Below are positions 1-39,763 of a stretch of DNA of 39,763 bases, one piece after another. Source of the DNA: Mobula birostris (taxonomy: Eukaryota). Numbering within the stretch: position 1 is the first letter of the stretch; each line of letters starts with the position of its first letter. The notes under the pieces are model-generated. The model worked only from the letters and a program-made list of their open reading frames with translations. It made no database searches and was not told the DNA's origin. Where the stretch lies: the NCBI RefSeq assembly GCF_030028105.1, contig NC_092384.1, positions 12,860,316-12,900,078 on the forward strand, written 5' to 3'. The translations under genes and the position numbers were made by a program.

Positions 1-420
1 ACAATCCCTGGCCTTGCCTGCTTTTGGCGACCGAGAAGGTGGTCGAATCGTTTGGACAGAGTGGCGCTCAGTACTCGGTGTCGGAGAGGTGATCAGAGCT
101 CGAAGTTTTCGGATGACTCAGAGTCGGATTGTGGTCGGCAAGGCAGGGAAAGGTTTTCTTCCTTCTCCCATCTGCGTGAGATGTGGGACATTTGAGAAAC
201 TTTGAACTTTACTGTGCTCATGGACTTCTTCATCAAGTTATGGTATGGTTGCACTGTCGTAACTATGTGTTATAATTATGTAGTTTTGTCAGCTTTTTTC
301 AGTCTTGGTCTGTCCTGTGTTTTGTGATATCACACCGGAGGAAATAATGTATCATTTCTTAATGCATGCATTACTAAATGACAATAAAAGAGGACTACGT
401 GTCTTTGTATTCATCATAAT
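1..420 (+). mobile_element. Probable 3' UTR of a non-LTR retroelement (Rex1/L2-like), cut by the window edge
   Basis: No credible coding frame; T/G-rich segment ending in AATGACAATAAAAG plus a short tail, similar in style to the Rex1 3' ends at about 33310 and 35540. Family assignment is inference. Confidence 0.35.
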
Positions 421-799
421 CTTATGAACATATTAACATCTGAAACAGTGGAGTTCCAAAGTCTCTTAATGGCATTCACACCAGAAATTGATAGTAAAGG
501 GAGGAGCCTGAAAAATATCTACGCTGGAAGATGATGGGCACAATTGGAAGATTTAATAGTTATTTTATAACTACCACTTACCAAACTGGCAAGGCAGGAT
601 GAAGGCAATAGAGAAAATAGACGAGATGAAAATTAATAAAAGGAATGCGCTTGAAATGATGGTTATTCCTGAAGTAGATGCAACCTGGATTTGAGAAGAT
701 CCAAGGACACTGTTAGAATTCTGGAAGAGTATTACAGAAGTGACTCCCATCTAATTATTTCATCCAGTTTAATTCCATTAAAATGCTAAATGTCACATT

Positions 800-1914
800 T
801 ATCCTCTGAGTATGAAGATCAAATTTTTCAATACGTTATAATCAATTTAACATTGAGGAACCATTTAGAATTGCAATGGACATCACAATGGCATGAGAGG
901 GTAACCGGCCAATGTTGACTGGAAAAGGACAATAGAGAGAAGAACAGCAGTGTAGCAATGGCTGAAGCTTCTGCAAAAAAGAGAGAAGTGCAAGAAAGAT
1001 ATATCCCAAATAAGAAGAAATTTTCGAATGGAAGAAGGACACCACTGTAGCTGACAAGTGAAGTCAGACCAAAGTAAAAGCAAAAGAGAGGGCATACAAG
1101 GAAGCCAAAGGTAGTGGGAAGATACATGATCAGGGAGCTTTTAAAAACCTGTAAAAGGAAACTAAAAAGGTCATTGGGAAGGAAAAGATGAATTATGAGA
1201 GGAAACTGGTGACTAATATCAAAGAATATACCAAAAGCTTTTTTAAGTATATAAAGGGTAAAAGAGAGTTGAGGGTAGATATAGGACCAATAGAAAAAGG
1301 CGCTCGAGATATTGTAATGAGAGATGCAGAGATGGCAGAGGAACTGAATGCGCATTTTGCCACAGTGGAAGACGTCTGCAGTATACCGGACATTCAACAG
1401 TGTCAGGGAGGTGAAGTATGTGCAGTGAAAATTACGACTAAGGTGCTCATGAAGCTTAATGGTCTGAGGGTGGATAAATCTCCTGGACCTGATGGAATGC
1501 ACACTCATGTTCTTAAGGAAGTAGCTGGAGAGACTGTTGCGGCATTAACAATGATCTTTCAAAAATCGATAGGTTCTGGCATTGTAGCAGATGACTGGAA
1601 AATTGCAAATATTACTCTGCTATTTATGAAGGGTGGGAGGCAGCAGAAAGGAAACTATGGACCTGCTAGCCTGACATCAGTGGTTGGGAGGTTGTTGGAA
1701 TCAGTTGTTAGGGATGAGATTGTGGAGTACCTGGAGACACATGACAAGATAGGCCAAAGCCAGCAATGTTTCCTGAAAGAAAAATCCTGCCTGACTAACC
1801 CACTGTATTTTTATTAAGAAATTACAAGCAGGGTAGACAAAGGAGATGTAGTGGATGTGGTGTACTTGGGGTTGCAGAAGACCTTTGACAGGGTGCCGCA
1901 CTTGAGGCTGCTTA
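800..1914 (+). mobile_element. Older CR1 LINE (host A), 5' part: degenerate ORF2 tether and RT N-terminus
   Basis: ORF 1188-1817 has KSPGPDGMH, NYGPASLTS and QSQQCF; the sequence continues as decayed DVVYLxxQKxFDxVPHLRLL up to the insertion point. Confidence 0.85.
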
Positions 1915-3385
1915 TGAGGACTGGAGGGTGGCTAATGTAACCCTGCTTTTTAAAAAAGGAGGGAAAGAGAAACCGGGGAATTATAGACCGGTTAGCCTAA
2001 CATCGGTGGTGGGGAAAATGCTAGATTCAGTTATCAAAGATGTGATAAAAGCACATTTGGAAAGTGGTGAAATCATCGGACAAAGTCAGTATGGATTTGT
2101 GAAAGGAAAATCATGTCTGACGAATCTCAGAATTTTTGAGGATGTAACTAGTAGAGTGGATAGGGAAGAACCAGTGGATGTGGTATATTTGGATTTTCAG
2201 AAGGCTTTTGACAAGGTCCCACACAGGAGATTAGTGTGCAAACTTAAAGCACACGGTATTGGGGGGTAAGGTATTGATGTGGATACAGAATTGGTTGGCA
2301 GACAGGAAGCAAAGAGTGGGAATAAACGGGACCTTTTCAGAATGGCAGGCAGTGACTAGTGGGGTACCGCAAGGCTCAGTGCTGGGACCCCAGTTGTTTA
2401 CAATATATATTAATGACTTAGATGAGGGAATTAAATGCAGCATCTCCAAGTTTGCGGATAACACGAAGCTGGGTGGCAGCGTTAGCTGTTCGGAGGATGC
2501 TAAGAGGATGCAGGGTGACTTGGATAGGCTAGGTGAGTGGGCAAATTCATGGCAGATGCAACTTAATGTGGATAAATGTGAGGTTATCCACTTTGGTGGC
2601 AAAAACAGGAAAACAGATTATTATCTGAATGGTGGCCGATTAGGAAAAGGGGAGGCGCAACGAGACCTGGGTGTCATTATACACCAGTCATTGAAAGTGT
2701 GCATGCAGGTACAGCAGGCGGTGAAAAAAGCGAATGGTATGCTGGCATTCATAGCAAGATGATTTGAGTACAGGAGCAGGGAGGTACTACTGCAGTTGTA
2801 CAAGGCCTCGGTGAGACCACACCTGGAGTATTGTGCGCAATTTTGGTCCCCTAATCTGAGGAAAGACATTCTTGCCATAGAGGGAGTACATAGAAGGTTC
2901 ACCAGGTTGATTCCTGGGATGGCAGGACTTTCATATGATGAAAGACTGAATATCGACTAGGCTTATACTCTCTGGAATTTAGAAGATTGAGGGGGGATCT
3001 TATTGAAACATATAAAATCCTAAAGGGATTGGACAGGTTAGATGCAGGAAGATTGTTCTCTATGTTGGGGAAGTCCAGAACAAGGGGTCACAGTTTGAGG
3101 ATAAAGGGGAAGCCTTTTAGGACCGAGATTAGGAAAAACTTCTTCACACAGCGAGTGGTGAATCTGTGGAATTCTCTGACACAGGAAGTAGTTGAGGCCA
3201 GTTCATTGACTATATTTAAGAGGGAGTTAGAAATGGCCCGTGTGGCTAAAGGGATCAGGGGGTATGGAGGGAAGGCTGGTACAGGGTTCTGAGTTGGATG
3301 ATCAGCCATGATCATATTGAATGGCGGTGCAGACTTGAAGGGCCAAATGGCCTACTCCTGCACCTATTTTCTATGTTTCTATGTT
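1915..3385 (+). mobile_element. Young CR1 family Y, 5'-truncated copy nested in host A
   Basis: Closely matches 11645-12860 (YRPVSLTS, YLDFQKAFD, GVPQGSVLGP, FAD) with a few frameshifts and stops; complete 3' end with (TTCTATGT)n tail at about 3369-3386. Confidence 0.95.
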
Positions 3386-4463
3386 TAACAAGATAAGAGC
3401 CCATGGAATTACAGAGTTTCTAGTATGGGTGGAGCATTGGCTGATCAGCAGAAAACAGAGAGTGGGAATAAAGGGATCTTATTCTGGCTGGCTGCTGTTC
3501 CAGTGGAGTTCCACATGTGTTAATGTTGGGATCACTGCTTTTTACAATGTATATCTATGGAATTAATGGATTTGAGGCTTAATTTGTCGATGATACAAAG
3601 ATAGGTGGAGGAGCGGGTATTGTTGAGGAAACAGAGAGTTTACAGAGAGACGTGGATAGGGAATGGGCAAAAAGTGGCAAATTGGCAAATGGAATACAAT
3701 ATTGGAAAGTGTATAGTCACGCACTTTGGTAGAAGAAATAAATGGGCGGTCTTTTATTTAGATGGGGAGAGAATTCAAAATTCAGAGATTCAAGGGACTT
3801 GGGAGTTCTTGTGCACGATCCCCTAATTGGTTGAGTCGGTGCTGAAGAAGGCAAATGCAATGTCGGCATTCATTTCTGGAGGTACGGAATATAAGAGCAG
3901 GGATATGATATTGAGGCTCTATAAGGCAGTCGTGAGACTACACGGAGTATTGTGTGCAGTTTTGCGCTCCTAATTTTAGAAAGGATATACTGACATTGGA
4001 GAGGGTTAAGAGAAGATTCACAAGAATGAAAGGGTTACCATATGAGGAACGTCTGACAACTCTTGGACTGACAGGAGAATGGGGGGGGGCTCTCATAGAA
4101 ACATTCTGAATATTAAAAGGCCTGAACAGATAAGATATGGCAAAGCTATTTCCCATGGTAGGGGAGTCTAGGTCAAGAGGGCATGACTTCAGGATCAAAG
4201 GATGTCCATTTAGAAATGAGATGCAGTGAAATTATTTTAGCAGAGGGGGGTAAACCTGTCAAATTTGTTGCCACAAACGGCTGTGGAAGCCAGGTCACTG
4301 AGTGTGTTTAAGGCAGAGATAGATAGGTTCCTGATTAGCTAGGGCATCAAAGGGTATGGGGAGAAAGCAGGGGACTGGAAGAATTGGATCAGCCCATGAC
4401 TGAATGGCAGAACATTCGGTGGGCCGAATGACCTCTTTCTGCTCCTATATCTATTGGTCTTAT
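3386..4463 (+). mobile_element. Older CR1 LINE (host A), 3' part
   Basis: Resumes the interrupted RT reading (HLRLL|NKIRAHGI, KQRVGI, WQMEYN) and ends with a CR1-type 3' UTR near 4460. Confidence 0.85.
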
Positions 4464-4764
4464 AATAATGGACATTAAGAAAATGTATATTAATTGTCTG
4501 TTGTGGTGAACCATATTAATACAGGAGAATCATCATAACATATACAAGTTGTCTTTCACTTATTTGGTTTGCATTTTGTGGGAGCTAAAATAGGAATCTA
4601 ATGAAGGCAATCTGGCAGATAAAGAGATTTTCATAAAATGCCATCAAAATAAAGTCCTACATAAATCAAGGAAGAAGGTGTTCCTGAATCGCTGAGTGTG
4701 TGCCTTAAGGCTTCTGTATCTCCTACTTGATGGTAACAGTGAGGAAATGGCATACATATTGCGA

Positions 4765-5190
4765 CTACTTTATACTTTATTGTTGCTGTCTCGGGGCTAT
4801 AACAGCAAAGGCACAGTCACCCCTGAACTTAAATTTAGATCGTGGGACAGCCAGGAGCCCCAAATCAGCCGACCTGAGGGACCTGGAAGTAGAATAAAGG
4901 GTCAGAAGGTATGCGATATAGGAGGGGGCCAGCCCATTTAGGGTTTTAAAGACAAACAGGAGAACCTTAAAATCAATTCTAAACCGTACTGGTAGCCAGT
5001 GGAGACAGGCCAGGATAGAAGTAATATGGTCCCACTTCTGAGCACCTGTCAGGAGCCTGGACCAGTTGCAGGCGGGACAGGAACGACGGACTTATCCCAG
5101 TATAAAGGGAGTTAGAGTAGTCCAAGCGGGAGGATATAAGAGCGTGGATGACTTTCTCAAAATCTTCGAAAGAGAGAAAAGTCATAATAA
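4765..5190 (-). mobile_element. L2-clade LINE 3' fragment
   Basis: ORF 4979-5185 has EKVIHALISSRLDYSNSL, the L2 RT C-terminal signature; short-repeat tail TACTTTATACTTTATT at about 4766-4781. Confidence 0.7.
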
Positions 5191-5361
5191 TGATTATAAA
5201 TACAAAAATAAATAATTAGCACAAAAGCAGTAAAATGAGGTAGCGTTCATTGATTCATGCACTGTTCAGAAATCTGATATCGAAGGGGAAGAAGCAGTTC
5301 CTAAATCAATGAGTGTGGGGCCTCAGGATCATGTACATCATCCCCAATGCTAGCAGTGAGG

Positions 5362-6270
5362 AGGCTTTATACTTTATACTTTATTGTCGCCAAACTATTG
5401 ATACTAGAGCGTACAATCATCAAAGTAATATTTGATTTTGCACTTCGTGCTCCCTGGAGTACACATCGATAGTAAATATTTAAAAAAATTAAATTATAAA
5501 TCATGAATAGAAAATAGAAAAGGGGAAGTAAAGTAGTGTGAAAAACTGAGAAGATAGTCTGGATATTTGGAGGATACGGCCGGATCCGAGTCAGGATCTG
5601 TTCAGCAGTCTTATCACAGTTGGAAAGAAGCTGTTCCCAAATCTGGCCGTACGAGTCTTCAAGCTCCTGAGCCTTCTACCGGAGGGAAGAGGGACGAAAA
5701 GTGTGTTGGCTGGGTGGGTCGTGTCCTTGATTATCCTGGCAGCACTGCTCCGACAATGTGCGGTGTAAAGTGAGTCCAAGGACAGAAGATTGGTTTGTGT
5801 GATGTGCTGCACCGTGTTCACGAGCTTCTGCAGCTTCTTCCAGTCTTGGACAGGACAACTTCCATACCAGGTTGTGATGCACCCCAGAGGAATGCTTTCT
5901 ACAGTGCATCTATAAAAATTAGTGAGCGTTTTAGGGGACTGGCCAAATTTCTTTAGTTTTCTCAGGAAGTAAAGGCGCTGGTGGGCCTTCTTGGCAGTGA
6001 ACTCTGCTTGTTTGGTCCAAGTCAGGTCATTTGTGATATTGACCCCGAGGAACTTAAAGCTTTTGACCTGTTCCACTTGCGCACCACCGATGTAAATTGG
6101 GTTGTGCTGTCCGCTACTCCTTCTGAAGTCAACAACCAATTCCTTCATCTTGCTGACGTTCAGGGATAGGTTATTGTCTTCGCACCAGGCCACCAGGTTC
6201 TTAATTTCCTCTCTGTACTCAAACTCATCATTATCTGAGATACGGCCTACAATTGTTGTGTCATCAGCAG
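5362..6270 (-). mobile_element. Rex1/Babar-clade LINE, 5'-truncated
   Basis: ORF 5591-6193: WCEDNNLSLNVSKMKELVVDFRR, KKAHQRLYFLRKL, FYRCTVES, LPSGRR; tail CTTTATACTTTATACTTTATT at about 5365-5385. Confidence 0.85.
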
Positions 6271-6299
6271 CAGCAGTCTATGTAGCCTCTAAACTGATG

Positions 6300-6722
6300 G
6301 AATGAAAATCGATATCTCCATCTTTCGCTGATCCATCCCCGTCCCTTCCTTCTTCTTCAATTGCCCACTCTAGACCCTCTGCTTATCACCTTGATCTGGT
6401 TTTCCCATGGTCTACTCTCCTCTGTTATCAAATTCCTTATTCTCCAGCCCTTTAACTTTTCCACTTACCACCTTCTTCCTTCTTACTTCATCCCCACCCC
6501 CCACCTCACCAACCCATCTGGCATCAGCTATCACCGTCTAGCCTGTACTTCTTCCTCTCCCTCACCTTCTTATGCTAACATCTTCCCCTTTCCTTTCCAG
6601 TCCCGAGGAAGGACCTCGGCCCGAACTTTTCACTGTGTATTCATTTCCACAGATGCTGCCTGTTCTGCTGATTTCCTCCAGCATTTTGGGTCTATTGCTC
6701 TGGTTTTCCAGCATCTGCAGAA
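6300..6722 (+). mobile_element. Penelope-like element (PLE) 3' end with decayed hammerhead motif
   Basis: CT-rich linker, then CAGTC-CCGAGGA-AGGACCTCGGCCC-GAAC (about 6598-6626) and GATGCTGCC...CCAGCATTTTG, homologous to 13608-13959 and to the reverse complement of 16074-16377. Confidence 0.7.
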
Positions 6723-7544
6723 TCTGTTGTACAGTACAGCACAGTACATGCCCTTCAGCCCACAATGCTGTGCCGACCCTCAAACTCTGCCTCCCATATA
6801 ACCCCCCCACCCCAGGACAAGATCTTTTAAAAAAAGAACTGCAATTAAATGTTTTATCCACAGAGTATAACGCCATAGAAATTTGAGCAGCTTGTGTACA
6901 ATCGTAGAGATCTGGTTGGTGTAGAGCACTACAAGAACATTGAAATTAATAGATGTTCTTCATTTCGTAGGATCATTTTATATATCGGTTTCTACACAAG
7001 ATGGCTCTGCAGTGCATTAGAACAGTGTTATAGTTCTAATCAGGTCTTGTTTTGAGGTGGGTCTGTGCATTTTCATGAACATGCTGGACAGGTAAAATAT
7101 CAATTTTAATGCCTTTACCTATCAGCAAGTTTTGAGAAAACCTTAAACATTACACGTTTCAAATGTCTAAAATCTATTCCTGTCTAAATATCTATTCAGA
7201 GCAATAGTCTACTTTATACAACTGCATTTTGTTTTTAGTGGGATATTTTACAAGAAGGAATTATTTACAATAAATTTCAACATGATAAACGTTGTTAAAA
7301 ATTTGGGTCTTCTAAACGCTTCAAATTTTGCTATCATTTGTGCTTCGCATAAAGGGGAAATGCAAGTGCAATGGGGAAATTACTGCATCGAACCGAAGTG
7401 GAACTTGGTTTCTCTTATAAAAAACGCTGTCAGACCTTTAGAGTATCTTCAAAACATTGCTATTACAACGATCAGAATGGCCTTTGTGCATTGGAACGAT
7501 GTATCCTGAACACGGCATGCCGATTCTGGGTCTGGTTTCTTCCA

Positions 7545-8633
7545 AACAGAACATAGAACACAGAAAACCTACAGCACAATACAGGCCCTTTGGCCCACAA
7601 TGCTATGCCGAACATGTATTTAAGTTAGAAATTACCTCGGGTTACCCATAGCCATCTATTTTTTGAAACTCCATGTACCTTTCCAGTAGTCTCTTAAAAG
7701 ACCTATCATATCCGCCTCCACCACCATCACAGGCAGTCCATTCCATGCAATCACCACTCTCTGCATAAAAAAACTTACCCCTGGCATCCCCTCTGTACCT
7801 GCTTCCAAGCACCTTAAAACTGTGCTCTCTCATGTTAGCCATTTCAGCCCTGGGAAAAAGCTTCTGACTATCCACAGGATCAATGCCTCTCATCATCTTA
7901 TACACCTCTATCAGGTCACCTCTCATCCCCCAAGGAGAAAAGGCCAAGTTCACTCAACCTATTCTCATGGCATGCTCCCCAATCCAGGCAACATCCTTGT
8001 AAATATCCTCTGCACCCTTTATATAGTTTCCACATCCTTCCTGCAGTGAGGCGCCAGATCTGAATACAGTATTCCAAGTGGGGTGTGACCAGGATCCTAC
8101 ATGGCTGTAACATTACCTCTCGCCTCCTAAACTGAAGCAAAGTATTCATTAAGCATTTCTGCTATCTCCTCTGGTTCCATACACACTTTTCCACTGTCAC
8201 ACTTGATTGGTTCTATTCTGTCACATCTTATCCTCTTGCTCTTCACACACTTGTAGAATGCCTTGGGGTTTTCCTGAATCCTGCTCGCCAAGGCCTTCTC
8301 ATGGCCCCTTCGAGCTCTCTTAAATTCATTGTTAAGCTTCTTTCTGCTAGCCTTATAATGTTCTAGATCTCTATCATTACCTAATTTTTTGAAACTTCAT
8401 AAGTTTTTCTTTCCTTCTTGACTAGATTTTCAACAGCCTTTGTACACCACGGTTCCTGTACCCTACCATCCTTTCCGTCTCATTGGAACGTACCTATGCA
8501 GAATGCCACGCAAATATCCCCTGAACATTTGCCACATTTCTGCTGTACATTTGTCTGAGAACATCTGTTCCCAATTTATGCTTCCAAGTTCCTGCCTGAT
8601 AGCCCCCTACTCCAATTAAACACTTTCCTAACT
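7545..8633 (-). mobile_element. Degenerate CR1 LINE with internal deletion
   Basis: Minus-strand ORFs give MRGDLIEVYKMMRGID and PHLEYCIQIW; tether-region sequence at 8160-8633 joins the C-terminal region directly; short-repeat tail near 7545-7562. Confidence 0.85.
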
Positions 8634-8650
8634 TGGATTCAGAATTGAGT

Positions 8651-8886
8651 GTTCTGAGAGGCAGGACTGCGCAGGCGTGTGACGTCGGGCAGTGCAGCGC
8701 GGCAGATTTAAAAGGGCAGACATCCTGCTTCGGGTTTGATTCGAAGAAGGAGTCTGAGAGTCTGAGTGGGAGTGCCGAGAAAGACATTTTTGAAATTTCG
8801 TTATTTTTTTTCTCCAACGGCGTTCTGAGAGGCGGGACTGCGCAGGCGTATGACGTCGGGCTGTGCAGCGTGGCAGATTTAAAAGG
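8651..8886 (+). promoter_or_regulatory. Duplicated about 65-bp module in the CR1 5' UTR, putative internal Pol II promoter
   Basis: Direct repeats 8651-8715 and 8822-8886, each with GACTGCGCAGGCGT, TGACGTC (CRE-like) and TTTAAAA. The repeat is seen; promoter function is inferred. Confidence 0.5.
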
Positions 8887-9048
8887 AACAGAGCCTCATA
8901 GAGCGGGCAGCGGAGTTTGCGGGCTGCAGAGTGAGCCGGGAGCAGAGTGAAGACTTAAGGGCTTCGGCTCAACGGGCTTAGGTGGAAACAGGCGAGGCGA
9001 GGGAGGTTTGGCATTCATTTTCTGTTGTTATTTGAGGAGAGGGGCAGT

Positions 9049-9984
9049 ATGAGTGTGAGGGCAGTTTGCTGTTCTCGGTGTCAGATGTGGGAGGGCCTGG
9101 AGTCTACAAGCCTCCCGGACGTCTACATCTGCGCCAAGTGCATCGAGATGCAGCTCCTTAGGGACCACGTTACGGAACTGGAGCTGCAGCTCGATGACCT
9201 TCGTCTGGTCAGGGAGAGTGAGGAGGTGATAGAGAGGAGCTGCAGGCAGGTGGTCACGCCGGGGCCACGGGAGGCAGACAAGTGGGTCACGGTTAGGAGG
9301 GGGAAGGGGAAAGGTCAGGTAATAGGGAGTACCCCGGTGGCTGTGCCCCTTAACAACAGGTACTCCTGTTTGAGTACTGTTGGGGGGGACAGCTTTCCCG
9401 GGAGAAGCGACAGTGGCCGTGCCTCCGGCACAGAGTCCGGCCCTGTAGCTCAGAAGGGTAGGGCAAGGAAGAGGAGGGCAGTTGTGATAGGGGACTCGAT
9501 AGTAAGGGGGTCAGATAGGTGATTCTGTGGACGCAGTCCAGAGACCCGGATGGTAGTTTGCCTCCCTGGTGCCAGAGTCCGGGATATTTCTGATCGTGTC
9601 CAAGATATCCTGAAGTGGGAGGGTGAGGAGCCAGAGGTCGTGGTACATATAGGTACCAATGACATAGGTAGGAAAAGGGATGAGGTCCTGAAAGGAGAAT
9701 ATAGGGAGCTAGGAAGGGAGTTGAGAAAAAGGACCGCAAAGGTAGTAATCTCAGGATTACTGCCTGTGCCACGCGACAGTGAGAGTAGGAATGCAATGAG
9801 GTGGAGGATAAATGCGTGGCTGAGGGATTGGAGCAGGGGGCAGGGATTCAAGTTTTTGGATCATTGGGACCTCTTTTGGCGCAGGCGTGACCTGTACAAA
9901 AAGGACGGGTTGCACTTGAATCCCAGGGAGACCAATATCCTGGCAGGGAGATTAGCGGGGGCTACTGAGGTGACTTTAAACTAG
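9049..9984 (+). pseudogene. CR1 ORF1p (CxxC...CxxC zinc finger, leucine zipper, SGNH esterase) with one in-frame stop
   Basis: ATG 9049; CSRC...CAKC, LLRDHVTELELQLDDL, GDSIV, GTNDI, DGLH. TGA at 9520-9522 splits ORFs 9025-9522 and 9550-9984, which are in the same frame. Confidence 0.9.
9975..9981 (+). promoter_or_regulatory. Candidate -1 ribosomal frameshift heptamer U_UUA_AAC at the ORF1/ORF2 overlap
   Basis: ORF1 ends ACT TTA AAC TAG; the -1 frame (TTT AAA CTA GAA TGG TTG...) is the ORF2 frame and is open from 9969. Confidence 0.5.
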
Positions 9985-9989
9985 AATGG

Positions 9990-12923
9990 TTGGGGGGTGG
10001 GAATCAAATTAAAGAGGCTAGGCGTGAGGAGGTTAGTTCACTACAGGGGGATGGGAACCAGTGCAGAGTGGCAGAAGGGTGTAAAGTGAGGGTAGAAACA
10101 AAAAGTACTATGGAGAAAAGTAAAAGTGGCAGGCCGACAAATCCAGGGCAAGCATTAAAAAGGGCCACTTTTCAGCATAATTGTATAAGGGCTAAGAGAG
10201 TTGTAAAAGAGCGCCTGAAGGCTTTGTGTGTCAATGCAAGGAGCATTCGTAATAAGGTGGATGAATTGAAAGTGCAGATTGTTATTAATGATTATGATAT
10301 AGTTGGGATCACAGAGACATGGCTCCAGGGTGACCAGGGATGGGAGCTCAACGTTCAGGGATATTCAATATTCAGGAGGGATAGACATGAAGGAAGGGGA
10401 GGTGGGGTGGCGTTGCTGGTTAAAGAAGAGATTAACGCAATAGAAAGGAAGGACATAAGCCGGGAAGATGTGGAATCGATATGGGTAGAGCTGCGTAACA
10501 CTAAGGGGCAGAAGATGCTGGTGGGAGTTGTGTACAGGCCACCTAACAGTAATAGTGAGGTCGGAGATGGTATTAAACAGGAAATTAGAAATGTGTGCAA
10601 TAAAGGAACAGCAGTTATAATGGGTGACTTCAATCTACATGTAGATTGGGTGAACCAAATTGGTAAAGGTGCTGAGGATGAGGATTTCTTGGAATGTATG
10701 CGGGATGGTTTTTTGAACCAACATGTCGAGGAACCGACTAGAGAGCAGGCTATTCTGGACTGGGTTTTGAGCAATGAGGAAGGGTTAATTAGCAATCTTG
10801 TCGTGAGAGGCCCCTTGGGTAAGAGTGACCATAATATGGTGGAATTCTTCATTAAGATGGAGAGTGACATAGTTAATTCAGAAACAAAGGTTCTGAACTT
10901 AAAGAGGGGTAACTTTGAAGGTATGAGACGTGAATTAGCTAAGATAGACTGGCAAATGACACTTAAAGGATTGACGGTGGATATGCAATGGCAAGCATTT
11001 AAAGGTTGCATGGATGAACTGCAACAAATGTTCATCCCAGTTTGGCAAAAGAATAAATCAAGGAAGGTAGTGCACCCGTGGCTGACAAGAGAAATTAGGG
11101 ATAGTATCAATTCCAAAGAAGCAGCATACAAATTAGCCAGAGAAAGTGGCTCACCTGAGGACTGGGAGAAATTCAGAGTTCAGCAGAGGAGGACAAAGGG
11201 CTTAATTAGGAAGGGGAAAAAAGATTATGAGAGAAAACTGGCAGGCAACATAAAAACGGACTGTAAAAGCTTTTATAGGTATGTAAAAAGGAAAAGACTG
11301 GTAAAGACAAATGTAGGTCCCCTGCAGGCAGAAACAGGTGAGTTGATTATGGGGAGCAAGGACATGGCAGACCAATTGAATAATTACTTTGGTTCTGTCT
11401 TCACTAAGGAGGACATAAATAATCTTCCAGAAATAGTAGGGGACAGAGGGTCCGGTGAGATGGAGGAACTGAGCGAAATACATGTTAGTAGGGAAGTGGT
11501 GTTAGGTAAATTGAAGGGATTGAAGGCAGATAAATCCCCAGGGCCAGATGGTCTGCATCCCAGGGTGCTTAAGGAAGTAGCCCAAGAAATAGTGGATGCA
11601 TTAGTGATAATTTTTCAAAACTCGTTAGATTCTGGACTAGTTCCTGAGGATTGGAGGGTGGCTAATGTAACTCCACTTTTTAAAAAAGGAGGGAGAGAGA
11701 AACCGGGGAATTATAGACCGGTTAGCCTAACGTCGGTGGTGGGGAAACTGCTGGAGTCAGTTATCAAGGATGTGATAACAGCACATTTGGAAAGTGGTGA
11801 AATCATCGGACAAAGTCAGCATGGATTTGTGAAAGGAAAATCATGTCTGACGAATCTCATAGAATTTTTTGAGGATGTAACTAGTAGAGTGGATAGGGGA
11901 GAACCAGTGGATGTGGTATATTTGGATTTTCAGAAGGCTTTTGACAAGGTCCCACACAGGAGATTAGTGTGCAAACTTAAAGCACACGGTATTGGGGGTA
12001 AGGTATTGGTGTGGGTGGAGAGTTGGTTAGCAGACAGGAAGCAAAGAGTGGGAATAAATGGGACCTTTTCAGAATGGCAGGCAGTGACTAGTGGGGTACC
12101 GCAAGGCTCAGTGCTGGGACTCCAGTTGTTTACAATATATATTAATGACTTGGATGAGGGAATTAAATGCAGCATCTCCAAGTTTGCGGATGACACGAAG
12201 CTGGGTGGCAGTGTTAGCTGTGAGGAGGATGCTAAGAGGATGCAGGGTGACTTGGATAGGTTGGGTGAGTGGGCAAATTCATGGCAGATGCAATTTAATG
12301 TGGATAAATGTGAAGTTATCCACTTTGGTGGCAAAAATAGGAAAACAGATTATTATCTGAATGGTGGCCGATTAGGAAAAGGGGAGGTGCAACGTGACCT
12401 GGGTGTCATTATACACCAGTCATTGAAAGTGGGCATGCAGGTACAGCAGGCGGTGAAAAAGGCGAATGGTATGCTGGCATTTATAGCGAGAGGATTTGAG
12501 TACAGGAGCAGGGAGGTACTACTGCAGTTGTACAAGGCCTTGGTGAGACCGCACCTGGAGTATTGTGTGCAGTTTTGGTCCCCTAATCTGAGAAAAGACA
12601 TCCTTGCCATAGAGGGAGTACAGAGAAGGTTCACCAGATTGATTCCTGGGATGGCAGGACTTTCATATGAAGAAAGAATGGATGAACTGGGCTTGTACTC
12701 GTTGGAATTTAGAAGATTGAGGGGGGATCTGATTGAAACGTATAAGATCCTAAAGGGATTGGACAGGCTAGATGTAGGAAGATTGTTCCCAATGTTGGGG
12801 AATTCCAGAACAAGGGGTCACAGTTTGAGGATAGAGGGGAAGCCTTTTAGGACCGAGATTGTCAGGGCCCTAGCAGAGATATCTAAAACATCCTTAGTGA
12901 CAAGAGAGCTACCAGAGGATTAA
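9990..12923 (+). CDS. CR1 ORF2p: APE endonuclease plus reverse transcriptase, with a chimeric last 20 aa
   Basis: 977-aa open frame. EN motifs NARSI, GITETW, VYRPP, GDFN, LDWVL, SDH; RT motifs PGPDG, YRPVSLTS, QHGF, YLDFQKAFD, GVPQGS, FADD. First in-frame ATG is at 10110. Confidence 0.95.
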   Translation: MGGGNQIKEARREEVSSLQGDGNQCRVAEGCKVRVETKSTMEKSKSGRPTNPGQALKRATFQHNCIRAKRVVKERLKALCVNARSIRNKVDELKVQIVINDYDIVGITETWLQGDQGWELNVQGYSIFRRDRHEGRGGGVALLVKEEINAIERKDISREDVESIWVELRNTKGQKMLVGVVYRPPNSNSEVGDGIKQEIRNVCNKGTAVIMGDFNLHVDWVNQIGKGAEDEDFLECMRDGFLNQHVEEPTREQAILDWVLSNEEGLISNLVVRGPLGKSDHNMVEFFIKMESDIVNSETKVLNLKRGNFEGMRRELAKIDWQMTLKGLTVDMQWQAFKGCMDELQQMFIPVWQKNKSRKVVHPWLTREIRDSINSKEAAYKLARESGSPEDWEKFRVQQRRTKGLIRKGKKDYERKLAGNIKTDCKSFYRYVKRKRLVKTNVGPLQAETGELIMGSKDMADQLNNYFGSVFTKEDINNLPEIVGDRGSGEMEELSEIHVSREVVLGKLKGLKADKSPGPDGLHPRVLKEVAQEIVDALVIIFQNSLDSGLVPEDWRVANVTPLFKKGGREKPGNYRPVSLTSVVGKLLESVIKDVITAHLESGEIIGQSQHGFVKGKSCLTNLIEFFEDVTSRVDRGEPVDVVYLDFQKAFDKVPHRRLVCKLKAHGIGGKVLVWVESWLADRKQRVGINGTFSEWQAVTSGVPQGSVLGLQLFTIYINDLDEGIKCSISKFADDTKLGGSVSCEEDAKRMQGDLDRLGEWANSWQMQFNVDKCEVIHFGGKNRKTDYYLNGGRLGKGEVQRDLGVIIHQSLKVGMQVQQAVKKANGMLAFIARGFEYRSREVLLQLYKALVRPHLEYCVQFWSPNLRKDILAIEGVQRRFTRLIPGMAGLSYEERMDELGLYSLEFRRLRGDLIETYKILKGLDRLDVGRLFPMLGNSRTRGHSLRIEGKPFRTEIVRALAEISKTSLVTRELPED

Positions 12924-13054
12924 AGGATAGCCAATGCTGTTCCACTGTTTAAAAAAGACTCTGAACAGAATCTAAGAAATTATAGGCCTGTGAGTCTGAC
13001 ATCAATTGTGGGAAAGTTATTGGAATGTATTCTATGGGACCGGGTATATAAGTA

Positions 13055-13959
13055 ACACACACAAAATGCAGGTGGAACTCAGCAGGCCAGGCAGCATCTA
13101 TGGAAAAGTGCAAAGTCAATGTTGCGGGCCAAGACCCTTCAGCAGGACTGGAGAAAAAGAACAGGAGTAAGGGGGTGGGGAGGAGAGGGACAAACACGGG
13201 GTGATAGGTGAAACTGGGAGGTGGGGAGTGGTGAAGTAAATAGTTGTGAAGTTGATTGATGAAAGCTATACAGGGATGGAGTAGGGGGAATCTATTAGGA
13301 TTCTAATAAGAATCTAATAGCAAGAAAGAAAAAGAGAGGGGAGCACCAGAGGGAGGCAGTAGACAGGTAAGGTGAGAGAGGGAAATAATAATGGGGAATA
13401 GAGAAGAGGGGATCATCACTGGAAATTCGAGAAATTGATATTCATGCCATCAGTTTAGACGCTACCCAGGCAGAATATAAGGTGTTGCTCTTCCAACCTG
13501 AGTGCGGTTTCATTGCGACAGTAGAGGAGGCCATGGATGGACATGTCAGAATGGGAATGGGAAGTGGAATTAAAATTGGTGGGCACTGGGAGAGAAATGG
13601 GAACATGCTCAGGTTGGAGGAGCAACACTTTATATTCCATCAGGGTAGTTTACAACCTTCTATTCTTTCCTATTTGATTTCCCCTTCTCCAGCCCTGCAT
13701 CTCTTTCACCAATCAACTTCCCAACTTTTTACTTTACCCCTCCCTTCCCACAGTTTGACTTATCACCTTGTGTTGCCCTTTACCATCCCCCCACCCTCTT
13801 ATTCTGACTCCATATCTTTTTTCCTCTGTTGAAGGGTCTCGGCCTGAAATGGTGACTGTACTCTTTTCCGTAGATGTTGCCTGGCCTACCGAGTGTCTCG
13901 AGCATTTTGTGTATGTTACTTGGATTTCCAGCATCTTCAGATTTTCTCCTGTTTGTTGA
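13055..13959. mobile_element. Fold-back (inverted) PLE-derived insertion with a 10-bp TSD
   Basis: Left arm is a minus-strand PLE end including the GIY-YIG C-terminal-like peptide FNSTSHSHSDMSIHGLLYC...RLEEQHLIF; right arm 13608-13959 is the same end on the plus strand; TATATAAGTA at 13045-13054 and 13960-13969. Confidence 0.85.
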
Positions 13960-14127
13960 TATATAAGTATTCTGATAGACATGAACTGATTAAGGTTAGT
14001 CAGCATGGCTTTGTGTGTAGTAGGTCATATCAAACCAATCCTAATGAGCATTTGAAGGAAGTTACCGGGAAAGAGGATGAAGGCAAGGCAGTGGATGGTG
14101 TATACAAGGGCTTTAGTAAGGCTTTTG

Positions 14128-14431
14128 TGTTGGCGCGTGGCCAGGTGGTTAAGGTGTTCGTCTAATGATCTGAAGGTCGCTAGTTCGAGCCTTGGCTGAG
14201 GGAGCGTGCTGTGTCCTTGAGCAAGGCACTTAACCACACATTGCTCTGTGATGACACCAATGCCAAGCTGTATGGGTCCTAATGCCCTTCCCTTGGACAG
14301 CATCGGTGGCGTGGAGAGGGGGAGACTTGCAGTATGGGCAACTACTGGTCTTCCATACAACCTTGCCCAGGCCTATGCCCTACCTTCCAAAGTGCAAATC
14401 CATGGTCTCACAAGACTAATGGATGCCTATA
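14128..14431 (+). mobile_element. tRNA-derived SINE
   Basis: A box TGGCCAGGTGG 14138-14148, B box GTTCGAGCC 14183-14191, hairpin GTGTCCTTGAGCAAGGCAC from 14211; TSD TAGTAAGGCTTTTG / TAGTATGGCGTTTG (12/14) at 14114-14127 and 14432-14445. Confidence 0.85.
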
Positions 14432-16073
14432 TAGTATGGCGTTTGACAAGTTCCCACTTGTCAGGAAAGCTCAGTTGCTTGGCACTCAGGATAAGGTAGT
14501 AAATTTTCTTTGTGGGAGAAGCCAGAGAGTGGTAGTGAAGGGTTGCTTCTCTGACTGGGGCCTGTTAGTCATGGTGTGCCTCAAGGATCTCTGCTGGGTC
14601 CTTTGTTGTTTATCATCTAAATCAATAATCTAAATGATAATATGATTATCAACTTTGCAGATGATGCCAAGATTGGAGGTGTTGTGGACAGTAAGGAAGG
14701 TTATCATAGCTTGCAGAGGGATTTGCACCAACTGGAAAAATACACTGAAAAATGACAGATGGAATTTAATGCAGACAAGAGTGAGGTTTTGAACTTTGGT
14801 AGGACCAACCAGGGAAGGTCTTACACAGTGAACGGTAGGGCTCTGAGGAGTGTGGCAGAACAAAGGGATCTGGGAATACAGGTTAATATTTTGTTGAAAG
14901 TGGTGTCACAGCTACATAAGGTTGTAAAGAAAGCTTTCGGCACATTGGCCTTCATAAATCAATGTATTTGGTATTGGAGATGGGAGGCTGTGTTGAAGTA
15001 GTTTTAGATATTGCTGAGGCCTAATTTGGAGTACTGTGTGCAGCTTTGGACACCTACCTACAGGAAAGATGTAAACACGGCTGAAGGAGTACAGAAAAAT
15101 TCACAAGGATATTCAGGTCCTGGAGGACCTGAGTTGTAAGGAAAGATTGAATAGGGCTAGGATTGCATTCCTTGCAACATAGAAACTTGAGGGGAGATAT
15201 GATAGAGGTATACAAAATTATGAGGGGTATAGATAGGGTCATTGCAAGCAAGCTTTTCACTGAGGTTGGGTGGGACTACAACCAGAGGTCATGGGTTGAG
15301 GGGGAAAGGTGAAAAGTTTAAGGGGAACATGAGGAGAAACTTCTTCAGTCAGAGGGTAACAAGAGTGTGGATTGGGCTGCTGACACAAGTGGTGCATGGG
15401 AGCTTGACTTCAATGTTTAAGAGATGTTTGGATAGGTACATGGATAGTAGGGATATGGAGGGTTATGGTCCTGGTGCAGGTCAGTGGTAGTAGGCAGCTT
15501 AAATTCTTTAAGCAGGTACTATATGGGTCAAAGGGCCTCTTTCTCTGTTGTACTTCTCTAAGACTCTTTGAACTTGTGTGCATTTTTACGGTTATCACCC
15601 ATGTCTATCAAGGCCAGCATTTATTGCACATGTCTAGTTATCCCAATAATGTGTTGTTGTGCCTTTGTAAACTGTCAGAATTTATTACAATAACTGTTAG
15701 AACTGTATAGCTACATAAATCACTTATCAAAGACTATTGAGAGTGAAACATGATGGTGTGGAGCTGGAGACATGAATTAGTTATTTCCATACAAGGCCAG
15801 TTACTTTTGGTATTTAAAAAACTACAACTGATTTAAGGTCAGCTGCACTGGTGTTGGAGATTTTTCCCCTGTTGGCAATTACCTATTAGATGTGAACATC
15901 ACTAGGGAAGTGCTGCTAGTGGGTGGACAGGGATATTAACAATACCAAGTTGAAGATATTTAGCTATTTTCTTTATTCAAAATAGATGCCATAAATGACT
16001 GTAGTTCTCCAGACTGGAATGTATCAATACATTGTTCTACCAATTTCAGACAAGAGACCAACACATCTTTTAA

Positions 16074-16377
16074 GCAACACACATCAAAGTTGCTGGTGAA
16101 CGCAGCAGGCCAGGCAGCATCTCTAGGAAGAGGTACAGTCGACGTTTCAGGCCGAGCCCCTTCGTCAGGACTAACTGAAGGAAGAGTTAGTAAGAGATTT
16201 GAAAGTGGGAGGGGGAGGGGAGACCCAAAATGATAGGAGAAGACAGGAGTGGGAGGGATGGAGCCAAGAGCTGGACAGGTGATTGGCAAAGGGGATATGA
16301 GAGGATCATGGGACAGGAGGTCTGGGGAGAAAGACAAGGGGTGGGGGGGGAACCAGAGGATGGGCAAGGGGTATAGT
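16074..16377 (-). mobile_element. 304-bp non-coding PLE-end insertion with a perfect 12-bp TSD
   Basis: CACATCTTTTAA at 16062-16073 and 16378-16389; internal sequence homologous to the other PLE ends. Confidence 0.9.
16137..16172 (-). ncRNA. Minimal type I hammerhead ribozyme with intact core
   Basis: Minus strand AGTC-CUGACGA-AGG(GGCUCGG)CCU-GAAA-C-GUC/GACU: stem I AGUC:GACU, stem II AGG:CCU, loopless ACGU stem III; predicted cut between 16141 and 16140. Confidence 0.8.
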
Positions 16378-16799
16378 CACATCTTTTAATTTTATTTTAG
16401 TACATTCTTCAAAATATGAAAACATGGTCTCATTTCTCTGCACATCATTACTTAGGTACGTTTCTTTGCCATTCATATTGGCTTAAAGGAAATAACCAAC
16501 AAGTGAAACATTGTGACATAATGTGAAATATTCCCCTGTGAAATGTGTCAGTTTCTTAAGGAAAGGAGGAAAAGATTGACAGGTGTGGGATTTTGAACTG
16601 GGAGATACATTCATTAACTGCATTTCGAGGCAAACAACATATTGAAAGTTTTACTTAATACAGTGAATACTTCATGTTACTGTTTAGTTATTGCTTTTGG
16701 TCTTAGTTTAAAAGGCCAAATTGAAACCAATCATACATATTTAGTTGGGAATATCAAACCAGTGTATATAACCACTGTAATTGGTGCTGGTCAGATGTT

Positions 16800-17145
16800 G
16801 GCCTCAGCAAAGGAATGGGTATTTTTCAGACTGTAAGAGAAGTTCTCCAAAGATACTTAGCAAGAATGATAGGCTAGATAACAAGATATTTCCACTCGTG
16901 GGACAGACATGAACAAGAGATATGTTTTTAAGATTAGAAAGAAGCTATTTATAAGTGAGAAACAGTCAAACCTCTTCTCACAGAGGGCTGTAAATCTCTG
17001 GAATTAGGTCATTGATGTGTCTAATGAATTCTTGAAAAACCCAGGAATTGTGGGGAAGTAGCATAGAAGTGAAGATGCCGTAGTCTTTAATCATAATGAA
17101 TCATAATGACTTGAGGGGCTAAGTGGCCTGTCCTTGCTCCTATTC
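16800..17145 (+). mobile_element. Highly decayed CR1 3' end
   Basis: Residual similarity to CR1 C-terminal and 3' UTR blocks elsewhere in the window (GATATTTCCACTCGTGGG, CTTCTCACAGAGGGCTGTAAATCTCTGGAAT, AAGTGGCCTGTCCTTGCTCCTATT). Confidence 0.55.
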
Positions 17146-18169
17146 CTGATTTCGTCATATACAGACTGAAATAATGAACTTTCATGAATTCATAGAACTC
17201 TCTACAAGCACTACTTTATTGACTGAATGCAATGATACTGCATATGCTTTAATCTCTAAGAAATCCATCTTTGTTTTCAGGTATATCAATGTGTCAATTA
17301 CTCTTTAATTACAGATTCAGAGTTTTAGCTTTACAAAGAAAATTTTAATTTTATTTAAAGTAAAATTAAACATTTGTTTCTTGACATTTATGCTATTATG
17401 CAGATTATCTATATTTATAGCTTTCACAGGGAAACAGACAGAACAGCTCTGAAGCATAAACAGATTAATTAATGAGATTAATTAACAGAGTAATAGCATT
17501 ATATTAATGTTAGCTATTTAAACAAAGCATATGTAATGTACAGCAGATATAAAATAAATAGGCAGCAAGCAGCAATCCCTCATACACAAAGGTATTAAAA
17601 AAAATCAATGATTTCTTGTTGACCAAAAGAGTTTGCTAATGGGGCTAATTCACTCTCTCCTGTCTCTCTGCTGGCCTACAACAGTTAGTGTGTGATGATG
17701 TAATTGTAATTCAGCAAAATACAAGAAAACATAAAACCAAAATATAGAAATATTCTCTGCTATTAACTACGAAAAGTAATGTCACATCAATACTGAGGGT
17801 AGTTGTGGCCTTCACAACCACTGGTAGTGTATGGCAGATGTTTTTTTTTTGACTTTGCTACCTTTTAGAATAGAGTAGATACAAGCCCCAAAGCATTCTC
17901 ACTATTTTACCAAACTCCTGGAAATCTGAGTCTCAAACATCAATCAAATGAATCTGGAATAGATTTAATGTGGTATAAGTTTATCTATCTCTAATATGAA
18001 TGGAGATTTTCCTCTCCCCACAAATAGTGAATGATCTGCTGGCCTTTTCCAACTTTCTCCTTTTGGCTTCACTTCTTTCCAGCATAGACTTGACACGCAT
18101 TTCATAATATACATGTCCTTTCATTTCATCTGCACTCCCTCTCTCGCTATAGCTTCAGTCATTAATCAA

Positions 18170-18350
18170 ACAAATACAGGTTTGTAAACTGCACGACAAA
18201 TCCTGTCTCACCCAATCTACTCCACAAATTGAAACTAATTTATTTTCTCATTTATCCAGTTCTGATGAAGGATCTTCAAACTGAAATGTTAGCTGTTTCT
18301 CTTTCCACAGATCCTGTCAGCCTGTTAAACATCTATAGCATTTTCTATGA
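18170..18350 (+). mobile_element. Old PLE 3' end relic containing a hammerhead-like motif (18257-18295)
   Basis: CAGTT-CTGATGA-AG...CT-GAAA-T-GTT/AGCTG followed by TTTCTCTTTCCACAGAT, matching the PLE-end layout. Confidence 0.6.
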
Positions 18351-18901
18351 ATGCTGATCATATACCCCGCTTATCTATCAGTTCTGAATTATGAGTACAT
18401 TTTAAATAAGCAATCAAATGCAATTCACAGTGTCCAAAGAAAATTAGGAATTCTTCAGTGTCCCAAATTATCTCTGCGGAACACCGCTAGCCACTGTCAG
18501 CCAACCAGAAAAGGCTTCCATATTCCCATACTTTGCCTCTTGCTAGTCAGCCAATCTTGTATCCATGCTAACACCATTAAAAGCATAGGCTCATATATAT
18601 TGAGTGGCACATGTGTGGCACCTTGTCAAAGCCCTTTTGAAAGTCCAAGAAAACAACATCCCTGCCTGTTACTTCCTCAAATTATTCCAAAAGGTTTGTC
18701 AGGTAAGATTTCCCATTAACAAAACCACATTGACTTTGACTATTTTATCAATATTTCAGTAAGAGATTAAGTATAATAAAATGCAGTAATTAATGTCTTT
18801 TAAACATCAAATATTTTGATGACACTCTATTGTAATATAAGTATTGATGGCATTACCTAAGCTATAGGTACTATAAAATTCATTTGTTTTATTTAATGAG
18901 A

Positions 18902-19107
18902 TCAGATACTCATTGGTTCATTTCTCTTTTTGTGATGTTTCTTGACCTTTGCCGAGGCATTTGTAGCATCTTCTGTTCTACTTGGGTTCCTTGGTGTCAT
19001 CTCTATGCTCTTTTTTACTGGATCCTGTTTCTTTTTTTCTTTAGACTTTGCTATTATTGGTTCATTACACCGTGAACAGGACTTCGTTTGAACCTTGTCT
19101 TTATGAG
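18902..19107 (-). CDS. Terminal coding exon (cytoplasmic tail) of the Ig C1-TM receptor
   Basis: Acceptor ttttacttgcag|CT in phase 1, matching the TM exon donor; encodes (A)HKDKVQTKSCSRC...KKHHKKRNEPMSI then TGA 18904-18902; non-repetitive; AATAAA at 18893-18888. Confidence 0.6.
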
Positions 19108-20367
19108 CTGCAAGTAAAATACAATGGACAAAATTTTCATTGATAAATAGGAATTGCAGAAACACTTCAGATATTTTTTAATTCATTATTTAGTGTGCTG
19201 GTACTACCAAACATTTTGATCCATCTAATATATGTTGCAGCATCATTAAGATGATTATAGGACTACTAAAATTGTCCCGTGTCCAGGGACTACTAAAGAC
19301 TGAGGATATCAGGCAAAATTCCCAGTTCTGACATTGTTAATTATGAAGTTGTCTGTGTGAAGTACTTAGTTATAGTGTGATCAGGAATTAGAAGTTTGGC
19401 TATTGTTACACATGGAGAAGGGGACTTAGAATGAAACATACAAAAGGTGATGCAATTTTTCTGTGTTCTCCAGAGTAGAATGTCGGAAGTCCAAACCTGA
19501 GCTTCTTTGTCAGTTAGTGAAAACCATTCAAAGTGAATGGTAGTTCTCTGCAACTAAAGTACTTTAAAATGTATTTCCTGCTACTCTTTGAGAATCAATT
19601 ATTGTACTCATGCCACTGTTCCATGAACAACAAAATAAATACATGTAAATTAGGTGACCTAATCTGATAGCGGCTTTCAATCATTTTGAATGTGGGATAA
19701 ACATTGATGAAGGATTAGACAGGAATTAAGCTGTTTCTGTTAAAATGTTATATCAATTATTTGGATTCACTTGAGAGAACAATGAAAACACAATTCAAAA
19801 TCACAAATGACTGACATTGAGTACTCCTTTACAGTCAGTTGTAATACAAGATCTTGTGTTAGAATCTCTTTCTTGTTACAATGGCATATTATAAAGAGTC
19901 GGTGTTTCAGGCTGACACCCTGCATCAGGTCAGGCACTGTTGCACTTATTCAAAAACCACTCAAAATGAATGAAAATGCTCTGTAACATTCCAGATTCTA
20001 TAAAATTTAAATTACCAAAATAAGGAAATTGGAGATCAGAGGCATTAAGTGACTATGTTTCAATACGAGAGTGATTACAGGAGCTCTTTATGCATTTATT
20101 GGGATGGGCAACAGATGCTGCGCTTTACAGTGACACCCACTTTTATGGAAATGAACATATAGAGGAAATAGTATGTAGGTTATTAAAATCTTAACTTAAA
20201 TCTAAGAATCCGTGTTTTTAAAGGAATTGGCAGTAAACAGAAATTCAAGCTTCCTGGAAGTAGATTTATGGTGGAGATTTAAGAATTTTAGGACATACAG
20301 CATAAAGCAATATTTAACAGGATGAAGGTCGTGGATTCAGTAAAGGATAAGAGGCAAAATTTGTTGA

Positions 20368-21060
20368 TTTTCTTTTTTATTCTTTTTGGTAATTTTTTTT
20401 ATTGAAATTCATCATCAAACAAGCATTCCCATAAGGTGGATTTCCCATATTGTACATATATATAATATAGTCATATATGCCACAAATCACATAATATTTA
20501 TCTGGGATATACACTTATAGAAAAGAGAGGAAAGAAAAGACAAGCAAAAGGAGAAAACTGTACAAGTAGGGAGTGATCTTTTTTTTTACAACATATTAAT
20601 TGATTTGTGAGAATAAAATCAGACCTATGAGGTGTTATGCAGTTAAACCATTTTTCCCAGTATGAATCAAATTGTTGCAACTTACGATTAACAGATGCTG
20701 TTATCTTTTCCATTTTGTAAATGTCCATTGTAATTTCCATCCATGCATTTAAAGTTGGGCTCTCCTGTGATAACCATTTCCTGGCAAGAGTCTTCTTACC
20801 AGCCACCAGCATTATATTCATTAAATATTTATCTCTCTTCAACAAATATCTTGACGTATAAACCCAAAATATATGGTCTTACTTTCTAAGGTATTTCACA
20901 TTTAAAGATGTCTTGTAGGGCATTATGCATCCCACTCCAATAGTCTTCGATAACAGGGCATTCCCAGAAAATATAATAATGGTTTGCATTTTGATTTCCA
21001 CATTTTCTCCAGCAAACAGGGAGGTTACTATTATAATAGGATTTCTGAGAGGGTGTAACT
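20368..21060 (-). mobile_element. L1 LINE 3' end (ORF2 C-terminus, 3' UTR, poly-A)
   Basis: TPSQKS...CWRKCGNQNANHYYIFWECP (Cys/His domain); reverse-complement homolog of 22690-23370; T-rich tail at about 20368-20402. Confidence 0.85.
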
Positions 21061-21099
21061 GTGATGTGGTCCTGAATTACCCCTATGAACTGTACTTTT

Positions 21100-23370
21100 G
21101 ACAAGAGAGAGAGATCACATTATGGATCATATAAAAAAAAAATTGAAGCAATAGTGATAAGCGTGGATGCTAAAAAGGCATTTGATTCGGTTAATTTGAA
21201 TTTTCTTTACAGAATTTTACATACACTTGGTCTACATGACACAATTATTCAAACTATACAGGCACTATACGACAATCCTACTGCCAGGATTAAAATTAAT
21301 GGATATTAATCTAATAGTTTAACCCTAGAAAGGGGCATGAGACAGGGTTGTGCATGGTCACCGCTACTCTTCACATTATATCTGGAACCATTAGCTCAAT
21401 ACATCAGACAAAATGAAGATATCAGGGGAATTACTATTAAAGGGACAGAATAAATTGGCCTGTTACGCGGGTGACATTTTGATCTATCTAGGACAACCAA
21501 CATACTCTTTACCTAAATTGATGCAATCCTTTGAATAATATGGCCGATTATCAGGATACAAGATCAACATAGATAAAAACCCAACTGCTTTCATATAACT
21601 ATAGCCCACCAAGAGAAATAGAAAGTAGATATCCTTGGGCATGGCAAACAGAGTCCATCAAATATTTGGGCATCATTATGCCAAAAGATTTGGCAAAATT
21701 ATCATAATGCAATTATCAGCCTATATATAAAAAAATTGAGGAAGATATAACAAGCTGGAACCTAATTCCTTTTCTTGGTCTATTAAACTGAATATATTGC
21801 CCAGACTACTATATCTCTTTCAGACCCTACCAATAGAGATTAACCAAAATCAATTCAATGAATGGAACAAGATGCTATCAAGATATATATGGCAAGGTAA
21901 AAGGCCTAGGGTTCATCTCAAAACTTTGAAATTAGCCAAGAGAAAGGGGCTGGGGCCTAACTTCTCTTAGGGATTATTATTTTGCAGCACAGTTGAGCGC
22001 CGTGATATGCAGTGCAACCCATCATATGATGTTGAATGGAAAAACATTGAGGAGAGGATACTTTCCATCCCCATGCAGGCAATTTTGGCTGATAGCAACC
22101 TACAAAGTTACATGAATAATATTGACAACCCGTGGGTGAAATGGACTCTTAAAATATGGAAAACTATTATAAAAGAACATAAACTAGAGAGAGACATTGC
22201 AATTCTTAAATGGTGTGCATATGACTTGGATTTTACGCCAAATAAACTGGATGCTAGATTTAAGGACTGGACAGCTAAAGGAAAAACAGCTATTTGCAAT
22301 ATAATGAAAGAAGGAACACTGTTCAGTTTTGAAATGCTCAAAGAGAAACACTTATTAGAAAAAAAGACTTTTACTGGTACTTACAGATGTGACAGTACGT
22401 TAATAGGATGATTAAAAATGTAACCAAGGCAAGTACATGTCTGATGGAGCTATTTAGAAAAGCATATACTTCAGACAACGGTAGTTGTTTGTAGAATAAT
22501 TTCAAGCATGTATAAGGGTTTGTGAAATCTTAAAACACATTCAACTTCACACATTAAAACAAAATGGGAGAGGGAAGGAGGGATAATAATATCTGAGGAA
22601 GACTGGACAATAATATGGAGGTATCAATGGAAGTGTACCAGTTCACAGAAATGGAGGGAGTTTGGGTGGAAAAACTTGATAAGATATTTTATTACACCCT
22701 CTCAGAAATCCCATTATGATAGTAACCCCCCTGTTTGCTGGAGAGATTGTGGAAATCAAAATGTAAACCATTATCATATTTTCCGTGAAATCCCCGTTAT
22801 CAAAGACTATTGGAGTGGGATACATAATGCCCTACAAGACGTCTTTAAATGTGAAATACCCTTAGATGGTAAGACCATATATTTTGGGTATATACCTCAA
22901 GAACAGTTGAGAAGAGATAACTTCTTAATAAATATACTGCTGGTGGCTGGTAAAAAGACCCTTACCAGGAAATAGTTATCACAGGAGAGCCCAACTTTGA
23001 ATGTTTGAATGGAAATTACAATGGACATTTACAAAATGGAGAAGATAGCTGCATCTGTTAATCATAAGTTGGAACTATTTTATGCATACTGGAAAAAAAA
23101 AGGTTTAACTACAAAACACCTCATAGGCCTGATTTTATTCTCACAAGTAAATGAATATGTTGTAAGAAAAAATCACTCCCAACTCCGTACGTAGTTTTCT
23201 TCGATTGTTCTTTCTTTCCTCTCCTTTTTTATAAGTGTATACCTCAGATAAATATTATGTGGAGATTTGTGACAAATATGATTATATGATATATATGTAC
23301 AGTATCTGAAATACATCTTATGGAAATGTTTGTTTGATGAAATTCGATAAAAAATAAATTACAAAAAAAA
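21100..23370 (+). mobile_element. L1 LINE, 5'-truncated within RT, with poly-A
   Basis: ISVDAKKAFDSV, decayed RQGCxxSPLLF, CWRDCGNQNVNHYHIF, ends AAATTAC(A)n; multiple stops and frameshifts. Confidence 0.9.
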
Positions 23371-25150
23371 AGAACGGATATTGGTCTAAATGACCCACAT
23401 TCCATTTTATCCTTGCCGTCTTTTGCTATAGCTGAGATTATAGCTTCCTTCTAGCTGAATGGCATTTGTGACTTTTTAGAGCCCTGTTCAGTGTGGAGAA
23501 TAAGGCAGGAATTAACTCATTTTAAAATTTTTTGTACCACTCTGCCATATACCCATCTGATCCTGGTGACTTGCTTAATTTAAGCCTACTAATTGCAGCT
23601 TTTAGTTCAACTTCAGTTATGCCAGCAGTCATTGTTCTATTTTATTCTTTGTTTAAAGTGGGTAACTCTGGAGAATTCAGGAAGGTGTCAATTTGGGTTC
23701 TGGTTTCCCCTGGAGCTTTGGAATATAGAGTTTTGTAAGACACTTCAAAAGCTTCTTAAATTTCACTTAGCTTATTTTTTTTTATCATTTTTGTTCTTGG
23801 ATCCCTAATTCTATGAATTATATTTTCTACTATCTTTTTTACCCCAGGTTCCGTGCCAGTATTTTCATAGACTTAGATCCACTTTCATAATGTCTCTGTT
23901 TCAGAAACATTAAATTTTTCCTGATTTCTTGCGTAGCCAAACTATTAATTTCATTCCTATTTTCTTTTAAATTTCCTCTAATGTATCCTGTGCCAAGTTC
24001 AATTTTTCTTGTTTTTCTAGTTCCTTCAGCCTATTTTGTAATTCCTCTAATGTTTTATTCCTTATATTTTTCTTATATGAAGATATCGTTATAATTTTCC
24101 TCTTAAGAGTATCCCATAGAGTGGGAGGTGAAACCTCTCCATTATCATTGAATTCTAAGTAAAGACCAATTTCTTTTTTAACTTGTTCATTAAATTAGGG
24201 ATCATTGAGTGGTTTGAATTCAGTTTCCAAATTCAGTTTTGGTTGTAGGTCAAAATCAACAGATAAATATATAGGTGCATGGTCACTTACACCTATTGTC
24301 CCAATTCCACAAGTGTTCATTTTGTCTTTGTCTTTTCCAAATGCTATGAAATAATCTATTCTTGTATATACAGAATGGGGGGCAGAATAAAGAGTGTAAT
24401 CTCTTCTGTCTGGGAAAAGGTCCCTGCATATATCAATTGGACCAACATCCTCAAAAAGGATTTTGTTTCATAGGTTTTTCTATTGGAAGAGTCTAACTTT
24501 GGTTGCAATTGTGAATTTAAGGCTCACCCTCAAATCAGGAGACCTTCTGTTTCCATTAGCATAATATGAGTAATTTTCTGAAAGAATCTAATATCACTTC
24601 CTGGGGGTGCATATATATTCAATAGAGTAACTGAATTTCCGTCTATGCTCCCCCTTACCAGAATATATCTACCCTCCTTATCTCCCATTTCGAATACTTT
24701 TTCAAAATTTAGCTTGCTTGAGATAAGAATAGCAACTCCTCTCCTATGTCCTGATTTATATGAGGAGAAAAACAAATTAGCGAAGCCCATTCTCTTTAGT
24801 TTTCCATGCTCATTATCACCTGTGAGTTTCCTGTAAATATACTACATGGGCTTGTTCTTATTTTTATTTGGATAGAGTTTTACTGCGTTTGATTGAATTT
24901 AACAGCCCATTGACATTAAAAGAAATTTTACTTTGTCCTTAGCCATGTGTATTTATCTGTCAATGTGTCATTGAAATTAGCAGAATAAAACTTAATCAAT
25001 CTACTCCCTGAACAAATAAGAACCAAGAAATGCGAGTAATTTAAAAAAAGGTAATGAAGGTGTGATTCCAAAGCTAAGGTCTCTAGTTGATGACCCTGGG
25101 TTGAGCTAGAGGAAACGTCTAGCCGTGGGTGATAGCCCCTCCTAAAACTT
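23371..25150 (-). mobile_element. L1 LINE 5' ORF2 part (EN to RT motif 1) plus inter-ORF spacer
   Basis: ATG at 24946 (MAKDKVK...NVNGL), RRGVAILI, LLNIYAPP; ends at GSFRPISVL at about 23370. The upstream limit is approximate. Confidence 0.85.
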
Positions 25151-25799
25151 TGTTGATTTTCAAGGACAGAAAAGATGGAATGTCAGGTTTATATAGAAAT
25201 TCAGTCTTAAAGAGACAAGAGGACAAAAGAGGACAGGAGGAGAGCAGGGGCAAAATCAAATCACCCTGAAATTGCCCTGAAACATTCAATGTCCTTTAAA
25301 CATCTGATAAGTCTACCCACATAATAACTTGTGTCTTGTAGTTGAATATTAAAGAACCAGTCGACTGAGTTGTTTTACGTGTATTTATTCCTGCAAATTG
25401 GTAATTATAGTTTAATATCCCTTGACTTAAAGGATTAACAGCACAGTGAAAATTCAAGTTTTAAAATGCTAGCAGGTCCCTGAAGTTACAAACACACTCT
25501 CAAAGGAAGAAACAGCATTAAAGTAATGGCTTGGTTGTGAGGAAATAAGATAAACAACAATGGAGGAAACAGGTGGTAGAGTCTGATAAATGTGATTAAT
25601 AACTTGTAACCTTCTTTGTCACTGTCCTTGTACATAGCTTCAATGTCAAAATACAGGATACAGGAGTCATGAGTTCAAAACATAAGTGGGCTAGGACACA
25701 ATAGATAAAGCTCTTGTACATCCCTGTAAATGGAAAATAGAGCTTAATGATCAATCAATGAATGCCTTGATAAATGTAAGGATTTTAGGATTAAAGGGT

Positions 25800-25930
25800 G
25801 TAAACCTCCTCCTCACCAATCCTGTCACTTACAGATATGGGTGTTCCTGAGGCACATACATCTGTCACGCATAGCATTGGTATAAGTGACCACAGCACGG
25901 TTGTCATGGAGACTAACCTCCTTATTTGCA
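25800..25930 (+). mobile_element. Relic of a LINE APE endonuclease C-terminus
   Basis: Frames give LLLTNP...SVTHSIGISDHSTV, resembling the LDLxLTN...SDH motif pair. Confidence 0.45.
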
Positions 25931-26398
25931 TTTCCCCTCTCCCTACAATTATGATTATGTTGGGGCTTAACACTGATTCAGTGAGGAGTGCAGAAGGGCA
26001 TGCTCATCCAAAAATGATAACTGCAGCGACAAACTACACTCACACTAAACAGCAAACTAGCATGAAACCGACAGAGCTAAGCAATCTCAAATAAGCAGAT
26101 CCAACAAGTTCTGCAGTCCTACTAAATCTACTTGTGAATGGAAATAACAGAGTCTCAAAGACAACATGCTTAGCATATGACTGCTGGAGTCATGGCTACA
26201 TCCAGTCAGAAGTGCCAAATAGGTAATCCTTCCATCTAAAATCCCAGGACATGCCCCCTTCTCATTGTCAATGTTGGAAAGGAGGTACAGAAGCCAGAAG
26301 GCACACAACAAGTGATTCAGTAACAACTTCTTCCCTTGTACATCTAATTTCTAAATGGACATTGAACCCATGAGCAGGACCTCACTACTTCTTTTTTA

Positions 26399-26900
26399 AC
26401 CATATAACATATAACAATTACAGCACGGAAACAGGTCACCTTGGCCCTTCTAGTCCATGCCGAACTCTTACTCCCACCTAGACCCACCGACCTGCACTCA
26501 GCCCATAACCCTCCATTCCTTTCCTGTCCATATAGCTGTCCAATTTAACATTAAATGACAACACCAAACCTGCCTCAACCACTTCTGCTGGAAGCTCGTT
26601 CCACATAGCTACCACTCTCTGAGTAAAGAAGTTCCCCCTCATGTTACCCCTAAACTTTTGCCCTTTAACTCTCAACTCATGTCCTCTTGTTTGAATCTCC
26701 CCCACTTTCAATGGAAAAAGCCTATCCACGTCAACTCTATCTATCCCCCTCATAATTTTAAATATCTCTATCAAGTCCCCCCCTCAACCTTCTACGCTCC
26801 AAAGAATAAAAACCTAATTTGTTCAACCTTTCTCTGTAACTTAGGAGATGAACCCAGGCAACATTTTAGTAGATCTCCTCTGTACTCTCTCAATTTTATT
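26399..26900 (-). mobile_element. CR1 host C, 3' part
   Basis: ORF 26478-26774 (KIMRGIDRVD, RGNFFTQRVV); tail CATATAACATATAAC at about 26401-26415. Confidence 0.9.
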
Positions 26901-29082
26901 AGAAACATAGAAACATAGAAAATAGGAGCAGGTGTAGGCCATTCGGCCCTTCGATCCTGCACCGCCATTCAGTATGATCATGGCTGGCCATCCAACTCAG
27001 AACCCTGTACCTGCCTTCTCTCCATACCCCCGATCCCTTTAGCCGCAAGGGCCATATCCAACTTCCTCTTAAATATAGCCAATGAATTGGCCTCAACTGT
27101 TTCCTGTGGCAGAGAATTCCACAGATTCACCACTCTCTCTGTGAAGAAGTTTTCCTCATCTCGGTCCTAATAGGCCTCCCCTTTATCCTTAAACTGCGAC
27201 CCCTCGTTCTGGACTTCCCCAACATCGGGAACAATCTTCCTGCATCTAGCCTGTCCAATCCCTTTAGAATTTTATACGTTTCAATAAGATCCCCCCTCAA
27301 TCTTCTAAATTCCAGTGAGTATAAGCCCAGTCAATCCAGTTTTTCTTCATATGAAAGTCCTGCCATCCCAGGAATCAATCTGGTGAACATTCTTTGTACT
27401 CCCTCTATGGAAAGAATGTCTTTCTTCAGATTAGGGGACCAAAACTGCACACAATACTCCAGGTGTGGTCTCACCGAGGCCTTGTACAACTGCAGTAGAA
27501 TCTCCCTGCTCCTGTACTCGAATCCTCTTGCTATGAATGCCAGCATACCATTCGCCTTTTTCACCGCCTGCTGTATCTGCATGCCCACTTTCAATGACCC
27601 GTGTACAATGACACCCAGGTCTCGTTGCAACTCCCCTTTTCCTAATCAGCCACCATTCAGATAATAATTTGTTTTCCTGTTCTTGCCACCAAAGTGGATA
27701 ACCTCACATTTATCCACATTAAATTGCATCTGCCATGAATTTGCCCACTCACCTAACCTATCCAAGTCATCCTGCATCCTCTTGGCATCCTCCTCACAGC
27801 TAACACTGCCGCCCAGCTTCGCATCATCTGCCAACTTAGAGACGCTGCATTTAATTCCCTCATCTAAGGCATTAATATATATTGTAAACAACTGGGGTCC
27901 CAGCACTGAGCCTTGCGGTACCCCACTAGTCACTGCCTGCCATTCTGAAAAGGTCCTGTTTATTCCCACTCTTTGCTTCCTGTCTGCCAACCAATTCTCT
28001 ATCCACATCAATGCCATACCCCCAATACCATGTGCTTTAAGTTTGCACACTAATCTCCTGTGTGGGACCTTGTCAAAAGCCTTCTGAAAATCCAAATATA
28101 CCACATCCACTCCCATCCACTCTACTAGTTACATCCTCAAAAATTTCTATAAGATTCGTCAGACATGATTTTCCTTTCACAAATCCATGCTGACTTTGTC
28201 CGATGATTTCACCTCCTTCCTAATGTGCTGTTATCACATCTTTGATAAATGACTCTAGCATTTTCCCCACCACTGATGTTAGGCTAACCGGTCTATAATT
28301 CCTTGGTTTCTCTCTCCCCGCTTTTTTAAAAAGTGGGGTTACATTAGCCACCCTCCAATCTTCATGAACTAATCCAGAATTTAAAGCATTTTGAAAAATT
28401 ATCACTAATGCATCCAATATTTCTTGGGCTACTTCCTTAAGCACTCTGGGATGCAGACCATCTGGCCCTGGAGATTTATCTGCAGTTAATCCCTTCAATT
28501 TACCTAACACTACTTCCCTACTAACATGTATTTCCCTCAGTTCCTCCATCTCACTACACCCTCGATCCCCTACTATTTCCTGAAGATTATTTATGTCCTC
28601 CTTAGTGAAGACAGAACCAAAGTAGTTATTCAATTGGTCTGCCATGTCCTTGCTCCCCATGATCAATTCACCTGTTTCTGACTGTAAGGGACCTACATTT
28701 GTCTTAACCAATCTTTTTCTTTTTACATATCTATAAAAGCTTTTACAGTCAGTTTTTATATTCCCTGCCAGCTTTCTCTCAACCTTTTTTCCCCTTTCTT
28801 AATTAAGCCTTTTGTCCTCCTCTGCTGGACTCTGAATTTCTCCCAGTCCTCAGGTGTGTCGCTTTTTCTGGTTAATTTGTATGTTTCTTCTTTGGAATTG
28901 ATACTATCCCTAATTTCCCTTGTCAGCCACAGGTGCACTACCTTCCCTGGTTTATTCTTTTGCCAAACTGGGATGAACAATTGTTGTAGTTCATCCATGC
29001 GATCTTTAAATGCTTGCCTTTGCATTTCCACCGTCAATCCTTTAAGTGTCATTTGCCAGTCTATCTTAGCTAATTCATGTCT
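26901..29082 (-). mobile_element. Young CR1 family Y, 2.2-kb 5'-truncated copy nested in host C
   Basis: Colinear reverse complement of about 10925-12860 plus the 3' end; (AGAAACAT)n tail from 26901; TTATT duplicated at 26896-26900 and 29082-29086. Confidence 0.95.
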
Positions 29083-29675
29083 TATTGACATCCTTCCTAT
29101 AATACGGTGACCAGAACTGTACATAATACTCCAAATTTGGCCTCACCAATGCCTTATACAATTTCAACATTACATCCCAACTCCTATACTCAATGCTCTG
29201 ATTTATAAAGGCCAGCATACCAAAAGCTTTCTTCACCACCCTATCCACATGAGATTCCACCTTCAGGGAACTATGCACCATTATTCCTAGATCCCTCTGT
29301 TCTACTGCATTCTTCAATGCCCTACTATTTGCCATGTATGTCCTATTTTGATTAGTCCTACCAAAATGTAGCACCTCACATTTTTCAGCATTAAACTCCA
29401 TCTGCCATCTTTCAGTCCACTTTTCTAACTGGCCTAAATCTCTCTGCAAGCTTTGAAAACCTACTTCATTATCCACAACTCCACCTATCTTCGTATCAAC
29501 TGCATACTTACTAATCCAGTTTACCACCCCATCATCCAGATCATTAATATATATGACAAATAACATTGGACCCAGTACAGAACCCTGAGGCACACCGCTA
29601 GTCACCGGCCTCCAATCTGACAAACAGTTATCCACCACTACTCTCTGGCGTCTCCCATCCAGCCACTGCTGAATC
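29083..29675 (-). mobile_element. CR1 host C, 5' part (RT)
   Basis: ORF 29075-29701: QRVVV...SGVPQGSVLGPMLF...YAVD...RPNLEYYVQFW; continues into 26895 once the insert is removed. Confidence 0.9.
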
Positions 29676-29739
29676 CTTTTTATTTCTGTTTTTCTTTGCA
29701 CTAATTTTAACTTAACTATTTAATAGACATATAAATACT

Positions 29740-29862
29740 TACTGCTATTGCTTTTTTCCTCTATATTTGGTAATCATGTATTTCATTGTACTGCTGCAGT
29801 AAAGTTAACAAATTTCACGACATATGCCGGTGATATTAAACCTGATTCTGGTTCTGATTCTG
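29740..29862 (+). mobile_element. Short LINE/SINE 3' tail
   Basis: Ends ...GATATTAAACCTGATTCTGGTTCTGATTCTGA, a (TTCTGA)n-type tail; family not determined. Confidence 0.45.
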
Positions 29863-30154
29863 ATCACAGAAGCAAACCTTCATCAATTCAGCTCTCTCCA
29901 AATATCAGGAAATGTCTGAGAGCCGTTGATACACTGGACACTTTGCCTTTAAATATCCCTCACCTAATCTGAAAACCCAGTGTTTGCCATGGATGTATCC
30001 AATTTACATTCTCTTTTACTTTGAGCAGCTCATGAGGGAAAAAAGTCACGTAAATCAAAATGTTGATGCTGAAGCCCATAATAACGGAATGGTTAATTCA
30101 CTAAATTCTTGAATGATATAAACATAGTCTCATTGAAAAGAGATTGTTTCTTAC

Positions 30155-30265
30155 CTTTGTGCTTACATAATTTATAGCATAGTATTGTTAAAAAAATCAA
30201 AAGCAGTACAAGAATTCCTCCACAAAGATAAATCCACCAGGGAAGATGGAAAATGTTGCTGGTGT
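30155..30265 (-). CDS. Stalk and transmembrane exon of the Ig C1-TM receptor
   Basis: Acceptor tgctttccag|AC and donor AAAG|gtaaga, phase 1-1, 111 nt; (D)TSNIFHLPWWIYLCGGILVLLLIFLTILCYKLCKHK, a 22-aa hydrophobic helix followed by a basic stop-transfer. Confidence 0.85.
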
Positions 30266-30579
30266 CTGGAAAGCAGATACAAAAAGGAGAAATGAAGTCA
30301 CGCATTCTCTCATGCAAATGAATCAGGAGGTCACCAATTTCTGAGAGCTCTACACAAAGTATATGTATTATGAATTTAAGTTTCCTGTGCAACAAAAGCA
30401 CTAATGGTCAAACTAACATCTTATTTATGGAAGATAAATGTTAGCACAATGAGGTCTCATTCAAAAAGAATTTACCTCATCAGCTTTAAAATCTCAGTCA
30501 GGTTCTTGCTTGCTGTAGCTCAAAACATTTCAAGAGTTAGGTGAGGATTTGTAATCCATGTTAAAGGTCAATACAACAC

Positions 30580-30900
30580 TGCAACCAGCAGTGTTCCTAT
30601 GGTTCAGCTCCAGAGACTCGGAGTCAATCGTAAACCATCATGCTGACTCTATGTTGTTTGCACAGTTTCTCTATGACCAATAAGCTTTTCTCAGGTGTTC
30701 CACTTTCCTCCCACACCACAAGGATATGCAGGTTGTTAGGTTTACTAATTACCGTACATTGATCTAGAGTGTAAGCAAGTGGTGGTTGGGGATGGGGCTG
30801 CGGTTGAGAGGAATGTAAAATATGGGAGAAGGAAAATATGAGATTAATGTAATTGGATGCCAGAGGATTGACTGTCTCACTGAGCCAAAGGGCCACTTTC
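30580..30900 (+). mobile_element. Decayed V-SINE (HE1-like)
   Basis: B-box remnant, then ...TTTTCTCAGGTGTTCCACTTTCCTCCCACACCACAAGGATATGCAGGTTGTTAGG, recognised as the V-SINE central domain from family knowledge. Confidence 0.6.
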
Positions 30901-31019
30901 TGTGCTCGATGTGTACGATTGATCTCAAAGAATGGAAGTACAAGGCTGGCAATGAGAGGCAAATAAAAAAAGCATATTATGCCCTCAGTTCATTGAATCA
31001 TACAGGATGTATGATGGGT

Positions 31020-31270
31020 GGTTGGTCCTTCATCCAAAGTTCACACCAACCACCCATCAACTGTATCTACCCTACTCACATTTTATTTCCCCAAATTCCC
31101 CCACCCAAGATTCTCCCACTCATTTACACAACAGAAGTCATTTCCCATTGTCATTTGACCTACCATCCTGCACCTCTTTAGAATGTGGGAGGATACTGGA
31201 ATATGCCCAGAGGAAACGCATGCAATTAGAGAAAGACTCTGCGAACTCTGCACAGACAGCACCAGAGATG
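31020..31270 (-). mobile_element. Decayed V-SINE (HE1-like), inverted relative to 30580-30900
   Basis: Minus strand GGTGCTGTCTGTGCAGAGTTCGCA...TCCTCCCACATTCTAAAGAGGTGCAGGATGGTAGG. Confidence 0.65.
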
Positions 31271-31999
31271 TTTAGATAGGCACATGAATGTGAAGAAAAT
31301 AGAACTAGATGGACATTGTGTAAGGAGAGGGGATTAGTTAGGTTGGCTGTTTAATTACTAATTTAATTGGTTCAGCACAACATTGTGAGCTGAAGGAGCT
31401 ATCCCCATGCTTTACATACTTTTTTCTATGTAATAATAAATTGTAAATAAAATAACAAAACATTTGCCATAGTGGCAACATTTTGCCAAATCTTCTATTT
31501 TTAAAGAAATTATGGAAACATTGGTAGAAAATTACAACCAATTGGAATGTGGAAGCGAGTAAACCTTTCCCCTTGAACTCTCAAAATGATGCATCTTAGT
31601 CCAGCTGCTCTTTATCTTGGTATATACAAAATACATGAGAACATAAGAAATTAGAATGATTGGGTCATCTGGCCCCAAAAGCCTGTCATGTTATTCCATT
31701 CACAATTCTTCTTCTGTATCAGTACAATAATGGCCTTAATTCTCTGATTTTTCAAAATATCATCCACCTCCTCCTCAGATATCTCCAGTGATCTAGCCTT
31801 CTCATCCCTTCCTGAGTGAATTCCAGAAAGACACCATCCACTGTAATAAAAAAAACTTCAACATCAGATTTAAATGATCATTCCTTATCTTGTATCTCTG
31901 TTCCCATATTCAAACTCAAGTGGAAATATCTGCTTAGGATTTTACATGCTGCTCCTCAATAGATGACTATTAATCAAAAGCACAATTATCACCTTAATT

Positions 32000-33335
32000 A
32001 TAATATTCCCACAACAGGTCCACAGCAGATGCTATCTCATTGGCTCTTCCCTCAACCCTGGAATATCTGGACAGCAAAGGTGCATACATCAGGATGCCCT
32101 TTATCAACTACAGTTCAGCATTCAATACAGTCATCCCACTAATCAATAAGCTTCAAGACCTTGGCCTTGATATCTCCTCGTGCAATTGGATCTTCAATCT
32201 CCTCACTTGCAGACCCCAGTCAGTTCAGATTGGCAACATCTCCTCCACAATCTCTATCAGCAAGATGCATGACAAGGCTGTGTGCTTAGCCTCCTGCTCT
32301 AATCACTGTACACTTATGACTCTGAGGCTAAGCACAGCTCCAATGCCATATGCAAGTTTGCTGACAATACCACACCACTATCATTGGCCAAAACAAAGGT
32401 GTTAATAAATTAGTATATAGGAAGGAGACTGAAAATCTGGCTGAATGGTGCCAGAACAACAAATCTTACACAAAATCAGCAAGACCAAGAAGCTAATTAT
32501 TGACTTGAGGAAGAGGAAACCTCACGTCCATGAGCCAGGCCTTATCGGAGAATTACAGATAGAGAGGATCAGCAACTTTAAATCCCCTGGTGTTATCTTT
32601 TCAGAGAACCTGTCCTGGACCCAGCACACAAGTGCAATTATGAAGAAAGCATGGTAGCACCTCTGCTTCCTTAGGAATTTGTAAGGACTCAATATGACAT
32701 CTAAAACTCTGACAAACTTCTATAGATATATAGCGGAGAATATACTGATGGGCTGCATCACAGTTTGGTATGGAAACACTAATCCGCTTGACCGAAAAAG
32801 TAGTAGATACAGCCCAGGCCATCACGGGTAAAGCCCTCCCCACCATGGAGATTTGTTGTAGGAAAGCAGCATCCATCATCAGGGACCCCCGCCACCCAGG
32901 TCATGCTTTCTTCTCACTACTGCCATCAGGAAAAAGGTATAGGTGCCTTGGGACTCACACCACCAGGTTCAGGAACAGTTACTACCCCTCGACCATCAGG
33001 TTCTTAAGACGAAGGAGATAACTTTACTCAATCTCACTTGTCCCATCACTGGAATGTTTCCACAACATATGGACTCACTTTCAGGGACTCTTCATCTCAT
33101 CTTCTCAATATTTATTGCTAATTTATTTATTATTATAATTGTTATTATTTTTTCTTTTTGTATTTGCAAATTTCTGTTGTCCTTTGCACCATGATGGTAT
33201 GCCCAGCTGATGCAGTCGTTCATTGATTCTATTATGATTATTCAATTTATTGAGTATGTCTGCAAGAAAATGAATCTTGGGGTTGCATATGATGACATAT
33301 ATGGACCTTGACAATAAATTTATTTTTTGAACTTT
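32000..33335 (+). mobile_element. Rex1/Babar LINE, decayed
   Basis: ORF pieces [35 protein letters not shown]...TTRFRNSYYP; 3' UTR ending GACAATAAA. Confidence 0.85.
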
Positions 33336-33599
33336 ACTCAGCATAGTGAAAAGTCGTCATGTTAGCTAATGATAGAATTTTAAATTGTTTTAATGTGACG
33401 AAAATGGTAGTCAATTTTCATACATAATTTTTAAGCAATTAAATATATGATCAATTTTATTAATGTGGCTAAGGCACTGGGCAACTAACCTAGTGTTTTC
33501 AAAAATTCACTGAAAGTTCTTACATCAACTTGAAAAGGCATAAAACAACCCTGATTCCAGTAGAGAAAGCATAAATATATATTAAACAAATAGAAATAA

Positions 33600-34135
33600 G
33601 TAGTAGGGTTCTGTCCCACAAGGAATCCTCGGTGTCCTCCTGGTGCATGAACTGCAAAAGGCTAGTATGCAGTTAGAGAAAGTAATTAGTAGATCTAATT
33701 AGAATGTTGCATTTTATTACTGGAGAAACTAAATACAGAAATAAACACAAGAGGTTCTACAGATGTTCGAAATCAAGAGTAACACTCAAAATACTATAAA
33801 ACTCGACAGGTCAGGGAGCATTCATGGAGAAGAATAAAGAGCTGATATTTCAGGCCGAGACATCGACTCTTTATTCCTCTCCATAGATGCTGCTTGAACT
33901 GCTGTGTTACTCCAGCAGTATGTGTGTAGATACAAAAATAGGAAGATTTTTCTCAGTTTAGAGTAGAACATTGTTTGGGAGGACTGGGTACAGTACTGGC
34001 TGAATTATGAGGAAGGGTTGGACAGACTGGCTTGTATCTGCTAGAGTTCTCCTGAATGAGAAAGGACCTGATAAATAAATATAAGATCTTGAGAGGTCTT
34101 GACAGGATGGAAGTTGAAAGGATCTAGAATTAGAT
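33600..34135 (+). mobile_element. Decayed CR1 C-terminal fragment, host of the 184-bp fold-back
   Basis: Reads through as ...GETKYRN|RKIF... after removing 33744-33940; later blocks resemble CR1 'YEERLDRLGL' and 'YKILRGLDR'. Confidence 0.55.
33744..33927. mobile_element. 184-bp fold-back mini-element built from two PLE termini
   Basis: Arms GGAGAAGAATAAAGAG and CTCTTTATTCCTCTCC (15/16 complementary) flank a residual TTCAGGCCGAGAC; TSD AAATACAGAAATA / AGATACAAAAATA (11/13) at 33731-33743 and 33928-33940. Confidence 0.7.
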
Positions 34136-34149
34136 CTCATTATTTTTAA

Positions 34150-35557
34150 CTAAAGAATCACTTCCATCATCATGAAATGTTTCAAGAGGCTCGTCATGAG
34201 ACACATAAAGACCCTGCTGCCCCTCTCACTGGACCCCCTGCAGTTCATGTATCATCCCAACTGCTCAACAGACGACACCATCACCACCACCTTCCACCTG
34301 GACAAAAAAGAAACATACGTCCGAATGCTGTTAATAGACTTCAGTTCAGCATTCAACACAATCATTCCTCAGCACCTAACTGGAAAGCTGAAACTGCTGG
34401 ACCTGAACACCTCCCTCTGCAACTGAACCCTAGTCTTCCTGACTGGGAGACCTCAGTCAGTCCGGATTGGGAGCAGCATCTCCAACACCATCACACTGAG
34501 TACGGGGGCTCCCCAGGGCTGTGTGTTCAGTCCACTGCTGTTCACCTTGCTGACCCACAACTGTGCAGCAATACACAGCTCGAATCACATCATCAAGTTC
34601 ACCGATGACACAACCATGGTGGGTCTGATCAGCAAGAATGACGAGTCAGAATACAAAAAGGAGGTGCAGCGGCTAACAGACTGGTACAGAGCCAACAACC
34701 TGTCTCTGAATGTGAACAAAACAAAAGAGATGGTTGTTGACTTCAGGAGAGCACGGAGCGACCACTCTCCGCTGAACATTGACGGCTCCTCCCTTGAGAT
34801 CGTTAAGAGCACCAAGTTTCTTGGTGTTCACCTGGTGGAGAATCTCACCTGGTCCCTCAACACCAGCCCCATAGCCGAGAAAGCACAGGCTGAGAAAAGT
34901 CCATCTCCCACCCTCCATCCTCACCACATTCTACAGGGGATGTATGGAGAGCATCCTGAGCAGCTGCATCACTGCCTGGTTCGGGAATTGCACCGTCTCG
35001 GATCGCAAGACCCTGCAGCGGATAGTGAGGTCAGCTGAGAAGATCATCGGGGTCTCTCTTCACACTATTACAGACATTTACACCACATGCTGCACCCGCA
35101 AAGTGAACAATATTGTGAAGGAGCCCACGCACCCCTCACACAAACACTTCTCCCTCCTGCCATCTGGCAAAAGGTACCGAAGCATTCGTGCTCTCATGAC
35201 CAGACTGTGCAACAGTTTCTTCCCCCAAGCCATCAGACTCCTCAATACTCAGAGTCTAGACTGATATCTACATCATTTATTATTATATTGTAATTTGTCC
35301 GCTACTGTGTCTATTGTCTTGTTTATTAATTATTGTACTGCCCTGCACTGTTTTGTGCACTTTATGTAGAGGTCTGTAGGCTAGTGCAGTTTTTATGTTG
35401 TTTTACATAGTTTAGTGTAGCCTTGTGCTGTCTCACATAGTCTAGTGTAGTTTTGTGTTGTTTCATGTAGCACCAGGGTCCTGGAGGAATGGTGTTTAGT
35501 TTTTACTGTGTACTGTACCAGCAGCTTATGGTCAAAATGGCAATAAACTTGACTTGA
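34150..35557 (+). mobile_element. Rex1/Babar LINE, 5'-truncated
   Basis: [55 protein letters not shown]; 3' UTR ending CAATAAACTTGACTTGA. Confidence 0.9.
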
Positions 35558-36407
35558 ATTAAACTGATGAAGAGATTATTTAATTTTCTTTCCAATGACC
35601 ATAATCTTCAAAAATTACCACCCTGTACTTATCATGTCAATGCTATATTGTAGTCCTCATTATTCATCATCTGAGAACCCAAGTGAGAGACTTTGGAGCA
35701 ATAAGGGGACATCCGATTATGGTTCCAGTTAGATGCAGATGAGTTAACTATTTGTCACAATGAAGCCTGTTGGGGTAATATTTTTATTGTTTTGTCTACT
35801 TCAACTTCATCCAGCATGGGTTACGAACAATTTGGTTAAGCAGTGAGAGGTTGGACTGCAGAATGCACTGCCTGCTGATGTAATGGAAGCAAGCTACGTT
35901 GAACCCTTCAAAAAATTAAATGGATAAACATGTAGTGTAGAACAATGGTTGCAAAGTTACAGGAAATATGCTGGTCTGTAGAGATAAGAGATTTCCTCTG
36001 GTAGAAAATTAAATGAAAAGACTTCATATGTTATAAATTTGAAATAAAAACAGAAAATGCAGAAAAGATTTCAGATTAGTGACTATTATTAACTCAGTTT
36101 CTCTGTTCAGGGATGCTGCCTGTACTGTTGAGTGATTTCATCATCTGTTTTTAATTAAATGAAAGATCATGGGACTTAAAACAACTATGCAAAAATACAT
36201 CAGCAAGAGCCAATTTACCCAAATAGACTTTAGGTAGTATTAAAAAGCTGAACCCTGAGCCTAGCAGCAACTGGTTATCAACCAAAAGCACTCCCAGAAG
36301 ACTCAGATTGAACTCACTGCCTTCTAAGTATTATTACGATGAAAAAAAAACAAGGAAAAGTATTTGACCATACAAATTGAATCACACCAAAAAGGTAATG
36401 GTCTTAC

Positions 36408-36695
36408 CTACAATGTTGACAGTATAATTGGCCAAAGCTGGAACACTGAGGCTGGAGTGAGACACCTTACATACATAAACAGTTCCATGCTGAGCAGGCT
36501 GTCTCTCTTTCAAAAGACTGGAAACTACAGTTAGATCATCCATTGTTTGATGTTTAATATCTTCTTTGTTCATAACTTTTTGACCATTTTTATACCAAGA
36601 TAAGTTGTACTCAGGAGGATAGAAACCAGATGTGTTACACCATAGAGAACCATCTGCAGGCTGCGTTTGAGAAATCTTCAAAGGCTCTGGGGAAC
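36408..36695 (-). CDS. Ig C1-set domain exon of a type I membrane receptor (SIRP-like / B7-H6-like / tapasin-like architecture)
   Basis: Acceptor cttcctacag|GT and donor GTAG|gtaaga, phase 1-1, 288 nt; LWCNTSGFYPPEYNLSWYKNG and YVCKVSHSSL, Cys20-Cys76, Trp 14 residues after the first Cys; sequons NTS, NLS, NYT. Confidence 0.9.
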
Positions 36696-39056
36696 CTGTA
36701 GGAAGTTTGAATGTAAAAGGATATAGTTTGATATCAATGTTGGATACAAAGTGTGAAGTCATATATTCTATTGAGCTTTGTTTAATGATACTTCCTATTT
36801 TCCTCATATTTCATTCCTCCATAATTATTGGCTACTGTTTATTCATAAACAACAGAATATTTCATCATAGTAATCTAAAAACACCATATACCAAAATATA
36901 ACTGTCCAGATTTATTGGATTCTGGTCTACAATGGAAAGTTCAGCTTTTATATAAAATTTAATTCTGACCCAACCATGATGAATTCAAGTCCAATATAAA
37001 CTTGAGTACTTTACTTTTGTCTACACCACTCACAGGGACACTTTAAGACCCATTTGCTGAAAGGTAGCGAAAGAAAGAAGGACACTTTTGCCAGCTCATA
37101 TAATGTTTTCAATCAGGAGAATGAATACACACAATAAAGTAATGTGCCTGACCTTGATTAAGCTCTCAACCAGATTGGCACAGCCCAAACCCACATTGTT
37201 TTACCTACCCAATCCAAACTTAATGGATCTGTTGATGAAATATATTTATTATATCATCATATATTTATTAAATACATCATTACTTGTGTGCAGTAGCTTA
37301 ATCAGGAGTATACTCAACAGGAGACTTTCAACAGAACAGGAATTCAGATGACAATTAACTTGAATATTTAGAAAGTTGTGCAATATAAATTCCAATTATG
37401 TTTTTCCTGTACTTTTTTGCTCTCTTTAAAAATTAAATAGCGTATATATTTTAAAACAGGCAGCTGCCATTCACCCAGAAAATACCTTTATCATTGTCAG
37501 TTAACATTTACATCCTTGTTAAAGCAGAGCTTGAGCAGTGAACAAGCTTTGTAGCATTAATGGAAGCTTTAAAATACAAAGCAAATTTCCACAATATGTA
37601 TCAAAATAAATTAACGATTTTATGGAATGAAATTAGGTTAAATAATGGTAAAGATGTTATGGTATCCGAATGATCTTTACTTCTGGTCAAGTAAAATTCG
37701 TGCATGATGCTTCCAGATGGTACTGAGGCTTCAAGTCAAATCCTTAAATTGCAAGGTAAATAGCTCAGGACCAACAGTGCTGCCATAAGAAAGCAGACAA
37801 GCGCTGCACTCAATTTAAACTATCCTTTGTGCATGATAGAAAGGTACAGTTTCATTAAGCAATAACTCGCACCAATGCATAACTTACATTATAGAGCTAA
37901 ATAGCATTTTGTAATGTGGGAAAATGTCTGTCAGGATTATTTAGACGACAAGGGTCTTTACTCGCAGGAATGTTTTTTTTTCTTAATTCCAATCCCTCAC
38001 AGTTTCCGCTTCCTTTTACACCCTTTCTTTAATCCCACACCAAACCCATTTCTAATAGTTAACATCCTTTAATCACGAACTTGGGCTGTGCATTTATTCT
38101 GCTGCATCCGCTGTCAAAAAAGTTAAAACCATTCAGGTTGAAAACAAATCAATGCAATTATAAGCAATTTATCTAAAGCCATAGAATAGTATTCAAGGGT
38201 AGAACGTTTTGACAGAGAACTCAATGGAATAAATTCATGTATTTTCGAAATATGAAGCGCTCTTTAATTACACAATATGCGCCTACTGTCTGCAAAGGAT
38301 AGCTTGTCAGTTGAATACAGGGCTAAAGGATTTGTTTTTGAGAAAGTGATAAGGCTAAGAGAATACTTTGTATGAAATCCCTCACATCCCTTGCATTTTA
38401 TAACAAGGTCGATTTAACCTTTGGCCAACGCCAGTACTTTTAAACTGTGCCAACACCTCAAACAATAACGACATTGGAAAACTGCTAGAAAAGACACCAG
38501 TAATTATCCACGTTCCTTTTTGAGGGGAATCATGTTACAGATCATAATTTATATAAGATATACACTCCTGAATGACCCCCTCAATGAGACGATTCAAATT
38601 ACGATTAAAACTCAGATGTCCAGAAATGATATTTATCGTGTTGCCCATCATTGGTTGGCATCCTCATTCAAAGAATTCCTCCACAAGCCACACATTTTAA
38701 AACATGAAAACGAGGTGAACATTTGGACTTGGAACAGTTTGGCAGATGGGGAGGGAAAGGTGTGGGTACGTTACAAGCTTCAAATATTAATCCCATTCTA
38801 AATGGAATTTTTCATTTTTCCGTGATCGAAGGATTTGTTATTTAGATTTGGGGCTAATCAAGTAAGAGCACAGGAATGGATCCTGATCAGGCGAGGCCAG
38901 TTGTAACGGGAAGCATTCACTCACCATTCCCTTTGAAAAATCAATGATTGACGTTACGCTGAAGTTACAGCGCATCACCAGCGCATATCAAAATATGTTT
39001 GTAACATGGTTCAAGGTGCAATTGCTTAAATTTACAACCCTGATGTCGGAGCTTAC

Positions 39057-39144
39057 CTTTGAAAATATTTAGATACATCCAATGCATTTTATTACGTAAT
39101 CCTAAAGTGCCCTCGGTTCGTTCGTAATTTGATTTTGTAAGAAA
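39057..39144 (-). other. Candidate upstream exon (88 nt) of the Ig gene
   Basis: Good acceptor tttcgtttcccag| and donor AAAG|gtaagc; one open frame (FLTKS...NKMHWMYLNIFK) ends in phase 1. No recognisable domain. Confidence 0.3.
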
Positions 39145-39763
39145 CTGGGAAACGAAATATTTTCAATCGAAATAAACCAACATTATGTTTTTTGCACAAT
39201 ACTGTGGTCAAAATTGCTCCACTTCAGAAACAACTAAGCTACAGAGAAGCACATCTGCGATACAGCCAGGTGGTTGGGGAAGAACGTTTAATTTCAAAGA
39301 CTGTGCAAAGTATCCGAACGGCCGGTTGCTATTCGGTTGTTAGCATCAGAAATAAATGAAGGCGGCTTGTCTACAGATACGCTCAATACAGATTGTTTCA
39401 ATTAATAGTTTCGCTAATATTTCTTGTCAACCTGATAACACCGACTGATAACACATGAAGAACATTAACTGAAGATAGTGCAAAGTGTTTTTCCCGTTAA
39501 CACACCCATTTGCACGCTTGATTGTTCTGGGAGTACATCCGAGGGAAAATTTAACAGGTATATCTGCTGAGAAATTCTACTCTTGTATGTTTGAGAGTGA
39601 ATATTCCACTCTCCCGATCCAGGAATATTATTAAGAGCGTTGATAGTATAGCAATATACATCAATAACTAGCATTGCCGTTTTCCCTCAGCTTAGTTTAC
39701 TCAACCGTCAATTTTAAAGGTTGCTCTAACAATACAATCTGCGTTTTCTTTTCTCCGGAATGC

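What the first reader, a model, noticed from the sequence alone, without database searches (positions are those of the whole stretch)
9969..10010. Coronavirus-type U_UUA_AAC slippery site could fuse CR1 ORF1 to ORF2
Seen: ORF1 ends ...ACT TTA AAC TAG, placing UUUAAAC in the X_XXY_YYZ register directly before the stop. A -1 slip enters the ORF2 frame, which is open from 9969 and has no ATG until 10110. A G-run (GGTTGGGGGGTGGG) starts 6 nt downstream, at normal stimulator spacing. Known: UUUAAAC is the coronavirus 1a/1b shift site, a stop right after the heptamer occurs in Rous sarcoma virus gag-pol, and G-quadruplexes can stimulate -1 shifting in reporters; mammalian L1 ORF2 instead uses reinitiation. 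Inference: this LINE may make a Gag-Pol-like zinc finger-esterase-EN-RT fusion by programmed frameshifting. I recall amniote CR1 ORF1s ending similarly, but that needs checking.
Basis: partly seen in the sequence, partly recalled or inferred. Interest (0 to 1): 0.8.

Follow-up and report, generated by a model that had tools for sequence, protein, structure and literature searches.

The report
Conserved frameshift site in CR1 retrotransposons
The first gene of a common vertebrate jumping gene (CR1) ends in a deeply conserved virus-type slippery sequence, which suggests that its enzyme gene is made by ribosomes slipping back one base, as in retroviruses; this has not been tested at the bench.

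Summary
Observation confirmed, and it is general. T_TTA_AAC-TAR ends ORF1 in 13,003 of 14,500 genomic copies encoding Leu-Asn-stop there and in 15 CR1 groups about 22-60% apart in EN DNA. It also ends amniote-type CR1s of only 30-36% identity. A distant CR1 has G_GGA_AAC instead; other clades end in GN or carry KN, fitting G_GGA_AAC or A_AAA_AAC (protein only). ORF2 lies in the -1 frame: 19 linker stops against 212 and 363 in the other frames; 36 of 53 in-frame copies lack an ATG before EN. ATG 10110 is a subfamily trait (1,163 ATG versus 793 AAG matches). Best reading: programmed -1 frameshifting giving an ORF1-EN-RT fusion (0.75). The G-quadruplex idea is weak; a conserved G-box lies 10 nt downstream, with no conserved fold. 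Against: five of six amniote-type copies have an AUG right after the stop; there is no translation data. Ten paper searches found no CR1 report; Dictyostelium TRE5-A/TRE3-A are a stated precedent. The scan noted a similar LINE junction on other DNA (e1-7350016).

The parts
8651..9048 (+). 5' UTR of the CR1 copy, with a 65-nt unit repeated at 8651-8715 and 8822-8886 (holds TGACGTC and TTTAAAAGG)
   Evidence: four other copies align from 8651
9049..9984 (+). ORF1, 311 codons: Cx2C-x16-Cx2C zinc finger, Leu zipper, SGNH esterase; in-frame TGA at 9520-9522 in this copy
   Evidence: Pfam PF13472 E=2.4e-15; 311-aa homolog at 97% identity
9975..9981 (+). slippery heptamer U_UUA_AAC (Thr/Leu/Asn codon ends of ORF1)
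9982..9984 (+). ORF1 stop directly after the heptamer; TAG or TAA in all 22 lineage representatives
9992..10001 (+). conserved G-box (GGGGG-RW-GGG type) after a 10-nt spacer; candidate stimulator
9982..10214 (+). -1 frame linker from the shift site to the endonuclease; length differs between families by multiples of 3; stop-depleted
10110..10112 (+). in-frame ATG of one subfamily only (AAG in the sister subfamily)
10215..12860 (+). ORF2: APE endonuclease (about 10272-10832) and reverse transcriptase (about 11691-12344); family homology ends at 12860
   Evidence: Pfam PF03372 and PF00078

Best explanation
CR1 LINEs with an esterase ORF1 reach ORF2 by programmed -1 ribosomal frameshifting. Most ribosomes decode ...UUA AAC and stop at UAG/UAA, giving ORF1p (311 aa here). 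A minority, with tRNA-Leu and tRNA-Asn on UUA AAC, slip to UUU AAA and continue at CUA (..T-L-N-L-E-W-L-G-G..) through an 80-codon linker into EN and RT. The product is a Gag-Pol-like fusion of about 1,324 aa (311 + 1,013). Shown: the sequence anatomy and its conservation. Inferred: the slip, the fusion protein and its low yield. Most speculative: the stimulator. The likeliest one is the G-box 10 nt downstream acting as an unstructured, protein-bound roadblock, helped by the adjacent stop.
For: (1) Constraint at nucleotide level: 13,003 of 14,500 Leu-Asn-stop ends use exactly T TTA AAC TAR. Elsewhere in these ORF1s TTA is 18 of 176 Leu codons and AAC 25 of 73 Asn codons; the catalytic DGLHLN codons vary; the codon before the heptamer ends in T under six different amino acids (representatives picked for having the heptamer). 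Sets not conditioned on it: 52 of 73 and 25 of 29 distinct places. (2) Depth: kept in six amniote-type loci with EN at 30-36% identity; ORF1 ends xLN in snake, lizards, turtles, eel, sturgeon, skate, sawfish and sawshark. (3) Covariation: L105 has G_GGA_AAC-TAG with an open -1 frame. 20 of 22 tails of one clade end xGN; 96 of 104 tails of another carry xKN about 11 codons before the stop; x can always supply the needed third base. The classes interchange on the tree. These are three of the four heptamers named as most shifty in PMC5009743. (4) Frame: family linkers of 129, 132, 144, 174, 183, 198, 222 and 240 nt; stops 19/212/363 in the -1/0/+1 frames. (5) No start: 36 of 53 in-frame copies have no ATG before EN. 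793 exact AAG matches against 1,163 ATG matches show the window's family spread without ATG 10110; the next Met is about 135 residues into EN.
Against: No translation data. Five of six amniote-type loci have an in-frame AUG at the stop: TAG+2 nt+ATG in L103, L104, L107 and L108, a TAATG overlap in L119. Ray groups F183, H198, I198 and M195 have linker ATGs. 13 of 15 ray representatives have a near-cognate codon within -1 codons 3-10. No stimulatory stem or pseudoknot: window z=+0.81; only 2 of 66 folds reach z below -2. 29 of 82 copies are frame-broken in the linker; the two recurrent breaks tested are polyphyletic. GN/KN/EN classes other than L105 rest on protein ends only. 36 of 94 distant tails end otherwise (8 of these have the internal KN), including a whole DGLHP clade.
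Confidence: 0.75

Rival explanations
1. Termination-reinitiation: ribosomes stop at UAR and restart in the ORF2 frame at an adjacent AUG or near-cognate codon (SART1/L1 style). The conserved bases would be a coupling signal and ORF2p a separate protein.
For: AUG at or 2 nt after the stop in 5 of 6 amniote-type loci; near-cognate codons in 13 of 15 ray representatives. It predicts the same open, mod-3 linker. SART1 uses UAAUG and L1 ORF2 uses unconventional initiation (passages in PMC3708506; PMC5009743).
Against: It does not predict a homotrimer XXX that switches TTT/GGG and probably AAA. It does not predict KN fixed about 11 codons before a variable stop. Only 1 of 15 ray representatives has an AUG in -1 codons 3-10, in a frame-broken copy; two have no near-cognate codon, and the near-cognate position wanders. 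It may coexist with frameshifting in amniotes.
Confidence: 0.16
2. ORF2 starts at an internal AUG (10110 here) from an IRES, a spliced RNA or a sub-genomic RNA; the heptamer is incidental, or a promoter or splice signal.
For: 1,163 exact matches carry this ATG; four ray groups have linker ATGs; TTTAAA resembles the TATA-like word in the 5' UTR.
Against: 793 matches have AAG; AAG also dominates or is common in three runs of other organisms. Groups B144, D132, C144 and E129 lack a linker ATG in 9 of 9, 9 of 10, 7 of 8 and 4 of 4 in-frame copies. The stop is TAA in 8 of 22 representatives, so there is no conserved AG acceptor. The linker upstream of any ATG is kept in frame.
Confidence: 0.04
3. 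The end is conserved for protein reasons (a C-terminal Leu-Asn) or by shared ancestry, with no recoding.
For: The ray groups share an ancestor; some synonymous sites elsewhere are also fairly conserved (His CAC in 13 of 14).
Against: Protein constraint cannot fix TTA, AAC and the preceding third-position T. LN lies 25-39 residues from the catalytic Asp and is replaced by GN, KN or EN. 44 of 45 LN tails have an NNT-compatible residue before them, against 18% incompatible residues in the background.
Confidence: 0.05

Closest known systems
Coronavirus 1a/1b (U_UUA_AAC) and retroviral gag-pol -1 PRF
   Same: Canonical X_XXY_YYZ heptamer at the end of the upstream ORF, a -1 polymerase ORF, a predicted fusion. 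U_UUA_AAC, G_GGA_AAC and A_AAA_AAC are listed among the most shifty sites (PMC5009743 passages).
   Different: The host is a non-LTR retrotransposon; no pseudoknot or stem at 5-9 nt was found; no protease domain was found. The stop directly after the Rous sarcoma virus heptamer is recalled, not checked.
PRRSV nsp2 -2/-1 PRF (nsp1beta/PCBP)
   Same: No RNA structure; a conserved sequence motif 10 nt 3' of the shift site (PMC7618472 passage), the same spacing as the G-box.
   Different: That motif is C-rich with identified binding proteins; here it is G-rich and no binder is known. Analogy only.
Dictyostelium TRE5-A / TRE3-A
   Same: APE-type LINEs said to require a -1 frameshift for ORF2 (figure legend of PMC5911963).
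   Different: Different LINE lineage and ORF1; I saw no heptamer, stimulator or experiment in that passage.
SART1 (UAAUG coupling) and mammalian L1 ORF2
   Same: Bicistronic LINE RNA with a problem of ORF2 access; L119 has TAATG.
   Different: These reinitiate and make a separate ORF2p.
CR1 subgroup 7, type IVB ORF1 (zf/lz + esterase)
   Same: ORF1 architecture (PMC4120745 passages); EN-RT ORF2; short tandem 3' tail.
   Different: The word 'frameshift' does not occur in that paper or in PMC3905857.

Membership tests
CR1 LINE (zf/lz + esterase type) | ORF1 with zinc finger, Leu zipper and SGNH esterase | tested here: met
CR1 LINE (zf/lz + esterase type) | ORF2 with APE endonuclease and RT | tested here: met
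CR1 LINE (zf/lz + esterase type) | 3' end in short tandem repeats, not poly(A) | tested here: met
   TTCTATG-type repeats in 9 of 10 close copies; this copy lacks its own 3' end
CR1 LINE (zf/lz + esterase type) | RT phylogeny within the CR1 clade | not tested
   no named reference RTs at hand
-1 PRF signal | X_XXY_YYZ heptamer in the 0-frame register | tested here: met
-1 PRF signal | open -1 frame from heptamer to downstream ORF | tested here: met
-1 PRF signal | conservation beyond coding need, with covariation among slippery heptamers | tested here: met
   only one non-TTT case seen as DNA
-1 PRF signal | stimulatory RNA structure 5-9 nt downstream | tested here: not met
   pseudoknots not modelled explicitly
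-1 PRF signal | measured frameshifting or trans-frame protein | not testable with these tools
   needs reporter, ribosome profiling or MS
protein-stimulated PRF (PRRSV type) | conserved unstructured motif about 10 nt 3' of the shift site | tested here: met
   G-box in 21 of 22 representatives, shuffle rate 0.01-0.09; pattern drawn from the same sequences
protein-stimulated PRF (PRRSV type) | trans-acting binding protein | not testable with these tools
   none
stop-start reinitiation (SART1 type) | AUG overlapping or adjacent to the ORF1 stop | tested here: inconclusive
   absent in the window and in 14 of 15 ray representatives (the exception is at codon 8), present in 5 of 6 amniote-type loci

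The most novel reading that the evidence does not exclude
Esterase-type CR1 LINEs across jawed vertebrates and more distant lineages share an ancient, structure-free -1 frameshift signal (slippery heptamer, 10-nt spacer, G-box). It is trans-activated by a G-run-binding host protein or by ORF1p itself, and makes a Gag-Pol-like zinc finger-esterase-EN-RT polyprotein. That would be a non-viral, protein-stimulated PRF controlling the dominant retrotransposon of birds, reptiles and sharks.
Probability: 0.3. Interest if true: 0.93.

Novelty: new variant of a known kind. Interest (0 to 1): 0.8.

Why it matters
How LINEs translate ORF2 is described as unclear in the papers read. CR1 is a major repeat of non-mammalian vertebrates (recalled); this genome has about 23,000 ORF1-end matches. 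If correct, its polymerase carries ORF1 at its N-terminus, which tethers EN-RT to the multimerising, membrane-binding esterase and sets stoichiometry as in Gag-Pol. CR1 ORF2 annotations starting at the first AUG would then be wrong. It also offers a new kind of stimulator and a target for host anti-frameshift factors. A 60-nt natural cassette makes it directly testable.

Tried and rejected
Local stem or pseudoknot stimulator: no conserved fold. G-quadruplex: inconsistent. Long-range pairing of the G-box: best sites were about as good as those of shuffled queries; a recurring C-rich ORF1 site about 626 nt upstream gave no cognate advantage, p=0.83. Frame-broken sublineages as counter-evidence: the 16-nt deletion in I198 (7 of 23 copies) needs 6 changes on the tree; the extra G (6 of 30) needs 3, and four of those copies share a 5' flank. 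A search for other ORF1 families with a DG[VI]HL pattern gave ORF2 motifs or background. Viral and prokaryote contigs gave no CR1, so DNA for most GN/KN clades is missing. Sequencing runs: no RNA holder listed; the contigs were used only for variation. One joint, 10005-10254, in one contig of one run was not followed. Kapitonov and Jurka 2003 and Alisch 2006 are not held. No structure or complex prediction was run.
Full report
Observation. All coordinates hold. The heptamer TTTAAAC is at 9975-9981 in X_XXY_YYZ register, TAG at 9982-9984; the -1 frame is open from 9969, its first ATG is 10110, and the G-run starts at 9988. Pfam finds an SGNH esterase at the end of ORF1 and EN plus RT in ORF2. 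The best protein hit is a Mobula protein at 97%, so the host is probably a ray (inference). The copy is dead: TGA at 9520-9522, and family homology ends at 12860. TTTAAAC occurs 9 times in the window, so only conservation can give it meaning.

Own family. Thirty nearest copies all keep TTTAAACTAG, but at 98% identity this says little. The -1 frame is open to the EN motif in 19 of 30, plus L007. ATG 10110 is not a family trait. It is in frame in 4 of 12 copies sampled without regard to similarity; a fifth has it in a frame-broken copy. Genome-wide the 28-mer with ATG has 1,163 exact matches and the one with AAG 793. In contigs of three other organisms AAG makes up 59%, 100% and 34% of depth. 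Without a linker ATG the first in-frame Met lies about 135 residues into the endonuclease.

Other families in the genome. A pattern for the catalytic DGLHL[N/S] motif, blind to the junction, has 23,570 matches against 854 for the control. Of 14,500 that encode Leu-Asn-stop at the fixed spacing, 13,003 use exactly T TTA AAC TAR; these counts are dominated by large families. In an unconditioned sample 52 of 73 had the site. In loci found by distant protein queries, 26 of 30 had it (25 of 29 distinct places, three families).

Frame and start codons. I sorted 82 of 85 copies that had both heptamer and EN start into 15 groups by hand from an EN clustering; three copies with large indels were dropped, and 40 of the 110 loci behind this set were picked by me from heptamer-bearing hits for diversity. 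Main clusters differ by about 0.22-0.6 in EN DNA. Linker length was a multiple of 3 in 53 of 82. Over their 2,970 codons there were 19 stops in the -1 frame, 212 in the 0 frame and 363 in the +1 frame; 40 of 53 were fully open, and 36 of 53 had no in-frame ATG before EN. Family lengths of 129, 132, 144, 174, 183, 198, 222 and 240 nt all keep the frame. The 29 frame-broken copies look like decay: both recurrent breaks tested are polyphyletic.

Codon control. In 14 aligned ray representatives the codon before the heptamer ends in T under six amino acids, Leu is always TTA and Asn always AAC, while the catalytic Leu and Asn codons vary. Background use is TTA 18 of 176 and AAC 25 of 73. These representatives were chosen for having the heptamer, so the unconditioned counts above carry the weight.

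Beyond this genome. Of 30 metagenome loci, seven had both ORF1 end and EN. Six are amniote-type: L107 groups with reptile ORF1s, and my 'bird-type' label is recalled. All six keep TTTAAAC-TAR, and the -1 frame is open into EN. The seventh, L105, has G_GGA_AAC-TAG with 72 open codons. Among 94 distant ORF1 tails, 45 end LN, 9 GN, 2 KN and 2 EN, and 8 have KN at a fixed internal place. 44 of 45 LN tails have a preceding residue that can end in T. In focused searches 20 of 22 tails (from 39 proteins) end xGN, and 96 of 104 tails (from 120 proteins) carry xKN before a hypervariable extension of about 11 residues; x is always compatible with the needed base. On an esterase tree that excludes the junction, GN, KN, EN and LN interchange inside one supported clade, and a DGLHP clade of 7 lacks them all (FastTree only). 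Named LN-ending ORF1s come from snake, lizards, turtles, eel, sturgeon, skate, sawfish and sawshark; the chimaera protein ends LNY and the Xenopus one stops short. Apart from L105, these switches are read from protein only.

Stimulator. Across 22 representatives two blocks are conserved: heptamer plus TA, and a G-box at positions 18-27, with a variable spacer between. Wobble positions in the box are fixed (position 21 is G in 22 of 22, while GGG is 35 of 102 EN Gly codons), so it is a nucleotide element. No local fold, no consistent G-quadruplex and no covarying long-range partner was found. The 10-nt spacing equals that of the protein-bound motif in PRRSV; a protein roadblock is my inference only.

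Mechanism. Most likely (0.75): tandem -1 slip on U_UUA_AAC, continuing at CUA, giving about 1,324 aa. That is 311 ORF1 residues plus 1,013, from a -1 frame of 1,015 codons in two close copies. The main rival is reinitiation at the stop (0.16). It explains the open frame equally well and has real support: five of six amniote-type loci have an AUG at or 2 nt after the stop, 13 of 15 ray representatives have a near-cognate codon nearby, and four ray groups have linker ATGs. It does not explain the switching among shifty heptamers or the KN site set apart from the stop. Both routes may coexist in amniotes.

Literature. Ten full-text searches of the open library listed no paper on frameshifting in CR1, judged from titles and abstract starts; two searches returned none. 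I read passages only, of PMC5009743 (first 300,000 characters held), PMC7618472, PMC5911963, PMC5006619, PMC1925062, PMC3708506, PMC3905857 and PMC4120745; no supplements. PMC5911963 states that TRE5-A and TRE3-A need a -1 frameshift, so a frameshifting LINE has precedent. The original chicken and turtle CR1 papers and Repbase are not in the library and may mention the site.

Verdict. Real, conserved far beyond chance, best read as a programmed -1 frameshift in CR1 with an unusual candidate stimulator. A new variant of a known mechanism; interest 0.8.

Noticed in passing
window 8651-8715 and 8822-8886: The 5' UTR holds a repeated 65-nt unit 171 nt apart, with TGACGTC and a TATA-like TTTAAAAGG; copies differ in how far the repeat extends.
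   Followed up: no
L149, L208, L211, L215, L221, L223, L225 (I198 linker): Recurrent 16-nt deletion between two GTTGCAGTG repeats, arising several times independently.
   Followed up: yes
L005/L006/L010/L015/L016 (C17) and L013/L014/L018/L019 (C24): Copies share identical 5' flanks at sites megabases apart: recent segmental duplications or assembly duplicates.
   Followed up: partly
L119, heptamer at 2917: Both a slippery heptamer and a SART1-like TAATG stop-start overlap in the ORF2 frame.
   Followed up: partly
proteins P0083, P0113, P0148, P0151, P0114, P0137: Some distant ORF1s have FF, FL or GF near the end (FLGRV in P0148), compatible with U_UUU_UUN or G_GGU_UUU sites; DNA not seen.
   Followed up: no
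window about 9340-9360 (ORF1 VPLNNRY): The Pro codon of the conserved PLxN[RK][YF] motif is CCC in most ray groups although CCC is 17 of 92 Pro codons elsewhere; no covariation with the G-box.
   Followed up: yes
window 1074-4211, 7795-8603, 12840-13124, 14564-15270, 26652-29674, 34286-34891: The window is packed with further CR1-like ORF2 fragments on both strands.
   Followed up: no
window 10005-10254: One contig of run X1 skips 248 nt of the linker; probably a deleted genomic copy.
   Followed up: no

What the first reader, a model, noticed from the sequence alone, without database searches (positions are those of the whole stretch)
13045..13969. 905-bp fold-back Penelope insertion with a perfect 10-bp TSD and hammerhead remnants at both ends
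Two PLE 3' ends lie head-to-head (arms 13055-13502 and 13608-13959, about 105-nt spacer) and were inserted as one unit: TATATAAGTA is duplicated and the host CR1 frame continues across it. Each arm has a mutated hammerhead (minus about 13113-13150, core CUGCUGA/GCAA; plus about 13826-13858, core CUGUUGA). Inverted terminal duplications are known for Drosophila Penelope. Here the unit is short, non-autonomous and would transcribe as a long hairpin from either strand, a possible siRNA or ADAR substrate.
Basis: partly seen in the sequence, partly recalled or inferred. Interest (0 to 1): 0.7.

Follow-up and report, generated by a model that had tools for sequence, protein, structure and literature searches.

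The report
Ordinary head-to-head Penelope retrotransposon insertion
This 905-bp palindrome-like block is one old, dead insertion of a Penelope-like retrotransposon laid down as two shortened copies facing each other, which is the published, usual way these elements insert, so it is real but ordinary.

Summary
Two inverted arms are flanked by an exact TATATAAGTA repeat. Removing the block plus one repeat copy restores a gap-free CR1 reverse-transcriptase frame. The arms are 3' ends of a canonical Penelope-like element (PLE). The left arm runs into the C-terminus of the GIY-YIG endonuclease ORF, whose relatives carry RT plus GIY-YIG. Both hammerhead cores are mutated.

Two corrections:
- The "105-nt spacer" is not a spacer. 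It is the left arm continuing into the ORF, so the arms abut at about 13594-13607.
- The right arm carries a 38-nt extension that the left arm lacks. This is the known PLE "tail".

An inverted 5'-truncated copy, one TSD, a 30-40-bp tail at one end and an AT-rich target are the published typical PLE insertion (PMC8557442, PMC3846280). A PLE protein has been shown to cleave and extend both strands from two RT start sites a tail apart (PMC11167929).

Paralogues do not share this inversion point. A second stub in the window (33731-33940) inverts elsewhere. So it was made at insertion and is not a mobile unit. The hairpin is decayed (79% arm identity, longest perfect duplex 11 bp), and no RNA data bear on it. 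The scan has noted the same structure many times elsewhere in this genome. Interest is low.

The parts
13045..13054 (.). Left copy of the target-site duplication TATATAAGTA. Its last 5 bases (AAGTA) could equally be templated by the element (TACTT).
   Evidence: Exact direct repeat D14; excision test; right arm reads GTTACTTGG at the homologous place.
13055..13593 (-). Left arm: a 5'-truncated PLE copy in minus orientation. It ends outward at the tail-less terminus (...CATTTTGTGTGTGT).
   Evidence: Alignment to the right arm and to three other PLE 3' ends in the window. Paralogous contigs match up to 13576 or 13593 and then run on into ORF sequence (loose ends).
13419..13593 (-). Remnant of the C-terminus of the PLE GIY-YIG endonuclease ORF (ISLPVPTNFNSTSHSHSDMSIHGLLYCRNETALRLEEQHLIF...NFSNFQ). 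Premature stop at 13455-13457, natural stop at 13416-13418.
   Evidence: Translation. phmmer found 49 relatives at E<=1e-3, best 1.5e-15, mostly matching near their C-terminal ends. P0008 has RVT_1 plus a weak GIY-YIG hit just upstream of the match and shows the LIY...YIGET motif.
13113..13150 (-). Inactivated minimal hammerhead of the left arm (CUGCUGA, GCAAC, AUU).
   Evidence: Motif comparison with the intact copy at 16168-16141. Paralogues read T at 13124, which restores GAAAC (table 3).
13594..13607 (.). Inner junction: 14 nt of uncertain origin, either filler or a decayed 5' extension of the right arm (6 of 14 match the family sequence upstream of LRLEEQ).
   Evidence: Family continuation seen in loose ends at 13519 and 13593, compared with the window sequence.
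13608..13959 (+). Right arm: a 5'-truncated PLE copy in plus orientation. It starts in the same ORF at LRLEEQHFIF..GSLQP (13608-13663) and lacks about 130 nt present in the left arm (about 13316-13447).
   Evidence: Translation; inverted repeat I3; alignments.
13826..13858 (+). Inactivated hammerhead of the right arm (CUGUUGA, GAAAU, GGU). The helix I 5' strand is deleted.
13922..13959 (+). 38-nt PLE 'tail', present on this arm only. The family's long 3' terminus lies here.
   Evidence: No partner in the left arm. Homologous tails occur in the copies at about 6700-6735 and 33744-33783. Hundreds of paralogous contigs lose all consensus just after 13954-13956 (loose ends). Published 30-40-bp tail at one end (PMC8557442, PMC3846280, PMC11167929).
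13960..13969 (.). Right copy of the TSD.
12861..14129 (+). Host: an old, decayed CR1-type RT fragment interrupted by the insertion. It is colinear with aa 534-651 of the intact CR1 ORF2 at 9990-12923.

Best explanation
This is one integration event of a canonical (C-terminal GIY-YIG) Penelope-like retroelement into an AT-rich site (TATATAAGTA) inside an old CR1 copy. It left two 5'-truncated copies head to head, with their 3' ends pointing outward.

Most likely mechanism (inferred):
- The element's endonuclease cut both strands about 10 bp apart.
- Each freed 3'-OH primed reverse transcription of PLE RNA.
- The bottom strand started at the distal RT start site, giving the right arm with the 38-nt tail.
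- The top strand (...AAGTA-3') started at the proximal site just past the GU run, giving the tail-less left arm. A 5-nt match to UACUU may have helped.
- Both cDNAs stopped within the last roughly 350-540 nt of the element and were joined in the middle.
- Fill-in produced the TSD.

The product was dead on arrival because it has no RT. It has since decayed by roughly 10-12% per arm, and both hammerheads were lost. It has no demonstrated function.

Shown: the anatomy, the single TSD, the PLE identity, and the inversion point not being shared with paralogues. Inferred: priming on both strands and the use of two start sites.
For: One TSD around the composite, and exact restoration of the CR1 frame on excision. 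Neither arm has a private TSD.

PLE identity: the ORF remnant matches C-termini of proteins with RVT_1 plus GIY-YIG, and a hammerhead motif lies in the 3' region.

Each arm holds element sequence that the other lacks: ORF piece 13503-13593 in the left arm, tail 13922-13959 in the right. As they stand, neither is a copy of the other.

In the variable 3'-UTR the arms resemble each other far more (80% over 134 nt, score 69) than either resembles other copies (66-70%, scores 20-26). This points to one source subfamily. In the conserved end, the substitutions listed against the paralogue majority are private to one arm (table 3). This fits decay after insertion.

Both outer ends coincide with family-wide termini (loose ends at 13054 and 13954-13956). 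The tail-less terminus recurs in the simple stub at 16062-16389, and both termini recur in the second fold-back at 33731-33940, which also has a tail on one arm only.

Literature:
- An inverted 5'-truncated copy plus a 30-40-bp tail at one end is typical of PLEs (PMC8557442).
- A 9-10-bp TSD around inverted pLTRs with a 31-bp tail has been described (PMC3846280).
- A purified PLE protein cleaves and extends both strands, prefers AT-rich DNA, and starts RT at two sites whose spacing equals the tail (PMC11167929).
Against: The arms are only 79% identical, yet the 10-bp TSD is perfect. If the arms were identical at insertion, the chance that a 10-bp pair stays intact is about 0.1, which is low but not excluding.

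The published in vitro work saw no difference in start site between strands and no need for homology. So the one-start-site-per-strand picture and the 5-nt microhomology are my inference.

The second stub has a nearly symmetric centre (5 nt between the arms). That fits the rival self-priming (snap-back) model, and a later deletion at a palindrome centre could have made the present locus asymmetric.

No contig spanning either junction was recovered from another species. Orthology is shown only for part of the left arm (organism B, 338 nt, 5 differences).
Confidence: 0.87

Rival explanations
1. Same single PLE event, but the inverted arm arose by self-priming: one cDNA (or an antisense template) folded back and copied itself. 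A later deletion near the palindrome centre produced today's asymmetry of about 90 nt.
For: Arkhipova et al. proposed self-priming from palindromes at PLE inversion junctions (PMC3846280). The second stub in the window is almost symmetric, with 5 nt between the arms. Long palindromes are prone to central deletion (general knowledge).
Against: Each arm has sequence the other lacks, including the tail, which lies at the outer end rather than the centre. The tail-less end coincides with an independent family terminus, which snap-back does not predict. A PLE protein has been shown to extend both strands directly (PMC11167929).
Confidence: 0.2
2. A mobile, non-autonomous fold-back unit: the 905-bp hairpin is a copy of a master fold-back that PLE proteins mobilise in trans.
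For: Both arms are already 21% apart while the TSD is perfect, which could mean an old, diverged master was copied recently. PLE pLTRs can mobilise foreign inserts in trans (PMC3846280).
Against: Paralogous contigs that cover 13519-13593 leave the locus at 13576 or 13593 and continue with PLE ORF sequence, not with an inverted arm. Fold-back joints seen in the same runs lie at many other coordinates, for example 13107>13904 and 13158>13903. blastn of the unit against the window finds only short terminal matches at three other loci. The host CR1 is itself heavily decayed, so an old insertion suffices.
Confidence: 0.04
3. Two separate PLE insertions that happen to abut.
For: The family is extremely abundant: about 10^5 contigs per run were laid on the 2-kb stretch. 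Nested or adjacent hits are therefore common.
Against: The second insertion would have had to land exactly between the first copy's 5' end and its TSD while leaving no TSD of its own. Only one duplication exists, and it brackets the composite. The arms share a rare UTR subfamily. The same topology recurs at 33731-33940.
Confidence: 0.03

Closest known systems
Canonical endonuclease-bearing Penelope-like elements (Penelope/Poseidon, Neptune): the typical insertion architecture
   Same: An inverted 5'-truncated copy abuts the 5' end, one short TSD surrounds the whole, a 30-40-bp tail sits at one end only, a hammerhead motif lies in the terminal repeat region, the target is AT-rich, and the ORF ends in GIY-YIG (PMC8557442, PMC3846280, PMC4209133, PMC11167929).
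   Different: Both copies are truncated to under 550 nt. There is no full ORF and no direct pLTR, only the two stubs. This is a matter of degree, not of kind.
L1 twin priming (inversion/5'-truncation insertions; Ostertag and Kazazian 2001, cited from my own knowledge)
   Same: The second nicked strand is used as a primer on the element RNA. It gives an inverted segment inside one TSD, and microhomology is possible at the priming site.
   Different: Twin priming inverts an upstream segment with little or no duplication. Here both arms copy the same 300-450 nt of the 3' end, so both primers started near the 3' end.
Animal retrozymes / hammerhead-bearing non-autonomous PLE derivatives
   Same: They derive from the same PLE terminal region, which carries a minimal type I hammerhead (PMC7229834; bioRxiv 10.64898/2026.07.22.740005).
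   Different: Retrozymes are tandem or direct repeats with active ribozymes and circular RNA. This locus is inverted, single-copy and has two dead ribozymes.

Membership tests
Penelope-like element (C-terminal EN+) | ORF ending in a GIY-YIG endonuclease downstream of a PLE-type RT | tested here: met
   Only the last roughly 58 codons survive in the left arm. Its relatives include P0008 with RVT_1 (E 5.6e-19), followed by LIY..YIGET and then the matched stretch (62% identity). The Pfam GIY-YIG hits are below the curated cut-off (E 0.001-0.008), and the RT itself is absent from this truncated insertion.
Penelope-like element (C-terminal EN+) | Minimal type I hammerhead in the terminal repeat region | tested here: met
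   The motif is present in both arms but has core mutations. An intact version lies in the sibling copy at 16168-16141. Rfam models detect none of them, not even the intact one, so the Rfam negative is uninformative.
Penelope-like element (C-terminal EN+) | Inverted 5'-truncated copy adjacent to the 5' end, with one TSD around the whole | tested here: met
Penelope-like element (C-terminal EN+) | Optional 30-40-bp tail at one end only | tested here: met
   The 38 nt at 13922-13959 are on the right arm only. The same one-sided tail occurs at 33731-33940.
Penelope-like element (C-terminal EN+) | AT-rich target | tested here: met
   TATATAAGTA is 9 of 10 A/T. The preference is reported in PMC11167929 and PMC3846280.
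Mobile non-autonomous fold-back unit (MITE-like or retrozyme-like) | Several copies with the same ends and the same inner junction at different sites | tested here: not met
   Paralogues diverge from the locus at 13576 or 13593 into ORF sequence, and other fold-back joints lie elsewhere. There is no second copy in the window. The test is partial: short contigs only, with most rows not shown.
Mobile non-autonomous fold-back unit (MITE-like or retrozyme-like) | Active self-cleaving ribozyme | tested here: not met
   The essential A6 of CUGAUGA is changed in both arms, and GAAA is changed to GCAA in the left arm.
L1-type twin priming product | The inverted segment is the template region upstream of the direct segment, without large duplication | tested here: not met
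   The arms duplicate the same 3'-terminal 300-450 nt.
dsRNA / small-RNA source locus | Transcription through both arms, with small RNAs or A-to-I edits mapping to them | not testable with these tools
   No listed run is on record as RNA. The guessed RNA run X18 is flagged as probably DNA, and contigs cannot show strand or level.

The most novel reading that the evidence does not exclude
In head-to-head PLE insertions the two published RT start sites may be used one per strand by a single dimeric integration complex. One arm would then always carry the tail and the other would not. Both fold-backs in this window show that pattern. If it held genome-wide, it would be in vivo evidence for an asymmetric two-strand priming complex. 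The in vitro work reports no start-site difference between the two strands, which does not support this idea.
Probability: 0.25. Interest if true: 0.35.

Novelty: already known. Interest (0 to 1): 0.1.

Why it matters
It matters mainly for annotation. Short palindromic, TSD-flanked, hammerhead-bearing blocks in cartilaginous-fish genomes should be masked as ordinary Penelope-like insertion products. They should not be read as new hairpin elements, MITEs or retrozymes. The locus also agrees with the published picture of PLE integration: both strands primed, two RT start sites a tail apart, and an AT-rich target. It adds nothing to that picture that is not already in print.

Tried and rejected
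- Rfam (gathering threshold on the whole window; E<=10 on 12900-14100 and on 16000-16460) found no hammerhead, not even in the intact sibling copy. I rejected it as a test and used an explicit motif scan instead.
- Pfam on the 50-aa ORF remnant found nothing, so I used the exhaustive phmmer search.
- I first feared a conflict between an intact 977-aa CR1 ORF2 next door (a young host) and arms that are 21% diverged. This is resolved: the intact ORF belongs to a different, younger CR1 that ends at about 12860. The actual host is an old, decayed CR1 fragment.
- The many 'opposite strands' joints 13510-13543 > 13608 are not shared inversion points. They are ordinary PLE copies whose LRLEEQ segment aligns better to the right arm than to the left.
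- Read laying at 85% likeness was swamped by paralogues. No contig bridging either outer junction or the inner junction in another species was listed, so the 'one arm alone in another genome' test could not be completed.
- ARAGORN found no tRNA in the high-copy repeat at about 14127-14440 that I had taken for a tRNA-derived SINE.
Family letters quoted come only from tool output.

Full report
**Observation.** The sequence at 13045-13969 is as described.

- The repeat finder reports three collinear inverted segments: 96 nt at 79%, 77 nt at 83% and 41 nt at 85%. It also reports the exact direct repeat TATATAAGTA at 13045-13054 and 13960-13969.
- A gapped alignment of the two arms gives 228/289 identical positions, K2P 0.25 and 13 gap openings.
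- The 905 nt fold in silico into a single long hairpin, with z = -13.8 against shuffles. The longest perfectly complementary run is only 11 nt.
- A 10-mer repeat alone is weak evidence, because three exact 10-mer pairs occur in the same 2 kb. This pair, however, brackets the inverted repeat exactly.
- The excision test is decisive. Removing 13055-13969 (the unit plus one repeat copy) gives an ungapped 118-aa alignment to aa 534-651 of the intact CR1 ORF2 next door. Keeping both repeat copies or neither breaks the frame.

**What the arms are.** It reads ...ISLPVPTNFNSTSHSHSDMSIHGLLYCRNETALRLEEQHLIF..., then a premature stop, then ...DGMNINFSNFQ and the natural stop. The right arm starts in the same ORF at LRLEEQHFIF.

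- Pfam does not recognise the 50-aa piece.
- An exhaustive phmmer search finds 49 relatives (best E 1.5e-15), mostly matching near their C-terminal ends.
- One relative, P0008, has RVT_1 (E 5.6e-19), then LIY...YIGET..R..E, then the matched stretch at 62% identity.
- P0004 and P0046 have weak GIY-YIG hits directly upstream of the match.
- Other long hits are host gene models with a captured fragment.

The arms are therefore 5'-truncated copies of a canonical, C-terminal-endonuclease Penelope-like element. Each holds the ORF end plus the 3' region.

**Hammerheads.** An explicit scan for CUGANGA / helix II / GAAA / NUH finds one PLE-type motif in the window, at 16168-16141. It has a 3-bp helix II and a 5-bp helix I.

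- The left arm reads CUGCUGA ... GCAAC AUU.
- The right arm reads CUGUUGA ... GAAAU GGU and has lost the upstream helix I strand.
- Rfam finds none of these, including the intact one.

**Corrected anatomy.** The left arm is 13055-13593 on the minus strand. Paralogous contigs match up to 13576 or 13593 and then continue with PLE ORF sequence (loose ends).

- 13594-13607 is a 14-nt junction of uncertain origin.
- The right arm is 13608-13959 on the plus strand. It lacks about 130 nt that the left arm has (about 13316-13447).
- The right arm carries 38 nt at its outer end (13922-13959) that the left arm lacks.
- The left arm ends at ...CATTTTGTGTGTGT. The next five bases, formally part of the TSD, equal the element's next five bases (TACTT). 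The duplication is therefore 5-10 bp, and microhomology at that junction is possible.

**Comparison within the window and genome.** Three other PLE 3' ends lie in the window.

- 16062-16389 is a simple stub with an exact 12-bp TSD. It ends at the same tail-less terminus as the left arm.
- 6282-6735 carries the tail.
- 33731-33940 is a second head-to-head stub. Its arms are 33800-33851 and 33857-33908, its TSD is ATACA[G/A]AAATA, its inversion point lies inside the hammerhead, and the tail is on one arm only.
- In the variable UTR, the two arms of the present locus resemble each other much more than either resembles the other copies. In the conserved end they are no closer to each other than to the other copies. 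This fits one source subfamily followed by independent decay.

**Reads.** Laying contigs of three organisms showed the following.

- The family is enormously abundant in all three.
- Hundreds of paralogous contigs end without consensus just after 13954-13956, which is the long terminus of the family.
- Fold-back joints with other coordinates exist elsewhere, for example 13107>13904 and 13158>13903.
- A 338-nt contig of organism B covers 13129-13466 with 5 differences, so the insertion predates that split.
- No junction-spanning contig from another species was listed.
- No listed run is on record as RNA. The one guessed RNA run that was laid, X18, is flagged as probably DNA.

**Literature.**

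- Craig et al. [quoted passage not shown] They add that a 30-40-bp tail is often present at only one end.
- Arkhipova et al. 2013 (PMC3846280) describe inserts bounded by inverted pLTRs with 9-10-bp TSDs and a 31-bp tail on one of them. They propose self-priming, and they report small-RNA profiles that switch polarity across inverted halves.
- Frangieh et al. 2024 (PMC11167929) show that a purified PLE protein cleaves and extends both DNA strands and prefers AT-rich DNA. It starts reverse transcription at two internal sites whose spacing corresponds to the tail.
- Cervera and de la Peña 2014 (PMC4209133) established hammerheads in PLEs.

Every feature of this locus is covered by these papers.

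**Mechanism.** I commit to one integration event in which both nicked strands primed cDNA synthesis. The distal start site gave the tailed right arm and the proximal one gave the left arm. The two short cDNAs were then joined.

- Shown: the single TSD, the PLE identity, the termini, and an inversion point that paralogues do not share.
- Inferred: the priming steps.
- The main rival within the same family is snap-back self-priming followed by a central deletion.
- Separate insertions and a mobile fold-back unit are unlikely.

**Verdict.** This is a real, correctly spotted structure. It is the ordinary, published product of Penelope-like integration, and it is old and inert. Earlier notes of this scan reached the same reading for other loci of this genome. 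I checked the reading independently here.

Noticed in passing
window 9990-12923 and about 12860: A CR1 with an intact 977-aa ORF2 (endonuclease plus RT) stops matching its own family at about 12860. Paralogues continue there with ...RKNFFTQRVV. The window instead runs straight into an older, 5'-truncated CR1 RT in the same orientation. A 3'-truncated young LINE fused to an old one suggests deletion or recombination between copies, or a template switch.
   Followed up: partly
window 33731-33940: A second head-to-head PLE stub. It has 52-nt arms only 5 nt apart, an 11-bp TSD with one mismatch, an inversion point inside the hammerhead, and the tail on the minus arm only.
   Followed up: partly
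window 16062-16389: A simple tail-less PLE 3' stub with an exact 12-bp TSD. It carries the only PLE-type hammerhead motif with an intact core in the window (16168-16141, minus strand). Rfam does not detect it.
   Followed up: partly
window 13293-13322: A small local palindrome (CTATTAGGATTCT / AGAATCTAATAG) lies inside the left arm and is absent from the right arm.
   Followed up: no
window about 14127-14440: A very high-copy repeat interrupts the old CR1 just downstream of the insertion. It looks tRNA-derived by eye, but ARAGORN finds no tRNA there.
   Followed up: partly

Follow-up and report, generated by a model that had tools for sequence, protein, structure and literature searches.

Minimal type I hammerhead ribozymes (min-HHRs) in the pseudo-LTRs of metazoan Penelope-like elements (PLEs), including those of the fish elements Neptune, Poseidon and Xena, are described as having a full core, a stem I of 4-5 bp, an extra base before stem II, and palindromic positions 15.2-16.2 with no loop 3; they occur as dispersed single copies, mostly from truncated PLEs, show no cleavage as monomers and low cleavage as dimers (Cervera & de la Pena 2014, PMC4209133). 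Within the endonuclease-bearing (EN+) PLEs, the Neptune/Nematis type is marked by a CX2-5CXXC linker and carries a C-terminal GIY-YIG domain, and its insertions are described with 5' truncation, an inverted truncated partner and an optional tail of 30-40 bp (Craig et al. 2021, PMC8557442). The Poseidon element of Anolis uses AT-rich targets, has two 3' end points (with and without a tail) and bears its hammerhead near the 3' end; this hammerhead is reported to cut only with the protein, to be dispensable for insertion in vitro, and to have no RNA-seq reads ending at its ribozyme site (Frangieh et al. 2024, PMC11167929). Animal non-LTR retrozymes are non-coding units of ~300 nt with type I hammerheads, target site duplications (TSDs) of >4 bp and a PLE origin, whose exonic copies tend to 3' UTRs (Cervera & de la Pena 2020, PMC7229834; Li, Clavereau & Pollet 2026); their layout is given as tandem and their GC content as <50% (PMC7229834). 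The 2026 preprint counts a retrozyme as active only with at least two consecutive hammerhead units, and describes most PLE insertions as 5'-truncated with one terminal repeat; its chondrichthyan families may be relevant to the one treated here (bioRxiv 10.64898/2026.07.22.740005). Mammalian Clec2, a gene for an immune-type membrane protein, carries in its 3' UTR a split hammerhead that has activity in vitro and whose cut site falls between the stop codon and the poly(A) signal (PMC6765202).

The locus described here lies in a window of 39,763 nucleotides (the whole stretch of ray DNA that was analysed) and has something in common with each of these systems. Its hammerhead has the structural features of PLE min-HHRs named above and their dispersal as single copies from truncated PLEs, but its stem II is short (3-4 bp), has a private mismatch and lacks G10.1-C11.1, and its host is a ray (compare PMC4209133). 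The C-terminal GIY-YIG, the linker, the 5' truncation, the inverted partner and the optional tail are those of Neptune/Nematis EN+ PLEs; unlike the elements of PMC8557442, the insert is without coding sequence; its putative clade is read from the linker between reverse transcriptase (RT) and endonuclease. It resembles the Anolis element in its AT-rich target, its two 3' end points and the position of the hammerhead, whereas that element is of the Poseidon clade with an ORF that starts at stem II, where the core here reads ACG (PMC11167929). With non-LTR retrozymes it shares the hammerhead type, length, non-coding nature, TSD length and PLE origin; unlike them, it holds a single minimal hammerhead, has a GC content of 55% and runs on into the PLE body. 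The likeness to Clec2 lies in the kind of gene and the end of it that is occupied, but the insert is the remnant of a transposon, depends on dimer formation and lies behind five AATAAA signals.

The 304-bp insert (16074-16377, minus strand) is flanked by identical 12-mers at 16062-16073 (AT-rich, at the element's 3' end) and 16378-16389 (at its 5' end), which bears out both the perfect 12-bp TSD and the insert length proposed in the first-pass annotation. Exact 12-mer pairs 50-1000 bp apart number only 30 in the whole window, and this pair brackets the repeat edges; the edge at the 3' end is blurred by 2 nt, with tail-bearing family copies matching the window to 16072. The element (GC = 54.6%) lacks the optional tail and contains a pyrimidine-rich tract (16174-16377, minus strand; 79% C+T over the first 200 nt of the element) without a poly(A) hexamer. 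Folding of the whole 304 nt gave no excess structure (z=0.11). The earlier statement that the element has no ORF holds in so far as no ATG frame within it exceeds 48 codons, but a stop-free frame of 101 codons that lacks an ATG runs across it (16074-16376, minus strand; 138 codons with flank). A coding role for this frame was rejected: it has no ATG, and the one match among 385 candidates is partial and lies in a gene model.

Both insert junctions are present in DNA contigs of two species (organisms A and B), whose flanks differ by 30 letters and nine gaps in 1,936. The insertion is therefore older than the split of organisms A and B, and an assembly artefact is ruled out. Run X1 is a possible source of the window and is not independent evidence. 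No empty-site joint was found among the contig joints listed.

The insert is very probably the solo, 5'-truncated 3' end (3' UTR or pseudo-LTR) of a ray PLE. Its first 69 nt (16309-16377, minus strand) are colinear with the read-through tail of P0002, a gene model of a ray PLE, at a distance of ~93 nt past the end of GIY-YIG, as judged by tblastn and shuffling. This model extends beyond the usual stop and on into 3' UTR sequence; its terminal 23 residues form a proline-rich match to the 5' end of the element (79% over 23-24 aa, E 1e-6; tblastn, filters off). The score of the match (95) was reached by 0/2000 protein and 0/1000 DNA shuffles, and none of three further pyrimidine-rich window copies attained it; when P0002 was compared with the 23-aa stretch by BLASTP at default settings, no alignment was returned. 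The score of a second model, P0005, was reached by 68 of 2000 shuffles and supports the link to the ORF weakly; the putative tie of this exact subfamily to a PLE ORF stands on one 23-aa proline-rich match (P0002), with P0005 weaker. The colinearity with the P0002 tail implies that the element starts ~90-93 nt behind the ORF end.

Sister copies carry the comparison into the protein itself. An older insertion at 13045-13969 consists of two 5'-truncated PLE ends back to back, with a 10-bp TSD and a tail on one end; each end has a pyrimidine tract and, upstream of it, a decayed GIY-YIG C-terminus (13419-13592, minus strand, and 13593-13658, plus strand). This inverted pair, with its TSD and one tail, has the layout described in PMC8557442, and may be regarded as a textbook PLE inverted insertion. 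Used as a query, the decayed protein end returned six proteins among seven candidates, five of them named from rays, and the C-terminus at 13419-13592 is 67-78% identical to those six database proteins. In the six proteins examined, YIDD was present in 3/6, a GIY-YIG-like motif in 4/6 and a CX4CXXC linker in 4/6, the CX2-5CXXC linker between RT and endonuclease being found in P0001, P0002, P0004 and P0005; P0002 itself has YIDD, the CX4CXXC linker and a GIY-YIG-like motif. Pfam searches of seven full-length relatives (from the best 150 listed) detected the RT in 6/7 and GIY-YIG in 7/7, several below the curated cut-off; the GIY-YIG matches of P0001, P0002 and P0004 also lay below it, and the 59-aa decayed ORF end matched no Pfam family. 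Judging by these motifs, the protein relatives are endonuclease-bearing PLEs, of Neptune/Nematis type by the linker.

Seven other related ends were found in the window (five at nhmmer E<0.01, two weaker), in agreement with the first-pass count of five or more in 40 kb. Besides the inverted pair, these include an older PLE 3' end (6278-6730, plus strand) that keeps a trace of the ORF end, has a broken core and bears a tail, and an older end that lies antisense within the same host 3' UTR (18245-18330, plus strand), with its core letters intact and stem II decayed. Two short decayed PLE ends in opposite directions, overlapping or abutting, occupy an intron of the host gene at 33793-33925. TSDs of at least 8 bp were not found for the copies near 6280-6735 and 33770-33940. 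When all contigs from four of the 24 listed runs were aligned to the region, many family copies ended at 16068-16074, some with the tail, and the summed depth, which is no copy number, dropped from the 3' to the 5' bin (2.1e7, 1.1e7 and 1.3e6, the last bin being only partly element) against ~35-45 in the flanks. The copies thus show the PLE pattern of 5' truncation: a common 3' end, an optional tail and inverted partners. The earlier proposal of a dispersed, PLE-mobilised family is supported.

Following the literature, the insertion would have been target-primed at an AT-rich site, with the RT halting early. A PLE protein would nick the AT-rich site, here the poly(A)-signal region; reverse transcription from the element's fixed 3' start would stop after 304 nt, ~90 nt short of the ORF; and repair would leave the 12-bp duplication, the product being a dead-on-arrival copy of an abundant ray PLE.

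Other repeats are also present in the window. A young LINE at 8959-12923 (plus strand), which looks like CR1 type, contains a stop-free frame of 984 codons preceded by one that is broken in two, with further copies near 1889-3292 (plus strand) and 27086-29142 (minus strand). Decayed LINE pieces, presumably of L1 type, lie on both strands at 20400-24900, in the last intron of the host gene, with inverted arms of 86-91%.

The minimal type I hammerhead occupies 16136-16173 (minus strand), with its core, stems and cleavage base located. Stem I pairs 16173-16169 with 16140-16136 (5 bp, comprising four Watson-Crick pairs and one G-U), the core reads CUGACGA (16168-16162) and GAAA (16148-16145) with 11/11 core positions kept in organism A, and cleavage is predicted after C17 of a GUC triplet, at 16141. 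The half of stem III is the palindrome ACGU (16145-16142), which pairs only with a second molecule; as had been suggested, this is a PLE-type minimal hammerhead whose palindromic stem III needs a partner half, and a dimer can be built. The further description of the hammerhead as intact applies to the core only; stem II (16161-16149) is weakened, with 3-4 bp in any register. Here G at 16157 is a private mismatch, T being present in 6/7 other window copies, and an M. hypostoma gene model with the same PLE end shows Ser in place of the Ala read from this copy, consistent with T at 16157. In addition, the 10.1-11.1 pair of stem II is G-U or A-U, not the conserved G-C, its last base being C in 3/7 other copies. 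Since the full descriptor (core, stem I and stem II) has one match in the window and was matched in only 1/300 shuffled windows, a chance motif is rejected. Rfam searches gave nothing at the gathering score over the window, around the site no family of hammerheads reached E<=10, and pattern scans of viral, metagenome and prokaryote contigs for the hammerhead region and 3' motif gave 0 matches.

Predicted folding does not favour the active form. In ViennaRNA, which ignores the hammerhead tertiary core, the core is base-paired to the cleavage site in the minimum-energy fold of the monomer, which has -12.4 kcal/mol compared with -5.6 to -7.2 for hammerhead-like folds, and stem I has a probability of 0.0 in its 127-nt context. 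For the dimer, an inactive fold reaches -33.8 versus -10.9 to -13.9 for the active structure, which is buildable though not of minimum energy. An excess of conservation in the core, the lack of which the first-pass annotation would count against its reading, is not seen: the core decays like its neighbours (17/77 vs 107/441, p=0.77, a weak comparison drawn from seven old, diverged copies in a rough alignment), and all core letters are kept in 1/7 other window copies. In the parent PLE the hammerhead would act only as a dimer or with help from the PLE protein, whereas the copy at hand stands alone and is slightly damaged, and its ribozyme is probably silent.

The gene upstream of the insert, as read from its predicted exons, is a V+C1 membrane protein gene of B7/butyrophilin-like kind. 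Within the window it comprises an Ig C1-set exon (36408-36695, minus strand; Pfam C1-set E 2e-11), B7/NCR3LG1-like or butyrophilin-like; a transmembrane exon (30155-30265, minus strand); and the coding part of the last exon, which encodes the cytoplasmic tail (18902-19107, minus strand; the RNA contig match begins at 19109), with its stop at 18904-18902. These three exons can be joined in frame up to this stop, and no V exon of the gene was found within the window. The C1 exon matches P0156 (butyrophilin-like 10, Mobula hypostoma) at 96% and P0157 (NCR3LG1-like, Hemitrygon akajei) at 88%, which points to a ray near Mobula as the source of the window. The 'Ig gene' of the earlier account codes for a membrane protein named NCR3LG1-like or butyrophilin-like, and is not an antibody gene. 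The gene (18902-36695, minus strand) has a basic, cysteine-bearing cytoplasmic tail, and its automatic names disagree. The hammerhead is sense to the gene, as stated before, with C17 on the same strand 2,761 nt past the stop at 18902 (2.7 kb in the earlier account).

Probable RNA contigs cover ~2.5 kb of host 3' UTR (16350-18901, minus strand; runs X5 and X13). A 3,468-nt contig of run X5 equals 19109-16350 without a difference, its other 708 letters exiting at the predicted splice acceptor, and a 3,598-nt contig of run X13, from the second organism, matches 19098-16351 with 844 letters to spare at the same acceptor. The RNA status of both runs is a guess; because their long contigs leave the window at a predicted splice acceptor, we treat them as probable spliced mRNA. 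The 3' UTR passes five AATAAA signals and contains, at ~18470-18735, a high-copy repeat fragment with a depth jump in all four runs. Near the insert, three poly(A) hexamers, ACTAAA (16401), AATAAA (16396) and ATTAAA (16390, overlapping the TSD), lie at 16385-16401 (minus strand), 7-18 nt before the element edge, and there are none within the element. The RNA contigs enter the element by 27-28 nt, with at most one unmatched letter, and then break at the repeat at 16350/16351, 209-210 nt short of C17; DNA contigs break at the repeat likewise (16353 and 16352). They pass the AATAAA by 41 nt and the ATTAAA by 35 nt. The usual distance from a poly(A) hexamer to the cleavage site is 10-30 nt, so that these values tell against an end set by the cluster, and some RNA does continue into the element. 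The earlier suggestion that host RNA may reach the element is supported in two species, and transcripts do not end well before 16172 in the sense then envisaged, since the contigs enter the element and break only at the repeat.

We consider it likely that the end of the host mRNA is set by this upstream poly(A) cluster. The insertion would have landed 13 nt behind the gene's last AATAAA, and for this reason the host mRNA would reach the element. With three hexamers 7-18 nt before the edge, ordinary polyadenylation is the likelier end, most likely a few tens of bases into the element and ~200 nt ahead of the cleavage site. From the density in the UTR, an AATAAA would fall within 50 nt of where the contigs end with a probability of ~0.09, which, together with the preference of PLEs for AT-rich targets, means that the coincidence with AATAAA is not a strong one. 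That the ribozyme does not set the end of the host mRNA is, in our judgement, very likely, and the account as a whole (a truncated PLE end, a ribozyme that is probably silent, and a host mRNA that is most likely ordinarily polyadenylated) appears probable.

In an alternative that we regard as unlikely, the insertion weakened the old poly(A) site by parting it from its downstream flank, and the mRNA reads through to the AATAAA at 15977 (15972-15977, minus strand, the next one downstream of the element), leaving the hammerhead mostly inert in a mature 3' UTR. The contigs do extend further than a cleavage site usually lies from its signal, as far as the break at the repeat; the displaced flank has seven GT/TG steps in the 15-45 nt window versus three in the element; and a T-rich stretch lies downstream of the 15977 signal. 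At the same time, this AATAAA is uncovered in both probable RNA runs, with zero depth over 15654-16055 in X5 and X13, whereas the far flank is covered by DNA contigs of both species. The lack of a listed RNA contig there in 2/2 probable RNA runs is a weak hint against read-through, as the filter drops some records.

Considerably less probable than read-through is an active role for the ribozyme, in which the hammerhead half, completed by a partner half from PLE RNA or assisted by PLE protein, cuts host RNA at 16141, so that a 3' end is made or trimmed, output is lowered in a Clec2-like manner, or termination is helped. The sense orientation, the 11/11 core positions and the buildable dimer are all compatible with such a cut, as are the retention of the insertion in both species and the RNA contigs that enter the element, with none listed beyond it, in two species. 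Family sequence is also plentiful in the probable RNA runs (5,773 and 7,587 contigs, strand ambiguous). However, the poly(A) hexamers lie upstream of the cut, unlike in Clec2 (PMC6765202), stem II has a mismatch and inactive folds are favoured, and cleavage by PLE min-HHRs is poor even in dimeric form (PMC4209133); in the anole, no RNA-seq reads end at the site (PMC11167929). Moreover, the antisense copy at 18245-18330 of this UTR could form a duplex with the hammerhead region at -61.8 kcal/mol, where the best of 70 control windows gave -47.8, and chance alone would place some of the eight ends in 40 kb at the ends of genes. It is accordingly very doubtful that the solo PLE hammerhead half at the poly(A) site became part of the 3'-end control of the host gene by cutting read-through RNA at 16141; ordinary polyadenylation remains the preferred reading.

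The first-pass annotation had called the element retrozyme-like, a term that does not fit a single, non-tandem copy whose sequence is the 3' UTR or pseudo-LTR of an autonomous-type PLE cut on its 5' side. That the insert is a monomer of a genuine non-autonomous retrozyme family, whose units of a fixed ~300 nt spread via circular RNA, is highly improbable: the length does fit the 363-bp average of chondrichthyan non-LTR retrozymes (bioRxiv 10.64898/2026.07.22.740005), and run X1 has a head-to-tail joint from 16172 to 16072 (11 letters between, depth 310), but no tandem repeat was found at the locus, the descriptor matches a single hammerhead across the window, upstream the element runs on as PLE sequence, no loose-end pile occurs at 16377 among the rows listed, the X1 joint implies a unit of ~112 nt and not 304, and the GC content is 55% against <50% in described retrozymes (PMC7229834). 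Being neither tandem nor self-contained, and with a GC content that is not <50%, the insert is not a member of the retrozymes. The X1 joint suggests that short tandem hammerhead units exist somewhere in genome A, and these ~112-nt units, possibly elsewhere in the genome, may be real retrozyme candidates.

The insert is one of very many truncated PLE ends, and a ray example of the kind described for fishes in 2014. In the titles and opening parts of abstracts on chondrichthyan Penelope elements and hammerheads, we found no paper devoted to this ray PLE/hammerhead family. The same PLE end also occurs in coding frame in P0159 (STARD3 N-terminal-like isoform X3, Mobula hypostoma), where residues 174-207 are 30/34 identical, a possible case of exonisation or an artefact of the model. 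Should the improbable cut of host RNA prove real, transposon activity would modulate the expression of an immune-type gene in trans, which could also hold for many ray genes with sense copies at their ends. The locus is useful in that, in two species, a young copy with a full core sits where an expressed gene apparently ends, and it offers a clean place to ask whether solo PLE hammerheads cut host RNA in trans or with the PLE protein.
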